This document shows, piece by piece, positions 1 through 64,000 of a DNA stretch of 64,000 bases. This stretch comes from Ylistrum balloti (lineage: Eukaryota), in the NCBI RefSeq assembly GCF_031769215.1, contig NW_026781921.1, forward strand, positions 1,426,001-1,490,000. The letters run 5' to 3'. The notes under the pieces are model-generated. The model was not told the DNA's origin and made no database searches. It saw nothing but the letters and a program-made list of their open reading frames with translations. Positions within the stretch are counted from its first letter, which is position 1, and each line of letters begins with the position of its first letter. Both the position numbers and the translations under genes were made by a program.

Positions 1-811
1 AAATTATAGATACAGACAACAGGACAGTCAAAGGAAATTATAGATACAGTCAACAGGACAGTCAAAGGAAATTATAGATACAGACAACAGGACAGACAAA
101 GGAAACTATAGATACAGCCAACAGGACAGACAAAGGAAATTATAGATACAGCCAACAGGACAGTCAAAGGAAATTATAGATACAGCCAACAGGACAGACA
201 AAGGAAATTATAGATACAGCCAACAGAACAGTCAAAGGAAATTATAGATAGAGCAAACAGGACAGTCAAAGGAGAAAATTATAGATACAGCCAACAGGAC
301 AGACAAAGGAAATTATAGATACAGCCAACAGGACAGACAAAGGAAATTATAGATACAGACAACAGGACAGTCAAAGGAAATTATAGATACAGTCAACAGG
401 ACAGTCAAAGGAAATTATAGATACAGACAACAGGACAGTCAAAGGAAACTATAGATACAGCCAACAGGACAGACAAAGGAAATTATAGATAAGCCAACAG
501 GACAGTCAAAGGAAATTATAGATACAGCCAACAGGACAGACAAAGGAAATTATAGATACAGCCAACAGAACAGTCAAAGGAAATTATAGATAGAGCAAAC
601 AGGACAGTCAAAGGAGATTATAGATACAGCCAACAGGACAGTCAAAGAAAATTATAGATACAGCCAACAGGACAGACAAAGGAAATTATAGATACAGCCA
701 ACAGGACAGACAAAGGAAATTATAGATACAGCCAACAGGACAGTCAAAGGAGATTATAGATACAGCCAACAGGACAGTCAAAGTTAAATTATAGATACAG
801 CCAACAGGACA
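1..811. repeat. Minisatellite, 34-bp unit (aaattatagatacagccaacaggacagtcaaagg), ~24 copies, truncated by the window edge
   Basis: Direct periodicity (aaatta at 1, 35, ...). Confidence 0.97.
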
Positions 812-1659
812 TTCTTCATTGTGTCCAACAAAAGTATAGAGTATATAATAAGCCAGACTTAATGGATACACCCTCAATAACGTCAGAAAAGATGCTAAGT
901 AGAGCACAAAACCAGGTGAGAATGATAGACCTGGGGACTGAACTGATTGTGGCTGGTTTTCCAGTTGAATGTAACACTTTGTGAGCTACAATGATATTTT
1001 GAATGTGAGATATAGGGATAGGCTGCATGATTAAGTACAGATATAAAATTATCAACATAAAGAGTAGAGAGGTTTTATTGTGAGGATCAAGTGAAATTTC
1101 CGCATACTCATTGGCATTTTAATAAACATATTTTGTTTTTTTTCCAAAATTTGAAGTCTAATGTTATTGTGTTCTTTCAAACAAAATTTGATTTCTTGAA
1201 ATCTTCATACAGTATTTGGTAATTTCATCTTTTCTGTCTCTCCATCTGTGTTTAATGTTTTCTGTCACCAATTACTAGGGTACTTGCAAACTCCAGAAGA
1301 ACTGTTACACTTAATGTCATACACATATTCCCTGAAACACCTTGACCAAGTGGTGATACGTCAAAAAATATATATAAATAGATCTTGGAGTCATCTTAAC
1401 TTTTGACGTTCTACATAATAATTTTCACTAAAATGAATACTATCAAGCAAACTGTTATAATTAATATGCGAGAGGAATCTAACTCAAAACTTCACATGTT
1501 CTTCCGAGTGGTCCAATTTAGTATGTTACAATTTGGGAACTGATTGAAAGTCAAGATGGCTACATGTACCCATTTTGCATTTTGAAAATTTAAATCTTTT
1601 AACACTTTTCCCAGAATGCACTACAAATTTTTGACTGGGGATTGATTGCTGGAGTTCAT

Positions 1660-2460
1660 GTTCTTCTGTCTGTCCATTCATCCATCCATCCATGCATACA
1701 TGTGAGTCAAAGGCTCAAGAGAGCTATTCCCATGGGGCTCCATCTGTTGTCACTCATCTGTGAACTTCAATTTCCAATCTCTATTGTAATGAGTTTTGTG
1801 TAGAGCAGTGGTTACCTGACCACGCGAGTACTTGCGGCTATAGGCCACTCATCCAAATTTTACATGTAATTTCCTTGAATTTACTGATACTTATTTTGTA
1901 TGATTTTAAATTTTTTATTCTCAAGTTTTTGTCTAGACTAGTCATGATTTCACTGTTGTTTTTTTGTTTGATCGAGAACACACCAGACATCTTCATTCCT
2001 TCCAGAAATTCTTCATGTTCAGTATAAAAGTGCAAATTTCATTTTTGAGATTCAAGTAATTTGTTTAGATGAAAAAGAGATTCCAGAGGGAGTTTGGCAA
2101 TGGGACTCCAAAATCTTTGGTTTTCAACCTCAGCCAAGTGTATAGTTTAGTGACCAGAATAGAAGGAAAATTGCACTCTAAAACCAAGTGATTTTTAGGT
2201 TACCTGCCCAAAGCCAAGGGGTCATTTGCCTTCATGAATCCCTTGTCTGTACCGCCAGTGTCAACGTTTTCCATTTCTCAATAATCAAGGGGTCTACAGT
2301 TGAGATATATACTGGACCAGTGGTATGCTGAAGATTGTTAAATGACCTTGGCCCACTTTTAAGGCCAATGAGTCAAATATGTTAAAATCTTTATCAAGAG
2401 TTTCTTGGCTGAAGGCTCCATATGCCTGTATTGCTTGTCTGCTTTGCAGCTAAAACAGAG
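1660..2460. mobile_element. Fragments of bivalve dispersed non-autonomous repeats
   Basis: aaggctcaagagagctattccc and tttttaggttacctg heads, a ccat microsatellite and gaccttgg motifs. Confidence 0.35.
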
Positions 2461-2619
2461 TTGATATAATTGGAAGATTTTATTCTGTTATAACTTAAAT
2501 GTTTATCACAAACATTATACCTCTTCTTTAAAATGTTCCTGTTATATGTGAAATAACCAAATTCATGGTATTGTGTCACTTCTGTGACACGGAATATCAA
2601 TAACTTTAGAAAAAAATGT

Positions 2620-3610
2620 TAGAATACACTTTGTCCTTCATTAATGTCATGTAACACTTTTGTCCTTCATTTAATGTCATCCTACACTTTGTCCTCCATT
2701 GATGTCATGTTACACATTGTCTTCAATTAATGTCATATAACATTTTGTCTATATTAATGTCATGATGCACTTTGTCCTTCTTTTATGTCATATCACACTT
2801 TGCTCTCCATTAATGTCTGTCATAGTACACTTGTCCTCCTTTAAAGTAACATTACACTTAGTCCTCCTTTAATGTCACATTACACTTAGTCCTCCATTAA
2901 TGTTATATTAACACTAAGTCATCCATTAATGTCACATTACACTTAGTCATCCATTAATGTCACATTACACTAAGTCATCCATTAATGTCACATTACACTT
3001 AGTCATCCATTAATGTCACATTACACTTAGTCCTCCATTAATGTTATATTAACACTAAGTCATCCATTAATGTCATAGTACACTTAGTCATCCATTAATG
3101 TCACATTACACTTAGCCATCCATTAGTCACATTACACTTAGTTATCCATTAAAGTCACATTACACTTAGTCCTCCATTAATGTTATATTAACACTAAGTC
3201 ATCCATTAATGTCACATTACACTTAGTCATCCATTAATGTCACATTACACTGTCATCCATTAATGTCACATTACACTTAGTCATTCATTAATGTCACATT
3301 ACACTTAGTCATCCATTAATGTCATATTACTCTCAGTCATCCATTAATGTCACATTACACTTAAGTCATCCATTAATGTCACATTACACTTAGTCATCCA
3401 TTAATGTCACATTACACTTAATTAATGTCACATTACACTATGTCCTATGTTTAATGTCGTCTTACACTGTGTCCTCCTTTAATATCATGTTACACGTTCT
3501 TTAATTGCATGTTAGACATTGTTCTTCTTTAATGTCATGTTACACATTGTTCTTCTTTAATGTCATGTTATACATTAATGTTTAATATCATGTTACACAT
3601 TATTCTTCTT
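2620..3610. repeat. Minisatellite, 28-bp unit (taatgtcacattacacttagtcatccat); homogeneous core ~2860-3440 with degenerate flanks
   Basis: ccattaatgt at 2951, 2979, ... Confidence 0.95.
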
Positions 3611-3982
3611 TATAGTCAATGCTTGAAGACAAGTTCTACAAGACTACTATAGATTAAGCATATGATAAGTTTGTTTTAAGTACACAAGGGGACAAAAATA
3701 ACAAAAGTACCTGTCCCTTTCTTATAACTGCCTATATTATAAAAGAGCAAAGTAAGATATAAAATCTGATTTGACATGGCACATCATTACTGATCAGAAA
3801 ACTGCCCCAACACTTCAGAAAAGCCACTGGTAATGTACAGCCTCTCCTTGAATAAAAAGGGCATTCAAAAGCTTAAAAAAGTTTTTTTAAAAATTACTTT
3901 TGGTTTCTAAAACAAACTTATATATAATTGATGAACCATGTAAAAATATCAACATAAAACACTTTGTGGGCAATGAAACAAG

Positions 3983-3988
3983 TTTATT
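3983..3988 (-). terminator. Candidate polyadenylation signal (AATAAA) for the short-end isoform
   Basis: Sense context tgtgtataAATAAActtgtttcattgcccaCA followed by the GU/U-rich gtgttttatgttgatattttt. Other AATAAA sites lie at 6283-6288 and 5240-5245. Confidence 0.35.
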
Positions 3989-4121
3989 TATACACACATT
4001 TAATTTGCACATGAAGTTATGTACATGATGAGAGCATGCAGACTGAATAGCACCAATAAATTAGTGAGTTCTACCCTGGAGTGAAATATACAACAAACAT
4101 ATACCCTGTGAGGCACTAATG

Positions 4122-4733
4122 CCACCCTTTCTGGGGCCTGGCACAATGCTACACCCTTCTGGGGCCTGTCACAATACTACAACCTTCTGGGGCCTGGCAC
4201 ACTGCTACACCCTTCTGGGGCCTAGCACAATACTCCACCCTTCTGGGGCCTGGCACAACACCTATGCCTTTCTGGGGCATAGCAGAATACTCCACCTTTC
4301 TGGGGCCTGGCACAATACTCGACCTTTCTGGGGCCTGGCACAATACCCCACCTTTCGGGGACCTGACCTGACATTATGCTCCACTTTTCTGGGGCCTGGC
4401 ACAATACTACACCCTTCTGGGGCCTGGCACAATACTACACCCTTCTGGGGCCTGGCACAAGACTACACCCTTCTGGGGCCTGGCACAATACTCCACCTTT
4501 CTGGGGCCTGACACAATACTACACCTTTCTGGGGCCTGACACAATACTACACCCTTCTGGGGCCTGGCACAATACTCCACCTTTCTGGGGCCTAGCACAA
4601 TACTCCATCTTTCTGGGGCCTAGCACAATACTCCACCCTTCTGGGTCTCGCACAATGCTACACCTCTCTGAGGCCTCTTACAATTCTCCACCCTTCTGGG
4701 GCTTAAACCAATGCAAAACCCTTCTGGGGCCTC
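4122..4733. repeat. GC-rich minisatellite, 28-bp unit (cacccttctggggcctggcacaatacta), ~22 copies
   Basis: ggggcctggc at 4391, 4419, ... Confidence 0.96.
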
Positions 4734-6745
4734 CAGTCCTCACATAAATACGAACTACATGACCGTGTGCAATGACTTCAAATGTATGCTGTATAAAGTG
4801 ATGGATTGTGCTGGGATTCCACCAATCAATTCTAGGTTTACATGTGAACTAGTACAACTAATCAGATCATGGCTCTGACATGGGTTCATAGATTCCACAT
4901 ATCACGTGCTGGTTTTATGAGTGCCAGCAGATTTCAACCAATCACACAGATGATATAAGGGCTTTCTCCTATGAGTAAAACTTTAATCATCATGGAAGCT
5001 GAATTGTAAAAATCATTTTCAATTCAGAAAGTTTTAAAATGAAAAGAAATATTAAAATACCACACTTAATGTTGATTCATTAAAATATTGTTAGTTTAGT
5101 TTCTATTCTGATATAAATACTTTCACAAACATGTTAAGTCCTCGTTAAACATTAGCTTGATAAAACAAATTTGGCAGTTCTTGTCTACATATATAGGAGA
5201 TATTTAGTCATTATCACTTTTGTTTGTTATATTTAGAAATTTATTTGCATATTTTTGGTTGCAATACATCTATGAGTATTTTCACTATTCATTGAGGTAA
5301 ACTTCTTGTGTATGTGTATGATTTTCAAAAAGCTTATTGAATTCATTTTAAAATGCAACTTGATCATGGTTTTATCCAATTAATATTATATAATATGGCA
5401 GTGATGAATAGTGCAACACTATACACAGTAATAAATTAACTTAGCAATTCTTTCACGACAGCAGGAAATTATTCACAATGTACAACAAACATATCATTTC
5501 AAACCATTAAAATTGTTTGTCAATACTCTCATACATTTCAAATCTCACTCACTGGAAGCTATGATTAAGTCATTCCTTTCAAAGAAAAAAAAAATAATAA
5601 ACAGCTAAGAAGTTGTTTTGGCTAGATTTTTCAAAAACATCACAAATTTTCGACGACTTAGATACTCACAAGTAAACGATAAATAAAACAATTTCTCTAA
5701 AGAAATCAATGAAAAATGCCTTTCAAAAGCAAATTTGACCCAGCCTGAAAATTGGTGAACATCACAGCACACAGCATTTGTAAGTAGGAGATAAGACAGA
5801 CGTGGGACAATCCCAGCATGATTTGCATCCGAGAATGATTGCCCAGGCAACCATAGCGACTAGTCATATTTATAGTTACAGTAGCATGCAGATATTATCT
5901 CATTATTGCTTGGCTACAACTTCACCAAAATCGAACACCACAAAGATGGCCTTTGTAACAAACTTTGCTGAACACTACTTGAACTTCACAGTTAACAGTT
6001 ACAATTTAGTTGGTTTACAGCATCGACACACACATCTACATGGTTAACATTCCATCTCTTTTTGCCTCGCCACTACACACTCTAATAATCAACATGGCTG
6101 CCAGCTAATGCAATTACTCATAGCCACAAAATGCATCACCTGTTTGCATGTACATCCCTTCAATACAAGTAAATACCGGTCATATATATTGCACATGTTT
6201 TATAACATCACCCTACTCACACCTCTCACACTTCTGAGGTTTCACACATCTGTGGGTTGTTAGCATGGACTGACCGGTAATCTTTATTAAAACTGCAGAC
6301 CTGGACCAGCACTATCGAGACCAGGAATTATAGTCCTGACCTCAGCTATACCTTGCACACCCTTACAAGTCTTCATTACTTACAGGCAGTCTTTACTTTC
6401 CCTGATGTTGAACTTCTGACTATTGCTCATTACTGAGAGCAAATTCAGGTAAAGAACACAACCAATCTTTCTGTTACATGCTGTTGCGTGTTCTCTTATA
6501 ACACAATGCTCGCAATAAATTATTGCATTCAGGGAGCGAGTACATTTTCAGTTGAAGCACGCATCCAGCTTACCATCAACATGAATCATAACCGCAGGTT
6601 CTGTATGGTTACAGTTAGTGCATTGAGTCAACTGTGACTGTCAGACCAGCACTGCTTCATTAACCGTGGACAAGGAATTATGCACGGTAGGTCTGGTAAC
6701 GGTAAGGGATTGACTTGGTCAGAAAAACTCTTGTCACAGTAGGAT

Positions 6746-6946
6746 TCATCTGCTGAGGCTGTGAGAGCGCTCCCGGTCGCCATCGTTAGTTGTCTCTTCT
6801 TCCGCTTTAACTTGATATTTGGCAAAGACACGATGCATCATGGCCTGCTTGAGGGTTAGTCGTTCAGCTGGGTCATACTCAAGCATCTGATTGATGAGAT
6901 CAAACAAGTCGCGATGATCAGGGTTTTCTGGGTCTCTAAGATACCG
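6746..6946 (-). CDS. CLK2: Alternative terminal exon S (canonical end): RYLRDPENPDHRDLFDLINQMLEYDPAERLTLKQAMMHRVF...DRERSHSLSR*, 66 aa
   Basis: Acceptor tttgttctttgcag|CGG, phase 0. Encodes subdomain XI (MLEYDP..R.T). The RERSHSLSR terminus resembles my recollection of the Drosophila Doa C-terminus. Confidence 0.93.
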   Translation of the reverse strand, partial: RYLRDPENPDHRDLFDLINQMLEYDPAERLTLKQAMMHRVFAKYQVKAEEETTNDGDRERSHSLSR

Positions 6947-7540
6947 CTGCAAAGAACAAAGGCCTCACATTAGTTATCCATGTAGGAAAATGAACAAAAC
7001 AAAGATATTACAGTAAACTGGAAAAAATCAAAACTTCTTTCTAACCAGGGATTATTGATATAGAATAAATTGGTATATCCTATTCTTAGTGTTTTCCTTA
7101 AACAGGTCCTAAACAAATACAACTAGAATCAATATGTGTATCATCATACTGTATAACATGAAATAATCAGAAGTATTTTTACTTCTTTATTTTGTGAGTT
7201 TTTTTTCTTTTAGGATACAATATTTCCAATGACATATTTTTTTATCTTGAATCTTTTTTTTTTCTTTTCCATTTTAAAAGTATGTATGCAGCCTATAAAA
7301 ATGAATGTTTCTACACAACAATCATTGCATGTTATACAGTTTTAATTACACTTAATAAATTCTACCTGAAATAAAACCAGTGTAAAGTTATTGTGACAGA
7401 TCAGGTTAGTATGGCTAAATATGGTTGTTCTATAATACAATCACTGTAAAGCAACATTCTTTTTTTATGTGCAATTTATTTTCCTGAACTTCGTGATGGA
7501 AACAAATGCGTAAAATTTCATTTTAAATGAAGATAGACAT

Positions 7541-7796
7541 AACAAGGGCTGTCTAAGACACAGATTAAGATCCCCGAAAGGGACAAAATTTAAGTATAAA
7601 AAATAACAAAGGGCTATAACTCCTAAATTTGCAAACATGAGAGATGGTTCTTGTGCACTGCACTTGTTGTTGAGATCTATCTACTTCTGAAGTTTTATGT
7701 TGATACCACTTATAATTTTTGTTATGCTCCGGACAAAATTATGACTGACAGATGGACAAAGTAACAACTACATGCTCTCCCTACAGGGGGCATAAT
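7541..7796. mobile_element. Non-autonomous bivalve dispersed element (Helentron/HINE or CvA-like)
   Basis: Starts acaagggctgtc...atccccg. Ends with gac-type microsatellite (gacagatggac), then catgctctccc...gggggcataat short hairpin. Confidence 0.5.
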
Positions 7797-8089
7797 GACA
7801 GATAATAACATAGCTTTACTTCATAAAAGATAATCACAACAGTGAAAATCGCTGAAGTTCATAACTGTGAATGTTGGTTTACAATAAGCATGTTGTTTTG
7901 TACCTGTTTGTGTGATGTAATACATTCTATACTGAAAGCATTCTTTGTTCTCTAAACAACGAAATATTCCACCATATCAATTCGTTGTGTTCTCATTTTA
8001 AAAAACAGCCTTGCTTCTGTACTTACCATATCATTTACATCCACGAATCATTAAAGATAATTATAGGTAACAGTTAGCATCAATCAACA

Positions 8090-8395
8090 GATGTCTAGTC
8101 AAGACACCACCTACAGGTGTATTGTGGTGTACCATAGTCAGGTTAATACAAATCTTGGTTTTATTAACTATAAGTTACGATCAGTATCATTCAACAGAAC
8201 GCTAGTCAAGACACCACTTACAGGTGAATTGTGGTGTACCATAATCAGGTTGATACAAACCTTGGGTTTTGAGTAACAACAAGTTCCAATCAGTATCATT
8301 TAACAGAACTCTGATCAAGACACCACCTCCAGGTTGATGCAAACCTTGGGTTTTGAGTAACACTAAATAACAATCAGCATCATTCAATAGAACTC
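8090..8395. repeat. Degenerate ~108-bp tandem repeat, ~3 copies
   Basis: tcaagacacc at 8099, 8206, 8315. Confidence 0.85.
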
Positions 8396-9499
8396 ATGCC
8401 TACAGAGACATATGTCGTAATTTTTCATTAATGTGTACCAGTATTAACCATTTTTGTGCGACTAACAAATCCAGTGCTCCCGTTATCTCTACGTACTTCA
8501 CACATTTCTCATGTCATTCTAAAGTAAAAGCTACTTCATACAAATTCCTTATACATGCAAAAACCTAGTATTTGGTACTTCCAATAATTTTCCAATCATC
8601 ACTATTAGATTTTCCCTGTTCATATTCAAGATGTATTATTTCCCTGGTGGGATACAAATATGATATCAGACTTGACCATCTCAAGAGCAAGATGAGGTAA
8701 ATTCAATCCAAGAGCAAATACTCTCAAAGATTTCCAAAAATCATACAAAGAAACTCATTCAAAATCAGTCACACCAGACACTTTTTTAAGATTTATTTTT
8801 TTAAAAGAACATCTCATCAGGAATCAATATGAATCCAATTATTTCAAATGAAAATAGTTTTCTCTTCAGTTATAAAATCGATATAATCACATAAAGGTTT
8901 CAGGTATAAATCTACACTAAAGAAAGCTGTTCAGCATTTATCACCAGATTCAAGACTCATCCGCCATTTGTGACAGTTATATCTTTAATTTGATAAACTT
9001 CAATAACACTGGATATCTTGCATAAAGTTGTGAATCCTTTATTTCGATGACACGTTGGAGTTATTGATAGATTAGTAGGTAAGTATACATGTATGTATTT
9101 AATACAATCTTTCTAATTATAGATCTGTTTTCTAACATACCAACAAGTCACTGACAACCAAGTCCATGCCATTCAAAACCTTCTGACAACACACAACACT
9201 TCAAGTCATTCGCAAAAGATCAAGCCATTTTAGACAACCAAAACCGACCATACCTGACAGGATGGTGACACATGCATTAAACACCAACTTAATATGCCTA
9301 TGGCAACGAAAACCTTCCTTTTGCAATGCCATGCTGTACTGCTTCATTAACAGTTTTGCTTCTCTCCACAGTTGACATTCGTCTACCTATCTAAATATTT
9401 TCCCTTAGTTCTTCTGTCTACATATATTTCACTGTCACCTTTCCTTGTACCTATGATTTACCGTCCATGTTAACAATGCTAGAGTCATGCTTAGTTTTA

Positions 9500-9700
9500 C
9501 CCACCTCAGTTCCCTTACACATCATACCCTTCCAAAATAAGTAACATCATTACGATTCACTTATAACACAATGATTTACCTATGACAGTAACACCTCAGT
9601 TCCCTTACATATCATACCCCTCCAAAGTAAGTAGCATCATTATGATTCGCTTATAAAACAATGACTTACTCATGAAAGTAACACCTCTGCTCCCTTGCCA
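9500..9700. repeat. ~90-bp tandem duplication, ~2.3 copies
   Basis: cacctcagttccctta repeated at ~90-bp spacing. Confidence 0.8.
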
Positions 9701-10008
9701 CATTCTTTTCCTATGCAACTATTATCTTTTCCATTCCTTTACAACACAATGTTTGACTTGTGCAGGTAATATCTTCTCCATTCATTACCAAACCATGCTT
9801 TACCTAAGTAATATTTCTGTTCATTACCACAACATGCTTTACTTAAGCAAGTAATATTTTCTCTGTTCTCTTACCACATCATGCTACATCTATGAAAAAA
9901 ACTTCTGTTTTTTTACCACACCATGCTCTATTTGATGAGGACATCTGTAATCATGCTCACTCCATAGCCAAGTAGAGTAAAATATCCACCTTCTATGATT
10001 GGTCACTG

Positions 10009-12555
10009 TCATACAGTCTCTATCCCACTAGATGGATTAGATTGCGGTCCTCCATCCGGTGCTTGTGTTGTGTAGACCGGATCACGTTCAACAGTGTTAT
10101 CACAACCAGAAGGCAAAATGACCGACACACAATTGTCAGCATCGTCTATAACCAAATGCTCGCCACCAGAATTAGTCCTTTGAATATTCTGAATGGAGTT
10201 GGAATCTGCTACTGAGGGAGAGCCAAGGTCAGACATCACAGGACTGTTTGGAGTTTTACCTGTGAATATATTGCTAACAGCGATACCAGAAGGCAGAGGA
10301 GAAGCATGAACCCGAGACGGCTCATGCAGCACCAGTTCGCCTTCCACAACACTGGGATCGGGATCTGGGTCAAGGCCCACTTCAGATAAAAAACACTGCT
10401 CTGATGTGGGTGCCTGTTTTTTACTCCGTTTCCTGTGTGCACGCTTAGCAGTTTTCTTCTGTGTTTTATTCTGAGCTTCCTCAACCTTGACCTGAGTGTC
10501 ACTGTCCAAGGGTGTGTCTGAGAGAACAGCTGTGTAGGCCACAATGGGAGGTTTCTGTATTGGGGATGGTTCAAGAACCATGGTTTGAGTTGGCAAAGTC
10601 ACCATATTCCTTGTATCAGTGGGATCATACACCAATGCTGCTGGCTGCTCTAGCACTACAGTAACAGTATCGGGTGTTGGATCAGTCACAGCAATCACTG
10701 GAGTAGGATTGGCCACTGCGATGACAGGCGGGGGAACTGTCACCGTCATCACAGGCCCTGCAGGATTCATCTCTACAATGGTCTTGGCGGTGTCTCTGAC
10801 TGCCTCCTGCTCACAGTCAGCACCTTGGGATAAAAAACCTTGCTGTGAATCTGTCTGGCTGGTATCTTGCTGTTCTACATCTCCTCCCACTTCTGTGTTA
10901 CATACAGTGCTTGTCTCGCCTTCTGTTTCATTGTTGCTGAGATTAGTTTCAAACGAAAAAGCATTAGCTCCTGATGAGGCAGTGTCAGGGGCCTCTGCAG
11001 AGGATGGAACCTCAATAATGGGGCTAATCGGCTGGTGCTGTGACATATTTAAGAAGACACTTGGGGTAAAAGTCTGGCTTAGCAACAGCTTGAGTGGATC
11101 TTCCTCAGGCTTCTTCTCCTTTTCTTTAGGAACTTTCTCTGGTTCTGACCAGGATCTTTCCGTCACTTCCACTTTGAGATCTTGTATTGGCCCTTTGACT
11201 GGTTCTTCTGGTTTCTGCTGGTGATTAAGCTCGGATTTTGACCTATCTACAGAGACAGGCTTAGCCAGTGCAAGCTTGAGCAGTTGATATGCTGACAGTG
11301 GTTTCTCTTCTCTTTTTGGGACGGGTTCCACTTCCAGTTCTTCCTCATGTCCAGACACATGCCCAGACTTTCTACGATCACCTCCTCCACGCTCTCTTCG
11401 CCGACGTTGGAGACGTTCAGCAACTGTTTCTTCAGGGTCGAATCCAGGTGACTCACCTCTCTCAGAGATGGAAGTTTTTCGACTAGTTGACTCATCAAAA
11501 CTGTCAAAGCTTGCAGGCTTTTCTATTTTGTGTGTACTAGATTCATCCTTATGTGAACTACTGTCTTCAGACCCAAACATCTGTCTCCAGGTTCGGATAG
11601 CTGATCCCTTGTCCATTCGTGATGGAGACACAACTTTGACCTGTAATCTGTCAGGTGACAGTTGCTGTTGTTCCGGAACCCTCTCTACAACCTCCTCTGC
11701 TGGCTGTTCTTCCTCCATGTTCTCCTCCATTCTTTGTCGCCATGATTTCCTTCGAGTAAAGGCATCGTAAGTCTTTGGTTCCTCAGCAGCTGGTGAAGCC
11801 TCTTTTTCTTTTTTAGGTAATGTCAATTCAAGATGCTCTGGTTCAGCAACCTCTAGCTCTTTCTTCTGTCTCCATGCTTTAATGCTGAGCACCTCTGGCT
11901 CCGCGGCCTTGGTATCCACCACCGTTGTAGTCTGCTCTGTTGGTGGATTAGAGGCATAGTCATCCTTGGGTTTCTCTGTTTCACTGGCCATTTCCATCTC
12001 AAGTTTGAGACGCCATGACCTTGGCTTGTTAGGATCCTTAGGAGGAGACATTTTTGCTTGTGCTTCTGCAGCCTTTCTTTTCCTTTCTTTGTATGTTACA
12101 TAGCCACTTGTTTTCTCTGGTAGTACCTTGTTTGGCGTTTTCTGTTTCTTTGGAACCACCTCTGGAACTTTCTCCTCTACTTTCATTGGAATATTTTGTG
12201 CCACCTCTTGACTAGAACTCAGCTCTGTATGGTTCTGTTCAACATGGCTCACCTCACCAGAATCTTCCCTAGATTTGGCAGCTGATCTTGACCGGCGTTC
12301 TGAGGATTCCCTTTGTGATCCATTGGTTGGGACAGTCAGTTCTGCCATCTTTCCTTCTTCTAATGAAGCTGATTTTTTCCTCTCGGCTGGGTTGTCTAGA
12401 GGAAGACGTTCTGCATAAAATTTCCGACATGGACCAAAGAACGGATGGTTCATTGCCTCTCGTAAAGTAATGCGTTCCTCTGGTATGTACTCGAGCATCA
12501 TCTCAGTCAACTCAATCAGTTGCCGATGTTCTGGCCCCTTGTCTCGAATGTAATG
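10009..12555 (-). CDS. CLK2: Alternative terminal exon L: HYIRDKGPEHRQLIELTEMMLEYIPEERITLREAMNHPFF followed by an ~800-aa E/K/P/S/T-rich disordered tail (848 aa total, ends GIETV*)
   Basis: Acceptor ttgttgtttttcag|CAT at 12556-12558, phase 0. The stop-free 2547-nt frame is GC-richer than its surroundings. Its first ~40 aa align with kinase subdomain XI. Confidence 0.85.
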   Translation of the reverse strand, partial: HYIRDKGPEHRQLIELTEMMLEYIPEERITLREAMNHPFFGPCRKFYAERLPLDNPAERKKSASLEEGKMAELTVPTNGSQRESSERRSRSAAKSREDSGEVSHVEQNHTELSSSQEVAQNIPMKVEEKVPEVVPKKQKTPNKVLPEKTSGYVTYKERKRKAAEAQAKMSPPKDPNKPRSWRLKLEMEMASETEKPKDDYASNPPTEQTTTVVDTKAAEPEVLSIKAWRQKKELEVAEPEHLELTLPKKEKEASPAAEEPKTYDAFTRRKSWRQRMEENMEEEQPAEEVVERVPEQQQLSPDRLQVKVVSPSRMDKGSAIRTWRQMFGSEDSSSHKDESSTHKIEKPASFDSFDESTSRKTSISERGESPGFDPEETVAERLQRRRRERGGGDRRKSGHVSGHEEELEVEPVPKREEKPLSAYQLLKLALAKPVSVDRSKSELNHQQKPEEPVKGPIQDLKVEVTERSWSEPEKVPKEKEKKPEEDPLKLLLSQTFTPSVFLNMSQHQPISPIIEVPSSAEAPDTASSGANAFSFETNLSNNETEGETSTVCNTEVGGDVEQQDTSQTDSQQGFLSQGADCEQEAVRDTAKTIVEMNPAGPVMTVTVPPPVIAVANPTPVIAVTDPTPDTVTVVLEQPAALVYDPTDTRNMVTLPTQTMVLEPSPIQKPPIVAYTAVLSDTPLDSDTQVKVEEAQNKTQKKTAKRAHRKRSKKQAPTSEQCFLSEVGLDPDPDPSVVEGELVLHEPSRVHASPLPSGIAVSNIFTGKTPNSPVMSDLGSPSVADSNSIQNIQRTNSGGEHLVIDDADNCVSVILPSGCDNTVERDPVYTTQAPDGGPQSNPSSGIETV

Positions 12556-12793
12556 CTGAAAAACAACAATACAATACACAATATACGACTGGAAGTAAAC
12601 GCTGGAATTTTTTTTTATATATAAAATTTTGAAGAATTTACATAAACCATTTTCATATTTCTCACAAGTATTTTGAAATATCTTTAACAATTGTGATAAT
12701 TTTCATATAAACAATAAACTTTCATTAACAATCACATAATATATTGTTGAAATTTATTTGAACTTATTTAAAACTCTTCATCATAGCAACTAT

Positions 12794-13262
12794 AATAAGA
12801 GACCCCAGAGGGATTTTGGCGTCCACTATCATATGGTCTAAACTGTTCCTTTATCAGTTGCATTTTTCCATTATATTTTCTCCTTTCCCATCCCTTGAAA
12901 AATGTATGCAAAGGCGGAGACCAAGAAGAACCTAAATATCAATTTTGATAATGATTAATCCAAATCATCTATAGATATAATTAGAAGGGGTTGAGGGTAG
13001 ATATGTCTGAGAAAGACACATCCAATACTTATAAAGAAATAGCAAAAACAAACTTGACTTTCAAAACTGAACATGGCAGCTTGTGGACCATTTTGTTTCT
13101 TCAATCAGTCATGAAACTGAAGATGAAGCTTCCTATGAGATTCAAGAAAGATCAATAAAAAAAAACAGGAACAACAAGAATTGTTAAAGGATGGATGGAC
13201 AACAGGTGGACAATGGACCACAAAGGCGATTTGAACAGCCAACCATCTGATGGCAAGCTAAA
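12794..13262. mobile_element. Degraded non-autonomous dispersed element
   Basis: aataagagaccccagaggg start; ggatggatggacaac microsatellite and gcta end, the same architecture as 7541-7796. Confidence 0.4.
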
Positions 13263-13649
13263 ATTTCTCTCTTTTTCTAAACAAAGGATGACATAATTTA
13301 TCAACTTCTAATCAACACAACATCAATTTCTTTTATTGATTTTCAAAAGAATAAACATGATTGATACAGTTACAATGTGTAAGATCATGATGTGTACTAC
13401 GCCCATAAGTTAATGACATAAGGAAACTGTAAAGAAACAAGATAATCTATTTAGTATATGTTCTTCAGATATTGAATCTAATTGGCAAAAAGTTCATCCA
13501 TTAAGAAATGCTATTTGCCAGTACTATAACAAGCTTCTATTGGTGTCACTACCACCTCTTTAATTACTGACACTTACTGATGTAAACACGCTCATTAATG
13601 ACCGTCATTAACTGGTGAAATTCCGCTAACTAACGACTATCATTAATTG

Positions 13650-15460
13650 TATAGACCCCCTAACTGCCTGTAATAACAGACTAAAGTAAGGATAGTGTTA
13701 TAACACTGATACAGTGATATACAGACCCCCTAACTACCTGTAATAACAGACTACAGTGAGGATAGTGTTATAACACTGATACAGTGACTAGGATATACAG
13801 ATCCCCTAACTACCTGTATATACAGTGACTAGGATATACAGACCCCCTAACTACCTGTATATACAGTGACTAGGATATACAGACCCCCTAACTACCTGTA
13901 TATACAGTGACTAGGATATACAGACCCCCTAACTACCTGTAATAACACACTACAGTGAGGATAGTGTTATAACACTGATACAGTGACTAGGATATACAGA
14001 CCCCCTAACTTCCTGTATATACAGTGACTAGGATATACAGACCCCCTAACTACCTGTAATAACACACTACAGTGAGGATAGTGTTATAACACTGATACAG
14101 TGATATACAGACCCCCTAACTACCTATAATAACAGACTACAGTGAGGATAGTGTTATAACACTGATACAGTGACTAGGATATACAGACCCCCTAACTACC
14201 TGTATATACAGTGACTAGGATATACAGACCCCCTAACTACCTGTAATAACACACTACAGTGAGGATAGTGTTATAACACTGATACAGTGACTAGGATATA
14301 CAGACCCCCTAACTACCTGTAATAACACACTACAGTGAGGATAGTGTTATAACACTGATATAGTGATATACAGACCCCCTAACTACCTGTAATAACACAC
14401 TACAGTGAGGATAGTGTTATAACACTGATACAGTGACTAGGATATACAGACCCCCTAACTACCGGTAATAACACACTACAGTGAGGATAGTGTTATAACA
14501 CTGATACAGTGACTAGGATATACAGACCCCCTAACTACCGGTAATAACACACTACAGTGAGGATAGTGTTATAACACTGATACAGTGACTAGGATATACA
14601 GACCCCCTAACTTCCTGTATATACAGTGACTAGGATATACAGACCCCCTAACTACCTGTAATAACACACTACAGTGAGGATAGTGTTATAACACTGATAT
14701 AGTGATATACAGACCCCCTAACTGTATATACAGTGACTAGGATATACAGACCCCCTAACTACCTGTAATAACACACTACAGTGAGGATAGTGTTATAACA
14801 CTGATATAGTGATATACAGACCCCCTAACTACCTGTATATACAGTGACTAGGATATACAGACCCCCTAACTACCTGTAATAACACACTACAGTGAGGATA
14901 GTGTTATAACACTGATACAGTGATATACAGACCCCTAACTACCGGTAATAACACACTACAGTGAGGATAGTGTTATAACACTGATACAGTGATATACAGA
15001 CCCCCTAACTACCTGTATATACAGTGACTAGGATATACAGACCCCCTAACTACCTGTAATAACACACTACAGTGAGGATAGTGTTATAACACTGATATAG
15101 TGATATACAGACCCCCTAACTACCTGTATATACAGTGACTAGGATATACAGACCCCCTAACTACCTGTAATAACACACTACAGTGAGGATAGTGTTATAA
15201 CACTGATAGGGTGACTAGGATATACAGACCCCCTAACTACCTGTAATAACACACTACAGTGAGGATAGTGTTATAACACTGATATAGTGATATACAGACC
15301 CCCTAACTACCTGTAATAACACACTACAGTGAGGATAGTGTTATAACACTGATACAGTGACTAGGATATACAGTGGCTAGGATATACAGACCCCCTAACT
15401 GCCTGTAATAACACACCACAGTGAGGATAGTGTGATAACACTGATACAGTGACTAGGATA
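13650..15460. repeat. Modular satellite with 41-, 70- and 76-bp unit variants
   Basis: Modules tatacagaccccctaactacctgta, ataacacactacagtgaggatagtgttataacactga and tacagtga(ctagga). Confidence 0.96.
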
Positions 15461-17536
15461 AATAAAGTAATTCAGATACTAACCATGGAAGTAAACACTT
15501 GGTTTACACATATTATTAGTGTTACTTCAAGATGATCAAAACACATGCCTTGTCTCCTTCTACAGAATCAAGAAAATAGCCTTCAATGATGCACATATAT
15601 CATTCCGGTCCAATGCAGAATTAGTAGGCATGCCAGCATAGCAAAATCGCCGAGGACACACCCGCACAAAAAAAAAATATCATACTTCATCCTGCTGTCC
15701 TCTTCCTGGCCAGTGTACGAACATGGTAGAACACCAAACTGTGGTACAGAGCTGCTTCAAGGTAAAGCTCAATGAAGATTGCACACAAAACTGGCCTTCA
15801 TAACAAACATTGGAGATGCTTTTATTTCAAAATTTCACACCTGTATCAAAATCAGTCTGGGATCTTGCAAAAGGGATAAAATCATGTTTTTTGATAAACT
15901 ATTCCAGTTTTCAAAAGCAGTGCAAAAATTTCTCAACTGAAGCACAACCTAGCTTTCACAAAATAAAGTTTCAAACCATTCATCAGACAATAAACCAACT
16001 ATATTGAACGGCACACAACATTCAAAAACGGGGAGAAATCTGCAGTGATAGTTTAATTGTTAGTAGGTATAAAAGACGATTTGTGCATTGAGCATAAACT
16101 GAGTTTTAATCAAAAGAAACTAGTTTACCCATCTGTCAATGCCCCCTTCAAAAGTCCATCTCTCCAAGCATACTCACTGCTGTTTCATTTCATTCATGTG
16201 TTCCGATCTCACAAAATATTAACATTTTTTTTCGACATTTATCATTAGGTCCTTTTTAACGTAAAAAAAATTCAGACTAAATCAATGGTTACAATGTGGA
16301 AACACATCATTACAAATATTGAAATAGGAATGAAGACATGAATAGGGTTGATTGTGATGGAAATACAGCACGCACCCTAATCGTTCACGAAAGTCTGATT
16401 TATATACATCAATTAACAGTCAATTAGTGTTTTCAATTCAAATCAACGACACCAAAGGAACCATTGATTTCTTTTTCCTTCTTTTGTGAAAAACTCTTTT
16501 TTTCCTGAAGTTTCATTCATATCAAAAGTCTTCAATCAGTCTTTGATCTTTATGTAATGCATTGGATTTCCATGTCTTTGACTCCTAATTTCTTGACTTT
16601 GTCAGTAAAAGTGAATTATAAGTAATTAATCATCATTTTCCATAGTAGTAGCAATCATACAAATCCGTCTCCAGACATTCCATCATTTTTTCCATGACCT
16701 GGTCAAAATTCAACACCAATATTAATAAGGACAACAGGTCCTGAAGACGTGAATCCCTAATCAGAGAACAAAGAATGCTTTCAAATATCACAGGTTTTTT
16801 ACAGTTACATAAAACCATAAATAATTTCAACATAAGTGAAATACATTTATATGGTTACTTTGGCATGATAACATAGGTATGTAATTATGTGTGTGTAAAT
16901 ATACAAAACTCATGCATATGCCAAAATGTGTCTGTCACAAAAGCTACAATTAATAAAAAATATCCTCCACATTTAAACTCAAATATATTTCAGAATACAC
17001 CGATTGAAAACTAAAAACACCAATAAAAGTTTAGTGTAAATATATACTGCAGGGATATGTACTGACTACATTGAAAATTAAAACATGAATACAAAGATAC
17101 ATATTTTGTCATCATAATTAACCCCAAGGTATATACTGTTTAGTATTCATCTGCTACTTCTTTGTAGAGAGCGTGGAAAGGTGGGGAAGGTAGGATTTTT
17201 TGTATTTGTATTTTGTATTTTTGATGAAAGAATATGCAATTTCTGCGATGGTAAATTTGATCACTTACTAGAATTACATGGTATCTATGTCAAAGAGATT
17301 ATCTCTAATATCCATCTTCCACAAGTTGTATTTGACATAGGTAAAAAAAAAAAACCTTTGTCTATCAACGCTGTAGATATTTCTGCTAGGTTTGATTTTA
17401 ATGAGAGCAGACCTTTGTTTCTGCAGCCCATTATAAACACTTATCACCAAAATATTCCATCTTAAATATGCAAATGTTTGCATAAAAACGATGGTAAAAT
17501 CTTGATGATTTGCCTCGGGAATGGTGGATTCCTTAC

Positions 17537-17627
17537 CTCCAAGGGCTTGCAGCTTTCTCTCACGTACCGCCCTGATGAACTTTTCGAATCCCAGTCTAAC
17601 CGCCCCTTGTAGAAATACTTGGACTTC
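17537..17627 (-). CDS. CLK2: Mutually exclusive exon B: (K)[30 protein letters not shown], 91 nt
   Basis: ttacccctcttaag|G ... GAG|gtaagg. Phase 2 in, phase 0 out. Confidence 0.9.
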
Positions 17628-18526
17628 CTTAAGAGGGGTAACAAAAATAGAGCTTGGTGAGAGACAATACACACTCACATGCTCCTATCCACATAATCCA
17701 AGGCTACTCAATATCATCAAATTACCTCCCTTTGTGGCTCAAACCCTTCACTCTAGTTGCCTTCATCAAATAATTTTTCTTCTCTTCCTTAATTTTAGTG
17801 AATCTATAAATCCATCCATAAAAATGTTTGTTTAATTTGCAGTATTGCTGACTATAAGGAGGGCGAGTAGGTACTTTGATGTTAGTGCTAACCCTGGATC
17901 TGTGGGCACTCTAACAATATGCTCGGCTATACAAACATGCAAGCCTTACTGCTGACAAGTTCCATCGTCTTTTGTTTAATTCAGTAAAGAGATTCTCAAA
18001 TTTGGAAAGCATTGAAAAATTTCCAAATTTAAAAAACTACAATTACTTTGAGATTAATTTGAAACAAGTGTTATCACTCTGGAATTTGTCAACAGAACAT
18101 CATCACAGTTTTAACATCATGCCTATTGCAAGCAAAATAAAGCATTCCAAGATCCCATTTTGACATCCTTGGATTACAGACAAGGAAATGTCTAACCGCT
18201 GAGCTAAAATTACTTTTTTTTTTCTCTCTTTGACATACATAATTCAAAGTCTGTATCGTCAAGTTTTTCTCTTTTCAAATTTGATATATGGTCAAAAATG
18301 ACAATGCTACAAATGAAGCTCAATGACTTTCCTGTCACCCTTGTACAAATACCAAAAGTGGATCTTTGAAAAATAAAATCATTCTCTACCTAATGAACTG
18401 AACAAAGACTGTTGAGAACAGTACACAATGCGCAGGCATGAACAGACAATGGCAGGCTGAGAGATGACGAGTGAGTATTCAACATCAGGCGGATGGGCGG
18501 CAGGGCAGGTGTCGGACGATACTTAC

Positions 18527-18614
18527 ATACAGCGGCCGACAGTTTTCTCTCACATAACGCCCTGCGGACGACGTATGGTCCCACTCTAGGCGGCCGTGCC
18601 AGAAATTATTTGTT
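18527..18614 (-). CDS. CLK2: Mutually exclusive exon A: (K)TNNFWHGRLEWDHTSSAGRYVRENCRPLY, 88 nt (absent from the ORF track in this frame)
   Basis: Pyrimidine tract ctctctctcctccctatcaaag|A and donor TAT|gtaagt. Phase 2 in, phase 0 out. Clear paralog of exon B. Confidence 0.88.
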
Positions 18615-20556
18615 CTTTGATAGGGAGGAGAGAGAGCAAACATGACTAGGTGTGTGTGTCAAGTGGGTCGTAAACACAAAATACATTCTATAATGCCATT
18701 TAAGTTGTTTTCATTCCCAGAATAAATTTTGATCAATCTGAATGATACTTTTACAGCGTTTCTACCACAGGGTCTAGATGATAAAAAGAAAAGCACTGAT
18801 CTAACTATGCTTAATGCCTATCAATCTAAGCTCCGACATATATCAACAGGGCTTACATTAAAATTTCAAAATTCTAAAATATCAAGCTCCAAATCAAAAG
18901 TTAAACAAATATTTTAATTTCTGAATTCAGTTCTAGTCTATCATATATGATTTCTTCAGGAAGTGTTTTTAATCACCTACTTAATCTATTGAAATAGAAC
19001 ATCAGCAATACTAGAAAGTTTGCTATCCTCAATTTAACATTTACACTTTAGCATTATGTGCAGTGTGCCTATCTATGCAGAATAAAGCTGAAAAAGTAAC
19101 AATCCAAAATATTACTGCCTAAAAGTATTTTTATCTAATTTTAAGAAGCATTGACAGAAGTTCCCACTGATTAAATTTGAATTCCAGCCAAATTTTGATG
19201 ACAACAAAAGAAATCTGAAGTATGAAGGATTCTTAATGAAGAACAATATTGTTTTTTTTTCTGATCAGCTAAAACAAATTAAATCAAATAAGACCAAACC
19301 AGTGAGTACATGGGGCAGATTGTAAAATCAAAATATCCATGGGTTGAAAGGTCATTAGAGCAAAGGTCAAGCCACATAGGTCAGTCAGCATGTGCAATGA
19401 TCCCATACATTTATATATGTATATATAATAAAGAGTGTAATTAAACATGTAACTCACATAACAACATTTCATAAACCATTACTTCAGTCACCTTCTGTGT
19501 CAAATTGTTCATAACGGAGAATTAGGCAGATTTTTAATAAATCTAGCTTTTTGAAAACGTGCATTTCTACACAATAGGTCAATTTGATATTGTTTGCCAA
19601 AATTTTACTTACATATATTTTTAAGTTGCTTTCAAATTGAATATTAAATGCCAAATGAACAAGTTTTTCAGAAAGCTTTATTTTGCTGAATATTTGTGAA
19701 GCTTGAACGGCTTTGTTTGAATCAAGCTTCTAAAGCTGCAAAATTTGCATATAAGCATTAGGACACATATTTAACTTTGAAAGGTACTGGTGAACTAGGG
19801 GTTTACTGAATGAAGAACAAAAGAGATACAAGTCTAATTTAGATACATACAAAATTTTAGTGCCCACCATGACATTTATACCGTTTGTTATAATATTAGT
19901 TCCGAATAAGCCAAATTTACTCCCAATTAATAGCAACATATTCAATATTTTTATATAGACAAATTTCTGAACAGTTGCTTTTATTTATCTGTGTAAAAAT
20001 GGAAATGAAGGTTTTATATAAAATAGATTCATCCAATTATCCAGTTACAAAATAATACCAACATTTTCTTTTTGATTAATCAAAGACTTTTCCAATTATA
20101 TTTAAAACATAAATGCACAATTTTGAGTAGTCTATACTGCTATCTCAATGACTTATCCTCGTGTAATCATTATGTTTATCAATCCTAAAATTTTGTCTTT
20201 TTTTTCTTTACATATTTTAATAATTTGTTGGGTTTTTTTTTTTAATAAAAAATCTACATTTGACAAGACGAATAAGTCTGATAACCCAGCATTTTGAAAA
20301 TATCGAACTGATCTAATATTAGGGGAAGATTAAGGAAGCTATAGAAATTTGATCAAAATACGGAAATGAACGAGTGAAGAAATCCTTAATTATTACACTT
20401 CTGGCAGTGTTTTCACTCAGCTATACAAGATTTATACCCAAAAAAAGGGCCGTGTATTCTATATCAAAATGGACAGAAGATACCCTTGGAAAGTCTTGTA
20501 AATAAGGATAAGTGATTGCCCTATGTGCAGACACAAGACAATAGTGAAATACTTAC

Positions 20557-20636
20557 TTTGTCTTTTTCACCATTCGGTAGGGCAGTGATCCCAGAATCCG
20601 CTCCATCATTGCTAGATGCTCTTTGTTATCATGAGT
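20557..20636 (-). CDS. CLK2: CLK exon [26 protein letters not shown](K), LAMMER signature, 80 nt
   Basis: ctgcag|ACT ... AA|gtaagt; [11 protein letters not shown]. Confidence 0.98.
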
Positions 20637-20845
20637 CTGCAGCATATAAATTTAAGTCTTTAACATCTCAACTAACATAATTATCTCCCTTTACTTGTTT
20701 GCTACAACGCATGTGGAATATCTGCACTAGTATGAAAGTTTACCTCAGAGAGTCAATTTTTTAATCCATTTGTAAGTTTGTATATTAACCATGAAATAAT
20801 TTTGAAATATTTTGTAAGGCTTATCTGTTCGTAAAACATAATTAC

Positions 20846-20928
20846 CTGGAAGAGAGTATAGCCTGTGTACAGCTCAAAGATGATACAACCCACACTCCAC
20901 ACATCACAGGGTTGTGACCAGCCAAGTT
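20846..20928 (-). CDS. CLK2: CLK exon [27 protein letters not shown] (subdomain IX), 83 nt
   Basis: tttcag|AA ... CAG|gtaatt. Confidence 0.97.
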
Positions 20929-20929
20929 C

Positions 20930-21140
20930 TGAAACCACAAAATACAAACATAAAATTTTAACAGCCCCCAAATTCCCACTAATCACTGTTCTCTTCGATC
21001 ATCCAAGCTCTCAAACCCATCATACAAACAAAAACTCAAACAGCCCCGAAATTCTCACTCATCATTGTTCTCTTTATCAGCCCTGATTTGAAACCACAAC
21101 ATACAAACATAGAACTAAAATATCACAAAAATTCACTGTT
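20930..21140. repeat. Degenerate ~80-bp triplication abutting an exon acceptor
   Basis: atacaaaca at 20942, 21022, 21101. Confidence 0.7.
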
Positions 21141-21341
21141 CATAATATCAACAAGTTGGCAGTAATACAGAGTATTTATCATTCACAATAAGTAAACCAT
21201 ATTTTTTCAGCATACATTTTTTTTAATATCATAATATGCATGATTAATAAATTGAGTTTTTTTTTCTAAAATGTCAATACGTTTTAAAAGGTTAGGGATA
21301 GAACTGCCTACTCATCAAATAACTACTAGATATCCACTTAC

Positions 21342-21471
21342 CTAAGATGACCTCTGGTGCTCTGTAGTGACGTGTAGATACAATAGTACTATGATGTTCA
21401 TGGTCAAATGTGGCAGATCCAAAGTCTATCAGCCGAATATCTGTGTTCTTCACTGTAAACTCGTCTCTTTT
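21342..21471 (-). CDS. CLK2: CLK exon [43 protein letters not shown](E) (DFG, activation segment), 130 nt
   Basis: ctgtag|AAA ... G|gtaagt. Confidence 0.97.
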
Positions 21472-21722
21472 CTACAGAAAGAAAAATATGGTTTTAAGTA
21501 CACTCTCATATACAACTAACCAATAGTAGGATTTAAATGTACCTCAATTTTCCCCAAGAAAATAGGACAAATACAGCATGATGACATGTCCATTAAGTCT
21601 GCAAAAAAGGCAACTAAAAGCAAGGATTCTACGTCCATGAAGTATGAGTAAGGTTTAAATGTATGTGATTTTCAGCAAAATGGTTTTATTACAACCTTTA
21701 ATGATCACTATCATCTACTCAC

Positions 21723-21817
21723 CTTTCGTGCATTGAAGGTGACATCTGCATCTGAATTAACAAACAGTATATTCTCTGGTTTCAGATCTGTGTGGGTCAG
21801 CTGATTCTCATGCAAAA
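21723..21817 (-). CDS. CLK2: CLK exon [31 protein letters not shown] (catalytic loop), 95 nt
   Basis: ttgcag|TT ... AAG|gtgagt; HTDLKPEN. Confidence 0.97.
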
Positions 21818-21909
21818 CTGCAAAACAGAACAAACATCCTGAATCACTGACATGAAAGATAATTAAATCAATTTCCATTATGTACTCAACATTTTTGTTT
21901 CCAAATCAT

Positions 21910-22140
21910 CTACACCCCTCCATTGTACAACCTACTTCTGGAGAGTGTATCTAGGACCACCTACACCTCCCCCCTGTACACCCTCATCCTAAAGTGTATC
22001 TAGGACCACCTACACCACCCCTGTATACCCTCATCCTACAGACAGTGTATCTAGGACCACCTACACCTCCCACCTGTACACCCTCCTCCTACAGACAGTG
22101 TATCTTGGATCACCTACACCTCCCCCCTGTACAACCTCTT
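21910..22140. repeat. ~50-bp tandem repeat, ~4.5 copies
   Basis: gtgtatct at 21945, 21994, 22045, 22098. Confidence 0.9.
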
Positions 22141-23042
22141 CCCACAGATGACATATCTCTGGCCATCAGCACCTGTCAGTACTTTATCCAATGTTCATCA
22201 GGGTTGATCAAATTTTCTTCTTTTTTTTTTATTTAATGAATTAAAACTGTGAACCTGTGATATAACTCTAGTGTTAAACTCAAACCAGCTGCCAAATTTA
22301 ATCTCTCTGGTATGTGAGATCTGTGTTAACATGGTGTTTACAACTGGGTCTTAAGTACAGTATTACTAAGACTCCTGTTCTTATACTTGAATGAAGAGTA
22401 TAAATTCTTTACTTGGTCTGTCATGAACTGTTTCCGAGGCTAGCTTCCAAGTTTAAGTACAGGTTAGCACTGCATTAGTATTGGTAGTTATGAGATTCGA
22501 CAGTATTACAAGTCTTAAGTAATTTAATCAGCTGTTCAATACTAAGGAGTTTAAGTGTTCAGTACCTGCATGTCCGTACAGTGACTTGATAAAAAATCTC
22601 GTTATCTTTGAAACAATCCAAAATATAGGAATACAAAAACAAGTCAGCCTAAAAATTTATCATAGAATTCTGAAGATTTATAAACAGACATTGAAACATT
22701 ATCTTTAACACAAAAACAGACCATAAAAAAAGCTAACAGACAAAAGAGTGACTCCTCGTACTTTCTGGGTATTCTTCTATAAAATCCTGTTGTGTTTATA
22801 ATTGTCTTATCTCAGCCATGTGTTGAGATAGTTAACTTGAAAACTATTTCTGATCAAATGTTTAATAGAAATGTGTTCCGACTTTCCTAATCTGATTTAC
22901 CATTTAACCCTGAACATCTGTAAAACCTCATGATATTATCTAAACACCTAGCATGTAGACTGGAATTGAGGCAGTATTATAGCATCCACTATCACACAAA
23001 TTCCCTTTTTTTTTTTACTATATTCCACTTCTATAAAATATG

Positions 23043-23826
23043 AAAATATCAACGTTTTTCGTATGGGTACTTACAGTTGACTGTGTGACATAATTGTTAA
23101 AATATCAACGTTTTTCGTATGGGTACTTACAGTTGACTGTGTCACATAATTGTTAAAATATCAACGTTTTTCGTATGGGTACTTACAGTTGACTGTGTCA
23201 CATAATTGTTAAAATATCAACGTTTTTCGTATGGATACTTACAGTTGACTGTGTGACATAATTGTTAAAATATCAACGTTTTTCGTATGGGTACTTACAG
23301 TTGACTGTGTGACATAATTGTTAAAATATCAACGTTTTTCGTATGGGTACTTACAGTTGACTGTGTGACATAATTGTTAAAATATCAACGTTTTTCGTAT
23401 GGGTATTTACAGTTGACTGTGTGACATAATTGTTAAAATATCAACGTTTTTCGTATGGGTACTTACAGTTGACTGTGTCACATAATTGTTAAAATATCAA
23501 CGTTTTTCGTATGGATACTTACAGTTGACTGTGTGACATAATTGTTAAAATATCAACGTTTTTCGTATGGGTACTTACAGTTGACTGTGTCACATAATTG
23601 TTAAAATATCAACGTTTTTCGTATGGATACTTACAGTTGACTGTGTGACATAATTGTTAAAATATCAACGTTTTTCGTATGGGTACTTATAGTTGACTGT
23701 GTGACATAATTGTTAAAATATCAACGTTTTTCGTATGGGTTCTTACAGTTGACTGTGTGACATAGTTGTTAAAATATCAACGTTTTTCCTATGGATACTC
23801 ACAGTTGACTGCGTAACATAGTTGGT
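23043..23826. repeat. 56-bp minisatellite, 14 copies, built from the exon/intron junction at 23802/23803
   Basis: Unit starts at 23043+56n. The last copy (23771) contains the native donor. Confidence 0.97.
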
Positions 23827-23878
23827 ATGCCATATGTCGGACATGTTCTACTGGGTAGGGTATGTAGTGGTTATCTTT
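23803..23878 (-). CDS. CLK2: CLK exon KDNHYIPYPVEHVRHMAYQLCYAVN(F), 76 nt
   Basis: ttacag|AAA ... T|gtgagt. Confidence 0.95.
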
Positions 23879-24492
23879 CTGTAATACACAAAACACCACA
23901 CATACTATAGCAAAAACCGAGCTATCAATCAATCAATCAAGTATTCTTAGTCATCATAAATTTTACACCACATTTGATTGGTTAATCAAAATCATTGTTA
24001 TGGCATAACTAAAATTAATCATCTGTGCCATTCTATTTATTAATTGGATGATAATTGTGTAAACATCAATGACTACCGACACATAATGATGGATACATAA
24101 CAGATTGCTGCTTATACCAGAGTCCGTAAAAAGACCTTGAAAAATTAATCAATATTGCCTTCGTCTGTTAATCCTACCGACATAAATCATATATGGCAGA
24201 CTGACCTGAACTTCTTGAAAGTATATAAAAAGCTAAAACTCTTTCTCTATTACCTGATCTTTAAAGAACACAGATAACTGAAACATTCACAAGTGTTGGT
24301 AAATCACGACTGTACAAAAATATAACAACCCAAACCTCAAAATGACAGTATTACCATCTTATTATCTAACATAGTTGTGTATGATTTGTACCTGCTATTA
24401 TAACAATGATTTTTTTTTAAATGTCTCTGGTTTACATGTGTATGTAAGGTTTTTTCACAAACACAAGTACTTATGATAAGAAAAAAACTTAC

Positions 24493-24583
24493 CAGGAAGT
24501 CGAAGACGCTGAGGCCCAACATTTCAAATGCTATACAGACGTGCCCATGGTAGTCAAACCACTCTATTGTGTTGACACAAAGG
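24493..24583 (-). CDS. CLK2: CLK exon [30 protein letters not shown] (hinge), 91 nt
   Basis: tttcag|C ... CTG|gtaagt. Confidence 0.96.
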
Positions 24584-25261
24584 CTGAAATTCAAATCACA
24601 CAGTAACAATGAAAATGCCAGGAAAGTCAGATATGTCTAGAAAAGTCGGATAAAAACACATATTGAGAAGCAATTTCATGTATTGAACCCATATGCTGCG
24701 TAATGGTTTGCACCGAGTGTTTCATAACAGATTAAGATTAGATACAATCCTTTTGTCTATCTGAAACAGAACTCTGAAAATAAAAGTGTTTTTCATTTCT
24801 ACATTTAAAACTTTTTCTTATCAGAATGGATTAAAGCTTTTTCCTAAACTGGATCACTACCATGTAAAAACCTACAGTCTGAATGAACGAAAAAATAAAA
24901 TAAAAAAAAAGACCTGATTAATATCTTTCTATCTTTTATCTTATAAATTATTAACATGAAGATGACAGGGATGTCAATTCAAAAGATTATTTTTCTTATT
25001 CCATATTCAAATTTCAAATAAGCAAATCATTTTCATAACAATTCCACATGGTACAAATTTTTTCAGGAGGCAGTCCGTAACCAATACGGAACAGAACAGT
25101 GCTTCGGTCATGGTCATTTAATATAATGCTTCATCTTAAATTTAACAACTAGCTTTTTTAGTATTTCAACATTGCAGAAAATAGCAAAGTCGAAAGAAAA
25201 TGTTACTCTGGCAGACAGGATGATAAATATATTAAACACATTGAACAACTTGTCTACTCAC

Positions 25262-25378
25262 TATTGTCCGTTTGGGTCTTTGGCTCGGAGTTTCTCCAAA
25301 ACATTGATTTCCAGCTTGGCAGCCTCTCGATACTTCTCAATATTTTTAATGATCTTCAGTGCTAACCGTTCTCCATTC
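25262..25378 (-). CDS. CLK2: CLK exon NGERLALKIIKNIEKYREAAKLEINVLEKLRAKDPNGQ(Y), beta3 Lys and alphaC Glu, 117 nt
   Basis: tttcag|G ... TA|gtgagt; follows an 18,378-nt intron, phases match. Confidence 0.96.
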
Positions 25379-26060
25379 CTGAAAGGATTGAAAGATACAA
25401 TCTTGGTGAATGAAAAGTCAGGTGAAGAACTATCCTTGACATTTAAGTTAACCTATGATAAAGTTAACTTATAATATGTTGCTGTCAAAACATCAAAACT
25501 CCGAAACAGATTTGTTCAATTTCACCACATCAAACAATCACACCACAGAAACCATTTTATCAACTGATTGCATCCTATTGCAAATAATACCTGATAGCCC
25601 ATTGTTTTTGCGGGGATGATATTTTGCAATTTTACAGTACATTAAAGATACCATGAAATTGAGTCTGTGAAATAATATGACGTGTAAAAGATGTCCTTTT
25701 TACGTCTAGAGTGCAAAATTTTAATTCATTTGACGGTTTGGAAAGAAAATTGCAAAAATTTTGACCTGCAAAATTTAATTAATTGAAATATCACTTGATC
25801 GTTTGGAAAGGAAATTGTGAAAATTTTGACCTGCAAAAATTACCAACTATATGGTACTTATACAAGAATTGCCACTAAATCATTAACCAAAACCACCGAG
25901 ACATGGCATCATTGTGTACCCTTCTTCAATTCAGTGAGCTAGAGGGAACAACTGATACAGTTAACACTACTAGGCACATAGATATACACTGCTTTAAGTC
26001 TATGTCCAATGTCATTGTTAACAGCGATTTCCAGTAAGGCTTGATCAAACATCTACATTT

Positions 26061-26215
26061 CCACCATGCAAGTGATTGTTTCAGATTAAATCTTTGGAAG
26101 ATATTTAACTTTTCGACTTTCTTCACAAAAACATCCACATTTCCGCCATGCAAGTGATTGTTTCAGATTAAATCTTTGCAAGATATTTAGCTTTTCGACT
26201 TTCTTCACAAAAGCG
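26061..26215. repeat. ~80-bp direct duplication (ccatgcaagtgattgtttcagattaaatctttg...)
   Basis: Two near-identical copies. Confidence 0.85.
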
Positions 26216-29200
26216 CATGAAAATATCTCATACATAATTGATTGATGACAGACTGCGATACATCAGCTTGATTTTTTTCTCATCGTCCCGCAAACTGTGG
26301 ATGGAACCCATCAATATCTCAGTGTTGATACATACTGATCAACATCTTCCAGGAACTTTATCTTATCCATTTGGGACGAAACAGAGATAGATGTGCAGTA
26401 AGATGTTTTTGAGTGTGTTGAAGAATACCATCCCCAGCAGCAGCATGTATTCACATGTTTGTATTTAACAGTTTGCAGTTTTTCTTCCTTTTTCACAAAT
26501 TTCCTTGATATAAATTTTCCTATCTTATCTATTCTATCTTAATCTTGTATCATATTAATTTGAAATATCTCCGAAATCTACATTAGTAAATTGACAATAC
26601 AGCTAAATCAGCAACATTTATCTTAATCAAGCTGATTTTATCTGGTTTAACTGCAGAAGCAATAACCGATCAATCTATATTGATGTCAAGAAAATGTTCC
26701 TACATTTGGATGCTAACTGACACAATAACATTGTCTTGACATGAGCTGAATTATCCCTACAGTTCCAAGATAGCAGGGCTGTGATGGGTATAGAATCCCC
26801 AGTATTTTACTACCCAACCTGTATCTGTGTTACACACTTTACAGCACCCTTACATGAAACTAGTGTCTACATAAGGGTGCAGTAAAGTTCTGTGATGCCC
26901 AGCTGATGTATTCCTCAATGAATAAAAAAGTCTGGCTGTAAAATATCGTTATCAGCAAGATAAGATGACTATGAGAATGTCTGGCAGGGTTGACTGGCTT
27001 TAATAAAGGATGTTGATTCGGTGTTGAAACTAGTCAACGTCCTTGATTAAAGTCGTCCTTGATTAAAGTCGATCAAAACTGTCAGACGTCGTCATGGCCA
27101 TCTTTATCTATTGATACTTTTGTTGAGTTGGGCTTAAAACTGAAGAGATGGGTGAACTAGACTTCCTTGACATCACTGTAAACACTTGGATCACAAGTCA
27201 GAAGTTTTATTATGTCTGATGAGCTTACCAACATGTACACACATTAACTCACACAACAGCAATTAATCTCATTTGGCCTACCTCTTGTGTTCTTACCCAT
27301 ACAACATCAGTAATCTTTTAAGAACACAAATCTGACATAAAGGATATTCTCATGATGAAATACAGATGTGGTAAAACAAACGATGCCTGTGAACATTTCA
27401 AAAAAAGATCAAGTAGTATCCTTTGTGAATGAGATCAGTAAATAAGCGAGATATTGTATCAATTTAATCAGTTTTAAGAAATGTTTCCCATTATGATGGT
27501 ATCCATGTACAGCGGACCTTCAATAATCCTGACACTTTTGTTCCCGGCCAAAAAGTGTCCGTACAAGAAATTTTCCCGACTGTGGAGTTTAGTCAACCGG
27601 CCAATATAACTAGAGCTATCTTCCTTTATTACCAGACGATAAAATTGTCAATATGATGCTGTTGGTTGTTTTCAGACTGCAAATACAGGTATTTATATAC
27701 GTCTTTCATTGTCAAAGTAACTTTCATTTTCTATAATAAATGTACATGAATTAAATTTAGGAAATGAAAGTTGTTCTTACTCATTGAAGTCCAATACTGC
27801 GGATGATTTATTTAATGTCTGCTCAATATCAAGTGATATTTTACTAAAAAAATTGATAACTTCTGATTTCTTCATATGATATGCACTACAAACAGTGTAT
27901 TTTTGTTTGTTTTTAGCACAATTCGGATGCTAATTCTGCAATGACTAAGACAATGAGTTGTCATCTGGAACTATTCTACATTTATAATTAAGTGATTTTG
28001 TTGAATTGACTGCATAATGATCACTATAACTACAGATTTGAAAACAATAAAATAGCGTTGTTTAAAAACTGAAGATATTTATTTTTCTCAATTCACTTTT
28101 ATATGTATTGACTGATTTTTCTCTCAATTCAACTTTTACTGACTGATAACTTGGAAATCCATGCCATGTTTTTCTACCTTAATTATGTGTAAGTATTGAG
28201 GGACAAGGGCCAATATTTTATTTATTTGTATTTCTATGGTCTATAACCAATGTTTATTACATCTTTTTCTTTATTTTATCTCATGAACAATATACCATCA
28301 TTACTATCAATGTTTAAAACTATAATGAAATGCAGAACAATGTGTTTTCTTTATACAGAACTTGCTATATATGAATATATTGGATAATTTAGGATTAACT
28401 GCCACACAGAAAACAAGACCAGACTTTGATATTTTCTTTACAATTAATTCACTTTGTCCTATATAGAAGTACTGCTAAATAACATTGGTAAATGTTTCCG
28501 GTGTTCATCTTTCTGGGGTTGCTTTGACTACAGTGTTTGGTAGTATGCTGTACACCTCTGGTAAAGGTGACGGAAAAAAACAGATTTTCCGAAAAAGTAT
28601 TTCCAGACTGGTAAGTAAAATGAACCCCATGGAAATCTGTTCCCCAACATTTCTGTCCTTATAGCCAGATTTCCAGACTATCGGCATTCAGATTATCGCA
28701 ATTCCATTGTACTTGTGAACAACTCTGTTTACTTCTCCAACCGGACTCTTGTCCAAGGGGACACTTGAATACACAATCCAGCCCTACTTAACAATGAATA
28801 CTTTAATGTGTTACATTGTACAAGGTAAAACTAAGGCTAAAATTTCCTTATTGTACAGTAAAAACCGTTTAAATGTTAGTCTCCTATTATATACTGTGTA
28901 GTTGTTTATTTTTGCAGGGCTGGTATTCACTATGGTTTTGTTTTGGCTCGTTCAAGATATTACATTTCCTGCATGTCTATATACTGATATGCAAGTATGA
29001 AGGCATGTAATACATCATTTGTGAGATATAAGTACACCGTAAATATGTTTGCCAATCTTTAATTTCATGCTATCCTTAATCGCTTTGAATGTCGTAAAAT
29101 ATTTGCATCCCGGGAGTGTATTCTCTATTTGGCTTCACCGACAAAATTGATGTTAACACTTTGGTAAACATCAAGTCTGACAACTTTTTCTGCCAAAATG

Positions 29201-29314
29201 GTATTAGCTATTCCATCAGGTGTCAGGCTGTTCCATCAGTTTATGTAACATCCAATGAATAATAAATTTTTTTTTAAGTAGCATGAACAATATCACTTTG
29301 TGTCTTACATTTCC

Positions 29315-29735
29315 CGAGGGACACACTGCCTTGATAACGCTGAAGCCATATCCTAAGTATTAAGTTCGCATGATTAGCTGTGTAGAAGATATGGCCCAGA
29401 CACACTTATTCTTTTACATAGGCTGAAGGATAAAAAAGGTCATAGAACAATGTACGGTCACCAAGATGACTCCATATTCCCAAGTAATAAGCTCCTATTA
29501 TAACAAGTGTAGAAGTGGGTCAAATTTTGATATAGGTCAAGGTCAAAATGTAGATCAGTGACCTACTTTTTTGACAGGCAACATATCATCCCATCAAGGT
29601 GAACCAATATCTTTGGTATTAAGTTCCCATGATTAGTTATGTAAAAGATAGGGACTGGACAAGATAGCCAAAGGACTGAAAGAGAGATGAAATGCAATAC
29701 TATAGTCCCCTCTGATTCTTAGTGGAGGACTGGTA
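29315..29735. mobile_element. Degraded non-autonomous dispersed element(s)
   Basis: ggtcaaggtca motifs and the terminal tatagtcccctctg...gaggac hairpin. Confidence 0.35.
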
Positions 29736-30724
29736 GCAAACAAATATCTGTCAAAACACAAATATATGAAACAGCTTTTCTTTCTTGTTGTTTACTGGTG
29801 TGTATTTTTAAAGATATCTAAATATCACAGTAAAATATGTCATTTAAAAAATCTTAAAAATGAAGTTTTCACACGAGTTACAGAAAGAAAGGAAAACATA
29901 TTTTAATTACCAACTGTGCAGTACATAATTATGCACATGTTTTTTTTTCTAAAGTTTCCTTCAGTACATATCTGATCATTAGTTTGACAGCTTACTTCCA
30001 ATATCCTACAATCTGATAAAATGTATGTTTTTAGCAATTTACTGTTTAATAAATATGTTTAAGGCAACCATGTACACATATTTGATACCATGTTAAATAA
30101 CACTGTACATGGCCATTTAATATATCCTATATCTATATATATAGAATTCATCACATTTTCACTATATATATATATATATACACGTATATACCATTAATGG
30201 CAGAGCTACTACACAGTGGAATCTAACTTGTACATAAAGAGAGCCTTCAACCTACAACCAAATCCAATATTCTGCATGCACCAGGCATAGTTATAAGAAA
30301 ATAAAGAATGAAACATATGTGATAATTATATTCTCTTAGCAAAGAACCAGAAAAAAAAGCCTGGTTTCTATAGGCAGACTGAAGTTGGTTGCCACTTTTG
30401 CTCAATGCCATGCATTCGTTTTCCCGCGATACCCATTTCAAGAGAACTGAGGTGTTTATAGAGCAGGAGTGAAACATTGATACAGACAAAGCCCTAGAGA
30501 CAAAGCTGCAGCGTTGATGAGAAAACAGTAGAGGTGTTGATACAGACACAAGCGAGGTGATGATGACGACAAGCAAAGACGTTGATGTTTGAGTTTCAAG
30601 AAAACAAAGAAAGATAAGATGTTTAGAATGATGAAGAGATAGAATATTCTTTTAAAACTATACACATCAATATTAAGTATTATCTGATAACATAAGAAAC
30701 TTCAAGAATAGATGATTCCCTCTA

Positions 30725-32320
30725 CATCAGATTTTTTCCATGTAAAATTCCCTCCTCTAGTAAGGGTCTGAAACATCAGATTTTTTCCCTGTTTAATTCC
30801 CACCTCTAGTAAGGGTCAGAAACATCAGATTTTTTCCGTGTTAAATTCCCCCCTCTAGCAAGGGTCTGTTTAATTCCCCCCTCTAGTAAGGGTCTGAAAC
30901 ATCAGATGTTTTCCCTGTTTAATTCCCCCCTCTTGTAAGGGTCTGAAACATCAGATGTTTTCCCTGTTTAATTCCCCCCTCTAGTAAGGGTCTGAAACAT
31001 CAGATGTTTTCCCTGTTTAATTCCCCCCTCTAGTAAGGGTCTGAAACATCAGATGTTTTCCCTGTTTAATTCCCCCCTCTAGTAAGGGTCTGAAACATCA
31101 GATGTTTTCCCTGTTTAATTCCCCCCTCTAGTAAGGGTCTGAAACATCAGATGTTTTCCCTGTTTAATTCCCCCCTCTAGTAAGGGTCTGAAACATCAGA
31201 TTTTTTCCCTGTTAAATTCCCCCCTCTAGTAAGGGTCTGAAACATCAGATTTTTTCCATGTTAAATTCCCTCCTCTAGTAAGAGTCAGAAACATCAGATT
31301 TTTTCCCTGTTTAATTCCCCCCTCTAGTAAGTGTCTGAAACATCAGATTTTTTCCCTGTTTAATTCCCACCTCTAGTAAGGGTCAGAAACATCAGATTTT
31401 TTCCGTGTTAAATTCCCCCCTCTAGTAAGGGTCTGTTTAATTCCCCCCTCTAGTAAGGGTCTGAAATATCAGATGTTTTCCCTGTTTAATTCCCCCCTCT
31501 AGTAAGGGTCTGAAACATCAGATGTTTTCCCTGTTTAATTCCCCCCTCTAGTAAGGGTCTGAAACATCAGATTTTTTCCCTGTTTAATTCCCCCCTCTAG
31601 TAAGGGTCTGAAACATCAGATTTTTTCCATGTTAAATTCCCCCCTCTAGTAAGGGTCTGAAACATCAGATTTTTTCCGTGTTTAATTCCCACCTCTAGTA
31701 AGGGTCAGAAACATCAGATTTTTTCCGTGTTTAATTCCCCCCTCTAGTAAGGGTCAGAAACATCAGATTTTTTCCGTGTTAAATTCCCCCCTCTAGTAAG
31801 GGTCTGAAACATCAGATTTTTTCCGTGTTAAATTCCCCCCTCTAGTAAGGGTCTGAAACATCAGAATTTTTCCGTGTTAAATTCCCCCCTCTAGTAAGGG
31901 TCTGAAACATCAGATTTTTTCCGTGTTAAATTCCCCCCTCTAGTAAGGGTCTGAAACATCAGATTTTTTCAATGTTAGATTCCCCCCTCTAGTAAGGGTC
32001 TGAAACATCAGATTTTTTCAATGTTAGATTCCCCCCTCTAGTAAGGGTCTGAAACATCAGATGTTTTCCGTGTTAAATTCCCCCCTCTAGTAAGGGTCTG
32101 AAACATCAGAATTTTTCCGTGTTAAATTCCCCCCTCTAGTAAGGGTCTGAAACATCAGATTTTTTCCGTGTTAAATTCCCACCTCTAGTAAGGGTCTGAA
32201 AGCATCAGATTTTTGCCCTGTTAAATTCCCCCCTCTAGTAAGGGTCTGAAAGCATTAGATGTTTCCTATGTTAAATCCGACCTCTGGTAAGCATCAGATT
32301 TTTTCCATGTTAAATTCACC
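30725..32320. repeat. Minisatellite, 49-bp unit (agtaagggtctgaaacatcagatgttttccctgtttaattcccccctct), ~33 copies
   Basis: agtaaggg at 31081, 31130, ... Confidence 0.97.
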
Positions 32321-33704
32321 CTCCTGCTACTTTGGGGGCTGACAGCACCAGATCTTTTTCTGTTTTCATGTACCTTTGTACAAATCTCTTGGATGATATA
32401 TAATTCTTAGCCTACCTTCTAACCACACAACTGTTGGAGAGCTATTTTAGTAATCACAGATGGTAGAGAGATGAACTTATTCCTGGCTATCTCATTCCCA
32501 TTCCAAACCTACCAAAACACATCCACAGGACTTACACTTCATCTCCAGTACGATAATCTAACTTCATTATCTTTTTATTAATGTCTTTCAGTTTAATGAC
32601 CTGGAAAATCTCAGAAACATCATGATTTGCGTGGTTTCTTTCTAAAATGAAAATTATGAAAAATCTTTAAACAATATTTTTTTTCTTCTACTGACCTTAG
32701 TAAAGATAAAAGTATTCACATTTGGTGTTGATTTTTAATTAACTTTTGGTGATAAACCAATTACAGAACAAACAGAGCCTACAGTGAAGGTGTCTGTCTA
32801 TAAAGGACAACAGCATCTGTGTAAATGTCACTGTATATATGAATAACTAATGATCTACTACTCAAAATAGTCAGGCACAGTTGGAGCAAGTCAATGTTTT
32901 CAAACAGAAAAATATATTATGACGAATGTTTTCCAAATCAACATCAAGCAATTAACACATACAACACTACATATGGCCTGAAATCAGCATTTGTTAATAT
33001 ATGGAAGATCCTTCTAAACAGTAACAATTCTACACTCTCCATTTCCTTTCATAACTAACAGGAATTGTTTTAAGTGTTTTTTTCCTTTAAGAAACTTGTC
33101 AGATTATGTATAGTTTTGTTTGGAAGAGGAACCACTTGGTTTCTATACCAGACTGAAGTGTTTTGATATGTCAGTGGGTCTACATCTACTGGTGGTTTAC
33201 ATAGTCCCACAACCTATATATAAACACTATCAGGTCAGGTAATGGCTACAGTAAAGGTTAGGCTCCTTTTTATAAATCTAGATGTTGCCCTGGTGTACAT
33301 CTGCATTTGACTGCAATACACTAGGACCATCATTACATCTGATACATCAAGAATGCTAATTACAGAGGGCTGGCAACATCAAAGTCCAGACCATTAACAA
33401 AGCAATTCTGGGCAATAATTAATTCAAGTTTAATTCTTTTGCTCTCATATGTTTCAATATCAGATACTCTGAGAAAACAAAATGCTTTACATCCAAAAGA
33501 ATTTAATAGTTTACTTTTGCCAAATGATTTAAAATTTAAAATTAAATTACAGCCAAACTTTTATATTAATATTTTTCTCGTTATTTGTCAAAAGTTTCAA
33601 GTTCTTAGAAGTAATTCACACCAACAAAAAAATATCCTGAATCCTCCACCAGCCGTACACATATTCAGTTACAAATGATAAAATCATTCCTTGTAGAGTA
33701 TATA

Positions 33705-33960
33705 TGTATCAGGGGTCCATAAGCACTCGGTAGGTATAACAACAGCCCACACAACCCCTGGTGGAGATACAAACTGCAACTTTGATGCTGTCTACCTATA
33801 CCAGTCTGTGCTTTCCTGGTCATGCCCCTCGGTAAAATGCTTTACCCTACTTGCTCTGGATGCAAGGGCTTTCCCTCATTAACCATGAGATAATACAAAG
33901 TGACCTTGCCTCCAAATGACCTTGGATGTTAACATGGTGATAAGCCCAGCAAACAAACCA
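33705..33960 (+). mobile_element. Degraded SINE-like remnant
   Basis: GC-richer block ending ggatgttaac...cagcaaacaaac, a tail style typical of mollusc SINEs. Pattern recognition only. Confidence 0.3.
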
Positions 33961-34601
33961 TGTGTATCACAAAAGGATAATCCTCGACAATAACTGTCAA
34001 ATTAACAATGAAGTATATGTGTTCACCAAAAATAGACTGTGAGGATAACACGGTTGAACAACCTAAAGGCTGTAATTTCCACACATAATGATCAGTAACT
34101 ATTAATCCTCACCCTTAAGGCCTTAGTCATCTGTCTGTATCTTTAATCTCCCCCACTCCCACAAAACCCCCCTCTCTCCCTTTATTGTACTACAGTACCC
34201 CAGAACATCAGGTTTCTTCATCCTTCATAGGATAGGTTAGAACTAAATACACTCACAAAAATCTGCCAACTTTTCGGTCATGCTGGCGACTAGGCTACAG
34301 TTACCTACTGGCCGATATCCAAGCACTTTCTGTATTGTTATTATAGGAAAGCACTAGTGACAAGAAACACTTCCATTTTTTACCTAAGGTCTTAACTAGT
34401 AATCATTGAAGGTATACGGACCTTGTATGATAAATCTTGTAAATATCTCTTAAATCCTCAAATGTATTTGTTCTAAATATTATTTTGCAACAGAATTCGC
34501 CATTAAGTTTTTAAATTTAAATTTGAATCACATAAAACATATTTAAATATCATGGAATTTACGGAATCTCTAGCTCTTCCTAAAGACAATTTACAACTCA
34601 C

Positions 34602-34676
34602 CATAGATAAATGTTAATGGCCATCTCCTACTATCCTAGTGTCAAGTTATCTCCCCTTGAGATCACCACTACAACA
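34602..34676 (-). other. Candidate 75-nt phase 2-2 exon (poison cassette or alternative first exon; MAINIYL-W joins NGERLALK)
   Basis: cctgcag| acceptor, TG|gtgagt donor, in-frame TAG TAG followed by GAG ATG G. Confidence 0.3.
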
Positions 34677-34695
34677 CTGCAGGATTGATGTTGAT

Positions 34696-34709
34696 GTTAC
34701 CATGGTAAC
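34696..34709. promoter_or_regulatory. Perfect palindromic RFX X-box GTTACCATGGTAAC
   Basis: Matches the GTNRCC-N(0-3)-RGYAAC consensus; 14-bp perfect palindrome. Confidence 0.45.
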
Positions 34710-34951
34710 TACACATTTTTGCGAAGAAGAGTTGGTGGGACACTCATCTATTACTATTTTTAAACATTTGATTCATTAAGCTGATATTTTGTTGTGATAA
34801 AACTCTAAGAAGTGTCTTTCCATATTTTAGGAAGACTGAAAGCTTGGCTGCATACATATTTTGATGAATAGGAAATTAAAGATGCAGTATTGCAGCAAGT
34901 GATGTAAATAAAGATAAAAACAACTAAGGGGTTATTACACCACCCAGCAGA

Positions 34952-34974
34952 CCCCCCCCCCCCCCCCCCCCCCC
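34952..34974. repeat. C23 homopolymer (G23 on the transcribed strand)
   Basis: Direct read. Confidence 0.95.
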
Positions 34975-35458
34975 GTTCATCCCCCAGCAATTATTTTGAT
35001 ATGTATCATTCCTCAATATTTTATTTAGCATGGCAAAAACAAGCCTTGAAATTTGTTTATCTCCACTTACATTCATCCCAACCAACAAACATTTTATTTT
35101 ATTTTTCCTTCTTATTCTTTTGTCTTCACTTAAATTTATTTAAATGGTGATTTGTTGTCGATACTTCTGAAGTAAGAACTGGGGTTACACGATATAGTTT
35201 CTTCACCTATTCCGTTACACACAAGAGACTGTATAGTGAGACAGTCTTGCTATCATCAGCCATACACAATCAATGCTTCATTGTAAAGATACATTACAGA
35301 ATAACAATCATCAGGAGTGACTTGGAACAGCGATACTAATGGCTGAACACAATAATGGCAGGGCGGCATAGAGAACAATAGCAAATGGGTGATTATCATT
35401 CTGAAACACAACATGTAAAGTTACTGGGAATATCAACTTCCAAACAAAGCCACAGAGT

Positions 35459-35520
35459 AATGTTGAAACACGCCTAAATGTTGAAACACGCCTAAATGTT
35501 GAAACACGCCTAAATGTGGA
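35459..35520. repeat. 18-bp unit x3 (aatgttgaaacacgccta)
   Basis: tgttg at 35461, 35479, 35497. Confidence 0.9.
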
Positions 35521-36189
35521 AACTTTAATAGATCTGAAAACATTTCTCTCATCAAAAACAAAAATAAACATCGTGTTCCATGTTCTTAAAAATGCATTTG
35601 TAATACATTTCAAAACATCCATAATATGTTTTTTCTTCCAGGCCAGTTATCAACTATTAAAGCTGAATGTTATAACAGCATAAATAGCCTTGATGTACAA
35701 ACCCAACTGTTACCATACAAAAAAGTGAATTTAGGTATGTTATCTTCAAGTCGATAAGATTGAGGAGAAATTCTGAGGAATTCCTCCTCCCTCCCTCCAT
35801 CTCTCTCTCCCCCTACAACATGTGGCTATACAGACACAGCTAGACTCTGCAGTAAATCCAGGTACAGCATACACTCCTCATCATTAACATCTAGTACAGC
35901 ATCATGTGTTCACCATATACCTGGTACAGTGATACACAAAAACATCTGCCGTTTATACAAAGCTGACCTCCTACATTTTCTAATGACTACCTCCATCTAA
36001 ACAAACCCAGCACACAATTAGGTCCATCATAGAACAGAACCATTTGGGAGATTTAGAAATATTTGTTTATACATTTCATATGAAGAATTTCATCATATCT
36101 ACTGTGATCTGTAAACTCAACCATTAAGGTGCATCACTTCAATTCTTATCACAAAACTTCTCTTCCTAATGTTTTAATCCTGTCATCAG

Positions 36190-36665
36190 GAGAAGGGACT
36201 GGTGGAAAAGAAGGTGAAGAAAAAGGCAGGGTATGGGGAAGAGGAAGGGGTGGGGAGGATGGTAGTGGAAGGAAAAGGGAGGGGCTGGAGAAGAAGGAAG
36301 GGGATGGGAAAGAAAATGAGTGGAAAAGGCAGGGGATGGGAAAGGGATGGGGTGGAAAAGGCAGGGGAGGGGAAAGGGATAGGGTGGAAAAGGCAGGGGA
36401 GGGGAAAGAGGAAGGGGTGGAGAAAAAGGCAGGGTATGGGGAAGAGGAAAGGGTGGGGAAGATGGTAGTGGAAGGAAATGGTATAGGTTGGAGAAGGCAG
36501 TGGATGGGAAAGGGATGGGGTGGAAATGGCAGTGGAGGAAATGGAGAAGAAAGCTGGGGACAGGGAAGGAGAGGGAAGTGCATGGGTGGGAGAAGGCAGG
36601 GGGCAGGGGACAGGGAAAGGCAAGGTCTTGAAGAGAAGGCAGGGGACAGGGAAGGAGAGGGGGTA
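36190..36665. repeat. Polypurine (G/A) low-complexity tract with internal duplications
   Basis: Almost purely G/A on +. The block gaaaaaggcagggtatggggaagagga...gatggtagtggaagga occurs twice. Confidence 0.93.
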
Positions 36666-38509
36666 GTCTCTCACAAAAAATTTTCAAAAACATATTGTAG
36701 TCATACAAGATACAGTTGTAATCACTTCTCCAGCCATTTGATTAGCTGGTAACTTGTGATTGTTTTCTGTGTACTGATAAAGCAAGTCCCTGCGATCCCA
36801 GAAGTGTGTATATCCCTTAACACCTCAATGGGATTGCACTCATTTTGTGTGTCATTCCTCCCGTATTTTCCAAGCTGCACTTACAATTATGATAACAATC
36901 TTGTAAACCATTTAAGACCTAATTTTTTGTCTACGTCAACATGAACACTAGTTTTCATACTCTGGTCAAAAACACTATTCTGAGAATATAGATGCATGAT
37001 ATAATGACTGGCTCCATCAACTGTCTGCAACATCAGTCTATGATGAACATCTTATGATGGATGCTGACGTCAAGTGGGGCTGCCATATGAATTTGTGACC
37101 TGAAGCCAGCAGAATAATAAGAAAAATAACACCGAAACAAATCTAAAAATAGCCAATTCTTTCTTAATGGTACACAGGCTACAAACTGTACTGAAAAAGT
37201 ATTTATTTGTACGCAATACTTAAGAATCCATATTCAAACTCTTTTCAGTAATTTTTGGTACTGTATTGAAACCTGCTGATTATGACATTCAATTTTCCAG
37301 ATGAAAATATTACAATAACTGACATTTGATAATAACCAAGCAAGCTGATAGATCAAAAGAAGTGAGACTACCACAATAGTCAAACCTATTGCTAAAGAAA
37401 ATGGAGATGATTAGACAAAGTAATATTAAAGGACAATTTTATGTTGTAACAATTAAAATCAACATAAAGTATTACTAATATCAATGTGATTGATTTAAAT
37501 GTTGTAAGCATGCAGTCATATTAGATGCAAAATAATTTCTTTCATTTTTATTTACGTTTCTAAAAACGGAACTGAACTGAAGGCAAGATAGATGTAATAA
37601 CACGAAGGTTTACATATAATATTAATCATTATCATGATTTCGTCACTGTTGGAAATACAAAAAAAACACCATGTAACCTGGCTCATGTAATCGTCAATGC
37701 AATTTTGTCACACAAAAAGCTACAACGATCATGTGATAGTCACATGTCCCATAAGTTGTTCTATCTAGACATATTTGATTTAATCTTTTAACAAATTAAT
37801 CTTTATGTGTATTGATATGAATGGAAATATCATACATTGTGAATAAATGTGTATATCAGTGTTTACACATAGCAATTTTTTTTTCTTGTTCTAATTGTTT
37901 GGGCATAATTTGGAGTCGTTATGTAATCGTAACTGACTCTGAGGTAGGGGTGGATCTTACCTGTAACATGTGGGAAAGGCTACCTCAGGGAACATAAGGT
38001 GATAATTAGTGAATTATTAAGAGTCACAAGCAACAGCCCAGGCGTCAAATACAGACACTTGCTCGGGGTTTTTAACTTACTAAAATCAATTCTGAACTGA
38101 AAAAATATTCATATTAACCAATATTTCACATTGGTCTGTATCACAACACACACACATTGGTCTGTATCACAACAAACATATTCTTTTATTTAATTCCTAT
38201 AGGAAATATTCAGTGCAAGGAAAAAACATGATAGCCAATATTTCATGTTTTTCTGTATCATAATCAAGCTTTTATCATCACACTAGGGTATATTATGATA
38301 TCTGATATCACTATAAGTGGGTTCTGCAGGACCTTATCGTATTCCAAATTGTCAAAACATTAAAAATGTTCTACATTTATCTGTCATTAACTCATTACTG
38401 CTATAATCAAAACCTACAGTACAACATTAATATGTCTTTTAGTCTCTAACTGGTAATAAAACCAAGAACTGTATTCATGTCAATAACCTCCATTCTGAAT
38501 GTCAAAACT

Positions 38510-38790
38510 CACAGTACCACTTAAGTCTTTCTGGACTACATTGTACATAAACCTGTTCAAGTCTGGACTACATGTACCAAAAGCTGTACCAGTCTGGACT
38601 ACATTTGACCAAAAGCTGTACCAGTCTGGACTAGATTGTACCAAAAGCTGTTCAAGTCTGGACTACATTGTACCAAAACCTGTTCAAGTCTGGACTACAT
38701 TTGACCAAAAGCTGTACCAGTCTGGACTACATTGTACCAAAAGCTGTACCAGTCTGGACTACATTAGACCAAAAGCTGTACCAGCCTGAA
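38510..38790. repeat. 32-bp minisatellite (accaaaagctgtaccagtctggactacatttg), ~8 copies
   Basis: aagctg at 38581, 38613, 38645. Confidence 0.93.
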
Positions 38791-39784
38791 CTAAATCATT
38801 CTATCATGTACTAGTACCAGACTGCCTATAGTATTACATACTCCACACAAGGCTATCCTAACACAAAATATACTTAGACTAAATCTAAAACCTAATCCAA
38901 AGACAGATTAAGCCATTTTCCATAAGATGACATTGCAAGGGAGGTACTTTCTTTTCAATGAAAACATAATCACAGCATGGACCTTTTTAGAAACTATAGG
39001 AAGACTCTACAAATCTACATGAAAAGTGCTACACTGGGCTGTTTTAATTAACTATAAAAGGTTGTCTTTATATGGTTCTCATTTGAGCAATATCTTTAAT
39101 TGCATAAAGAAGTACACCTCACAGATAACATGGAACAGACTTATGATTCTCTTGTCAATTTCAATGTGATTTCTCAAATACTGTATTATTCAATCAATGA
39201 AAATAGCGAAAATAAAAGCCTCTAAAAAAACCCTCTTCCCAGTATCATTTCCAAATCAGTTTGACCAGCGTTTCCGAAACTGGAACAGAACTATTGATCT
39301 TTATAGCAAGGTCTGGGCTACACAAGCATATTACATTCAAAACAATTCTTTCCTGTTTGACAGCATTAAAGGATAGGATATTTCCATCAACAGCCAACAG
39401 ATCTCTGAACAAAGACAATTTGATTTATATCCGACTTCATATAATTACCAATAACAACAATTTAGCTTTTGATATATACAAAATTGAGTTTTTTATTTCT
39501 TATTTCAGGAGAGCAAAGAGATATTTTTAAGGAATTCCAGACTGCAGTATCTGGCAAGCTCTTCTTTGTGATATTTTCAAGACTTTGAAAAAGTTTTAGA
39601 TAAAATGGTCTCCCTCGAGTTGAAGAGAAGATAAATACCATAATCTTTTGAAATCCTTAGAGAGATCCTTCTACTGTCTGGTTTACTACTCTTGATACAG
39701 TTATACCTTGCTGAGGTTCCTACACAGGACACTGACTCCAAGATTCTCTATAGCATTCAGTTCTGCTAATGGCATAACCACTGA

Positions 39785-39950
39785 ATTCTGATGACAGGTG
39801 TTACCGTCATCTCCTGATGGCAGGTGTTACATTCCCTTCTGATGACAGGTGTTACCACTGCCTTCTGATGACAAGTGTTACCATTGCCTTCTGATGACAG
39901 GTGTTACATTGCCTTCTGATAACAGGAGTTACTGTCACCTTCTGATGACC
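39785..39950. repeat. 26-bp degenerate tandem repeat (ctgatgacaggtgttaccactgcctt), ~6 copies
   Basis: gatgac at 39841, 39867. Confidence 0.88.
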
Positions 39951-42900
39951 ATAACCAACTGTATCATTCCAAGACCAGTCAGGGACAACAGACCCTCCCA
40001 CTTAATCACACCATTATGTAACTAATGGGCCTACATAAGCCAATCTATGCTAACAAATGAGTGCCACAAAGTATAACACAATACAGATTCTTCTCCTGTA
40101 CTTGATCAAGTGATACAGGACAAACTCTGTCAACAAAAATGAGACTAGATATTTGAGTAGAATTATAGAGAAACTAAGTTTTCAGATTATTCAAATCTAG
40201 CTTGCAAGATTATTGTGACATTTTTCAGTCACGAATCAAAGATATATTTGCTTCAGACAGAGTTCCAGTCAATGAGTTAGTTAAGTGGGCTAGCCATACT
40301 ACTCAAAGACTTCCGCATGCACTCCGGTGTCATAGAAGGTTCAAATGGAGGGTGTTTTACTAGAACAAGGCCAAACTAATACCAACACTGAAACAGAGGG
40401 TTATTCAGTAAACATCTCAAGTGTAGTAAGGTCTCTTTCCCATCAAGGTTAGACTTGTATACACTTTGATCGTAAACATCAATAATGAATGGAAAGACTT
40501 GTAAGCATTGGAGTTCAAATTCCGACTTTGAAAACATATGAAATATTTTTACAGACTTTGTATTCCAATATATGTAAACATATGAGACAGTCTGCTTCAG
40601 AATCCAATTCCATTGGAATGATGCATAAGCTGAACTAAGTACCAAACAGGATGTGGGTTAGTCCAGTATTGAATTCAACAGAATGCAGAACAAGCAAGTT
40701 TTCAATAAAATGATATGTGGGGGCACTAAGGATTTTAATCAAACAGATTGTGGGACAGTCCAGTGTTTATGCCAATAGCATATCAGATAGTCCAGTCGAG
40801 AATCAAACAGACTGAGGAAGGGCCTAGTTTGTAACCATATGGAATCTAGGATAGTTTGCTTTCAATTGAAATCAAATGTTATGTGGAAAAGTTGAATTTG
40901 AATGAAAGAGTAAACTGTTTCTACTCCTAAACCCCGCCCTCTGTAGTGTTCCAACTAGAACACAAGGGAGCAAAGGGTATAGAGCAATGCCTTTAAGACA
41001 CTACTGTTCTGTTAAAATCTGGTAAGATGAAGGACACCAGATTACAGCTAAAAGGGTTCCTGATAATTTCATATCATTTATACTAGTAACACATGAAACC
41101 CCTTGTGTATCCAATCCAAGATACCAGAAAGATTGGACGGAGATCAATTACATCAGAATGATACAAAGTTACGCGGTATTAATAAAAGGCTGAAAGATTG
41201 TCTCCAATCGCCGATTTATTACAACTGCAATCTTCACTGTCTTAAATAAACTAACTAGCCATTGATTTAGGAACCTGAATTTTCCCTCTCATTGCTATGA
41301 AGAAAAAATCTTTTTAAAGACCTAAATATATTAAATACTGGTAAAATGTATCAATATTGCTAGTGACCACTATATATGAAATAATGAACAGTCAATGATG
41401 ACCCTCTATGGACCCAGTGTAATCACATCTCTATATTTATTTGTAATTCTGGTACAAATCTACAGTCCAACAAGTTTTAAACTATGCTATACAGGAATCG
41501 TACATCAAAAATACCAGGTCCACACAGCTCAGTCTAAACACATTCAAAACTGCAGGCCATCGGAAACTAGTTTGAAAAGCATACATTCAGAATCAAAGAT
41601 AAAAAAAAAAAAAAAGAAGACCACCAAACTATGGCTCTCTGCTTACAGTCCTATATATGTAGTGGTAAGGAATCAGGGATAAGACCAGTCCAGAATTTAC
41701 ATCGTTTATGTATGTTACAGCATGTGATCTGTAATCTAGATCTGGACTGTCTGAGATATACCAGTGAGTCACTATTCATACAACTTCACCAGCTTCCTAT
41801 CCACATCTAAATTGGCCATATACAAGGTCACATTCCTCAGAGATAACCTGCTCACTATACCGAAATCCTCTAAAATTCAAATGGAAAATGTATCGATTCT
41901 TTTGATCAAAGCTTCACTAAATGTATCATTTTCTTTCTGCCTTCTCTGGTTACTTTTAAGTAAACAATATTTACAGAAGACTTTGAAAATATACAGTAAA
42001 TTTTCTGATATCTCTAGGCTCAACAATATCATACATTAACAACCAATATCCCCAATATTATCCAACTATATGCAGTGACATGCTTGATTTAGCTGGTGTT
42101 TTCGAAATCGTGAGACTCAGGTTTCTATTTGGAATAAAACTTTTATAAATAACCATCCCATCTTCTGTACTGGCTATAAACTAAACGTTTTGTCTTTTAC
42201 GTGCTGGCACCATTTCAATTCCTAAACTCCGCACTATAAATATTGTAACTGATCTTATATTTGTCAGGAATCTCCAGGGGGCTAAACAAGACTATTTCAA
42301 CATGAAGAAATCCACCCACGTCAGTGGCTCACATAACCCTTACACCATCAACACAACAAATGCACCAACAGAAGCTGTATTCAGTGATTTACACAAGTTT
42401 TCCCTGTTTGATTCAATGGCTTTTACTGGCATTTAAAAATGTCTGAAGCTAATTTACTTTAATTCTATTACAACTATCACCTCCAAGATAACTTTGGTCA
42501 CAGTATTTGACACTGGCATTTTTACCAGCACCATTGGTATCTTTTCCAATACTTATCCAAAAATAGAATTGTAGATATATATTGAACTGTATTTGCCTTT
42601 CAAACGTTGAAGCTTGTCTGGTGGATTCAGACAGCAAACTTGTGATTATTTTGTATTCTCCAACAGATTTCATCGATCATTTTGTCTCTTCTAAAACTTT
42701 TAAAAGAATTGAATATTGTATTTTGAAATTTTGCAACCATTTCTCTTGATAGAATGGTGTAGACTTTGCTTCTTAAAACACTATTACATCTGCATTACAG
42801 ACCAGTTGTATATCACAAATACCTGTCTATAAGGGGCACTTGTTTTGAGTCCCAAATTTAATATGAACCTCTATTTAATGTCATCTGTCTATGCACCCTT

Positions 42901-43756
42901 GAGAGGCCTTTATAGACAGGTTTGACATTTATATGATTTGATTTCCAATCCAATTTTGTTGGAAATTTTTTTTAATTCCAAATAAAAAATAAAAATGAAA
43001 AAAGTGTTATAGAAAAATTCAAAAGATTCTTTTGAACACCTAATCAGAAAGGTATCTGTATTCTGAGGCAATAAATATTGAATATTTCAAATGAAAAATG
43101 TTTCTGTTCAACTTCCAAAAATAAACACTAACAAAACAATACAATTCATCCTAATTTCCAAGAAATATATGTGATAATGATGGGAAATCGGTTAAAATCC
43201 ATAATCAGTTATCGTTTAAATTGATAGGCTTTTCTATGTAGTTAACCAATTACATAACCAGCTGACTGTATGTCCAATATTCATAGAAAATGAATGCATT
43301 CGCTATTAAAGTAATATTTTCTTTTCTTTTTTGAAACTTTAACCTAAATTACCTCACCATCTTTATATAGCAGAACATGAATTTGCTTTTTGATAAAACA
43401 CAAGAAAATATTACAGTACAGATGACTGATTATGATTTTCCCATCAGAAGAGGTTAGACTATTAGATAACATATCATATGCTATCATCGTAACATCACTG
43501 ATATATGATCAATCGTAAAACTAGATATAACTCAAAACCAGTTTCTGTTCAATTACAAAAAGAAAATAATGAACAATGAAATTTTGGGTATATGTTCACT
43601 GTTGAAACTACGGAACCCGATAGATATATAAGGGTTTTGAACTTTGGAAATGCTTCATACAGTAGGTATGGAAGCTGATAGTATTGTGTATCACTGAAGC
43701 ATTTCTGAGATTCTGCCTGCCATGTTAACACTAATTAATGTTTTACTTTGACCTAC

Positions 43757-43823
43757 CTTTGCATGTCCTTGACCTCCACAACCTTTCCAAAGGTACCTTC
43801 GCCTAGGGTGGAAACAATTTCAT
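43757..43823 (-). CDS. CLK2: CLK exon (Y)EIVSTLGEGTFGKVVEVKDMQ(R), Gly-rich loop, 67 nt
   Basis: ttgcag|AT ... AG|gtaggt; GxGxFG motif. Confidence 0.96.
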
Positions 43824-44623
43824 CTGCAAACAAAATAACCACACCAGTAAATTCACATGCATTTGATAAACAATCCACATTGAAATACATCAAAATGGAA
43901 GAGAAAATAGAACTATTAGAATTGGTTAATTCCCTGGGGAAATGCCAAGGTAGTGATTACTATGAGAAAAGCTTCCATTACTTTCAGAAACATCCTCGAA
44001 AAGTTCCCATGAAATTGCTTCAAGCTCATGGTAATTGGACTAAAGTTCTGATCAAAAGAGTGAAAGGCATGAAATCAATTATAAATGTGGACGCTTTTCC
44101 CCCATCCCCGGACATGTGCTACCATTTGCTAAACACCCTGTAAACAAAACTCTTCAAAATGAGAACATCTATATGTATGCTATATGTGATAAAGATATAA
44201 ATTGGAGTTTGTTATATTTGGCAGCCAATAATACTCAGATGGTTACCATTGCACTAAGGGAAATAACTCATCTTATGCAACAACCTCCAAATGGTAATAA
44301 CAATACATGTAATATTTCACAATATTCTATTATCAATGATTATTGATGCAGAACTACAAAGCATAATTCCTATAATTCCAGAAAACCCAAACCCGTTTTC
44401 CTTGTGTTTCATGGTACTTAATAAATGAAAAAGTGTGGGAGGGGTAATTCTCTTGGAACTCTTCTGTAGCGTTATCCCTTCGAATGTTATTCAATATCAT
44501 ATAGACCAAATATGGTCAAAATGTTTTGGACATTGAAGGTCAATCGAAGGGATAATACACAAAATAGGGGACACATATGATGCAAGATATAGTCTAGGCT
44601 AAACGTTACGAAAAGAGGTGTAC

Positions 44624-44708
44624 ATCGTGCTTGTAGGACATCGCCCGGCTGATAGATCAGATGGCCTTCTTCATCGTCCACAACCCTCGGACCAGCCTCA
44701 CTTTCATC
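44624..44708 (-). CDS. CLK2: CLK exon DESEAGPRVVDDEEGHLIYQPGDVLQAR(Y), 85 nt; equivalent of the regulated vertebrate CLK exon 4
   Basis: caacag|GAT acceptor and T|gtacac donor. The DDEEGHLI...GD.L..RY motif is typical of CLKs. Phase 0 in, phase 1 out. Confidence 0.92.
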
Positions 44709-45039
44709 CTGTTGCATCATCCCCACAACCACCAGGTGGCAGCACCCCAGCAATCACCCAACAGCAAAACAGCATCATCATGTCGTGGTAAGGGATGGCA
44801 GGAAGGCAGCACGGATGATACCCCAAACATCGTTCATTCATATTCAGATTTAATGATAGACAGCCCATAGTGTAGTCGGATCATTTTCATTGTCGGTTGA
44901 CCGGCAAGTCGAGTGGTAGGGCGCACATGAGATAGATAAGGGAGGCGAATGTGTCACAAAAAAATTACATCAGGACATCATCATCAATCAGCGTGTGCAA
45001 CATACATAACATTAAATGAGACAGCCACACTGCATGAGG

Positions 45040-45560
45040 TCAAATCTACAACATGGTGACCTGGATATGACCTTGGAGTTCATTTAAGATTCATAACCTG
45101 TGACCTAATTTCAAACTCAAAAGTTTTTTTTTTTTCAAAATAAATAATTCCTTTGATAAAAGCTATTTCTTATACATTCTTAATTAGTAATCGTAAATGA
45201 AAGTTTCTTTAACACAAGTTATCATTCCTAATAATCACTACAATATCTGTGGAGGGCAAAAATTCAGCAATGTTAAAAAGTTTAAATTTTCAAAAAGAAG
45301 AAGAAGAAAAAAAAAAAAGAAGTTAATTGCCACACATGTATTGATCAGAGAATGTAACAGTAAGCAAAGTTTCTATTATTTTCCATTAAATCAATCCTTT
45401 TTCCAGAAAAAAGTATGCATTTTTCACAGACATCCTGGGATGAGGATTCTTCGTGGGACGTGGCGTCACTGTAAGTGTGATGTATTGCCTAACAACAAGG
45501 TCACTTAAAGGTCACCAGGATAGACAGACCAAGCTAGTGGGGCTGCTTTAATATAGTCAG
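45040..45560. mobile_element. Degraded non-autonomous dispersed element
   Basis: gaccttg/ggtcac motifs; ends gacagaccaag...gctgctttaatatag. Confidence 0.3.
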
Positions 45561-46371
45561 TTGATATATACATAAACAAGAGGCTTTCACCAGTGTGCAA
45601 TTACCCTAAAATTCCCCTATATATCACTGGATGACAGTCTTTATATGTAGATTTACAGTATTAAATATTTAGCACTGCTGATTTATAAAACAACATTCAA
45701 TAAAATGTTTAAGAATACGAAAGACTTCATTTTTTATATAATAGCAATTTCATATAAATTATTCATCATTCATTTATTTAAAGGAAACATTAGATTTTTA
45801 TTACAAATGTTATAACTGAGGCATATGTATATATATTTATACATATATATGTATTTCTTCGTTTTTCTCAGGTGTAAGAAACATATCCATTAGTGACAAG
45901 ATAAATATTTTTTTCAGAACAGAAACTGCCAGACTTTGATTTTAAATTCATCAATCAATGAATATCTATTCTTCTTGCTTTCATCTCTGAAGACTAATAA
46001 AACAAATTTCTTGGCATTAACATATATGACCTTGAGCTATAGTGAAGTAACCTTGACCTTGAACTTCGAAGGTCTATTGATAGGATATATAAGTGTACAG
46101 GAGTGTTTGTCTAGTCACTGTACACTAACTGGGACCATATGCTACATGAGACCATAGTACCCTCTGTATGTCAACAATGACATGGATTCCATGGGCACTG
46201 TAATGAAGTGAAGAGAAGAAATTTGGCAACCAAGGCAACATACAAAGGATATTAGGCTGAATATCATGAGACACCAGTAAGTAACCAAAGGGAACAGCTG
46301 AATATAACCCACAATTACAGCTGAAAATCATCAACAATGTAGAGCAGCTAAAACAGCTAGAAACCAAAAGA

Positions 46372-46820
46372 ACAGCTCAGCACTGGTCCATGTCATGTAT
46401 CACAGCTAAGAACTGGTCAATGTCATGTATCACAGCTCATAACTGGTCCATGTCATGTATCACAGCTGAGGACTGGTCAATGTCATGTATCACAGCTCAG
46501 AACTGGTCAATGTCATGTATCACAGCTCATAACTGGTCCATGTCATTTATCACAGCTCAGAACTGGTCCATGTCATGTATCACAGCTCAGAACTGGTCCA
46601 TGTCATGTATCTAAGCTCATAACTGGTCAATGTCATCTATCACAGCTCATAACTGGTCCATGTCATGTATCACAGCTCATAACTGGTCAAGTTGAGAACT
46701 GGTCATTTTAATGAATCACAGTTGAGAACTGGTCATTTTAATGGATCACAGTTGAGAACTGGTCATTTTAATGGATCACAGCTGAGAACTGGTCATTTTA
46801 ATGGATCATAGTTGAGTACT
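46372..46820. repeat. 30-bp minisatellite (aactggtccatgtcatgtatcacagctcat) switching at ~46690 to a related variant
   Basis: ~10 copies of unit 1, then ~4 copies of gagaactggtcattttaatggatcacagtt. Confidence 0.94.
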
Positions 46821-49479
46821 GTTTTTCAGCACCTGATTTTGTAATGGGCCTGGCAAAAGCTATTTGATAACTCAAAGTCAATTCAGAATTATGAAATAAG
46901 TGACATTACTCGCAAATATTGTCTCAATCTATTAAGGTGGAAAGCCATTTTTGTTTACAGGTGACAGTGTTTTGTGCACAGACCATATCATATAAGACAC
47001 AGGAATTTACATAACCAGACTTTTCTTCAACAAATAAGGATTTTCTTTACATAGTTATCAATTAACCCCTTTGTGTGCATTTCTCAACAAAAACCAATTG
47101 TCATTGTACATAAGGTGATAAACTTGATATATATATATATCTATAAAACAATTTTTTTTAAAGAAGTTAAAAGACCATTTTACCATGATATCGGTTTAAA
47201 AAAGATCCCTAATCAATATTTCATACAACAAAGTATGTATACCTTGCCTAACAGTATACATTTACCACACCAACTTTTCACTAACAATCATTTTACCAGC
47301 TTAATTATTCTACATCAAACAAATATTACCAGTCTAACTTCATCAAACAGATTCCCTAGGACTTATGACCTGGTTATTGATACAGAGGGAGCTGACCCAC
47401 CAAATAACCATGGATATACAAAAACGTTTTCAGTGATTTTCCTTAATGTTTTAATAACTCTGCTTAAAGAGGTCAAGTATGGTTTGTCAGAGATCTGGGG
47501 CATGTCACAGTACAAATGTGATTAGTATTGGCATGCTGGTACACTGCCACTGTGGTTTGATGTCTATGTTGATACACGTGTTGGGTGTTTTCATGTTGCT
47601 ACATGCCACCATAGTTTTAAGTTAATACATCTTCATTTACTCTGGATTGCTGATGAATTGATAGATCGTATGGTTAAACATTGAAATATATCTCTATTCC
47701 CTCTCCAGACAGGGGGAAACAACAATATCTATTACATGTAAATCGTCTAAATTCGAAGTTTAACTGGAAACAAATGTAGATGTATTAATCCTTCAATCCC
47801 TTCAAATGAACTCTTCAAAGTTTGATTCCATACATGGAATGTTTCATTATACAGGTAGATGGGAGTGTCAGGGTTAATGGCGTTCAAAAATTTAATTTGA
47901 AACCCATGAAAGCTATGAAATGTTGCAGTAACGTAATACAAATTAATTAGTGTTTCATTAAGAACAGTTTTATCTGCAGCAAGCATGTCCATTTAGTCTC
48001 AATAACAATTTCTGGTCCTACAGTGTAGACACAAAACCTGATATCAAGTAGTGTTTCAGTAATGAAGAACAACCCACTACAACATTGAGAATATTGCAGC
48101 CAGTGGTTTACAACCTCTAATATTACAGTTTTATAGTCTATACTTTTAGAAAATTCCTGACTACAGTAAAAATTTGAATATCTTTAAGGAAATAATCAGC
48201 CATTCCTGTGATGTAAATTGGAAAGTCATTTTCCAGTATTTTTTCTATTGTTCACAAGATAAGGTAGTAAGTAACAACATTATGTTGTCTCCCTAGAAAT
48301 GATAAACAGTCCTTGTAGTCACCTGTCCATATTAACTGTCTACAAGCTTTTCCTGTTCTAAAGCTATTCAGTACCTGTTTATTTTACCATGAAGGCCAGA
48401 CCATTTTCTTTCTCCATCAGACTGAGAAAAACTATCTAACAAGCCAGAAAACCCTTGGAATCCCCAAAGTACAGATATACAAGGCTGGGTCAGATAACAC
48501 CACATTCCAATACACTCGTGGTTTTTATACCAGATCTAATCAAATTTATCAGGGGAGACAACTCTCTTTAAATGCAACGTTTAATGCCATTTTACTCCAC
48601 TTCTTCTGATATCTGGTCACCTGATGAGGTGACAAAGGCTATCTCATGCTTCAAATTACAAACTGGGAATTAAATTGGTTTCATTCAGATTTAAAGACCA
48701 GAAAGCTAAAAAGATTGGTAATACACAAAATGGCATCAGAAGGACGAATTAAAACGACTTTTGGATTGTTGTATTAATGACTCCCTTACAAAGAAGAAAC
48801 TTATATATAGAATGGTTGCATAAAAGGGAGCACAGGTGAAGACAGAAATCTAAGGTCATAAACCTTGGGAATTACAAAATTCGAGTGTGTTACAGTTTTG
48901 TTTATATCAACTAAGGATCTAAGCAGGTGACTGAAAAGCCACGTCTACTTCATGGGGTTGAAATTTCATCATTGTGAAGGAATGTATCAAAATATTTAAG
49001 GAAACTAAAACCATCAAAATATATATATATATGCCTCAGACATAATAATATAATTCTCTTCAACATGTAACTGATTATTTCAAAACATAAGAATATATCT
49101 CACGTTAATTCATTTGTAAGCAATTTTTGCCCCTAACTTGAACAATTTAGACCAATCAGCCCTATATTGAAAGTTCTGTTTGTTGTGAAATTCTCATGAA
49201 CATCACAGCTCATCAGGGAAGTGCTATTTATAAAAATAATAGCCGTATATATCTTGGTTCTCAAATAGCCACAGAGAATGGAAGTCTACCGGTCCATAAA
49301 ATTCAAAATCAATAAGAAGTCATGATAGATCAGAGTTGTACAGAAAGGAGAAGATAACCACGATAAGGTAAAGGGAGGTAACTTGGGTCTAGAAAAGAGA
49401 CTGATTGGTCCAAACAAGCTATAAAAAAAAAAAAACTGTTCAGATGTAACATAGGAAATGGCAATTAGAACTGACTTAC

Positions 49480-49647
49480 CGCGATATTCTGGTAGTCATT
49501 ATCATGTTTGTAGCTACTATAGCTGTACTGATTGTTGGTGAGAGAGCCATTGAGGCCAGATGAACTGGACGCTCCTGACAGGGTTTGTGTTGTAGGCATC
49601 ACTGCCCATTCCCTTATACCCGTCTGACTAAGGGCATCCACTCGCAT
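49480..49647 (-). CDS. Candidate alternative N-terminal coding exon MRVDALSQTGIREWAVMPTTQTLSGASSSSGLNGSLTNNQYSYSSYKHDNDYQNIA (56 aa)
   Basis: The open frame ends exactly at consensus donor GCG|gtaagt in phase 0, matching the 85-nt exon. There is an upstream in-frame stop at 49687-49689. Confidence 0.5.
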
Positions 49648-50260
49648 CTCAGACACACCATTGGATCTATCACAGCTAAAAACTTCTCACAATTCCTCTA
49701 TTTACAGCCTCACATCAGCTATTTCTTACCACAAAAATGACTAATTATGGTTCTTGGTCATCAAAAATAACTGAAAATAAGACGGAGGAGGAAACGTATT
49801 GAACAATCCTGTGGCCTTATTCCAATAAAACTGGATCGAAACTCCAGAAGAGATAAACACAGATATTATCCAATTGGTTCGCACAAAATCCAGCTAAATC
49901 CACTAGGGTCGGTAATGTAACTAAGGACAAGTGAAGCTGAGGTCTGTGTTACTGCTTTACAGGCAGGCTGGTAGGCCATACACACACACAAATATTATAC
50001 TGGGCTTCTCATCATATACACCGGGAGGAGGTATTCCCCAACACGAAACAGTTAGGATTGAAAACTCCACTAAAGTAGTGGAAACTTCTAGACAAGTTGG
50101 TAGAAAGTTCCAAAGTCACTGGCAGAAAGATAAATCCGAAATGTAGAAGGGTGATGTAGAGTGACAGAAGCCCTCACTGTGTTTCAGTGGGAGGATGTTG
50201 GCCCCCAGCGAGGTAGAGTAAGTAATTCTCCTCCCAACACACACTCCTCACCATCACCAG

Positions 50261-50270
50261 CTATAAATAG
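50261..50270. promoter_or_regulatory. MEF2-consensus site CTATAAATAG upstream of the candidate alternative first exon
   Basis: Exact YTA(A/T)4TAR match. A single short motif is weak evidence by itself. Confidence 0.25.
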
Positions 50271-53039
50271 CTCACTCCCTATCTCTGCACCACTTTAGCA
50301 TCATCCACTACTGGTTGCAAGGGGTTCCCCAGGGGGTGTCAGTGGGGAAGTTGGCAGAGGACTCCCAGGGGGTCACTATCACACCCCCTGGTACTAATTA
50401 CACACATCAGAGTATAACAGGCTCCGCCATGAGGGTGTAAGGTTTCAAAACATGAGGAGCTGCTATTACATCACATGGTATTGATCAGCCAGCAGACCTC
50501 TACATCTCTCTAGTCACCTGGTACATACTGGTGTACTGTAGATCACACAGAACAGCCATCTGATCCCTTCATCTCTTTCTAATCAGTTGATCTCAAATCA
50601 GTGAAATCATCTCTCTATTTCAGCTTAATCAGTGTCTTATGAATTCTGTGCTAAACCTTCAGCCTCCATGAGCTTTTTCATCCCTGTATCGCTTGGTGTT
50701 GTGACAATACTACTTATAGAATGCTTATCTTGTTCTGAAATATTCCACAGAGAAAAGTAAGGAATACTTATTTCATAAAAGATGACTTACAAATAGTTCT
50801 TGTCCTGCCCTTAATCTTAATGACGATTGGTGATTAGATAAAGTTTACTTGACAAATCAATATTTTCTCTAACAGGATTTCTCTAATAGCCATTTTCAAA
50901 GTATGTACACTCATCTATCCCTTGGAGAACCTCTCAGTCCCTAAGCTCTCTGTGATACCTGTCTTAGTTTCCCCCAGGACACCCCTGGACAAGCTCCAAA
51001 TGGTTGTTACCTACAGAACTGAGAATCTCTAGAGAACAGTGTAACTCTAGCATAGGGAAGGTAAGGATGATCAAGACTGACATCCCAAATCAAACTTCAG
51101 CTGTACCCAGTGATGACTGGGGGGGGCACCATCTAATATCTCACAACTGATTGAGGTGTCATATGGGGTAGATGTTTCCAATGATTTAATATCTTCTAAT
51201 ATAACATATATAAAAGAGAGCCTTAGGATCTTACAATTGAATACCCTTTATTGTACTTATACTAAACAGAGGCGATTATGTAGAAAAGTTGGACACTGTT
51301 CTGATCTCCTATGTTTTGGGTTTTTTTTCCCTTATTATTTTTATTATTTAATCAAAATGGGTCAAAATACAAAATGTAAACAAAAGCTTTTTTCTGTGTA
51401 TGATTGTTATTTCACAAAATTTTAATTTTATTATGAAGTTTATGAAAGATAGAGAGCCTCCAACAACACTAGATTTTATGCAGACCATTCAATGAAGTTG
51501 GCAAACCATGGATAATGGAGGACATATGTGTCTGACTCGATTAGATATTTGCCATAAGGTAATTCCCTATCATGTAAGTATTTTCTCTCAACCTGTGGGG
51601 TGAAGAGACATTTCTTTCATTGATAACTGATCGTTTTGTTTTGACTTTAAGTAAAAAAGGACAAAAAGATATTTCCTGAAAGACGAAATACTCTATTAAT
51701 CAATATGTTGAAATGTTCATATTTATCTCATAATTTCCTGATTATTTCTGGCACAGGTCCTGAAGTTAGAACGCAGTACAGAAACATATCCAATGTACAA
51801 TCAACCCCCACATATTTCTACAGTAGAATCACGCTTCCTCTGCTGACTTCACTAAAGAATGCCTCCAAACCACATAAAAACCGCACAACCATGGCAACCC
51901 GCACAATGACTTACAATGAGTGTGTAAACACAAGGATAACTTATGATTGGCCCCCTGTAAGTACTTACATTACTAGCCCATTGATCAGAACCAGTGACTA
52001 GTACCTACACATTTCCCTCGCCACTCACCAACTACCCACAAACTCTTGCATCAACACTCCCCCAAGTTACAGAGATGTCTATTATAATTTATAAAACAGT
52101 CTTTCCTATCACCTTATGAAAACTCATGCTACAAAAATTCTACAAAACTTCCTTCTCAACAAAAAAATTTACATTATTACAAAGATTCTACAGAGTTGTT
52201 ACCTCAGAAGTGTAATCTTTATGTCAAGAATTATTCCTAATTACAACAGCACTAATAAGAGAAGGATTCCCCCAAAAATCAGAAAACATGTACTAGTCCA
52301 TACTATGGCACCCACTTCCTGCTACATTATTACGTCACATTTCTGTTACTAAACACAAATTCCATTCAGGCAATGTTTTCTTGCTTTTCTACACACCAGA
52401 ATTCTGTCAAGCTTATTAAATTATGCTCCTTCTACAAATGAAATTCTGTTGACACAGGGGATGGTGGTTGCATTCAGTATATGTTCTCAAGCTATAGTAA
52501 CGTAATTAGCCCATTGTCTTCATCGTGTGCAGAATTTCCAGTTGTTGATGGTTTTCAAAAACTTATTTTTTATTCATTCCCAGAAAAAAGATCAGAATGT
52601 AGTCTCTTCATGACCTGGATTTGGAATGAATAGAACTTGTTTACATTATTAAACCATTGGCAACTCATCAACATGAAAATTCCTTCAATTCAACATCTGC
52701 ATTTTACTAAGCTATTTCAGATTTCCTTTGTTCTACATGTTAAACTCTGTTCTGCACTCCAAATAGGGTCAGTTTTCAAATGATGAATTTCTTCTAATTT
52801 CATTTCCAGCAGAAGTCCATGTTAAACTGCTAAAGCATTCATATCTAGCTGTAAGTATTTCGACCTGGAGTATGATCCAAACAAAAAATAAAGGTCACAG
52901 TTACCTTCATATAACTAACTGGTCAGTATTACAAACTTCACAAGACAATCTGGTAACAGTTAATACACTATTTCTGACAATAACCACCAGCCTATCACTA
53001 CTGTTTAACTCATAATAAAATTATCAACTATCCAATCAC

Positions 53040-53730
53040 AAACATTCTATCAAACTTGTCAGATCTTAAGGTAACTAGTCAGAATGATTCTAACTGATAG
53101 TGAAACCATCCAGTAACCACTCAGAAATATTCTATCAAACTTGTCAGATCTTAAGGTAACTAGTCAGAATGATCCTAACTGATAGTGAAACCATCCAATA
53201 ACCACTCAGAAACATTCTATCAAACTTGTCAGATCTTAAGGTAACTAGTCAGAATGATCCTAACTGATAGTGAAACCATCCAGTAACCACTCAGAAATAT
53301 TCTATCAAACTTGTCAGATCTTAAGGTAACTAGTCAGAATGATCCTAACTGATAGTGAAACCATCCAATAACCACTCAGAAACATTCTATCAAACTTGTC
53401 AGATCTTAAGGTAACTAGTCAGAATGATCCTAACTGATAGTGAAACCATCCAGTAACCACTCAGAAATATTCTATCAAACTTGTCAGATCTTAAGGTAAC
53501 TAGTCAGAATGATCCTAACTGATAGTGAAACCATCCAGTAACCACTCAGAAACATTCTATCAAACTTGTCAGATCTTAAGGTAACTAGTCAGAATGATCC
53601 TAACTGATAGTGAAACCATCCAGTAACCACTCAGAAATATTCTATCAAACTTGTCAGTAAGGTAACTGATAGTGAAACCATCCAGTAACCACTCAGAAAT
53701 ATTCTATCAAACTTGTCAGATCTTAAGGTA
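53040..53730. repeat. 85-bp satellite, ~8 copies, with alternating variants
   Basis: ttctatc at 53045, 53130, 53215, ... Confidence 0.96.
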
Positions 53731-53864
53731 ACTAGTCAGAATTATCTAATCTGTCTTCTAATGTAACTATCAGTTAACTAGCCAGAATTATCACATCTAT
53801 CTCCTAATGTAACCCTCAGATAATTAATCAGAAGGATGAAATCTAACTTGTGATGAGACCATTC

Positions 53865-54200
53865 TCAACAATCACTCTACACAAACTCTTGTCTTTGTAG
53901 AAACTTCTAAACAATCTCTCAACACAAACTCTTGTCTTCGGAGAAACTTCTCAACAATCACCCTACACATACTGTTGTCTTTGTAGAAACTTCTAAACAA
54001 TCTCTCAACACAAACTCTTGTCTTCGTAGAAACTTCTTGACAATCACCCTTCACAAACTGCTGTCTTTGTAGATATTTCTCATCAATCACCCTACAAACT
54101 CTTGTCTTCGTAGAAACTTCTTGACAATCACCCTTCACAAACTGCTGTCTTTGTAGATACTTCTCAATAATCACCCTACACAACTTGCTGTGTTTTGACC
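53865..54200. repeat. ~40-bp degenerate tandem repeat with dimer structure
   Basis: acaaactcttgtcttcgtagaaacttc recurring. Confidence 0.88.
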
Positions 54201-56045
54201 TCAACAAAATCTTATCTGTTCATAGCTCATGTTCGTAATACAGCTATGTGGCACAAAAATTGAAACAATTGTTACCTAGAGTGAATATAAATCAGGTTCC
54301 AAGAAAGACTGTTGACAACTCTCTCCTGGAACCAAGTCCTAGTTCCTATATAAGTATTCAGTTTTTTTGGTCACAGTAAATTCAGTTCACAAGTTACTAT
54401 AATCCAAATATCCAATCCATAAATTTTGACATGGTCAGTAACTGTGTCGTGGTCAAATTTTAAATTTCAGTTTTCTGTTCCCCATAAGACACAAATCAGC
54501 ATGTCTGCTTTCAACACAAAAGGAACGCATGTCTTGAGCTGCTGAGCCTAGACAATGGGACACTTCTAAAAAATGTTCATCAATTCCTGCAAGCCAGTAT
54601 TTTTTCCAGGACGTAAATGGCACAGACCTGAATTAGAATCGTCAAAAATACATGAAAGATGAAACCCTTGACAACCCTTCCTTCACATATTGATCTCTTC
54701 AAGTGAAAAATAATGAAGTTTTTGGAATACGAGATGGAACACACATGTGCGACAACCCTAAGCTGAACCGGAGAGGTATTACTGAGCCTAAACTACTAGT
54801 CTGCCAGGCACAAATAATCAATAAAAGGTCCAGCACGCAGTAATCACAGGATGCCATGTAGAAATTGCCTCCATTTTTTTGCCTAAAAAGCGTAACGACA
54901 GATTGTCATCCATTTGTCTGGATAATTAAATAATGCCCTCTGGGGCAATAAAGTCACAGATATTATAAACTTCCTTTCAACACAAACTTTCTACAATTTT
55001 GCCATTGCAAGAAAATACAGCCGAATAATAATAATTTAAAGTTTTTTTTCTCCAAATTTTTTATCATATTTGATATCAATGCACATGGACATGCAGCTGC
55101 TAAATTTTGAAATAATTTAGTATTTAAACAATACTCTGCTAGTGATAAAAATTGAAATTTAACAAATATTCTGCCTTTCAACACTTTTGATTCATCAGGT
55201 ATCTATTTTTTCTAATTAAATCTTAAATTGTGAATTTCAAAAATCTGTTTGAGTTGGGTCTAAATTTGTAATCACCATCAGTAAACAAAATGGCAGCCTC
55301 AGGGTGGTCCAAGGTAATGGACCACTTTGAGTTTTTTTAACAAAATAACAAGAAGAATAAGTCAATCACTGAGTGTAAATTGTGTAATATAACCCTAAAA
55401 CACCACACAATATTGACAACGTCCATGAATTATAATCTAAAACAAAAACACAGGGTAGACTTATTAATCAAATATACTTCTGCGTCTGCTCTCTCTGTCG
55501 GTAACAGCATGTAAACTTCGACCAAATTGACTGAAAAATGGAAGTCCTTCTTCTAATCAATTGAAAAAAGTAGACCAGGTGGATAGACTGATATTCTGTT
55601 TAACTATTTAAGAGAAAAGTGCTAAAACAGTCTAGTCGTAATTGCCATTCCTAATAACCTGACCAATCAAAAACTTTCTATTGTAATGCAATGTATCTAG
55701 TTCTTCCTGCTGATTTTAATTTCAGCTTTTTAAGAGCCTCAATTAAATGTTGTCTTTATTAGTGAATTGCTGGCAGAATCCTCCAAAGTAATTCGAATTT
55801 ATTAAGAGCGGTTGTACTTCTTGATTCGATTCGGAATTATTCAAACTGCGAAGCTGTGAACTGAACTCTATTGGATTTGTCCAACCCCGATTTTTCACTT
55901 AACTTATCTCAGAATATTCAATAATAAACTTTTATTTTTTGACTTATTAAAGTGTCTTTGCAATCATCACAATACTTGTATCAGTATATTTTTAAATAAT
56001 TGATTTATCAAACAGTAAACAAGCACTTTATCAACTTATCAAACA

Positions 56046-56220
56046 GGGTGGTCGAGTGGTGCAGTGGTAACTCACTTCCCTTTCACCTAGCCATCCAGGC
56101 TTCGATTCCCGGATTGGATGTGAAAAGGTACGGGGTCACCTGCCTGTCCATCCAAGCCAACAAGAGTGATTAATATAAGTTGGAAAAACTTTTTTCGCAA
56201 TTGTTGTAAAATAAATAAAG
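56046..56220 (+). mobile_element. tRNA-derived SINE, internally deleted
   Basis: Pol III A-box TGGTGCAGTGG (56057-56067), degenerate B-box GCTTCGATTCC (56099-56109), non-tRNA body and AAATAAATAAA tail. Confidence 0.75.
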
Positions 56221-56777
56221 ATTATCTATTATTTATCTAGATTATTTATCATTTATTTATCAAAAAGTATATTCTTTATCAGTGGTGCATGAAATTGTTT
56301 AAGAATATATTTTTGTCCTCAGTTATTGTTTAAATATATATTTAAATTTCTCTATTATATATCATATACTACTTTTTAAACAATTGAATTATCACACATC
56401 AGAGTGCAGCTGTATAAAAAACATTTTCAAAGTTTTTTCATCCTCAATTGTTTAAAATTCTTCATTGTCCCTCCTATAAATCTCCATGTATTGATCGCCA
56501 ATTTGTTTATGTATTACCAACTGACATTTTCCCATATGAGAGCACACATATGTACACTCGGTGCACTGGCACTGCCTGATAATTTTACTCTTCCAGATCA
56601 CTGTAGAGTTAAATCTCACTGTCTATAACACAAATTATACTTACAATCTTAACTTATAGTAGCACACTGCTACTCCTACCCAAAATCAAACAAAGAGCAG
56701 ACAACTCATCATTGACTTTTCTCACTCAATGCTAAGTGTTTATCTGACAATCTTACACAAGTACAGGTTTGACTTAC

Positions 56778-56790
56778 CTCCTTGATCCAG
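56778..56790 (-). CDS. Candidate 13-nt microexon CTGGATCAAGGAG (LDQG+G)
   Basis: tgttttccctgtgtgttactttttaacag|13 nt|gtaagtc. Confidence 0.5.
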
Positions 56791-57090
56791 CTGTTAAAAA
56801 GTAACACACAGGGAAAACATGCACACGGGAAGGGATGGGTCATATACAAAGACTTTCATCACAGAGGAAATCAGGGGACTATTAATAATCTTCTACCTTT
56901 CCTTGTTTACCTATAGCTATTTGAGATACATGTTTTTCTCCTACTCGTCTTACTATAAAATATTCCTGATAAAATACTAGCTGTCAAAGACCCTTGATTA
57001 TCTACCACTTACCCAAGTGTGTTTGGGGGACAAAGCGGTGAAAAATCACTACTGCTGATGAACTGATTTAAATGAAATGTTTAATCTTAC

Positions 57091-57120
57091 TTCTTGAAGT
57101 GACCGAGATCTTTTGAACTT
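57091..57120 (-). CDS. Candidate 30-nt in-frame microexon KFKRSRSLQE (27 nt with the NAGNAG acceptor)
   Basis: atttctttttaatcctctaattcattgaag|AAG...GAA|gtaaga; phase 0-0; RS dipeptides. Confidence 0.3.
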
Positions 57121-57711
57121 CTTCAATGAATTAGAGGATTAAAAAGAAATAATCTTTTTTTCGAAATTCAAAACTTCATCTTTCCAAAGAAATTGCTAAA
57201 GATGACTCCAACATTTTTTTAATGTAAATATTTCTTACATGTCATATCTATCATTAGCATAAAAATAACAGACCTACATTTTTAACTTGATATTTGAAAA
57301 AAAAATGTTATCCATCTCATTCATACACTTTGGTTAATGAATGAAAATCAGTAGACACCTCCCAAAACCTAATCTCTATTGTTATAACCACCAGCAATAA
57401 CACCCAGTCTGTTGTATCATCAGGAGTAAGTAGTCAGGACATACTTAAGGGAACTATTAACTATAAAGTTCACATCAGCAGTTACCTCCCTTTGACAAGG
57501 CCACAAATAAGAAAGAAGAGTTCATTGTTTATAATGAAATACTAATGAGACACAAAACTGAGCATCATATACACAAAGATTTCTTTTATAAATGGAATGA
57601 AGTTTTCCTGAGTTTGTATATGGTCAAAGGGAAGTAACTGTGAGGTGAGAGCCTAACTCTGCCTATGCTATGGTATGGTTCAGGCCTACATATACATAGA
57701 ACAACTCCTAC

Positions 57712-57979
57712 CTTGCTGGAGTCAGAACTGAAAGTTGTATGTCTTCGATGACGATAACTCCGTCTTCTGTGCCGCCGCCGAGGCCGATTCCGACTGTGAC
57801 GACTGTTGTCACGAGACCGGTAGTGGCTGCCATGATCTGATTCATCATAGTGACGACTGATGCGGCTGCGGCTGTGGTAATCCCAGCGATCTCTCTCTGG
57901 GGTGTAGGATCGGTCCCGGTAGCTATTGTTGTCTTGGTAGTCATGGTAATGGTCTCGCTCCCTTCGCCGCCTGTCACCA
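57712..57979 (-). CDS. CLK2: CLK exon: Arg/Ser/His-rich N-terminal domain (GDRRRRERDHYHDY...RSRISRH...RPRRRHRRRSYRHRRHTTFSSDSSK), 268 nt, phase 2 in / phase 0 out
   Basis: Acceptor ttgcag| at 57980-57982 and donor AAG|gtagga. The open frame differs from the ORF-track frame and gives the RS-rich composition typical of CLK N-termini. Confidence 0.9.
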
Positions 57980-60229
57980 CTGCAACATCAATTAAACACA
58001 ACTACAAAGTTATTCTTGTTTTGGACTGCAACATCAATAGTGTGGTAGAGAAACATAAATGTATGGCAAGTCTGCTCTACAAACATCAATAAAAGAAAAA
58101 AATATTTTTCTGCAATATTAACTTGATTGTTAACTTATCAAACTTATTGCCAGCCTGTTCTACGGCATGGTTAGAAACCTAAAGTTATTGCCTGTCCATT
58201 CTACAACATCGTTAGAAATGTACGTTTTTCGATCACTTGTCCATTCCACAAGTCCTATATATAGTGTTTTATTTGCAGAAATGTCTGAAATTATCCATTC
58301 AAATTTGATAGAAAATCTTCAGTATACCAGGGTACATATCTGATAACAAGCAGTACAGTTGTTCTCTGATATTCTGACACTGCTCTAGAATTTTCCAGCA
58401 GTACATGGTCCCTTCTCCTTAGTTCCTTTATCACAATAAGGTAGTAATATGTAATCAATGATTCAATTTAAAACAATTTTAAATTATATTTTCAAAAAGT
58501 CATTGTGGTGGCCATTTTAAACAAATTAAAACAGTCCTGATGTGTGAACTTTGTGGTAATTTAAAAACAAACTGAAAGAAAAACACTAAAATTGATATGC
58601 CATAATTCTCAATATTCACTCAAATATGGCAATGTTACCATTATATCTCTCTACCTCAGGACATAGAGAAAACTTCTCTAATGCTATACAGTGCTTGTAC
58701 CAAAAAGACTATAAACTGAATCATAAGTGAATATCTAGAACAACAAAACAAACAATTTCAAAAAAATACACAAAAAAAAACTGAGTTGGTTCATATGTCT
58801 GTACAACAATTTTACTTCTAACTTGGTTTGATATAAATAGCAGTTGAACTTAATGACACACTGACATAAATGCCAAACATCCAAAGTCATGTGCTCATCA
58901 TCTGATTTTCAGTGTTGCTGGATAGTAAAGTCTGAAGATATTTTGCAATTGATGAATGTATTGAGGTGCTTATAATGTGACCTAGCTGTATGGAGTGGTC
59001 ACCACTTAATGTGACTCCTGTTAATGTAACTTTCCTGTTAATATGATATTTTCTTGAAACATCAATATTCCCTATATATTCTATGTAATCTAACATCTGA
59101 TAATGTTACTGATTTTCATATAGCCCATGCTTAAATAGCCATTATGTCACTGATGCAATTTTAAGCTATAAAAATAGGACTTAATGAAAGTAGTGAAAGT
59201 TCTTCACTTTACACTAATACAACCGGTACAGTCTAAAGGTCATCCAGAGTTCTTACATATCAAAAGACATGTTTACTTCTACCAGAATTACAAAAATTAA
59301 TACCATCAGCGGGTTTAAATACCAGCATGCCCAGTAAAGTTGTTGTAGTTTACAAACACAAATCAACTGGCTGACTGAGGCAGTTGTCAGATTTTCAGTT
59401 GAGAAACAAAGAACCAAATAAGCAGGTTAGTGAGGGACAGAAAAGTCTATTCGTAAAGCTGTTGAAAGGTAACAGAGCCAACTCACTTCAGACAAACATT
59501 CATGCTTCAATTAGACAGCGGTAAAAAAAGATGTTTTACTCGAAGTTTTACTCACTACTATTCTTTAATTTACTCTTTGAACCATTTTATAGAATGGCAC
59601 TACATATATGTATGTCTTAAACATAATTTAAGCCAAATTTTTTTTACCATATTTCAACTTCTCTTTACATGATACACATGGTTGTAGGGTGGGGAATCCC
59701 CATGCTGTGCTATGTCTGTGATGTCATATATATTTAATAATAAAGTTGATGAAGGAATGATAGAATATTCAAGTGCCGATGAATAAAGACATTGTTTAGA
59801 CATAATACATGTATTATCTGTTCAAATCAATGCTTAGTTCCTCACTGTTAGGCATATGTCCTGGAATGATCCTAGTTTAGTTTAATTTAAGCAATCAGGG
59901 ATACATCCATATTATAATAACTACTTACATTTACTTCAATATGTTACCATTTAATCTATATTGAACACATATAGTAGCAGTATAGTATCTAACGTATTTC
60001 CACCAAATGGATTTATATCATGACGTCACCAAAACACTGCATCATTGTTTCTGTGTACTATCTATGACATCAACTTTTAACAACATGTGAAGTTGTTCGG
60101 CAGAGGTATTATATAAGTCCTATATTTTGCACTGTTACCCCGTTCTGAAGACGACATACCTAGTATGTCCAAATATACATAAAAGTTAAAGCCTGGTGAT
60201 GATCTTCCCTGGATGTTGTCTGGTCATCT

Positions 60230-61560
60230 ACACTTACAGCATATTACTGATTTTGAACCATGAAATGCCCCCTTTAATATCACTTCATTTCCCTCACACA
60301 GACAAATCACAGGTAAATCATAGGTAAATGAGGAAAAGAAATTTAGATTAGAGCCCCAGGGGATCACATGTGGACGTATTATGGATATATTGTCACTTTT
60401 TTCAACTCGCAGCCTCCAGAAATACAGACATACCATCTTTGGATGCAGAGCAGGATTATTTTTCATCATTTAATATGACAAGAAAGTAATCAAAGATGAG
60501 CCAACTTTTAAGTGATTCACATTGGATTGTGTTTATATCATTTTTATTATCATTTTTTTTACAATGATCCATGGGACACCAAACCATGGCCAAAGTAATA
60601 TGGAGAAGAGAAAATGCTGTTTGTACCCAGACAGAAGAGTTTTACTGAAGTTGCAACTGGGGTCATGAAATTTCTAAACTTTGTATTGCTTTTATAGACC
60701 TTCCATCCATAAAGCACATTTAATTTTACCATATTTGGTTACGGAAAAGAAAATCTTATAAATTTGTTTGAATTTAATCCTTTTTTGGCCAAACCATCTG
60801 TCCCTGTGTGTTAGCCAGGGCCAATATGTGCATTATAACATCCTTTACTAACAAGTTTGATCTATTTCCAACAGAAAATTAAAAAGTTATGCTCAAAAAT
60901 AGTATTTTTCTATAAAAATTAAAGTAAACTTTATTCCTTCTCCAAGGAAAATGTGAGACCCAGGGGTCTATCATATTTGGGTATTGAGAAGATTATCAAA
61001 ATTTCAGTTAATTTTACCCATTTTGGCCATGCCCTTCAGACCCCAGTGGGATGGGGACCATATAATTTTTTCATTTACTTTTCACCGTATGGAAGATTTC
61101 TGCAAACTTTCATTGAAATCAGTTCAGGAGTTTTCCAGGGACCTTAAAATATCAAACTCATTTGGGGTCTTCAAAGACTGTCTATGCATAGATATAGGGC
61201 TTCATATTACATTCAATAGTACATTTTACTTACAACCTCTCCATCAGTATGTTTTGTTAAACATTAGCAAATTTCTTTGTATGCCAACAAAGTTCTTATA
61301 ATCCTTAGAATTGGGAAAAATAATGGTGTTTTCCTTAGAATTAGGAAAACTTGGGGTCTAAATTGGGAAAAAAAGGTACTTTTTTGCATTGGGAATGGGG
61401 CCGAATATCGGCCCCAAATCTGGCAGATCGAGAGCCCTGTTTTATAAGTTGCATCAAAGTTCTTCATATAGTAAACAAACATGGCAGCCATTCTAGAATT
61501 TGATTTTATCATCTTATGACCTATTGATCCCAGGGTGCAACAGTCTATTGTAAATTTCCC
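60230..61560. mobile_element. Cluster of degraded dispersed-repeat fragments
   Basis: gccccagggg, gacccagggg and aaaatggc/ggcagccat motifs recurrent in such elements. Boundaries are approximate. Confidence 0.3.
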
Positions 61561-62155
61561 CCATGCCTTATTGCAACTGCTATGAAGTAACTACGAAAAT
61601 CAAGAAGAAGTTATATTAAAAGTCATTTCAAAGCCAAGATTAATTAAACCCATAAGAATGATTTTTATTGCAATTTTCCAACCATTCTATAAGTGATGGT
61701 TCTGTTTCAGTTACAAACACATGGTGGGCAGGTACTCGTAAGCACAGTATTATACTGGTACCCTACAATTGTGATTTTTTCATTCTGCCGATATCTTACT
61801 TCAGCCACATATAATCACACTGATATATATACCACACATCCGACACAAGGTTGCAGCTTATAATCAAGAAAAATATAATAAACAGAATATTTTAGATCAT
61901 CCTACTGGAGGTTATTTTAAAGTTTATCTTCACAAATGGAATAAAATCTTTGACCTTTAACCTTAACCAATGGCAACTATAAATGTATTTCTGAAATCTG
62001 ATATAGAGCTGTATATTGTGATGCTATGGTATGAATATATATATAAAGTAAACCTGGTGTAGAGTTTGATAGTGTGATGCTCTGGTATGAATACAGTACA
62101 CGTCAGCTGCTATGATACTCAAACAATCATATTTTATACAATGGATGTGTCTTAC

Positions 62156-62169
62156 CTGTGACTCTCGGT
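62156..62169 (-). CDS. Candidate 14-nt microexon ACCGAGAGTCACAG (TESH+S)
   Basis: cacttcaactcctag|14 nt|gtaaga. Its phase-2 exit would match the RS exon acceptor. Confidence 0.4.
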
Positions 62170-63614
62170 CTAGGAGTTGAAGTGTGTTACCTAATAACAT
62201 TTTAGTTTGCCATATGAATGTACAACATGTGTTACCTTTAGCTCTGAGAGTAGAAACCTTCACAATTACATTTATCATGGAGAGTTACTGTCATTCTATA
62301 ATGTTATTTACTGTAATTCATTAATTACTGCCTTTGGGTTATTGTTATCTATAGTGACGCCATATTTGTTCATGCGATGTTGAGTTGCACCCATTGATTA
62401 CACTTTGGTAATAACAAACGAATGTGGTTGGCTCATAAATTCTATCAATGAGTCATATTTTGTCTCATACATCACCTTCGAGACTCAGTTTTAAAAACAA
62501 ATACTATCACTTTAATAAGACAATCAAGAGGCTGTAGATGTTCACCATCAAAGAAAATAAACTTGATGGAAGAGTCTCACTTTCCCTAAAATTCTGTTGT
62601 AAATGTAACAAAAGTGTAGGTCTAACCCAAATAAATACATAAAACATCATTTTGACAAAGAGAAAAAGTATAAGACTCCAAAAATGAAATAAATAAGCAG
62701 ATATGCTGTCAACTAGTATTTGGTGTTGAAATAGTTACTGAAATAATCTAAAACTGAAAAGTGACTAGTTTCTATCAAAATTAACCAATTTTGAGACAAA
62801 AAAAATCACATATTAGTAATTTTATTGGTAACTTCCCCAAGGAATAAATGGATAATCACAACATGCTGTAGTCCGAAATACAACTGTTGAACAGACCTCA
62901 AATCAATTGTGCATATATCAATCCTGGCCCCAACATTACTTTCATGAAATTATTACAAGGACATGGTAATAAGATGATGGTTATAAGTCATAATTTTAAG
63001 TGTTATTCAAAGGAATTTATTCGGTCGTTTTCTGTTTTAATGAAGCAAAAATACTAAGCTTCTTTTTGTTAAAATTTGTTACTTTACAACAATGTGGTAT
63101 TAGGATAATTACATAGTAAATTGAATTCATTCACGCTTTGTCTATAAACAACATGGCAAAGGTGTGTATGTACATCATATCAAATCTAAAATGTATTGTT
63201 ACTAGTCTTTCAACTAACAAATCACAAATTGCCAAAAAAATTGTTTCTATAAAAAATATATCAATCTCAATGCCTGAACTCACAGATCACTCCAAAATGT
63301 AAATCATGTGATGTTAAATCACTATCAAAAATTCTGATAGACTGCCTGGCAATAGCACCTAGCTAATAAATGTTTTAATATTCCAGTTTCATTTCTAAAT
63401 CATCAAATAATCTGCAGACTACTTCTTAAAATCCACTTAAAGTAAAAAAAATATGAAAACAAAAGAAAACAAAAACACATCAGTCAAAAAAAAACTTATA
63501 TAAAATATTCTTTTCTATTTGCTAAACATTGTATGTTTTGCAAATAAGATTATTTCTATAAACATGTTTTGTATTTTAGATATGTTATTAGAAGGCAAAT
63601 TAAGGTTTTCATAC

Positions 63615-64000
63615 TAACCATGGGTTTAATCATTGATTCAGGTTTTTACTACACAGTGGGTTTAATCACTGATTAAGTATTTTACTAAACCATGGGTTTA
63701 ATCACTGATTAAGGTTTTTACTACACTTATGGTTTAATCACTGATTAAGTATTTTGCTAAACCATGGGTTTAATCACTGATTAAGGTTTTTACCACACAA
63801 AGGGTTTAATCACTGATTAAGTATTTTACTAAACCATGGGTTTAATAACTGATTAAGGTTTTTACTACACAAAGGGTTTAATCACTGATTAAGTATTTTA
63901 CTAAACCATGGGTTTATTCACTAATTAAGGTTTTTACTACACAAAGGGTTTAATCACTGATTAAGTATTTTACTAAATCATGGGTTTAATCACTGATGAA
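63615..64000. repeat. 36-bp monomer / 72-bp dimer minisatellite containing the ttaatca-c-tgattaa palindrome, truncated by the window edge
   Basis: tttaatc at 63661, 63697, 63733. Confidence 0.95.

Follow-up and report, generated by a model that had tools for sequence, protein, structure and literature searches.

A probable stop-bearing cassette exon adds a long C-terminal tail to a CLK2/Doa-type kinase of the scallop Ylistrum balloti

Two exons near the 3' end of a kinase gene in the scallop Ylistrum balloti, here termed L and S, both encode kinase subdomain XI, and one of them continues into a tail of about 800 residues. How does a single gene use both? We analyzed a window of 64,000 nucleotides (contig NW_026781921.1, positions 1,426,001 to 1,490,000); all coordinates below refer to this window. 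A preliminary description had proposed one CLK gene with two paralogous subdomain XI exons, one of them encoding the tail, and a choice between them by last-exon switching.

Judged by its sequence, the kinase locus on the minus strand of the window is a CLK2/Doa-type LAMMER kinase gene. CLK kinases have dual specificity: they phosphorylate SR proteins, thereby setting splice-site choice, and autophosphorylate on Ser/Thr/Tyr. Their described layout is an RS region at the N-terminus and a kinase domain at the C-terminus. The best database matches of the kinase part were CLK2/Doa, and its match to human CLK2 structures had an E value of 3e-173 over 341 residues. RefSeq protein P0001 contains the Pfam domain PF00069 and the LAMMER signature of subdomain X, encoded at 20645–20557. 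This exon (20557–20645, minus strand; tblastn of P0001) is the last constant kinase exon and ends with KKT plus two nucleotides of a codon, the phase being taken from P0001 and the flanking sequence. An RS-rich exon at 57712–57981 matches the N-terminus of P0004, so that the CLK-type Arg/Ser-rich N-terminal region is present, and the first exon in the P0001 model (49480–49647) is RS-less.

Near its 3' end, this single gene carries two pairs of tandemly duplicated exons, arranged as Xa, Xb, L, S on the minus strand. Both X exons were located by tblastn. Exon Xa (18527–18614, 88 nt) codes for the final part of the MAPK-like insert (TNNFWHGRLEWD...RPLY), and exon Xb (17537–17627, 91 nt) is a canonical-type copy ending in KPLE. 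They are about 0.9 kb apart, have the same phases, and encode peptides that are 59–62% identical. Including both or neither (88 + 91 nt or 0 nt) would shift the reading frame, which argues that Xa and Xb are mutually exclusive. At the level of contigs and models, the Xa–L joint in the RNA contigs leaves out Xb, and each protein model holds one X copy.

Exon L lies in the longest stop-free run of the window by far (897 codons at 10012–12702, minus strand; the runner-up has 214 codons), within a G+C peak of 0.477 versus about 0.34. From its acceptor at 12555, L encodes 40 residues of L-type subdomain XI (12436–12555; HYIRDKGPEH...HPFF), as identified from the open reading frame, the acceptor and the CLK2 alignment, then the 808-aa tail (10012–12435; 100% match to P0001), and ends with the TGA stop of the long isoform at 10009–10011. 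The S reading frame spans 6746–6952. Its exonic coding part (6749–6946; supported by the reading frame and RNA depth) carries S-type subdomain XI and a canonical protostome CLK C-terminus ending in RERSHSLSR, followed by the short isoform stop codon at 6746–6748. As first described, S encodes 66 aa and L 848 aa, and the two start with paralogous sequence at phase-0 acceptors: both begin at an AG, and the first ~40 residues are 42–56% identical (tblastn E 9e-8 to 3e-11). Both also keep the subdomain XI Arg and align to human CLK2, so that either would complete the catalytic C-lobe as had been suggested. The kinase domain is followed by 25 aa in the S ending and by 808 aa in the L ending. An early end after the kinase domain is a usual property of CLKs, not a defining one; the S ending fits it and the L ending does not.

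The RNA evidence consisted of assembled contigs from runs X2 and X3 of one sample, and such contigs drop minor forms. Coverage in both runs was confined to 9990–12555 and to positions at or below 6946. A 6039-nt contig joined 9990 to 6946 on the minus strand with GT..AG ends, skipping an L–S intron of 3043 nt (6947–9989). This intron, which contains a high-copy repeat near 7500–7800, had little or no depth in the RNA runs and was evenly covered in the DNA runs. Exon L thus extends for 19 nt past its stop (9990–10008) to a donor GT at 9989–9988, and since L is spliced to 6946, S is the shared last exon. The shared 3'UTR covers at least 5144–6745, according to a contig reaching about 5144; a second contig extends it to about 4619, within a minisatellite, and poly(A) signals were also located.

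These observations make it quite probable that L is an internal, stop-bearing cassette, that the short form is Xb–S and the long form Xa–L–S, and that S is their common last exon. The cassette measures 2566 nt and brings in subdomain XI, the 808-aa tail predicted to be disordered, a stop and, 19 nt later, a donor to S. Exon S would be the ancestral last exon, coding when L is absent and serving as 3'UTR when L is present. The long kinase, Xa–L–S, has 1208 aa in the Ylistrum RefSeq model; in other scallops, the long form with the RS N-terminus has 1314–1350 aa. With about 530 aa, the Xb–S product would be the canonical short kinase, probably produced in Ylistrum as well.

Alternatively, scallops may make only the long form, with Xb and the S coding frame as relics and S as mere 3'UTR. 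Consistent with this, the RefSeq entries are L-type only in three scallop genera (three isoforms in Pecten, two in Mizuhopecten, one in Ylistrum). The X3 contig runs unbroken through Xa–L–S, which makes the short form a minor one there at best, and neither Xb–S nor Xa–S junctions were seen in the assembled Ylistrum contigs, which were mapped to a stretch of up to 6,000 nt spanning L and S. However, a comparison across four scallop genera gave dN/dS values of 0.03–0.14 for S, at dS up to about 1.0, and of 0–0.12 for Xb, with zero amino-acid changes among three genera at dS of 0.2–0.56; untranslated sequence is not expected to behave in this way. Values were 0–0.10 for Xa, 0–0.04 for the subdomain XI start of L and 0.10–0.20 for the tail, which had no frameshifts. 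All four exons are under purifying selection, and the low values for the tail, S and Xb together with the intact frames indicate that both endings are functional. Moreover, Xb is joined to S in a Mizuhopecten protein (OWF49171.1, model P0129); the 534-aa short Mizuhopecten protein sits in a 90% identity cluster represented by the long form. In run X2, the assembly is interrupted at the S acceptor, and depth over the S contig is about twice that over the L contig, weak evidence for the short form. We therefore regard a gene restricted to the long form as unlikely, and favor the inclusion or skipping of L.

The mode first proposed, which treats L and S as alternative terminal exons with their own 3' ends, chosen by last-exon switching through Xb–L and Xa–S, could draw on several features: L and S each have a phase-0 acceptor and a stop, all four combinations of X and terminal exons are in frame, and other molluscs annotate Xb+L and Xa+S. 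Nevertheless, it now appears very improbable. An alternative last exon has its own cleavage site, but L is joined to S by the canonical intron in the RNA contig, and RNA depth falls to zero directly past 9990 (positions 9700–9899). The post-stop donor of L is kept in four of four scallops, 19–21 nt after the stop (2 nt in one further relative). The overhang at 12555 in both X2 and X3 encodes YVRENCRPLY, the end of Xa and not of Xb, so that the junctions first predicted (17537 to 12555 and 18527 to 6946) gave way to 18527–12555, and in annotated proteins Xa goes with L and Xb with S. The gene, its two paralogous subdomain XI exons and the tail thus stood, while last-exon switching did not: because L is spliced onward to S in the sampled RNA, the choice between canonical and tailed CLK is set by including or skipping L rather than by switching polyadenylation sites.

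That the tail is an independent gene or an annotation fusion, with the kinase-like start of L as a captured fragment, might be suggested by its lack of a domain and of relatives beyond a narrow group and by automatic names that vary among species, but this is hardly credible given that the reading frame begins exactly at an acceptor without a Met and opens with a very strongly constrained subdomain XI, that the RNA contigs run about 1.67 kb upstream of 12555 via Xa, and that the identical join is modelled in four species. The tailed isoform accordingly withstood the objections that the preliminary description had raised against it: splicing into 12555 is seen in RNA, the tail does not form a gene of its own, and it has low dN/dS and no frameshifts in the three other genera.

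Exon L is internal and carries an in-frame stop (its acceptor is at 12555, the stop at 10009–10011 and the donor after 9990), which recalls the poison cassette exons of splicing regulators. Those exons are short, non-productive and decay-triggering. As in poison exons, inclusion of L brings an in-frame stop before the normal last exon. Unlike them, L codes for a conserved 848-aa reading frame, and its protein product is annotated from four genomes. Poison exons place the stop more than about 50–55 nt before the last junction and are non-productive; the stop of L lies 19 nt from that junction and its reading frame is under purifying selection. For nonsense-mediated decay, it is in mammals, and not in molluscs, that the 50–55-nt rule has been established. 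A stop so near the last junction would let the long mRNA escape such decay. On the reading favored here, L is a clean case of a productive giant stop-bearing cassette that turns the ancestral last coding exon into 3'UTR.

The tail itself is predicted to be disordered apart from short helices, which coincide with conserved motifs, and no domain was recognized in it. A Pfam search of the tail gave no significant match, and a search of the ESM Atlas yielded only noise (scores of 0.60 or less). An exhaustive phmmer search with the tail recovered two clusters, a profile search with the tail alignment A1 added no further relatives, and the tail profile did not match the Pinctada and Mytilus tails. 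AlphaFold modelled the tail with a mean pLDDT of 41 and a pTM of 0.22, placing helices only at the conserved motifs; this is too low a confidence for a fold search. The conserved motifs comprise four [KR]-x-W-R helices, three basic clusters, and the segments PLSAYQLLK, DPLKLLLSQ and HQPISPI. Through these short motifs the tail may serve in docking, localisation or autoregulation; the preliminary description had suggested that L may retarget the kinase.

Vertebrate CLK1-4 resemble the scallop gene in sequence (66–70% identical to CLK2 in the alignment examined), in the LAMMER motif, in the RS-rich N-terminus and in an S-like short C-terminus. Unlike the scallop long form, human CLK crystal constructs and full-length chains stop within about 15 residues of HPFF, and we know of neither an extended C-terminus nor duplicated subdomain X/XI exons in vertebrate CLK1-4. 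Skipping of CLK1 exon 4 is a known case of regulated splicing, and its product is truncated and inactive. In our sequence comparisons, the scallop tail had no apparent counterpart in vertebrate or insect CLKs. A parallel in exon arrangement comes from another CMGC kinase, JNK (MAPK8-10), which combines mutually exclusive duplicated C-lobe exons with a separate choice of a short or longer C-terminus to give 2 × 2 isoforms. Both genes combine swapped C-lobe exons with alternative C-termini; in JNK, though, the C-termini differ by about 40 residues through the use of alternative splice sites, with no 848-codon stop-bearing cassette, and the two arrangements are not homologous events.

The fly LAMMER/CLK locus, Doa (Darkener of apricot), is reported to produce at least 6 isoforms of up to 227 kDa (bioRxiv 10.1101/2022.10.14.512079, citing Kpebe and Rabinow 2008). 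The same preprint places the variable parts at the N-terminus, attributes them to alternative promoters, and describes a catalytic domain common to all isoforms (bioRxiv 10.1101/2022.10.14.512079). On that account, the scallop gene and Doa would share the production of very different isoform sizes from one locus through long non-catalytic additions, and would differ in that the scallop variable part is C-terminal, is added by exon inclusion, and is accompanied by a swap of the last two catalytic-domain segments.

The exon order Xa-Xb-L-S was also found in Pinctada (pearl oyster), Mactra (surf clam) and Octopus, indicating an ancient duplication. Insects, ticks and nemerteans share the S-type ending RERSHSLSR, and a long alignable tail was found only in scallops and one further relative. 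The form most readily shown by the RNA contigs and RefSeq models is the tailed CLK. Tentatively, and with slightly less than even confidence, we suggest that a 2 × 2 module (Xa/Xb × L/S) kept since before the bivalve–cephalopod split swaps the last two surface segments of the CLK C-lobe, and that in scallops and relatives the L arm grew into a motif-studded disordered tail of 800–900 aa, which would mark the predominant isoform and give it, beside the N-terminal RS domain, a second region for targeting or autoregulation at the C-terminus. A tailed CLK with two versions of its last catalytic segments would serve as a natural experiment for asking how a CLK is directed by its non-catalytic regions and by the surfaces of its C-lobe.

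A C-terminal extension of this kind had been thought undescribed. Our literature search turned up no publication that describes these exons or a CLK extended at its C-terminus, but the long form is already present in the public annotation of four scallop species, in RefSeq for Ylistrum, Pecten and Mizuhopecten and in GenBank for Argopecten. The scallop proteins labelled 'STE20-like', 'Nek5-like' or 'uncharacterized' are CLK2/Doa orthologues, and these names are misleading or uninformative.

A single gene occupies the window, on the minus strand from ~58000 down to ~5000. Its long open reading frame was 100% identical to the Ylistrum balloti RefSeq protein P0001 (1208 aa, "uncharacterized protein LOC132564128") and also matched the proteins of three other scallops (71–76% identity), whose automatic names are "STE20-like" (Pecten maximus), "Nek5-like" (Mizuhopecten yessoensis) and "uncharacterized" (Argopecten irradians). 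The kinase part matched solved human CLK2 structures (E 3e-173) and contains [11 protein letters not shown], and CLK2/Doa proteins were the best shorter matches. These matches identify the gene as the scallop CLK2/Doa orthologue. In public databases the scallop long-form sequences already exist as automatic models whose names are misleading or uninformative.

P0001 and the Argopecten GenBank protein P0004 were mapped back onto the window. The upstream kinase exons are present in one copy each, and the last two coding segments are each present twice: Xa (18614–18527, 88 nt) and Xb (17627–17537, 91 nt), then L (starting at 12555) and S (starting at 6946), all on the minus strand. On the same strand, the RS-rich exon lies at 57981–57712 and an alternative RS-less first coding exon (MRVD...), used in P0001, at 49647–49480. 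MRVD-type starts also occur in proteins of Ruditapes, Mytilus, Mactra, Magallana and Pinctada. A long intron holds a low-complexity, purine-rich block (36108–36749) in which both strands have open frames and the GC skew is reversed (+0.27).

The positions and the paralogy of L and S given in the preliminary description were borne out by ORF, acceptor and identity checks. The stop-free stretch 10012–12702, within a G+C peak, has 897 codons, while the next longest in the window has 214. Both exons start in phase 0 at AG acceptors, their first ~40 residues are 42–56% identical with the subdomain-XI arginine kept in both, and stop codons follow after 66 aa in S and 848 aa in L, as described.

Four public sequencing runs were placed on positions 6700–12690. 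Even coverage identified X1 and X6 as DNA, and X2 and X3, from one sample labelled with the organism of the window, were identified as RNA by coverage confined to 9990–12555 and positions ≤6946. A single 6039-nt contig in X3 starts ~1.67 kb upstream of L, runs through 12555 to 9990, skips 3043 nt (GT..AG ends, minus strand) and resumes at 6946 for ~1.8 kb; RNA depth in 9700–9899 was zero. In both RNA runs the reverse complement of the overhang at 12555 codes for YVRENCRPLY, with which Xa ends. From the coverage, the joint and the overhang, we conclude that L is a 2566-nt internal exon, that its stop codon (10011–10009) precedes its donor by 19 nt, that S is also within the L-containing mRNA, as 3'UTR, and that Xa, not Xb, is the upstream partner of L. 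The sampled RNA thus contradicts the earlier reading of L as a terminal exon joined to Xb.

The L–S intron contains a high-copy repeat (7500–7800), with a summed contig depth of 3389–5744 in the two DNA runs versus ~10–17 around it. Contig joints and loose ends are numerous there, and small RNA contigs reach the repeat as well. A 28-bp minisatellite (4123–4732, 21.6 copies) lies at or within the far end of the shared 3'UTR, and one RNA contig stops inside it. The locus was also found in four DNA runs labelled as a second organism (X6–X9) with scattered single-base differences only, pointing to a very close relative or to another name for the same species.

The long form is real and conserved, and lineage-specific. 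Among scallop genera, the tail had a dN/dS of 0.10–0.20 over ~2.4 kb, and Argopecten, Pecten and Mizuhopecten show no frameshift in it; the preliminary description had proposed to judge the tail by these two measures. The subdomain-XI part of L had a dN/dS of 0–0.04. A donor, AAG|GTGGAT (GTTGAT in Mizuhopecten), lies 19–21 nt past the L stop in all four scallops. An animal contig from a metagenome (L001) has the scallop layout, with an Xb-like exon followed by an L exon of 953 codons that starts with HYLKDKQPEH and has a GT 2 nt past its stop; its protein, P0005, shares 31% identity overall and 42% in the best stretch.

The tail contains no Pfam domain, and neither exhaustive nor profile searches found relatives beyond the scallops and P0005. 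Its composition is acidic (net charge −31), with E, S and P abundant, and AlphaFold predicted isolated helices (mean pLDDT 41, pTM 0.22). The conserved islands common to the scallop tail and P0005 coincide with the predicted helices and include four [KR]-x-W-R helices, RKRKA, ERLxRRRRERGxxxRRKSG, KPLSAYQLLK, DPLKLLLSQ, HQPISPI, RKRxKK, CFLxE and ASPxPxGIA. This pattern would be the signature of a disordered region acting via short linear motifs. The tail may serve in docking, in localisation, since its basic clusters look like nuclear localisation signals, or as a target of in-cis phosphorylation, since it has R-x-x-S sites.

Neither an Xb–S nor an Xa–S junction was seen in Ylistrum RNA within 6700–12690, a stretch that lies outside Xa and Xb. 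Indirect evidence suggests that the short form is made in Ylistrum: the 534-aa Mizuhopecten protein OWF49171.1 consists of the RS region, the kinase, Xb and S; S had a dN/dS of 0.03–0.14 at dS up to ~1 across four scallop genera, and Xb showed zero amino-acid changes among three genera at dS 0.2–0.56. A weak hint is that contigs of run X2 break at the S acceptor, with the S contig about twice as deep as the L contig. However, the X3 contig, unbroken throughout, and the RefSeq isoforms of Pecten (X1–X3), Mizuhopecten (X1, X2) and Ylistrum, which are L-type only, count against the short form. On these grounds, the long form appears to be the main form in the sampled material.

Two independent tandem exon duplications gave rise to Xa/Xb and L/S. 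Reading frame would keep Xa and Xb exclusive, since including both (88 + 91 nt) or neither (0 nt) shifts it, and L and S need no exclusion rule, because the L stop leaves S untranslated. In the sampled RNA, L lacked its own 3' end; via its conserved, rather weak donor it borrows from S the 3'UTR and the poly(A) site. Its stop is well within 50–55 nt of the last junction, a distance at which mammalian mRNAs escape nonsense-mediated decay, and the long mRNA may escape likewise if this mammalian rule holds in molluscs.

In JNK genes, mutually exclusive C-lobe exons are combined with a short or long C-terminus, making them the nearest analogue of the scallop CLK in logic, not descent. Vertebrate CLKs end just after the kinase domain. 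In contrast to the scallop gene, Drosophila Doa keeps its catalytic domain constant, and its large isoforms come from alternative promoters and N-terminal regions (bioRxiv 10.1101/2022.10.14.512079). Literature searches found no report of a CLK C-terminal extension or of these exons. The scallop arrangement is mechanistically neat, with a putative tail function.

The order Xa, Xb, L, S was also found in Pinctada imbricata, Mactra antiquata and Octopus vulgaris. L-type endings (HY[LI][RK]DKG) occur in bivalves and cephalopods, and S-type endings, closing with (R)ERSHSLSR, also in insects, a tick and nemerteans; this distribution marks S as the ancestral ending and L as a mollusc-specific duplicate older than the bivalve–cephalopod split. 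All four combinations are annotated across species: Xa+L (scallops, Mactra, Octopus X5), Xb+L (Ruditapes X1, Mytilus, Pinctada, Octopus X4), Xa+S (Ruditapes X4) and Xb+S (Mizuhopecten, Magallana, Potamilus, Elysia). As annotated, the scallop pairing of Xa with L and Xb with S is therefore not obligatory within the phylum. In Mactra and Octopus the L tail is short, with 63 aa after HQFF and 69 aa after HPFF, respectively, and long tails are limited to the scallops, the P0005 lineage and, probably, Pinctada.

At 26966–33097 of the Pinctada imbricata contig, a stop ends the L ORF after 317 aa, and the 421-codon ORF that follows in a different frame (28042–29304) is weakly similar to the scallop tail (E 1.7e-5), with a WR-type motif between the two; a second gene model (28129–33097) ends at the S stop. 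The whole resembles a single long L exon that is spliced to S and interrupted by frameshifts, either real or due to errors of assembly. The Argopecten contig carries the LAMMER motif exon before Xa twice (73209–73298 and 74154–74243), each copy 96.7% identical to the Ylistrum peptide, and the junction just upstream in P0004 ([19 protein letters not shown]) is odd. The exon may have been duplicated recently, or the second copy may be an artefact of assembly or annotation. In Mactra, a plausible donor, AAG|GTGATT, lies 40 nt past the stop of the short L-type exon (52021–52064 of the Mactra contig). No obvious counterpart of this site was found in Octopus.

Follow-up and report, generated by a model that had tools for sequence, protein, structure and literature searches.

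Two adjacent exon choices and conserved GCAUG elements at the 3′ end of a scallop CLK kinase gene

The 3′ end of the CLK gene

The window, a stretch of 64,000 nucleotides from the scallop Ylistrum balloti, contains a CLK/LAMMER kinase gene on its minus strand, and the module considered here is the 3′ end of that gene. The open reading frame of its long terminal exon (L) is 100% identical to XP_060084793.1 of this species, and all database matches to the product of that frame carry protein kinase domains (PF00069/PF07714). The LAMMER motif was found in every CLK protein model checked in the scallop set. Residues 330-534 of the B-S isoform match the human CLK2 structure 6fyk with 302 bits (E 1e-89), and exons B and S are both aligned. 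With a kinase domain, the motif and a C-lobe similar to solved CLK structures, the gene can be classed on its sequence as a CLK/LAMMER dual-specificity kinase. By setting the phosphorylation state of SR proteins, CLK kinases control splicing throughout the genome. In molluscs, in brachiopods and in several further invertebrate phyla there is only one CLK gene (PMC12795684). The exons and poly(A) signals of the module are as follows.

20557..20636, minus strand: constitutive upstream exon with the LAMMER motif; its 3′ end holds 2 nt of a Lys codon that is completed by the first base of A or B
18527..18614, minus strand: exon A, next-to-last exon of a derived 'FWHG...PLY' type, 88 nt; acceptor ending in aaag, donor beginning with gtaagtat
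17537..17627, minus strand: exon B, next-to-last exon of the canonical CLK type, 91 nt; aligns to human CLK2 structures
10009..12555, minus strand: terminal exon L; first base at 12555, preceded by the acceptor ...tttttcag, stop codon at 10011-10009
8984..9103, minus strand: first poly(A) hexamers after L (ATTAAA 9103, AATAAA 9043, ATTAAA 8989)
6746..6946, minus strand: terminal exon S, encoding the short C-terminus canonical for CLK, with the end ...RERSHSLSR; stop codon at 6748-6746, AATAAA at 6288

The transcript order is A, B, L, S, with 899 nt between A and B and an A-to-S intron of 11,580 nt (18526..6947); these values, and all the other coordinates and lengths given in an earlier sequence-only reading of this DNA, proved exact. 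All introns of the module are GT-AG. Because the lengths of A and B are both 1 mod 3 and both exons end in phase 0, all four joins (A-L, A-S, B-L and B-S) are in frame, as that reading had also stated. Joins were read by script for frame, and database searches were made with single exons, single reading frames or database proteins. When B is read in frame after A it contains no stop, and the frame runs on to a stop after 44 nt of L or 11 nt of S, at precisely the terminal codons that had been quoted. A and B share 58-68% amino-acid identity and L and S share 51-56%; the members of each pair are true homologues. Exon A measures 88 nt in all nine species compared, and in these nine the two exons are likewise adjacent, homologous, of like length and of equal phase. 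A and B (88 and 91 nt, adjacent, homologous and in the same phase) thus have the sequence features of tandem-duplicated exons. L re-encodes the last kinase helices and continues into a tail of about 790 aa; a Pfam search with the L tails of scallop and oyster matched no family. The poly(A) hexamers of L lie 0.9-1.0 kb beyond its stop, at a distance similar to that in other scallops. L carries a separate stop and separate poly(A) signals upstream of S, and the two form a pair of alternative last exons with putative cleavage sites. Both L-type and S-type ends are present among annotated proteins.

Exon joins, age and selection

The joins were read from annotated isoforms and therefore record presence, not frequency. 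In scallops the A-L join is found in seven models from four species and the B-S join in Mizuhopecten OWF49171.1; no A-S or B-L model exists among the annotated scallop proteins. The complete set of four joins is annotated for each of Octopus, Ruditapes philippinarum (X1-X5), Mya arenaria (X1-X5) and Magallana. The annotation of Haliotis rufescens shows A-L, B-S and A-S, and Haliotis asinina, H. cracherodii and Dreissena have A-L and B-S only. Every annotated full-length isoform across the species examined carries A or B. Lineus has in addition one annotated A+B isoform with an early stop, so A-to-B splicing does occur in that animal. Both last-exon acceptors are open to the donor of A as well as to that of B, and the module is combinatorial, not a locked A-S/B-L cassette. 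The coupled, nested pairing of A with S and of B with L that had been read from the exon order is contradicted by these joins, both by the A-L and B-S models of scallops and by the four other genera with the full set. Each pairing is a single splice junction, so long reads are unnecessary for telling the pairings apart.

The order A-B-L-S is shared by four scallops, Mya, Haliotis and Octopus, that is by bivalves, a gastropod and a cephalopod. In the brachiopod Lingula and the nemertean Lineus, exons A (88 nt) and B (91 nt) are both present and each is joined to S in isoforms (A-S and B-S), and a tblastn search of their CLK loci found no L-like exon. The A/B pair predates the split of molluscs, brachiopods and nemerteans, and L is a later molluscan addition, placed between B and S. 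Since Lingula and Lineus have A/B without L, the A/B pair is the older and there was no two-exon cassette; the apparent nesting amounts to two successive tandem duplications. It is B and S, not A and S, that resemble the canonical CLK form of other phyla. The proposal that B and L are a duplicated copy of the last two exons does not survive these comparisons, in which B and S look ancestral and two outgroup phyla have A/B without L.

Among four scallop genera, pN/pS is 0.06 for A, 0.07 for B, 0.06 for S and 0.02 for the kinase part of L; purifying selection thus acts on each of the four exons, a pattern well beyond chance. The protein encoded by exon B is 100% identical in three of these genera, where all changes are synonymous, and the 53 nt of intron directly upstream of B are kept in four of four scallops. 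These data bear on whether B and S might be decaying relics or annotation artefacts in scallops, the real gene ending in A-L. RefSeq does give A-L only for Ylistrum, Pecten and Argopecten, and the C-terminal half of the B-S protein retrieved no scallop transcript fragments: its C-terminal 200 aa, searched for scallop S transcripts, had a best match of 73% identity and no scallop fragment among the matches, and the whole B-S protein returned no further scallop S isoform. However, relics would hardly be expected to show this constraint on B and S, intact splice sites and a conserved intron block before B in all four genera, and we regard this explanation as scarcely credible. Selection, together with the one Mizuhopecten model, suggests that B and S are used in scallops.

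Separation of A and B, and the GCAUG elements

What keeps A and B apart was considered from several sides. Across nine species the A-B intron spans 464-1467 nt, and going upstream from each acceptor the first AG is met after only 25-73 nt, which places the branch points proximally. With an intron of 899 nt in Ylistrum and proximal branch points, steric exclusion was rejected, and the earlier statement that A and B are too far apart for it holds in all nine species. Incompatibility between U2 and U12 splice sites was also rejected, since the donors in the nine species are all gtaag or gtgag and the acceptors all ag, that is, of the U2 type. Under the exon-junction rule, nonsense-mediated decay (NMD) acts on a stop that precedes the last junction by more than 50-55 nt. 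In scallops the A+B frame stops in the last exon, after 44 nt of L or 11-29 nt of S, and skipping both exons also puts the stop in the last exon, beyond the reach of this rule. Elsewhere the A+B stop falls inside B, at 64 nt (Mya), 58 nt (Haliotis) or 49 nt (Octopus, Lingula and Lineus) before the last junction. To judge from these positions, exclusivity in scallops would not be policed by NMD through the exon-junction rule. The claim that NMD cannot police double inclusion was sound to that extent but overstated, in that a frame-shifted B free of stops is peculiar to scallops and that NMD independent of exon junctions had been left out. In scallops, A+B transcripts do read through to a last-exon stop, as that reading had stated; an A+B isoform is annotated in Lineus.

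Intronic RNA pairing of the docking/selector type had been suggested as a further check. In the four-scallop alignment, counting only perfect stems in alignable columns, we found 48 conserved complementary stems of at least 8 bp, compared with 45 in a parallel-orientation control, and hence no excess. An apparent signal against column shuffling (48 versus 1.4) was dropped because that null ignores local composition. A long-range pairing between the conserved blocks at 18125-18116 and 15633-15625 was rejected as well, since this 8-bp match is built on the palindrome GCATGC. Among the means of enforcement that had been listed, RNA structure thus loses ground for want of a stem excess, and splicing factors gain from the conserved GCAUG elements. 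These elements, written as RNA, are the following.

18118..18122, minus strand: GCAUG in the A-B intron, kept in 4/4 scallops (block 18153-18078)
17936..17940, minus strand: UGCAUG in the A-B intron, kept in 4/4 scallops (block 17955-17918)
17678..17682, minus strand: GCAUG at -55 of the exon B acceptor, adjoining the likely branch site on its 5′ side; a counterpart exists in all six independent lineages
16915, minus strand: conserved GCAUG in the B-L intron
15544..15633, minus strand: strongly conserved block of the B-L intron, in which the GCAUG copies at 15633 and 15548 are both conserved
9165..9956, minus strand: nine sense-strand GCAUG copies arrayed in the L 3′UTR (about 1.3 expected)

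Between the upstream exon and L, six of six sense GCAUG copies are kept in four scallops, a fate shared by 2.8% of intronic 5-mer positions, and GCATG is the top-ranked conserved 5-mer in the four-scallop intron comparison. The A-B introns of six independent lineages together contain 19 copies where 4.8 are expected. A GCAUG is located between -44 and -97 of the B acceptor in all six of these lineages, which represent three phyla. Within -110..-35 of that acceptor, a window picked after the positions had been seen, GCAUG is the only one of the 1024 5-mers present in six of six lineages; the same window before A contains it in one of six. Across phyla the pentamer alone is kept before B and its flanks cannot be aligned. 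Inside 6746-18614 there are 21 sense and 6 antisense copies, compared with 31 and 39 in the remainder of the window, so that sense GCAUG is not in excess over the window as a whole. The first 1 kb of the L 3′UTR contains 8-10 copies in each of the four scallops (1.0-1.5 expected), versus 2 copies in Mya, Haliotis and Octopus (about 1 expected), and by this comparison the array appears to be specific to scallops. (U)GCAUG is a well-established, metazoan-wide RBFOX site that acts by a position rule (PMC2777236). With conserved (U)GCAUG in its flanking intron, the A/B pair has the sequence hallmark of a candidate RBFOX target.

Proposed control, rival readings and known systems

Taken with the observed anatomy, age, annotated joins, purifying selection and motif conservation, we consider it rather probable that the module makes two adjacent and independent choices, A or B and then L or S, in a combinatorial manner under RBFOX-type control; the reader of GCAUG, whether it represses or favors an exon, and any bias toward particular joins are the inferred parts. 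The first choice would be a mutually exclusive tandem pair, A derived and B canonical, that swaps the segment following the LAMMER helix (labelled a MAPK-like insert in the sequence-only reading). The second would set L, which brings its own stop, its own poly(A) signals and a long domain-free tail, against S, the canonical short end. An RBFOX-type protein bound to GCAUG would most likely set exon choice: the copy 44-97 nt upstream of B, beside the branch site, may repress B, and the sites downstream of A may favor A. The array in the scallop L 3′UTR is a candidate means by which the same factor could act on L. A factor shared by both choices could make A-L and B-S the commonest forms without any coupling in cis.

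In a rival reading, a crossed soft coupling, scallops, abalone and zebra mussel would make mainly A-L and B-S, one RBFOX-type trans-factor acting on both choices. This is possible, though we hold it the less probable outcome. It agrees with the annotation of A-L and B-S only in scallops, Haliotis asinina, H. cracherodii and Dreissena, and with GCAUG flanking A and B and filling the L 3′UTR in four scallops, but that array is restricted to scallops, A-S also occurs in Haliotis rufescens, and four genera have all four joins. Obligatory A-S and B-L pairing, enforced by RNA loops or poly(A) competition around a duplicated B+L cassette within an ancestral A-S intron, is very improbable. The geometry does permit it, an A-to-S splice looping out B and L; A-S and B-L isoforms exist, among others, in Ruditapes and Mya; and the 8-bp intronic match could have been its pairing. 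Against it stand the scallop models, which lack precisely these joins and have A-L and B-S, the four joins in four other mollusc genera, the resemblance of B and S to the CLK of other phyla, the A/B pair without L in Lingula and Lineus, the absence of a stem excess and the palindromic nature of the match.

It is also conceivable, but unlikely, that GCAUG serves another RNA-binding protein or short local structures and that splice-site competition by itself sets the choice between A and B. In favor of this reading, both exons have weak aag acceptors and the donor of A is near-perfect and conserved in all species. However, the pentamer is kept across phyla amid unalignable flanks, and the motif is strand-specific and fits the metazoan-wide RBFOX site and its position rule (PMC2777236). 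Returning to the RBFOX-type reading, we put forward with considerable reserve its most far-reaching form, a switch that has existed for over 500 million years and in which GCAUG at the B branch site swaps the post-LAMMER segment of the sole CLK of molluscs, brachiopods and nemerteans, and the scallop 3′UTR array co-selects L, yielding A-L and B-S forms. If this is true, one tissue-specific splicing regulator re-tools a master splicing kinase into these two forms. More generally, a C-lobe exon swap kept in three phyla, together with a mollusc-specific choice of short or long tail, suggests that one gene supplies CLK forms of distinct function, and the cross-phylum GCAUG before B provides a concrete candidate regulator. 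A literature search found no description of a CLK A/B exon swap combined with an L/S end choice. The coupling account is also corrected, since the joins that it forbade are already annotated and its cassette origin is contradicted by the outgroups.

Several known systems offer comparisons. Mammalian CLK1 and CLK4 regulate the skipping of their own exon 4, near the 5′ end of the kinase, which can give a truncated, inactive kinase. In scallops, A+B inclusion or double skipping would similarly delete the last kinase helices, but the module itself swaps C-lobe segments and tails and leaves the kinase intact. Exons 2 and 3 of alpha-tropomyosin exemplify a pair policed by NMD or kept exclusive sterically. 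As there, the lengths of A and B are not multiples of three and double inclusion or skipping shifts the frame, whereas the scallop module has proximal branch sites, an intron of 464-1467 nt across species, and a stop in the last exon. Docking-site/selector RNA pairing, as in Dscam and 14-3-3zeta, operates on tandem-duplicated alternative exons beyond the distance of steric exclusion. A and B are such duplicates at such a distance, but they lack an excess of complementary segments and comprise only two variants.

Two further systems involve Fox proteins. Exon 4 of calcitonin/CGRP, controlled by Fox-1/Fox-2, has a separate poly(A) site and competes with downstream exons; UGCAUG lies beside and inside this terminal exon (PMC2777236). 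Scallop L likewise precedes the terminal exon with which it would compete and carries separate poly(A) signals, although its GCAUG copies are at least 2.6 kb from the L acceptor, in the 3′UTR, and in scallops only. In the C. elegans FGFR gene egl-15, ASD-1/FOX-1 act on exons 5B/5A through (U)GCAUG in the upstream flank, near the branch site, so that one exon is repressed and the other used (PMC2777236). The scallop gene differs in that it encodes a splicing kinase, the candidate for repression is the downstream exon (B), the pair directly precedes alternative last exons, and the factor is putative. The two systems nevertheless share a tandem pair of exons, in scallops putatively mutually exclusive, with GCAUG upstream of one exon, near its branch site.

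The CLK gene and its alternative 3' exons

A protein search with the minus-strand 893-aa open frame at 10009-12690 matched XP_060084793.1 of Ylistrum balloti at 100% identity and, at 71-76% identity, proteins from Pecten maximus, Mizuhopecten yessoensis and Argopecten irradians, which all possess kinase domains. The LAMMER motif is present in these scallop homologues, and an end-to-end alignment of the short (B-S) isoform with crystal structures of human CLK2 scores 302 bits. Judged by these similarities, the gene is the CLK/LAMMER kinase of the scallop. The mitochondrial ribosomal protein L53 gene is its upstream neighbour in scallops, abalone, Lingula and Lineus (fetched loci L002, L003, L005, L007 and L008), and this conserved microsynteny supports the orthology of the CLK loci. 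The exons considered below are as follows.

20636..20557, minus strand, upstream exon, whose final two bases are part of a Lys codon
18614..18527, minus strand, next-to-last exon A, 88 nt
17627..17537, minus strand, next-to-last exon B, 91 nt
start 12555, stop 10009, minus strand, terminal exon L
start 6946, stop 6746, minus strand, terminal exon S

A is homologous to B, and L to S. Since the upstream exon ends with two bases of the Lys codon and A and B each finish in phase 0, every donor-acceptor pair is in frame. In the frame set by A, exon B is stop-free and termination follows after 44 nt of L or 11 nt of S. The coordinates and frames stated in the sequence-only reading were all correct on re-check, including the statement that an A+B transcript has no stop inside B and ends only in the last exon.

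RefSeq gives the long L isoforms (P0002, P0003, P0174) misleading labels ('STE20-like', 'Nek5-like', 'axoneme-associated protein mst101(2)-like', 'uncharacterized'); these proteins are long-tailed CLK kinases. Their tail measures ~790-820 aa in scallops and oysters and only ~40-50 aa in clams and octopus, and a non-scallop 934-aa L-type exon product (P0005, from a 5.5 kb ENA contig) is 31% identical to the scallop tail. In the Argopecten irradians locus (L001, 71755-72788) the 3' portion of the kinase exon recurs ~13 times in tandem, and the annotated protein P0004 is aberrant exactly where this repeat sits.

Exon pairing, selection and the age of the layout

It had been proposed that the exons are coupled in a nested fashion, A with S and B with L. 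In scallops the annotations show the reverse: the A-L join is present in seven annotated proteins from four species, the sole model with the S end (Mizuhopecten OWF49171.1) carries B, and neither A-S nor B-L appears among the annotated models of these four species. A wider comparison was assembled from the isoform clusters of other molluscs, in which annotations show presence.

Annotated joins of next-to-last to last exons in other molluscs
Ruditapes philippinarum: all four (X1 B-L, X2 A-L, X3 B-S, X4 A-S)
Mya arenaria: all four (X1 A-L, X2 B-L, X3 A-S, X4 B-S)
Octopus (sinensis, vulgaris, bimaculoides): all four
Magallana: all four
Haliotis rufescens: A-L, B-S, A-S
Haliotis asinina, H. cracherodii, Dreissena: A-L, B-S

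Qualitatively, then, all four combinations occur in four of these genera, an outcome that the sequence-only reading had itself named as speaking against its model, and nested coupling finds no support. Going by the annotations, any bias would favour A-L and B-S and so run contrary to the nested scheme. Because A or B adjoins L or S in the mRNA, each pairing is a single splice junction and there is no long-range phase problem.

The orthologous loci fetched from Argopecten, Pecten, Mizuhopecten, Mya, Haliotis and Octopus all share the exon order A, B, L, S. In Lingula (a brachiopod) and Lineus (a nemertean), A (88 nt) lies 5' of B (91 nt) and A-S and B-S isoforms are annotated, and a tblastn search of these two CLK loci with five mollusc L-type segments returned S matches only. 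B and S are similar to vertebrate, insect and amphioxus CLK; the derived types are A ('FWHG...PLY') and L ('HYLRDKG'). The occurrence of A and B but not L in Lingula and Lineus, with B and S canonical, implies that the A/B duplication predates L. These sequence comparisons argue against the idea that a B+L cassette was inserted in the A-S intron, and the layout would most simply reflect two successive tandem duplications, each placing the new copy beside its parent.

All four exons are under strong purifying selection in scallops, with pN/pS among four genera of 0.06 (A), 0.07 (B), 0.02 (L) and 0.06 (S). The low values for B and S indicate functional exons, although RefSeq omits both in three scallop species. 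Synonymous divergence among the four scallops is 0.24 for A and 0.29 for B, about half of the 0.54 found for the kinase part of L, which in this small sample hints at RNA-level constraint within the alternative exons. Exon B is strongly diverged in Dreissena, Mya and Ruditapes (P0020, P0026, P0028) and is 85 nt long in Mya. Exon A is near-invariant across phyla, so that the better conserved copy is the derived one, not B.

Candidate mechanisms of exclusion

A and B are 899 nt apart, and the earlier argument that this spacing is too great for steric exclusion holds: the A-B introns of the species compared are 464-1467 nt long and the AG-free zones before the acceptors just 25-73 nt, which rules this mechanism out. 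U12 incompatibility is likewise ruled out, every splice site being GT-AG and of U2 type. RNA structure had also been suggested as the enforcer of exclusivity. In an alignment of the four scallops that spans the region between the upstream exon and L, we compared all column pairs for stems of at least 8 bp with pairing possible in every species; for the control, segments were paired in parallel, so that local composition was preserved. For perfect stems in alignable columns there were 48 conserved stems against 45 in the control, and hence no docking/selector signal.

The claim that NMD cannot police double inclusion stands for scallops under the exon-junction rule, and there the skipping of both A and B falls equally outside this rule. 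As a general statement it is too strong. Outside scallops the shifted frame stops inside B, 64 nt (Mya), 58 nt (Haliotis) or 49 nt (Octopus, Lingula, Lineus) before the last junction; moreover, NMD in invertebrates need not depend on exon junctions, and an A+B+L transcript would carry a 3'UTR of >3 kb. Double inclusion is annotated in Lineus, where isoform X3 (XP_064653148.1) contains A followed by frame-shifted B.

GCAUG motifs and a putative RBFOX-type factor

The motif GCATG (GCAUG in RNA) is conserved around these exons. Of the 5-mer positions in the aligned scallop introns, 2.8% are invariant across the four species, yet each of the 6 sense-strand GCATG copies that lie between the upstream exon and L is conserved, making this the top-ranked 5-mer. 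The motif is strand-specific in this region: within 6746-18614 there are 21 sense and 6 antisense copies. No enrichment is seen window-wide (97 on both strands versus 86±10), and the rest of the window holds 31 sense versus 39 antisense. Summed over six independent lineages, the A-B intron contains 19 GCATG versus 4.8 expected, with enrichment in each species examined. In an unbiased scan of all 1024 pentamers, GCATG alone was present 35-110 nt 5' of the B acceptor in 6/6 lineages, an interval chosen after the positions had been seen.

GCATG positions relative to the B acceptor
Scallop: -55
Mya: -47
Haliotis: -44
Octopus: -90, -97
Lingula: -44
Lineus: -67

The corresponding interval before A contains the motif in 1/6 lineages, and in 4/6 a copy lies at most 100 nt downstream of the donor of A. 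The sequences flanking the motifs cannot be aligned between phyla.

In scallops a second cluster is found in the L 3'UTR, the first kilobase of which contains 8-10 GCATG in each of the four species (1.0-1.5 expected; 0-2 antisense). This array is a degenerate repeat of ~40 nt whose constant part is the motif alone, and it is absent in Mya, Haliotis and Octopus. The first poly(A) hexamers lie 0.83-1.06 kb after the L stop in the four scallops, and a 90-nt tandem repeat (9502-9696, 2.2 copies) sits between array and hexamers. The B-L intron holds an exon-like element (15526-15559, minus strand) conserved in the four scallops, with a branch-site-like CTACTAAT at ~15627, a pyrimidine tract, tag| and |gtaaca boundaries and a GCAUG inside. 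Lengths of 34, 35, 32 and 33 nt in the four species show that the element does not encode protein, and one possibility is a decoy or poison exon.

Throughout the metazoans (U)GCAUG is bound by Fox-1/RBFOX proteins, which repress an exon from upstream sites, partly by blocking the branch site, and enhance it from downstream sites (PMC2777236). By analogy with this rule, we infer that an RBFOX-type factor most likely represses B and favours A. In scallops the same putative factor may also act on L, which could yield mostly A-L and B-S without any coupling in cis.

According to a recent CLK phylogeny, molluscs and brachiopods have a single CLK gene, and the MAPK-like insertion is a hotspot of variation; the A/B exon pair is not described there (PMC12795684). 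Isoforms of the module are already in RefSeq under poor names. The position rule itself has precedents in exons 5B and 5A of worm egl-15 and in the terminal exon of calcitonin (PMC2777236), and each component of the scallop module belongs to a known class: a tandem-duplicated exon pair of the mutually exclusive type, alternative last exons like those of calcitonin, and putative regulation of the GCAUG type.

Follow-up and report, generated by a model that had tools for sequence, protein, structure and literature searches.

CLK kinases are usually described as proteins with an RS-rich N-terminus and a kinase domain that ends the protein, and they act on RS-rich proteins in nuclear speckles. In members of the Doa type, the extensions to this core are N-terminal. 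Among the described peptides built around Trp, the motifs of the GW182/TNRC6 type are multivalent and bind the Trp pockets of Argonaute and CCR4-NOT; their Trp residues are non-helical and flanked by Gly, Ser, Thr or acidic residues. The 14-3-3 mode-I-like or basophilic pattern has the form RRx[ST] followed by a hydrophobic residue, and the MyPhoNE motif of PP1 regulators reads RxxQ[VIL][KR]x[YW]. The background of the CLK family is reviewed in PMC10952393, and the MyPhoNE motif class is discussed in PMC13545437. A literature search found no paper on the molluscan CLK C-terminal tail or on the Trp-Arg motif described here. In molluscs, an alternative last exon extends CLK by a very long C-terminal tail, and few parts of the scallop tail are under stronger constraint than the Trp-Arg motifs.

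The long last exon and its product

The window, that is, the whole stretch of 64,000 nucleotides of Ylistrum balloti DNA that was analysed, contains no N. On its minus strand, an exon of 848 codons extends from position 12555 to 10012, and translation places its TGA stop at 10011..10009. A ttttcag acceptor at 12556-12558 precedes the open frame. The exon is assigned as follows.

10009..12555, minus strand: alternative long last exon of the CLK/LAMMER gene in Ylistrum balloti, based on the acceptor with the frame and on the match to LOC132564128

In a word-index search, the exon protein proved identical to residues 361-1208 of the NCBI model LOC132564128 of Ylistrum balloti. Eleven coding exons are situated upstream, at 18.5-49.6 kb of the window, including one at 18527-18613 to which the long last exon would be joined. 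The canonical short CLK ending (RERSHSLSR, stop at 6746-6748) lies farther downstream on the same strand; hence, the 848 codons form a long last exon that is an alternative to this ending. The host gene is the scallop's single CLK/LAMMER splicing kinase. The LAMMER signature that marks membership of the CLK/LAMMER family is invariant in all four scallop proteins, PF00069 and PF07714 are recorded for P0001-P0004, and the best matches outside scallops are CLK/Doa proteins with 70-79% identity across the kinase domain. At the level of gene models only, the first exon is RS-less in the long models of Ylistrum, Pecten and Mizuhopecten, and in the Argopecten model, likewise only a gene model, this tail is combined with an RS-rich N-terminus.

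The first 40 residues of the exon product form the end of the kinase domain (MLEY.PEERITLREAMNHPFF), and the remaining 808 residues constitute the tail, which attaches straight to kinase subdomain XI. This tail is mostly disordered and highly charged, with 30% charged and few aromatic residues. A Pfam scan of the exon protein gave nothing meaningful, the sole match being a sub-threshold RNase_PH. At the extreme C-terminus of the long-exon tail, the sequence E-T-V/L is conserved.

The Trp-Arg motifs of the tail

Five Trp codons are present in the exon, at 12013-15, 11872-74, 11740-42, 11587-89 and 11149-51, and the first four (W1 to W4) are spaced 47, 44 and 51 codons apart in Ylistrum. All five Trp fit [KR][STA]W. 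These positions, spacings and contexts had been put forward in the original prediction, and translation confirms every one of them. The features, all on the minus strand, are listed below.

11986..12087, minus strand: W1 island, exon residues 157-190, comprising in order a basic helix (ERKRKAAEAQAKM), PPKDPNKP and the core R-S-W-R-L-K-L-E-M-E-M; Trp codon 12013-12015
11830..11901, minus strand: W2 island, exon residues 219-242, core I-K-A-W-R-Q-K-K-E-L-E-V; Trp codon 11872-11874
11710..11769, minus strand: W3 motif, exon residues 263-282, core R-R-K-S-W-R-Q-R-M-E-E; Trp codon 11740-11742
11563..11610, minus strand: W4 island, exon residues 316-331, core A-I-R-T-W-R-Q-M-F-G-S-E-D; Trp codon 11587-11589
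11134..11160, minus strand: fifth Trp, E-R-S-W-S-E-P-E-K; Trp codon 11149-11151

The five Trp had also been regarded as a single set, which is correct for four of them. W1 to W4 additionally carry Arg at +1 and Gln or Leu at +2, and they share the core [KR]-x-W-R-x-[KRM]-hydrophobic-[E/G] within a motif of 10-12 residues. W4 represents a subtype in which WR is followed by M-[FY]-G-S-E-D. The fifth Trp, in contrast, has no Arg at +1, and in Mizuhopecten and in the distant ortholog P0122 (described below) it is itself replaced by Arg, with the flanking ERS.SEPE kept; judged by its sequence, it is outside the motif set. Counting all copies in all motif-bearing sequences, the +1 position is Arg and the -2 position is Lys or Arg in 19 of 19 instances. 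Each core is situated inside a ten-residue block with a net charge of +2 to +5, followed directly by sixteen residues with a net charge of -2 to -7. A second conserved site, RRKSG, is located downstream.

Shuffling the exon protein 20,000 times never gave four copies of [KR][STA]WR[QL] (maximum 1), four copies of WR[QL] (maximum 2) or five copies of [KR][STA]W (maximum 3); therefore, the set of Trp-Arg motifs is not a product of chance. Calculated analytically, finding the full context at four of the five Trp has a probability of approximately 5e-15, for a pattern that was defined post hoc. The proposed repeat of roughly 47 residues, on the other hand, does not hold. Similarity between the units is limited to approximately 10 residues around the Trp (26-residue units, z 1.7-4.1), the linkers are unrelated, and P0122 possesses only three copies, at a different spacing. 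At the DNA level, Tandem Repeats Finder gives only micro-repeats of 10-12 bp.

Structure prediction points to short local helices at the motifs. With the array alone and a five-sequence alignment that is shallow for the tail, AlphaFold predicts seven short helices, four of which lie over the Trp motifs (pLDDT 63-84), and the linkers remain below pLDDT 50 with a pTM of 0.21, which indicates that the array contains no domain. The predicted motif helices have a pLDDT of approximately 80 for W1, approximately 64 for W2, 74-83 for W3, where the helix covers 18 residues, and 69-75 for W4. An amphipathic reading of these helices was rejected, the hydrophobic moment (0.17-0.44) being no higher than that of shuffles. 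A basic amphipathic helix anchored by Trp, of the calmodulin type, was discarded on the same measure, and the C-terminal half of each helix is acidic.

The direct junction between the tail and subdomain XI, together with basic residues around Ser/Thr that resemble the sites of basophilic or SR-directed kinases, would suit an arrangement in which the motifs fold back on their own kinase domain as pseudosubstrate or docking helices and regulate the long isoform. When the kinase domain is included, however, AlphaFold predicts the same helices at a lower pLDDT (45-64, compared with 63-84 for the array alone) and gives no sign of motif docking on the kinase domain, although this test is weak, given the shallow alignment and a prediction read without contacts or PAE. 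On balance, folding back is quite improbable.

Conservation in scallops and in a distant bivalve

Orthologs of the exon were recovered by word-index search from Pecten maximus, Mizuhopecten yessoensis and Argopecten irradians, with 71-76% identity. Between Ylistrum and Argopecten, the whole exon has a dN of 0.149, a dS of 1.57 and a dN/dS of 0.09, showing that it is translated and under purifying selection. The four-species alignment of the tail contains about fifteen invariant islands of at least 8 residues, and W1, W2 and W4 are situated in three of them (34, 24 and 16 residues, respectively). The W3 core is recognisable in the scallops but more variable, with K/R and Q/E variation, and the linkers between the motifs are 24-50% invariant in the four species. 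A search for RNA evidence of the long isoform in Ylistrum balloti found none, the only run that contains the exon consisting of DNA contigs that span the exon-intron border. In a second Ylistrum-like DNA data set, the coding exon contains five SNPs, three of them synonymous and none in the Trp array.

The contrast between motifs and linkers is sharper at the codon level. In the comparison of Ylistrum with Argopecten, the three linkers have a dN of 0.42, compared with 0.05 for the four W segments pooled, with dS saturated. The W1, W2 and W4 islands, 74 codons together, contain 37 synonymous changes (16, 12 and 9, respectively) and not a single amino-acid change in any of the three. Simultaneously, both from copy to copy and from species to species, Arg is encoded now by a CGN and now by an AGR codon (CGT, AGA, CGA and AGG). 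The lack of amino-acid change in spite of the synonymous changes, combined with the mixed Arg codon families, indicates that it is the peptide, rather than RNA or DNA, that is constrained.

These observations bear directly on the idea that the copies are functionless leftovers of old internal duplications or of composition, or that they owe their conservation to an RNA or DNA element. Outside the core, the copies are indeed only weakly alike, as old duplicates would be. Nevertheless, none of the 20,000 shuffles reproduces the pattern, no DNA tandem repeat of that period exists, and the dN of the islands is close to zero while their synonymous sites are saturated; a nucleic acid element is further opposed by the different Arg codon families of the copies. 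Such an origin is very improbable. On the sequence evidence, the peptide motif is real, reiterated and selected, and it is not a periodic repeat.

P0122, an ORF of 934 residues, comes from a genomic scaffold of 5.5 kb in the ENA metagenome assembly ERZ23487774. Its acceptor is at the same position as that of the scallop exon, so that it represents the same exon in another bivalve, and it is approximately 40% identical to Ylistrum across the first 520 residues. It possesses three motifs, in which the W and the next R are invariant and the -2 residue is always basic, separated by linkers that cannot be aligned with those of the scallops. The counterpart of W1 is SRPWRKRLEE, located after an ERKRKA island; the ortholog of W3 is RRKTWRQRLEE (local alignment z 7.6), and that of W4 is AMKAWRTMYGSED (z 15). 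W2 has no clear counterpart in P0122, either in the alignment or in the pairwise local scores. MAFFT placed the second P0122 motif at W2, and this placement was rejected because the pairwise scores assign the motif to W3. The motifs of P0122 are spaced 21 and 86 residues apart, compared with 43-51 residues in the scallops, and the residue before the Trp is Pro in W1, Thr in W3 and Ala in W4. As to whether the Trp or their flanks are the better conserved in orthologous tails, a question raised with the original prediction, Trp-Arg is kept in P0122 while the linkers have diverged.

Further relatives were sought by word-index searches, exhaustive HMMER and a JGI metagenome scan, which together yielded the four scallops and P0122. 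The motif-bearing sequences thus number five, of which four are closely related and the fifth is from a metagenome. The HMMER search with the array profile, run against 1.84 billion representative proteins, returned only two clusters, the scallops and P0122. Long C-terminal tails of CLK also occur in oysters, mussels, a pearl oyster, many snails and a chiton. The Trp-Arg context is absent from the CLK tails of oysters, mussels, snails and the chiton, which contain zero to seven Trp each, and the motif HMM never exceeds 1.5 bits in any of 131 other CLK proteins, compared with 19-26 bits for true copies. Profile-profile alignment of the scallop and oyster tails recovered nothing beyond a low-probability CFL..GLD island of 16 columns, situated at an identical offset, and that of the scallop lineage and the heterobranch snail tails aligned nothing (E 0.56). 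FDPEE/RRRRE islands that by eye seemed common to snails are unsupported by profile-profile alignment. The oyster ARRARR and RRR[AT]R[LM] helices were considered as ancestral counterparts of the Trp motif, a speculation set aside at motif HMM scores of -2.6 to -4 against 19-26. Among the sequences searched, the Trp-Arg motif is restricted to the scallop lineage.

Proposed function and comparison with known systems

We lean, with somewhat better than even confidence, towards reading the copies in the tail as reiterated, multivalent short binding elements of the SLiM/MoRF type, each with a Trp anchor and a predicted helix. An array of short linear binding motifs had been anticipated in the original prediction, and the reiterated motif, the constraint at the protein level and the disordered tail support this part of it. 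The motifs are short conserved islands in a disordered region that evolves faster (dN 0.05 against 0.42), and their W-R core is kept at 40% identity. The Trp-Arg motifs are, therefore, probably docking sites, in which the Trp would act as the anchor residue and the flanking Arg and Lys as specificity contacts. Through the copies, the long isoform may make repeated contacts with a single kind of partner or bind more than one copy of it. Copy number and spacing vary, which suggests that both are free to do so and that multivalency, rather than geometry, would be what matters.

Around each Trp, basic blocks (+2 to +5) alternate with acidic ones (-2 to -7), in a tail that is 30% charged and poor in aromatic residues. 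This could also be expected of stickers, in which basic Trp helices and acidic linkers serve self-association or partitioning into condensates or speckles through cation-pi contacts and charge blocks, for example with RS domains, and are not sites for one folded partner. The differences in copy number and spacing between lineages fit such stickers, as does the action of CLKs on RS-rich proteins in nuclear speckles. However, stickers tolerate drift around the aromatic residue, and here islands of 16-34 residues are invariant, without amino-acid changes at synonymous saturation; furthermore, three or four stickers in 800 residues are few. We regard stickers as unlikely. Both self-association via charge blocks and intramolecular regulation are less likely than short binding elements.

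In the original prediction, docking was coupled to phosphorylation, so that every copy would be a switchable site whose -1 Ser/Thr is phosphorylated, possibly by the CLK domain itself, to toggle binding. Three of the four scallop copies do have Ser/Thr at -1 with a basic -2 residue, a conserved RRKSG site follows downstream, and W3 reads RR[KR][ST]W in all five sequences, in agreement with RRx[ST] and with a 14-3-3-type pattern. W2, however, has Ala at -1 in all scallops and hence is not phosphorylatable next to the Trp, and in P0122, where W-R is kept, this residue is Pro at W1 and Ala at W4; Ser/Thr is thus not a defining position of the motif. Moreover, the AlphaFold models contain no hint of the motifs nearing the kinase domain. 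A switch at every copy is accordingly improbable, and the claim contracts to W3, the only copy with Ser/Thr in five of five sequences, where RR[KR][ST]W forms a putative conserved basophilic-kinase or 14-3-3-like site and a phospho-switch is plausible. For the short binding elements as a whole, phosphorylation would modulate at most some copies.

A bolder extension, which we hold as doubtful, is that the W-R helices may constitute a novel class of docking motif of the scallop lineage, tethering the long isoform several-fold to a lineage-specific partner outside the customary SR-protein circuit, and that, with the E-T-V/L C-terminus, CLK would gain a non-nuclear, scaffold-bound role. The strong constraint on the motifs provides obvious handles for finding the partners of the long isoform. 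The tail also offers a case in which the function of a disordered region can rest on few anchor residues, with turnover of the linkers, of the spacing and of the number of copies, although its reach is limited by the confinement of the motif to one bivalve lineage.

Compared with the SLiM and MoRF elements in the tails of signalling proteins, the Trp-Arg motifs are alike in forming islands of 10-30 residues within fast-evolving disorder, with local helix propensity, several copies and variable spacing, and in having one aromatic anchor flanked by charged residues. The core [KR]-x-W-R-x-[KRM]-hydrophobic-[E/G] matches none of the motif classes tried and is found only in the scallops and the P0122 bivalve. 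Searched with regular expressions, no motif class tried matches all copies. The LIR pattern [DEST][WFY]xx[LIV] and the B56 pattern [LMFW]xx[IVL]xE, searched in the same way, match at no Trp motif, and the same kind of expression finds no conserved RVxF in the five tails, RVxF-like matches being present in two scallops only.

In the case of GW182/TNRC6, the resemblance includes a conserved key Trp, several copies in disorder, and a flexible number and spacing. The tail motif differs in its invariable Arg at +1, its invariable Lys or Arg at -2 and its predicted helix, and membership of the GW/WG Argonaute-hook class was rejected on these features, the two flanking positions being as stated in 19 of 19 instances. 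As for the basophilic or 14-3-3 site, W3 is similar, with RR[KR][ST]W in five of five sequences; W1, W2 and W4 do not fit, and Ala or Pro replaces Ser/Thr in some copies and orthologs. The second half of the MyPhoNE motif, [ILM]-[KR]-x-W, occurs within the helix of W2, of W4 and of the W4 counterpart in P0122, whereas the full pattern is absent from all five tails, and W1 and W3 are without the aliphatic residue.

At the level of the whole protein, the long C-terminal CLK tails of other molluscs cannot be aligned with the scallop tail and are without the motif. A resemblance in architecture exists to the isoforms of Drosophila Doa and to the long CLKs of insects and crustaceans, in which a LAMMER core is likewise combined with long, isoform-specific, low-complexity extensions; unlike in Doa, the extension of the scallop kinase is C-terminal and derives from one alternative last exon.

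Conserved islands lacking tryptophan

In addition to the Trp-Arg motifs, the scallop tail, the 808-residue C-terminal extension encoded by the long last exon of the CLK/LAMMER kinase gene, contains further invariant islands that are devoid of Trp.

Window 11257-11466, minus strand: Trp-less invariant islands (exon residues 364-433)

One island is a 35-residue block, including an FDPEE stretch, an RRRRER run and RRKSG. Another island, LSAYQLLKLALAKP, is predicted by AlphaFold to form a helix with a pLDDT of 84. Both islands are retained in P0122, a 934-residue ORF representing a bivalve ortholog of the tail, and the dN/dS of the region (window 11257-11466) is 0.02.

Alternative ends and sequence variation of the gene

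Window 49480-49647: RS-less first exon (MRVD...) of the Ylistrum long-tail model
Window 6746-6799, minus strand: canonical invertebrate CLK C-terminus (...DRERSHSLSR, then the stop codon at 6746-6748)

The long-tail models of Ylistrum, Pecten and Mizuhopecten start with the RS-less first exon; in the Argopecten model an RS-rich N-terminus is joined to the same long tail. At the other end of the gene, the canonical CLK C-terminus is situated approximately 3.3 kb downstream of the long-exon stop; therefore, either splicing bypasses the long exon or this exon serves as an alternative last one. Hexamers resembling polyA signals are located 908-1214 nt 3' of the long-exon stop. In the only public run found to contain the exon, the DNA contigs (~10x) show 13 differing positions and one 2-bp insertion relative to the window over 4.5 kb (at window 9246-13443), a pattern that fits another haplotype or a different individual.

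Long CLK tails and C-termini across molluscs

CLK proteins with long C-terminal tails of 270-860 residues also exist in oysters, mussels, a pearl oyster, snails and a chiton (P0005-P0028), and no paper on such molluscan tails was found. These tails are encoded 3' of the same kinase subdomain as in scallops and are hardly alignable to one another; the oyster tail cluster comprises 450 near-identical members in Logan assemblies. Outside Pectinidae, only one relative of this scallop tail is known, and it is encoded on a bivalve genomic fragment within a metagenome assembly (L002, ENA ERZ23487774 scaffold_3596).

Window 10012-10020, minus strand: C-terminal residues of the long-tail protein (four-scallop alignment)

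The C-terminal ends of P0122 and the oyster proteins are unlike those of the four scallop proteins compared, which terminate in E-T-V (Ylistrum, Pecten, Argopecten) or E-T-L (Mizuhopecten). Judged by its residues, the scallop terminus resembles a PDZ-type C-terminus, [DE]-x-hydrophobic.

Follow-up and report, generated by a model that had tools for sequence, protein, structure and literature searches.

A tandemly duplicated exon pair, probably spliced in a mutually exclusive fashion, in the CLK (LAMMER) kinase gene of molluscs

Kinases of the CLK family regulate alternative splicing and also sense temperature. The window analyzed here—a stretch of 64,000 nucleotides from the scallop Ylistrum balloti (contig NW_026781921.1, positions 1,426,001 to 1,490,000 of the forward strand), within which all positions below are counted—carries the only CLK/LAMMER kinase gene of this scallop, on the minus strand. 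Downstream of the exon that encodes the LAMMER motif, this gene holds two short exons of similar sequence, termed A and B in the following. Do these exons serve as alternatives, so that each message takes one of them, and what would such an exchange change in the kinase? A sequence-only reading of the stretch had proposed a swap of this kind. As detailed below, A and B very probably form a tandemly duplicated, mutually exclusive exon pair in the single mollusc CLK (LAMMER) gene. A literature search found no paper that describes this pair, and a phylogenetic CLK survey from 2025 contains no mention of one (PMC12795684). The pair is apparently undescribed, whereas the kind of event is well known.

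The gene and its two copies of one exon

The open reading frame at 10009–12555 matches the RefSeq protein XP_060084793.1 (LOC132564128) with 100% identity. Orthologs of this protein are present in Pecten maximus, Mizuhopecten yessoensis, and Argopecten irradians. The exon map used here was obtained from the exact spliced alignment of the RefSeq protein (P0001) with the window. The LAMMER signature of helix αG—a motif of 11 residues—is found exactly in the exon 20636–20557 and in the RefSeq protein. In the catalytic loop, HTD replaces HRD within a stretch of 10 residues (open reading frame 21711–21878 and RefSeq protein), which is a CLK feature (PMC2667211). Compared with the PDB, the kinase domain of the Mizuhopecten protein that carries B and the terminal exon S gives CLK2 as best match (E 1.8e-174), followed by CLK3, CLK4, and CLK1. 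Judged by these sequence marks, the gene product is a CLK/LAMMER dual-specificity kinase, and the 2025 survey lists a single CLK copy for molluscs (PMC12795684). The features on which the following analysis is built are:

20557–20636, minus strand: upstream constitutive LAMMER exon; ends with AA of a Lys codon and provides the shared donor for exon A or B; exact spliced match to the RefSeq protein
18527–18614, minus strand: exon A; 88 nt, apparently of derived type, net charge +1, AAG acceptor and GTAAGT donor; in all scallop RefSeq models
17628–18526, minus strand: intron between A and B; 899 nt, with partly conserved blocks and a candidate conserved hairpin
17537–17627, minus strand: exon B; 91 nt, canonical CLK2-like, net charge +4, AAG acceptor and GTAAGG donor; absent from the Ylistrum RefSeq model
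10009–12555, minus strand: exon L; alternative copy of kinase subdomain XI and a tail of ~800 aa; phase-0 acceptor, takes A or B
6746–6946, minus strand: exon S; short C-terminal exon of the canonical CLK2 type, with a phase-0 acceptor; absent from the Ylistrum RefSeq model

Exons A and B have 17 of 29 residues and 60 of 88 bases in common. When either peptide is searched against the window by tblastn, just these two copies are returned, with cross-matches at E-values of 6e-11 and 1e-10. The sequence-only reading had described them as paralogous exons of 88 and 91 nt, which both run from phase 2 to phase 0 and both use an AAG acceptor. Coordinates, lengths, and paralogy (17/29 residues, E of about 1e-10) are borne out, and phases and acceptors are confirmed by reading the sequence: exon A is bordered by tcaaag at its acceptor and gtaagt at its donor, exon B by cttaag and gtaagg. 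Among the 11 acceptors of the RefSeq model, nine are CAG, one is TAG, and a single one—that of exon A—is AAG; the acceptor of exon B is AAG as well. The terminal exons L (start at 12555) and S (start at 6946) both begin in phase 0.

Exon A had furthermore been called invisible among the open reading frames. It does sit in an open reading frame of 52 aa, which is below the cut-off of 60 aa; however, it is used by every scallop RefSeq model. Exon B lies within a 70-aa open reading frame and is missing from the Ylistrum RefSeq model. The unannotated parts of the Ylistrum gene are therefore exons B and S, with exon A being annotated. For the four scallops and Ostrea edulis, all RefSeq isoforms retrieved contain A only; these models come without exons B and S, and their gene names are misleading. 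The GenBank model OWF49171.1 of Mizuhopecten (P0009) is the sole scallop model with the orthologs of B and S, and its use of B may stem from a homology-driven model. In a few species, the pair has already been captured by automatic annotation.

Several automatic names given to long-tail CLK isoforms (P0002, P0003, P0130, P0134, and P0414) lead away from the family: STE20-like, Nek5-like, cyclin-dependent kinase-like 5, titin-like, and axoneme-associated protein mst101(2)-like. In the GenBank annotation of Pomacea, exon S is called as a separate gene of 68 aa (L005 39352–39558).

Conservation and age of the pair

The Ylistrum locus was compared with its orthologs in Pecten, Mizuhopecten, Argopecten, Ostrea edulis, and a gastropod, Pomacea canaliculata. 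All six molluscs share the order LAMMER exon, A (88 nt), B (91 nt), L, and S, with intact AG and GT sites. The acceptor of exon A is AAG in six of the six species; exon B departs from AAG only in Ostrea, where it has CAG. The decay of exon A in related species that the sequence-only reading had allowed for is contradicted by its intact length and splice sites in the five other molluscs.

Pooled over the four scallops, pN/pS amounts to 0.062 for A and 0.071 for B, and the substitutions are nearly all synonymous. By this measure, both exons are under strong purifying selection in scallops. The peptide of exon B is identical in three of the four scallops, and most of the surrounding intron has diverged. 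In a four-scallop alignment of an 8-kb stretch, the blocks with at least 85% identity across all four species are the exons, 40 to 50 nt upstream of each, and one intronic block; at a lower threshold, weaker conserved blocks are also seen.

In an exhaustive profile search with the A+L peptide, A-type sequences are confined to molluscs among the hits with E < 1e-30. Their bearers in this search comprise the bivalves (scallops, Ostrea, and Tegillarca) and the gastropods (Plakobranchus, Pomacea, Littorina, and Gigantopelta), to which look-up adds Magallana, Sinanodonta, Ruditapes, and Mercenaria. Annelids, brachiopods, arthropods, and vertebrates, on the other side, have a single canonical exon, and exon B is similar to it. 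From these comparisons, B seems to be the conservative copy and A the derived one. As bivalves and a gastropod have A and B in the same order, the duplication goes back at least to the bivalve–gastropod ancestor. Dating by cross-species alignment, as had been suggested, hence succeeds in placing the duplication before the bivalve–gastropod split, whereas a tree of 31 columns—which supports the mollusc A-type group at 97/91—is too short to place it relative to other phyla and cannot date beyond molluscs.

The CLK2-like protein of the nemertean Lineus longissimus (P0032) and a Logan protein of unknown taxon (P0053) bear a single annotated exon that is A-like. This exon starts with G-Y-F-W-H-G, is one residue shorter than B, and falls inside the A clade of the 31-column tree. 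The A-likeness of the nemertean exon may reflect either convergence or an A type that is older than molluscs.

Other elements of these loci deserve a description of their own. In the B–L intron of Ylistrum, a block of ~90 nt at 15565–15655 (minus strand) shows 81 to 86% all-four identity in scallops and has no Rfam match. Within it, TACTAAT, a pyrimidine run, and TAG are present, and a less strongly conserved stretch ending in GTAAC comes next. The block might be the 3′ splice site of a small exon, either one missing from the annotation or a poison exon, or else have a regulatory role. Identical or near-identical open reading frames of 31 to 32 aa recur in the same intron (13967–14065, 14569–14667, and 15324–15419, minus strand), which suggests a repeated element or minisatellite. 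In Argopecten irradians, the LAMMER exon occurs twice with 100% identical protein at a distance of 945 nt (L003 73218–73295 and 74163–74240), and the RefSeq protein (P0004) shows an odd junction just before the LAMMER exon. The double exon points either to a local duplication of recent date or to an artefact of the assembly.

Transcripts and the choice between A and B

The lengths of A and B are both of the form 3n+1; hence, exactly one of them keeps the frame. With A alone or B alone, joined to either L or S, the message is open to the normal stop. Double inclusion of A and B leads to a stop 44 nt into L or ~11 nt into S, and skipping of both to a stop 40 nt into L or ~91 nt into S.

Messages of both types can be appreciated in oysters. 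In the Logan assemblies of oyster RNA-seq data, one contig contains A (L006, run SRR12614109) and eight contigs contain B (L007–L014, from eight runs). Pairwise comparison of L006 with these eight gives 36 mismatches and a 3-nt gap in the 88-nt block versus 2 to 12 mismatches across the other 1.3 to 1.9 kb, and the flanking exon sequence at both junctions is identical between the A and B contigs. Two Magallana gigas UniProt isoforms, 449 and 450 aa long and different from each other only at residues 353–381, match the proteins of the oyster contigs in 439/440 (protein of L006, UniProt entry P0415) and 362/363 residues. For Pomacea, the difference between the RefSeq isoforms X1 (1166 aa) and X3 (1167 aa) is confined to residues 310–338.

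The 5′ end of L006 (1–455) is unlike that of the B contigs, and an MRVD-type, RS-poor N terminus is found in the Ylistrum RefSeq protein and in several oyster cluster members.

For scallops, protein-database searches with the Mizuhopecten B+S protein returned no scallop-derived fragments, and the cluster listings contain no Logan members from scallops. The preferred explanation is weakened by this lack of a scallop transcript and by the scallop and Ostrea RefSeq isoforms, which are A only. The mutually exclusive use proposed by the sequence-only reading is nevertheless supported along four lines: the frame logic, the exact lengths and splice sites in six molluscs, the purifying selection, and the transcripts of oyster together with the isoform pairs of oyster and Pomacea. 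We infer that Ylistrum itself uses both A and B.

The choice between A and B is accompanied by that between L and S. The combination A+L is present in RefSeq of many species and in the full-length Logan transcripts P0287 and P0425, and B+S in many species and the eight oyster contigs. These two are the commonest combinations among annotated or assembled mollusc proteins, and it could be argued that A with L and B with S are fixed two-exon modules, with only two proteins being made. However, A+S is seen as a transcript in the oyster contig L006 (P0419) and in models of Ruditapes, Mercenaria, and Sinanodonta, and B+L in gene models only, namely Pomacea RefSeq X3 and models of M. gigas, Mytilus edulis, and Pinctada. 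As all four combinations thus occur among mollusc models, a strict coupling of A to L and of B to S is not supported, and fixed modules appear unlikely.

The terminal exons show variations of their own. In Ostrea edulis (L004 42289–44822 and 45806–45815), L is an internal exon joined to the acceptor of S; S is then read in a shifted frame that meets a stop after 10 nt, which places this stop in the last exon. The L frame of Ylistrum closes with GTA TGA (10009–10014), and GTATGA might act as a donor. No AATAAA or ATTAAA follows the L stop within 700 nt, whereas one such signal lies 457 nt after the S stop.

How the exclusive choice of A or B could be enforced is a separate matter. In messages that end with S, a frameshift stop is located in the last exon and would be exempt from the exon-junction rule of nonsense-mediated decay; hence, the frame alone may not enforce exclusivity. 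Steric exclusion is rejected as the A–B intron is too long—899 nt here and 501 to 922 nt in the other five species. An incompatibility of U2 and U12 introns is rejected as well, the donors at 20556, 18526, and 17536 being GTAAGT, GTAAGT, and GTAAGG and thus all of U2 type.

RNA structure was considered in addition. Among 15 conserved intronic pieces, RNAduplex gave no convincing docking/selector pairing: the best of 105 pairs reaches z = -3.3, and no block pair stands out after multiple testing in these four closely related scallops. A pairing of the region upstream of A with that upstream of B rests on an ACAC/GTGT run that is lost in the other scallops and was discarded. An Rfam scan of 12500–20700 gave just a sub-threshold histone stem-loop match on the opposite strand. 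The A–B intron itself holds a hairpin with arms at 18095–18080 and 17964–17949 (minus strand), ~14 pairs, a 115-nt loop, and a fold z-score of -2.85. Across the four scallops, one of its pairs covaries (U-G, C-G, and U-A), and Argopecten has two mismatches. The hairpin might be regarded as a candidate regulatory element for which the evidence is thin.

The weak AAG acceptors point to a regulated competition. In such a process, the donor at 20557 would be joined to the acceptor of either A or B, with the two weak acceptors competing for this one donor and splicing regulators picking the winner. The chosen exon would then be joined to the phase-0 acceptor of L (12555) or S (6946), and frame disruption would remove or disable the products of double inclusion and of skipping.

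The same features can be read as an unproductive-splicing switch, by which—besides or instead of the making of two proteins—the kinase sets its own level. The early stops after both double inclusion and double skipping would fit this, as would AAG acceptors in A and B that are weak and unlike every other acceptor read in the gene. However, a pure poison-exon role needs no two copies under long and strong protein-level selection, and the proteins retrieved, in searches not designed for such products, include none with double inclusion or skipping. We consider a switch of this kind quite improbable. It is hardly credible that scallops make no message other than A+L and carry exon B, together with S, as a leftover of the ancestral gene that has fallen out of use. 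All RefSeq isoforms of Ylistrum, Pecten, Mizuhopecten, and Argopecten are A+L, and the protein-database searches returned no scallop fragment with B; but exon B keeps its length, acceptor, and donor amid a diverging intron, with a pN/pS of 0.07 and the same peptide in three of four scallops, exon S is intact, and B is found in oyster transcripts and in a Pomacea model.

The exchanged surface and its possible meaning

If A and B are a mutually exclusive pair, as we favor, the exchange concerns a defined part of the kinase fold. In CLK1, the LAMMER motif (386–396) resides in helix αG and is buried by the insert 400–432 (PMC2667211, Bullock 2009). This insert bears a two-strand sheet (409–418), the strictly conserved Trp419 on αG, and the CLK-specific helix αH (424–432), which covers the would-be docking groove of SRPK1 (PMC2667211). 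Anchored on the conserved Trp, exon A or B corresponds to about CLK1 407–437 and thus to the sheet, the Trp, αH, and a few residues beyond. The earlier assignment to the MAPK-like insert holds for the second half of the insert and for αH, which pack on the LAMMER helix αG, but not for the whole insert.

Both exons keep the L-[DE]-W-D core and the stretch G-R-Y-V-R-E. They differ in the first strand, where B has a Lys-rich start and is one residue longer and A starts with T-N-x-F, and in the loop after the Trp, which is a charged (E/S/Q)-(K/R)-S-S in B and (P/H)-(T/L)-(T/S)-(S/P) in A. The last residue is Tyr in every A-type sequence seen. Across the six species, the net charge of A is always +1 and that of B is +3 to +8, making B more basic by 2 to 7. 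The A+L and B+S kinase domains were modelled with AlphaFold2 from alignments of 12 and 10 rows; with mean pLDDT values of 46 and 54, these models are unusable for a comparison.

The swap would hence give two kinases that differ in ~30 residues of the insert β-sheet, the post-Trp loop, and helix αH, and going by the peptide charges we infer that it alters the charge of the surface around αH. RS-domain substrates are basic before phosphorylation and acidic after it. Altered electrostatics at αH might tune the binding and release of such basic or phosphorylated substrates, or of partners. The known CLK thermosensor is a His in the activation segment, and regions beyond this segment are reported to influence the temperature set-point (PMC12795684). 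It is a possible, if somewhat doubtful, reading that the A/B swap is a tuning device that provides different substrate or partner docking or different temperature–activity set-points—and, with L and S, four CLK enzymes from one gene that are deployed by tissue or temperature. If true, the αH region would be one of the "regions outside the activation segment" that set the thermal profiles of CLKs (PMC12795684).

CLK genes are themselves subject to much alternative splicing, and isoform changes of other kinds are known for this family. The isoforms of Drosophila Doa and of C. elegans CLK change the N terminus. In vertebrate CLK1, exon skipping truncates the kinase. None of the described CLK isoforms is known to swap a piece inside the folded kinase domain, as the mollusc pair would. 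The MAPK-like insert is itself a divergence hotspot, and it harbors a splice site whose conservation extends from Drosophila to human (PMC12795684).

Comparable exchanges are found outside the CLKs, among them that of the JNK kinases. Their isoforms with exon 6a or 6b differ in substrate binding. Like A and B, exons 6a/6b of JNK (MAPK8/9/10; exon pair discussed in PMC1874599) are a tandem pair that swaps a short C-lobe segment of a CMGC kinase at near-equal isoform length. The segment is another one, with mollusc CLK exchanging αH and the sheet of the insert. Exclusivity in JNK is tied to an incompatibility of U2 and U12 introns (PMC1874599), whereas mollusc CLK has three ordinary GTAAG donors of U2 type. 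The catalogues of tandem-duplicated exon substitutions describe adjacent, homologous exons of the same phase and near-equal length that are ancient and conserved and leave the proteins identical except for one homologous stretch, as A and B do (PMC9741552; PMC9013439). These catalogues cover human and other model genomes, whereas the pair described here belongs to molluscs. Homologous alternative exons with long introns between them are shared with Dscam, 14-3-3, and ATE1, in which the choice is controlled by competing RNA structures (PMC7797038). Unlike in these genes, no conserved docking/selector complementarity was found among the conserved intronic blocks of the scallop CLK genes, where the local hairpin of the A–B intron is the sole candidate.

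The A/B pair offers a natural probe for what αH and the conserved LAMMER region beneath it do in these kinases. Molluscs have kept two versions of this αH/LAMMER-covering piece in one gene since before the split of bivalves and gastropods, so that nature itself supplies a paired comparison of one kinase bearing either of two surfaces, whose main difference is their charge. A comparison of A and B could thus reveal the binding partners of this surface and any shift of the temperature set-point in these cold-blooded animals.

Follow-up and report, generated by a model that had tools for sequence, protein, structure and literature searches.

In the CLK (LAMMER) kinase gene of the scallop Ylistrum balloti, an 85-nt exon is preceded by 319 nt of intron in which the transcribed strand contains no AG dinucleotide, and a zone of similar length and equally free of AG stands before the orthologous exon in species of three phyla. 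This zone is probably the spacer of a distant-branch-point 3' splice site in an ancient CLK autoregulatory cassette. The exon belongs to the known class of exons with long AG-exclusion zones, of which it is a new, deeply conserved member, and a distant branch point is well supported as a prediction from the sequence. Its sharing by molluscs, an annelid and a sea star suggests that the zone reflects an ancient, unusually distant splicing signal. The initial annotation of this DNA, which had proposed a regulated exon with a branch point some 250-270 nt upstream, was right in kind, and its interpretation is partly supported by the results below.

The CLK locus and the 85-nt exon

The gene lies on the minus strand of the window, that is, the whole 64-kb stretch of AT-rich Y. 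balloti DNA that was analysed. Its long terminal ORF has 100% identity to a Y. balloti protein, and stretches of 19 and 11 residues of CLK sequence are encoded by separate exons of the gene. The features around the 85-nt exon are as follows, in order of transcription (a slash marks an exon boundary).

49474-49690, minus strand: alternative first exon, encoding MRVDALSQTGIREW...YQNIA, with a GTAAGT donor; used in the NCBI models of three scallops
44711-45029, minus strand: AG-free zone of 319 nt, bounded upstream by the AG at 45031-45030 and downstream by the acceptor at 44710-44709
44709-44710, minus strand: acceptor AG in the context acag/GAT, without an adjacent pyrimidine tract
44624-44708, minus strand: 85-nt cassette exon (read 44708-44624), encoding DESEAGPRVVDDEEGHLIYQPGDVLQAR plus 1 nt; NCBI models join to it
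44618-44623, minus strand: donor of the 85-nt exon, GAT/GTACAC, weak
44599-44613, minus strand: intronic element of 15 nt, UUUCGUAACGUUUAG, 11-25 nt past the donor
43824-44623, minus strand: downstream intron of 800 nt, kept in RNA contigs of a relative and containing a conserved hairpin at 44459-44567
43757-43823, minus strand: next exon and start of the kinase domain, YEIVSTLGEGTFGKVVEVKDMQR, with an ordinary acceptor, ttttgtttgcag

The 85-nt exon splices to YEIVSTLGEGTFGK at 43823, and the resulting peptide junction, DDEEGHLIYQPGDVLQAR/YEIVSTLGEGTFGK, lies directly before the glycine loop of the kinase and is the same in all homologues. By its place in the protein, the exon corresponds to mammalian CLK1 exon 4. 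Since its length is 1 mod 3, skipping would place a stop seven codons into the next exon, which in the shifted frame reads ATG AAA TTG TTT CCA CCC TAG (taken directly from the two exon sequences), and would thereby truncate the kinase. The orthologous exons of the nine species compared below measure 85, 85, 85, 85, 106, 91, 94, 88 and 136 nt, and all nine lengths are 1 mod 3. The Y. balloti exon is purine-rich, with GAR motifs.

Both splice sites of the exon are weak. The pyrimidine fraction at its acceptor (0.35 at positions -23 to -4 and 0.42 at -43 to -4) is the lowest among the 11 acceptors of the gene, in agreement with the earlier statement that no local polypyrimidine tract is present. 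Its donor matches MAG/GTRAGT at 4/9 positions, compared with 7-9 in the other donors, and is the weakest of the gene; the weak GAT/GTAC form is conserved in 9/9 species. The element UUUCGUAACGUUUAG just past this donor is near-identical in 7/7 molluscs, partial in the annelid (where its 3' end differs) and faintly recognisable in the sea star. It resembles a branch site and an AG spaced too closely for use.

Onto exactly the acceptor of the 85-nt exon, the NCBI models of four scallops splice either an RS-rich exon that ends at about 57715 or an RS-less alternative first exon. When the exon at 49474-49690 is joined to the 85-nt exon, the product is a CLK without the RS-rich N-terminus, and oyster, clam and mussel models likewise have RS-less N-termini spliced onto this exon.

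Several other features were observed in the flanking introns. The hairpin at 44459-44567 (minus strand, 57-165 nt past the 85-nt exon) comprises about 27 base pairs, with a minimum free energy of -40.4 kcal/mol over 44455-44575 (z = -7.0 against shuffles); its stems are invariant in four scallops and its loop is variable, including a 6-nt deletion in Argopecten. Rfam returned just weak miRNA-like matches for it, on both strands; it may act as a structural element of the intron that regulates the weak donor, or it may be a miRNA precursor. Farther upstream, at about 790-900 nt from the exon, a second conserved island (45491-45603, minus strand) is single-copy, has 74% identity to Argopecten and has no Rfam match; it is covered by RNA contigs of a Pecten-like relative in 3/4 runs, and it may belong to the retained intron or be an element still lacking annotation. 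The same intron carries a minisatellite at 46294-46821 (30-bp period, about 15 copies, 90-95% matches), which lies outside the stretch used in the RNA comparison.

Absence of AG in Ylistrum balloti and across phyla

The zone contains 65 A and 76 G, from which about 15.5 AGs would be expected, and none is present. Exactly as first reported, no AG occurs between the acceptor and 45030-45031 (positions 45029-44711). In 20,000 mononucleotide shuffles of the zone, AG was never absent. Within the zone, GA occurs at 1.36 times, CT at 1.04 times and UG at 1.9 times expectation; GA and CT thus show normal frequencies, and it is AG on the sense (transcribed) strand alone that is excluded.

A long AG-free run is, by itself, no evidence of a splicing feature. 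Three other minus-strand runs of more than 200 nt occur in the window (815-450, 450-107 and 36555-36286), and the last of these is a CT-rich low-complexity repeat, which leads to the reading that the zone is likewise a product of chance or composition (low complexity or a repeat), or else that it hides an intronic small RNA or a coding extension. Such an origin is extremely improbable. The zone has a balanced composition, is not low-complexity, has no tandem repeat called inside it and is single-copy in the 648-Mb assembly, and a repeat or transposon was rejected on this last ground; the shuffles also argue against chance. Strings resembling C/D boxes (UGAUGA/CUGA) do occur at 44969-44991, as a small RNA would suggest, yet no Rfam family reached threshold in the zone (best E > 0.04, far under gathering scores), and a C/D-box snoRNA was rejected. 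Stops in all three reading frames stand against a coding extension; an alternative start was rejected together with it, the in-frame ATG just upstream of the acceptor being kept in scallops only. Finally, the zone folds less stably than dinucleotide shuffles in 9/9 species (z = +0.6 to +2.5), and by the same measure a hairpin bridging the distant tract to the AG was rejected.

The comparison across species covered Y. balloti and three further scallops (Argopecten irradians, Pecten maximus and Mizuhopecten yessoensis), the bivalves Potamilus streckersoni and Mercenaria mercenaria, the abalone Haliotis asinina, the annelid Owenia fusiformis and the sea star Asterias amurensis. The AG-free zone before the orthologous exon measures 319, 320, 312, 259, 261, 298, 258, 300 and 252 nt in these nine species of three phyla, with 300 nt in Owenia and 252 nt in Asterias. 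At the other acceptors of the same nine genes, the median AG-free distance is about 31 nt, and it exceeds 250 nt in only one of about 125. This single case, a 274-nt run in Mizuhopecten at 53145 of its gene locus, is probably a species-specific repeat, since the other scallops have no comparably long run at their later acceptors.

Across the four scallops, the intron sequence is no more alike than noise beyond about -300, and identity rises inside the zone to peaks of 0.93 (-259 to -220), 0.95 (-139 to -100) and 0.90 (-59 to -20), which are as high as in the exon; it remains high for more than 100 nt past the donor. The block is thus kept, as a distant branch point had been expected to require: a zone of 252-320 nt in 9/9 species, with scallop sub-blocks at 0.90-0.95. 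When the scallop substitutions were placed at random, the zone was left AG-free with P = 0.024, 0.037 and <0.0002, indicating that the substitutions that occurred avoided making AG.

Further afield, the zones of Haliotis, Potamilus and Mercenaria match one another at the orthologous place (E = 5e-8 to 2e-5), and their common core consists of UGACA, a pyrimidine tract and AUCWCAUAUGU. The similarity of this core to that of scallops is visible by eye only and is non-significant (E = 4.6 at the right place in Haliotis). In nhmmer searches, the Owenia and Asterias zones had no detectable similarity to any other zone, so that a by-eye impression of a distal core conserved in these two species was unsupported. 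That both zones are nevertheless AG-free implies that the absence of AG is itself conserved. A composition plan is also shared by 6/6 lineages, with C exceeding G from about -240 to -81 and G strongly exceeding C in the last 40 nt.

These comparisons bear on a second alternative, namely that AG is missing as a by-product of a conserved protein-binding block (an MBNL/CELF-type platform rich in YGCY and UG) with no selection on AG. The exon-like conservation of the scallop block, with four-way identity of 0.9-0.95 in three sub-blocks, and the enrichment of YGCY and UG-rich motifs are what such a platform would produce. We consider it very unlikely, however, because poorly conserved sub-blocks and the dissimilar lineages Owenia and Asterias are equally AG-free, scallop substitutions avoided creating AG, GA and CT remain at normal levels, and Potamilus and Mercenaria are nearly without YGCY. 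Selection appears to have acted on the absence of AG itself, and to have done so over hundreds of millions of years.

Candidate branch sites and motifs within the zone

The sequence elements recognised inside the zone are, from its upstream to its downstream end:

44969-44991, minus strand: two CTGAT motifs, at 44991-44987 and 44973-44969, with the A at -280 and -262
44918-44964, minus strand: conserved distal core, with T7 at 44964-44958, UGACAC at 44956-44951 and then a C/U tract of 85% pyrimidine
44738-44811, minus strand: cluster of eight YGCY motifs, six of them within 44738-44801
44711-44770, minus strand: proximal G/U-rich segment, with 25 G and 21 T in 60 nt, GGGG at -16 to -13 and GAUG, GCUG and GGUG motifs

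Within the distal core, which has a four-way scallop identity of 0.93, the candidate branch A in UGACAC is position 44954, 246 nt upstream of the exon; all four scallops keep UGACAC unchanged, and Haliotis and Mercenaria have the identical sequence. The initial annotation had instead proposed the CTGAT motifs, which it placed at 44959-44963 and 44977-44981. The motifs lie 10 nt from these positions and are not conserved across scallops (one is altered in Pecten and the other deleted in Argopecten); as neither is kept at the aligned position in all scallops, CTGAT was rejected as a conserved branch. The U7 and the C/U tract reported to follow these motifs are both present, the T7 at 44964-44958 enclosing the first of the two intervals that had been assigned to CTGAT. 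No heptamer in the scallop zone matches UACUAAC at 5/7 positions or more, and all branch candidates are degenerate. The candidates are distributed from the zone edge to the tract, and none has a strong consensus.

A proximal branch is the main rival explanation. According to this reading, a degenerate UGAU-type branch lies about 40-55 nt upstream of the exon, and the zone is kept AG-free for another RNA-level reason; possibly no cryptic 3' splice site is to be available during long intron detention, or the intron is kept clear of purine-rich SR/TRA2 sites of the GAAG/AGGA type, which would confine definition to the exon. Branch-like yUnAy/UGAU motifs do occur near the acceptor: Asterias has CTGAT at -39, Owenia has it at -42 and -53, and scallops have GUGAU at -46. 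The best pyrimidine tract of Owenia ends just 55 nt from the exon, the distal part of the zone is without a strong branch consensus, and the flanking introns appear to be retained in RNA. The scanning model, on the other hand, gives no reason for a proximal branch to exclude AGs that lie 250-320 nt away, and in the nine species AG is missing in every context. In eight of the nine, it is the distal pyrimidine tract that is the strongest and best conserved, and the core with its tract of 85% pyrimidine comes to an end 172-224 nt upstream of the exon. In addition, the AG that bounds the zone follows a branch-like motif by just 3-5 nt in Owenia (UACUAAAG), Asterias (UUGACCAAG) and Argopecten (CUGAUUUAG), as expected if branches lie at the distal edge. 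A proximal branch is for these reasons rather unlikely, and the distant branch point is preferred in what follows.

The segment next to the acceptor had been described as G-rich over 45 nt. Its G-richness holds (25 G in the last 60 nt), whereas the string quoted for it spans 40 nt (44748-44709). The YGCY (MBNL-type) motifs, for which eight copies had been counted in 44738-44801, number six in that interval, and eight are reached only in 44738-44811; they are nonetheless enriched, with 0.39 expected per 64 nt from the window and, when the zone is shuffled, P of about 0.007. Over the last 100 nt, YGCY occurs 5-8 times in scallops, six times in Asterias, four in Owenia, two in Haliotis, once in Potamilus and not at all in Mercenaria. 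Its near absence from Potamilus and Mercenaria, lineages that keep the AG-free zone, means that MBNL-type control is not the conserved feature, and the cluster was rejected as such.

RNA evidence, proposed mechanism and relation to known systems

RNA evidence came from assembled contigs of a Pecten maximus-like relative (assigned by indels), over a stretch that excludes the upstream exons. Twenty runs of this relative cover small shares of the stretch, and four runs from four studies were examined. The spliced joint from 44624 to 43823 and the junction to the following exon are present in the four runs. Other contigs extend through at least 698 nt of the upstream intron, across the AG-free zone and the whole exon, and a further set leads from the exon across all 800 nt of the downstream intron. 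Both introns flanking the exon thus appear to be retained in the relative's RNA, which would match mammalian CLK1/4, where retention of both introns flanking exon 4 is known. The k-mer depth of the intron-bearing contigs is about a quarter to a third of that of the spliced exon, and one contig breaks exactly at 44709. These contigs could in part be nascent RNA or DNA carry-over.

The next exon's Met is the start of Pecten maximus isoform X3, which is what skipping of the 85-nt exon would lead one to expect. When truncated protein products of exon skipping were searched for, the single match was an unspliced contig. The evidence that the 85-nt exon is regulated is indirect and consists of four points, with no skipped junction among them: its orthology to CLK1 exon 4, its frame-shifting length, the apparent retention of both introns in the relative and the Met-start isoform of Pecten.

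The initial annotation had called long AG-exclusion zones a hallmark of regulated exons, and this association is borne out by a survey that ties such zones both to distant branch points and to alternative exons (Gooding et al. 2006, PMC1431707). Zones of at least 150 nt were found there in only 165 human exons, and PTB exon 11, alpha-tropomyosin exon 3 and GABBR1 exon 23 are examples of the class (PMC1431707). The scallop exon resembles this class in a zone well beyond 150 nt, in a tract and branch-like motifs at the 5' end of the zone, in the lack of a proximal tract, in regulatory-looking sequence between tract and AG and in a zone kept in orthologues even where it is unalignable; with PTB exon 11, it also shares a frame-shifting exon in a splicing regulator. 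It differs in that the scallop branch is only predicted and has no strong consensus, and in that conservation spans three phyla here as against human, mouse and Fugu in the survey (PMC1431707). A related arrangement is that of REPA G-tracts, which lie between the pyrimidine tract and the 3' AG and are associated with distant branch motifs and alternative exons (Sohail & Xie; PMC6339879). The G-runs of the scallop zone (GGGG at -16 to -13) are similarly placed, although tract and AG are separated here by about 200 nt rather than a few.

Another close parallel is mammalian CLK1/CLK4 exon 4, through which, together with its detained flanking introns, CLKs tune their own level (PMC3187705, PMC5602073, PMC11571805). 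The introns flanking this exon are retained, and a conserved exon-proximal region suffices for this (PMC3187705, PMC5602073); SRSF3 represses the exon-4 3' splice site via intron 3, by a mechanism described as undetermined, and TRA2beta acts through an exonic enhancer of exon 4 (PMC11571805). The scallop and mammalian exons share their position in the protein (DDEEGHL...ARY/EIV, just before the kinase domain), a length that is not a multiple of 3, so that skipping truncates the kinase, highly conserved exon-proximal intron sequence, the presence of both flanking introns in RNA assemblies of polyadenylated type and a purine-rich exon that would suit a TRA2/SR enhancer. By analogy, the mammalian TRA2beta enhancer and SRSF3 repression would fit the scallop layout. 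In contrast, an AG-free zone or a distant branch does not figure in the published descriptions of the mammalian mechanism cited here (PMC3187705, PMC5602073, PMC11571805).

Taken with these parallels, the layout suggests a mechanism, for which we infer the branch position, the trans-acting factors and autoregulation in molluscs. U2AF65 and U2 snRNP would assemble some 170-330 nt upstream of the exon (about 44918-44991 in the scallop), on a branch site with a strong pyrimidine tract, after which the spliceosome would use the first downstream AG, kept by selection as the only one for about 250-320 nt. The intervening spacer, C-rich in its middle, G/U-rich with G-runs beside the AG and without a local tract, would be free to bind repressors. 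Together with the very weak donor, it would make the exon dependent on its own purine-rich enhancer, and hence on phosphorylation of SR/TRA2 proteins by CLK itself. As a result, both flanking introns would be removed slowly and so be retained, or else the frame-shifting exon would be skipped, and the message would lack the kinase or be prone to NMD.

SR proteins owe their phosphorylation state to CLK kinases. For the switch that controls these kinases, the architecture proposed here is a concrete one, in which a spacer open to repressors separates a distant branch and tract from a single AG. The present comparison indicates that the module itself (a frame-shifting exon, weak sites, conserved flanks and intron retention) is older than the protostome-deuterostome split. 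A human exon with a 288-nt zone, listed as 'clk2 kinase' (PMC1431707) and known here by that annotation line alone, raises by analogy the prospect that the architecture may reach vertebrates. More tentatively, the AG-free spacer, the distant branch and tract, the G/U-rich branchless acceptor and the weak GAT/GUAC donor might together be a bilaterian-wide cis-architecture with an age above 550 million years, and as such the physical basis on which CLK introns are detained and exon 4 is switched. If this were true, the long 'reach' of the second step and the repressor-binding spacer would make the 3' splice site a phosphorylation- and temperature-sensitive step, which would explain how repression of the exon-4 3' splice site by SR proteins, SRSF3 among them, can come from inside intron 3. 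Any new AG within the zone is predicted to make a premature acceptor, and annotators and variant interpreters should therefore treat the whole zone of about 300 nt as splice-critical.

What the first reader, a model, noticed from the sequence alone, without database searches (positions are those of the whole stretch)
56772..56830. 13-nt microexon that is frame-equivalent to the 85-nt exon
The context is strong: tgcatgttttccctgtgtgttactttttaacag|CTGGATCAAGGAG|gtaagt, with a UGCAUG (RBFOX) hexamer at 56818-56823. Both 13 and 85 equal 1 mod 3. Included with the 85-nt exon it makes ...LDQG GGA TGA, an immediate stop (poison). Included instead of it, it restores frame (SSK-LDQG-D-EIVSTLGEG) and rescues exon skipping with a kinase lacking the DDEEGHL segment. 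One microexon could therefore invert the logic of the autoregulatory switch (inference).
Basis: partly seen in the sequence, partly recalled or inferred. Interest (0 to 1): 0.72.

Follow-up and report, generated by a model that had tools for sequence, protein, structure and literature searches.

The report
Conserved frame-breaking microexon in scallop CLK
A 13-base mini-exon with strong splice signals lies in a long intron of the scallop's only CLK (splicing-control kinase) gene and is kept in four scallop genera, but its length switches between 13 and 14 bases, so the shared effect is to break the reading frame, not to rescue it.

Summary
On the minus strand a polypyrimidine tract and CAG, a 13-nt body (56790-56778) and GTAAGT sit 921 nt downstream of the RS-domain exon of the single CLK gene of Ylistrum balloti. 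TGCATG lies at 56823-56818.

In one genome such a pair is at chance level: about 1.7 are expected per strand per 64 kb. Conservation is what lifts it. Only 15% of the 13-kb intron aligns in Pecten, Mizuhopecten and Argopecten together, and the element lies in one of 12 such islands. CAG, GAG|GTAAGTCAAA, the pyrimidine tract and TGCATG are invariant. It is the only one of 9 GTRAGT hexamers in the intron that is invariant in all four genera.

The body is 13 nt in Ylistrum and Mizuhopecten and 14 nt in Pecten and Argopecten. Included with the 85-nt exon it gives a premature stop in all four. Included instead of that exon it keeps frame only in the 13-nt species and gives an immediate TGA in the 14-nt species.

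Best reading: a Pectinidae-wide poison (or decoy) microexon acting only on RS-promoter transcripts. The "logic inversion" is lineage-specific arithmetic.

No RNA evidence could be reached, so use of the exon is unproven.

The parts
56778..56790 (-). Candidate cassette microexon, 13 nt (CTGGATCAAGGAG). It enters in phase 0 after ..SSK.
   Evidence: Orthologous bodies: 14 nt in Pecten L003:10316-10329, 13 nt in Mizuhopecten L004:12137-12149, 14 nt in Argopecten L002:30609-30622.
56791..56817 (-). 3' splice region: polypyrimidine tract (70% Y) ending in ACAG.
   Evidence: 17 of the last 25 columns are invariant in 4 genera and ACAG is invariant.
56818..56823 (-). UGCAUG hexamer (RBFOX-type motif), 28-33 nt upstream of the 3' splice site.
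   Evidence: It is one of only two TGCATG in the 13-kb intron and the only one invariant in all four genera. In Pecten it is kept despite a local 2-nt shift.
56768..56777 (-). 5' splice site GTAAGTCAAA. With the exon's last GAG it gives GAG|GTAAGT, a near-perfect match to U1.
   Evidence: It is the only one of 9 GTRAGT hexamers in the intron that is invariant in all four genera.
56742..56834 (-). Conserved intronic island around the microexon, alignable in all three other genera. It extends to about 56503-56878 against Pecten and Mizuhopecten.
   Evidence: one of 12 islands, which together make up 15% of the intron. 61% of columns are invariant within +/-45 nt.
57712..57979 (-). Upstream RS-rich exon (ends ..FSSDSSK, phase 0, donor gtagga). 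The 101 nt of intron after it are also conserved.
   Evidence: It matches the N-termini of P0004, P0007 and P0008.
49480..49647 (-). Coding part of the alternative first exon (MRVD...QNIA, donor GTAAGT at 49479) that splices straight to the 85-nt exon. It lies downstream of the microexon, so RS-less transcripts cannot contain the microexon.
   Evidence: RefSeq proteins P0001, P0002 and P0003 start with it. It is conserved in three genera.
44624..44708 (-). Regulated 85-nt exon encoding DESEAGPRVVDDEEGHLIYQPGDVLQAR, with a weak donor (gtacac). It is the counterpart of mammalian CLK1 exon 4.
   Evidence: 94-99% identical in the other scallops.
43756..43823 (-). Gly-loop exon ((Y)EIVSTLGEGTFGKVVEVKDMQR).

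Best explanation
The element is an alternative, frame-shifting 'poison' microexon of the single CLK gene of scallops (family Pectinidae).

How it would work:
- It is defined by a conserved pyrimidine tract with CAG and a near-consensus GAG|GTAAGT donor, 13-14 nt apart.
- It can be spliced only into transcripts from the upstream (RS-domain) promoter, between the RS exon and the 85-nt exon.
- Because its length is never a multiple of three, inclusion together with the normally included 85-nt exon puts a stop codon in or right after the junction, many exon junctions upstream of the true stop.
- The message then either encodes only the RS domain (like mammalian truncated CLK1) or is removed by nonsense-mediated decay.
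- The purine-rich body (GGA/GAA/GAG) and the conserved upstream UGCAUG are the likely handles for SR-protein and RBFOX-type regulators. This would give a second route, besides 85-nt exon skipping, by which CLK activity feeds back on its own productive mRNA.

What is shown: the sequence, its conservation, and the frame consequences in four genera.
What is inferred: that the exon is spliced in, that NMD follows, and which factors regulate it.
For: - Exact anatomy confirmed.
- Single copy, not a repeat.
- Only 15% of the intron aligns in all three other genera, and the element lies in one of those islands.
- ACAG, GAG|GTAAGTCAAA, the Y-tract and TGCATG are invariant in four genera, while the interior of the body varies and carries the only indel of the core.
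- It is the only invariant GTRAGT among 9 in the intron. Background hexamer invariance in aligned blocks is 21%, and 9% for 10-mers.
- A blind pattern scan recovers the same element in each of the four orthologous introns, each with TGCATG upstream, at a similar distance (768-921 nt) from the RS exon.
- A premature stop arises with the 85-nt exon in all four species.
- Pecten RefSeq isoform X3 (P0006) starts at the Met inside the Gly-loop exon. So at least one supported Pecten transcript has a broken frame upstream.
- CLK genes are known to be controlled by unproductive splicing at this very position (CLK1 exon 4, PMC11571805).
- There is only one CLK gene in this genome.
Against: - No RNA evidence at all. 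The only run holding the locus is DNA contigs, and no scallop transcript-derived protein fragments are in the collections.
- Four genera are few. The body (8 of 14 columns invariant) is not significantly less conserved than its flanks (61%).
- The island is one of 12, so it could be a conserved non-coding element of another kind.
- The element was not found in the orthologous introns of Potamilus and Mercenaria.
- Exons of 13-14 nt flanked by introns of 0.9 and 12 kb are hard to define without dedicated factors.
- The Fox-1_C search of the genome was blank and uninformative.
Confidence: 0.47

Rival explanations
1. Decoy (pseudo-)exon. The conserved 3'ss/5'ss pair binds U2AF/U2 and U1 but is rarely or never included. 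At only 13-14 nt apart the two complexes hinder each other. The stalled pair then delays removal of the long intron (intron detention) or shifts the choice at the weak 85-nt exon.
For: The splice signals are conserved while body length and sequence drift. The 85-nt exon has a weak donor. Intron retention next to the regulated exon is seen in Mytilus transcripts from two assemblies. It is also known for mammalian CLK1 and for OGT decoy exons (papers listed; otherwise own knowledge).
Against: No RNA data. A decoy does not require the length to stay off a multiple of three, though with one inferred indel event that constraint is weakly tested anyway. There is no evidence that this particular intron is detained in scallops.
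Confidence: 0.2
2. A conserved non-coding element unrelated to splicing, for example an enhancer for the alternative promoter about 7 kb downstream. The splice-like motifs would be coincidental.
For: The intron holds 12 conserved islands, some larger and better conserved (54916-54547). The single-genome pattern is at chance level. The body is no less conserved than its flanks.
Against: About 0.05 candidates are expected by chance in the 1.9 kb of islands. All 8 core splice columns being invariant has P of about 0.02 given the block's 61% invariance. It is the only invariant GTRAGT of 9. The same pair is recovered independently in each genus. No Rfam family matches and there is no convincing conserved fold.
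Confidence: 0.25
3. The microexon is a frame-equivalent substitute for the 85-nt exon, selected to produce a kinase without the DDEEGHL segment and so to invert the autoregulatory switch.
For: 13 = 85 = 1 mod 3. The microexon-only form reads SSK-LDQG-D-EIVSTLGEG in Ylistrum and LEPR-D-EIVSTLGEG in Mizuhopecten.
Against: In the 14-nt species (Pecten, Argopecten) the same combination gives an immediate TGA, yet the signals are equally conserved. The lost segment is near-invariant across phyla and is part of the crystallised CLK domains. No such isoform appears among about 30 inspected CLK proteins, and the one look-alike was an artefact.
Confidence: 0.06

Closest known systems
Mammalian CLK1 exon 4 switch (skipping gives truncated, kinase-less CLK1; flanking introns are retained)
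   Same: Same gene family and same position: between the RS domain and the Gly-loop, at the DDEEGHL-coding exon. Same outcome: an RS-only product or an unproductive mRNA. Presumed feedback through SR proteins (PMC11571805).
   Different: In mammals the frame is broken by skipping a constitutive-type exon. Here the proposal is inclusion of an extra 13-14-nt exon 12 kb upstream of that exon. No such microexon is described for CLK in the papers searched.
Poison cassette exons of SR proteins and other splicing regulators (NMD-coupled unproductive splicing)
   Same: A conserved alternative exon whose inclusion introduces a premature stop far upstream of the last junction. It has conserved intronic flanks and lies in a gene of the splicing-regulation network.
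   Different: Classical poison exons are tens to hundreds of nt long, carry their own stop and are often ultraconserved across vertebrates. This one is 13-14 nt, acts by frameshift, and is conserved only within Pectinidae as far as tested.
Neural microexons (3-27 nt; SRRM4/RBFOX-regulated)
   Same: Length class, strong splice sites, highly conserved flanking intron sequence, and UGC/UGCAUG upstream of the 3' splice site.
   Different: Most neural microexons are multiples of three and remodel protein surfaces. This one shifts the frame in all four genera. Tissue specificity is unknown.
Recursive splice sites / RS-exons in long introns
   Same: A strong 3'ss closely followed by a strong 5'ss inside a long (13-kb) intron.
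   Different: The defining AG|GTRAGT juxtaposition, which regenerates a 5' splice site, is absent. The junction would read AAG|CTGGAT.

Membership tests
Poison cassette exon (unproductive splicing coupled to NMD) | Flanked by usable 3' and 5' splice sites | tested here: met
   Y-tract with CAG, and GAG|GTAAGT, invariant in 4 genera. This is sequence-level evidence only.
Poison cassette exon (unproductive splicing coupled to NMD) | Inclusion creates a premature stop upstream of further exon junctions | tested here: met
   With the 85-nt exon the stop comes at once (13-nt species) or after 17 codons (14-nt species). At least 10 introns lie downstream.
Poison cassette exon (unproductive splicing coupled to NMD) | Inclusion seen in RNA; the isoform rises when NMD is blocked | not testable with these tools
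   The only run found is DNA contigs. No scallop transcript fragments are in the protein collections.
Poison cassette exon (unproductive splicing coupled to NMD) | Conservation of the exon and flanking intron above the neutral background | tested here: met
   It lies in one of 12 islands in an intron that is otherwise 85% unalignable across all genera. Not found in Potamilus or Mercenaria.
Neural-type microexon | Length 3-27 nt with conserved intronic flanks | tested here: met
   13/14 nt. About 45 nt conserved on each side.
Neural-type microexon | Frame-preserving (multiple of 3), modulating a protein surface | tested here: not met
   Length mod 3 is 1 or 2 in the four genera.
Neural-type microexon | Neural or muscle-specific inclusion dependent on SRRM4/RBFOX | not testable with these tools
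   No RNA data. The conserved UGCAUG is only a motif. The Fox-1_C genome search was blank and its controls were also blank.
Recursive splice site / RS-exon | 3' splice site directly followed by GTRAGT, so that a 5' splice site is regenerated after the first step | tested here: not met
   The sequence after the AG is CTGGA / CTAGA in all four genera.
CLK (LAMMER) kinase gene with an exon-4-type switch | Frame-shifting exon encoding the DDEEGHL...LQAR segment just before the Gly-loop exon | tested here: met
   The 85-nt exon matches CLK1 residues 141-160 and the N-termini of the CLK2 and CLK3 constructs. Plain skipping gives MKLFPP-stop in Ylistrum, Pecten and Mizuhopecten.
   Met in Ylistrum and Mizuhopecten (13 nt). 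Not met in Pecten and Argopecten (14 nt).

The most novel reading that the evidence does not exclude
In the 13-nt lineages (Ylistrum, Mizuhopecten) the microexon and the 85-nt exon form a frame-compensating pair. Productive mRNA then arises from either exon alone but not from both or neither (an XOR gate). The microexon-only message yields a CLK whose conserved N-terminal DDEEGHL extension is replaced by four residues. This would be a differently regulated or differently targeted kinase that evolved from an ancestral pure poison or decoy exon by a 1-nt indel.
Probability: 0.06. Interest if true: 0.7.

Novelty: new member of a known kind. Interest (0 to 1): 0.4.

Why it matters
CLK kinases set the phosphorylation state of SR proteins and are themselves tuned by unproductive splicing. 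In mammals this loop underlies temperature- and stress-responsive splicing.

A conserved poison or decoy microexon in a mollusc's sole CLK gene would matter in three ways:
- It would show that invertebrates have added a second, promoter-specific brake at the same junction. It can only hit RS-domain transcripts, not the RS-less isoform from the internal promoter.
- It would be a rare case of a frame-shifting microexon used as an on/off device.
- The 13/14-nt polymorphism between genera gives a natural experiment that separates "poison" from "rescue" functions.

If it is never spliced, it is simply one more conserved intronic element.

Tried and rejected
1. RNA evidence. The look-up of sequencing runs on the RS exon returned one run, which read laying showed to be genomic contigs running through the introns. 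There were no joints and only SNPs (nearest at 56834). This says nothing for or against expression.
2. A search for N-terminal truncated products with P0007:1-164 gave only P0010, an ORF read through exon and intron on a 933-nt genomic contig that stops short of the microexon.
3. Mytilus P0025 (MLNFSD-EVISTLGEG) looked like a DDEEGHL-less isoform. Contigs L008 and L009 show it is a TTG-start gene call inside a retained intron (..tttttcag|ATGAGGTG). Rejected.
4. Conservation beyond scallops. Short BLAST hits in Potamilus (15 nt) and Mercenaria (12 nt) have no splice context. The Solemya locus was too long to fetch. The oyster and Mytilus isoforms tried were not on record.
5. Structured RNA or snoRNA. 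No Rfam hit at E<=1. RNAalifold gave -7 kcal/mol over 150 columns with almost no covariation.
6. Recursive splice site: rejected, because there is no GT after the AG.
7. The protein tree of the four scallops was unresolved. Quartet site patterns on the tail-exon DNA favour Ylistrum+Mizuhopecten | Pecten+Argopecten at 71:38:37, so a single indel may explain 13 vs 14. This is a single gene, not a species tree.
8. The Fox-1_C (PF12414) search of the genome was blank, and so were the controls. It is uninformative.
9. A metagenome pattern scan for the donor flank gave nothing.
Exons were searched by reference one at a time, and frames were worked out exon by exon.

Full report
**What the window is.** The long terminal-type exon at 10015-12555 (minus strand) is 100% identical to XP_060084793.1 of Ylistrum balloti, Ballot's saucer scallop. 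The window is G000:C64:1426001-1490000 of a 648-Mb assembly. A CLK/LAMMER kinase gene runs along the minus strand. A search with a kinase exon finds only this locus, so it is the only CLK gene detected in the genome.

The exons relevant here are:
- the RS-rich exon, 57979-57712, ending ..FSSDSSK in phase 0;
- an alternative first exon, with ATG at 49647 and donor at 49479, with which RefSeq proteins of Ylistrum, Pecten and Mizuhopecten begin;
- the 85-nt exon, 44708-44624;
- the Gly-loop exon, 43823-43756.

The 85-nt exon encodes the DDEEGHL..LQAR segment. That segment aligns to CLK1 residues 141-160 and to the N-termini of the crystallised CLK2 and CLK3 constructs. This makes it the counterpart of mammalian CLK1 exon 4, whose skipping yields a kinase-less variant (PMC11571805).

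**Check of the observation.** The sequence is exactly as described: TGCATG at 56823-56818, a 70% pyrimidine tract ending ACAG, the body CTGGATCAAGGAG at 56790-56778, then GTAAGTC.

The frame arithmetic also holds:
- after ..SSK, the microexon plus the 85-nt exon reads LDQG-G-stop;
- the microexon joined directly to the Gly-loop exon reads LDQG-D-EIVSTLGEG;
- plain skipping of the 85-nt exon reads MKLFPP-stop.

The stretch is single copy in the genome.

As a pattern in one genome it is not remarkable. Markov-1 shuffles of the window give 1.7 +/- 1.2 pairs of this kind per strand (0.9 if GTAAGT is required). Two were observed on the minus strand and none on the plus strand.

**Conservation.** I fetched the orthologous loci of Argopecten irradians (L002), Pecten maximus (L003) and Mizuhopecten yessoensis (L004).
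- The intron between the RS exon and the 85-nt exon is 11.7-14.7 kb in these species. It is mostly unalignable: 15-33% of the Ylistrum intron aligns per species, and 15% aligns in all three, as 12 islands.
- The microexon lies in island 56834-56742.
- In the four-genus alignment the invariant parts are ACAG, the first CT and last GAG of the body, GTAAGTCAAA, most of the pyrimidine tract and TGCATG. In Pecten the TGCATG is kept despite a local 2-nt shift.
- Of 9 GTRAGT hexamers in the Ylistrum intron, 3 fall in blocks aligned in all genera, and only this one is invariant. Of 2 TGCATG, only this one is invariant. Background invariance is 21% for hexamers and 9% for 10-mers.
- Within +/-45 nt, 61% of columns are invariant. 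That gives about 0.02 for all eight core splice columns being invariant by chance.
- A blind pattern scan of each orthologous intron recovers the same element in each genus, always with TGCATG upstream. It lies 768-921 nt from the RS exon.
- The body itself (8 of 14 columns invariant) is not significantly less conserved than its flanks, but it carries the only indel in the core.

**The decisive detail.** The body is 13 nt in Ylistrum and Mizuhopecten and 14 nt in Pecten and Argopecten.

| Combination | 13-nt species (Ylistrum, Mizuhopecten) | 14-nt species (Pecten, Argopecten) |
|---|---|---|
| Microexon + 85-nt exon | Immediate stop | Stop after 17 codons |
| Microexon without the 85-nt exon | Stays in frame | Immediate TGA |

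These consequences were worked out exon by exon. The property shared by all four genera is therefore frame disruption. Frame equivalence with the 85-nt exon is confined to two genera.

Quartet site patterns on 2.4 kb of tail-exon DNA favour the split Ylistrum+Mizuhopecten | Pecten+Argopecten (71:38:37). One 1-nt indel may therefore explain the difference. The protein tree was unresolved.

**Limits of conservation and other negatives.**
- The element was not found in the orthologous introns of the unionid Potamilus (L006) or the venerid Mercenaria (L007). The best short matches there have no splice context.
- No Rfam family matches, and there is no convincing conserved fold.

**Transcript evidence.** None could be obtained.
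- The single run holding the locus consists of genomic contigs.
- The protein collections hold no transcript-derived scallop fragments of this gene.
- Indirectly, Pecten RefSeq isoform X3 starts at the Met inside the Gly-loop exon. This implies a supported transcript whose frame is broken upstream, but it does not say how.
- A Mytilus protein that seemed to lack the DDEEGHL segment proved to be a gene call starting in a retained intron.
- Across about 30 CLK proteins from molluscs to vertebrates the DD.EGHL.Y..GD.LQARY segment is nearly invariant, and none lacks it.

**Interpretation.** The best-supported reading (about 0.47) is a Pectinidae-wide poison microexon.
- It would be used only in transcripts from the upstream promoter, because the alternative first exon lies 7 kb downstream of it.
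- Its inclusion shifts the frame and ends translation just after the RS domain. The result is an RS-only protein or an NMD substrate.
- This is the same outcome as 85-nt exon skipping, so it is a second brake rather than an inverter.
- The purine-rich body and the conserved upstream UGCAUG are plausible handles for SR proteins and RBFOX-type factors. By the established position rule, an upstream UGCAUG represses inclusion. These last points are inference.

The rivals are:
- a decoy exon that stalls intron removal without being included (0.20);
- an unrelated conserved non-coding element (0.25);

A recursive splice site is excluded, because no GT follows the AG.

**Novelty and score.** Poison exons in splicing regulators and the CLK exon-4 switch are well known. 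I found no paper describing a frame-shifting microexon in a CLK gene. Without RNA evidence I rate this a probable new member of a known kind, with interest 0.4.

**Procedural notes.**
- Read laying was given 1,901 letters.

Noticed in passing
window 54547-54916 (minus strand), orthologues L003:11905-12352, L004:14710-15308, L002:32072-32458: The largest conserved island of the intron (about 370 nt, 73-81% identity). It has long runs invariant in four scallop genera, for example around GACAAATGGATGACAATCTGTCGTTAC and CTTTCATGTATTTTTGACGATTCTAATTCA. No splice-site pair is conserved in all four. It could be an enhancer for the internal promoter or another regulated exon.
   Followed up: partly
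L008:1-545 and L009:1-145 (Mytilus-type transcript contigs from two ENA assemblies): These transcripts are spliced through the whole kinase domain but retain the intron just upstream of the Gly-loop exon (..tttttcag|ATGAGGTG). This resembles the retained or detained introns flanking mammalian CLK1 exon 4. Protein P0025 is a TTG-start call within that intron.
   Followed up: yes
P0017 / P0138 (oyster Logan transcripts, 13 contigs of about 2.3 kb): The ORFs start at the Val of IVDDADGHL, read as Met, inside the 85-nt-equivalent exon. Many oyster transcripts therefore carry an in-frame stop just upstream of it, from a poison exon, a retained intron or a non-coding first exon.
   Followed up: no
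P0006 (Pecten maximus isoform X3, XP_033727019.1): This RefSeq isoform begins at the Met of ..VKDMQRNGERL in the Gly-loop exon. The transcript model therefore has a disrupted frame upstream, which is consistent with unproductive splicing in scallops.
   Followed up: partly
L007:14350-14361 (Mercenaria mercenaria, orthologous intron): A 12-nt microexon-like pair with an 85% pyrimidine tract (..tttttccag|CTTTCTGATTGG|gtgagtac), 2.7 kb after the RS exon. In phase 0 it would insert LSDW in frame. It is unrelated in sequence to the scallop element, and its conservation was not tested.
   Followed up: no
window 49480-49647 (minus strand): The alternative first exon (MRVD...QNIA) is used by RefSeq proteins of Ylistrum, Pecten and Mizuhopecten. 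A counterpart (MRVDYLQ..., MRVDGIY...) opens oyster and Mytilus proteins. The RS-less CLK isoform is therefore conserved across pteriomorph bivalves.
   Followed up: partly
window 57611-57711 and 44709-44994 (minus strand): The first 101 nt of intron after the RS exon and the last 286 nt before the 85-nt exon are conserved in all four genera (86% and 79-89% identity). This is typical of regulated splice sites.
   Followed up: partly
window 56300-58200 versus run X1: A second individual's DNA contigs differ at 14 single bases and one 1-nt insertion in 1.9 kb (about 0.8%). None falls in 56742-56833; the nearest is G>A at 56834.
   Followed up: yes
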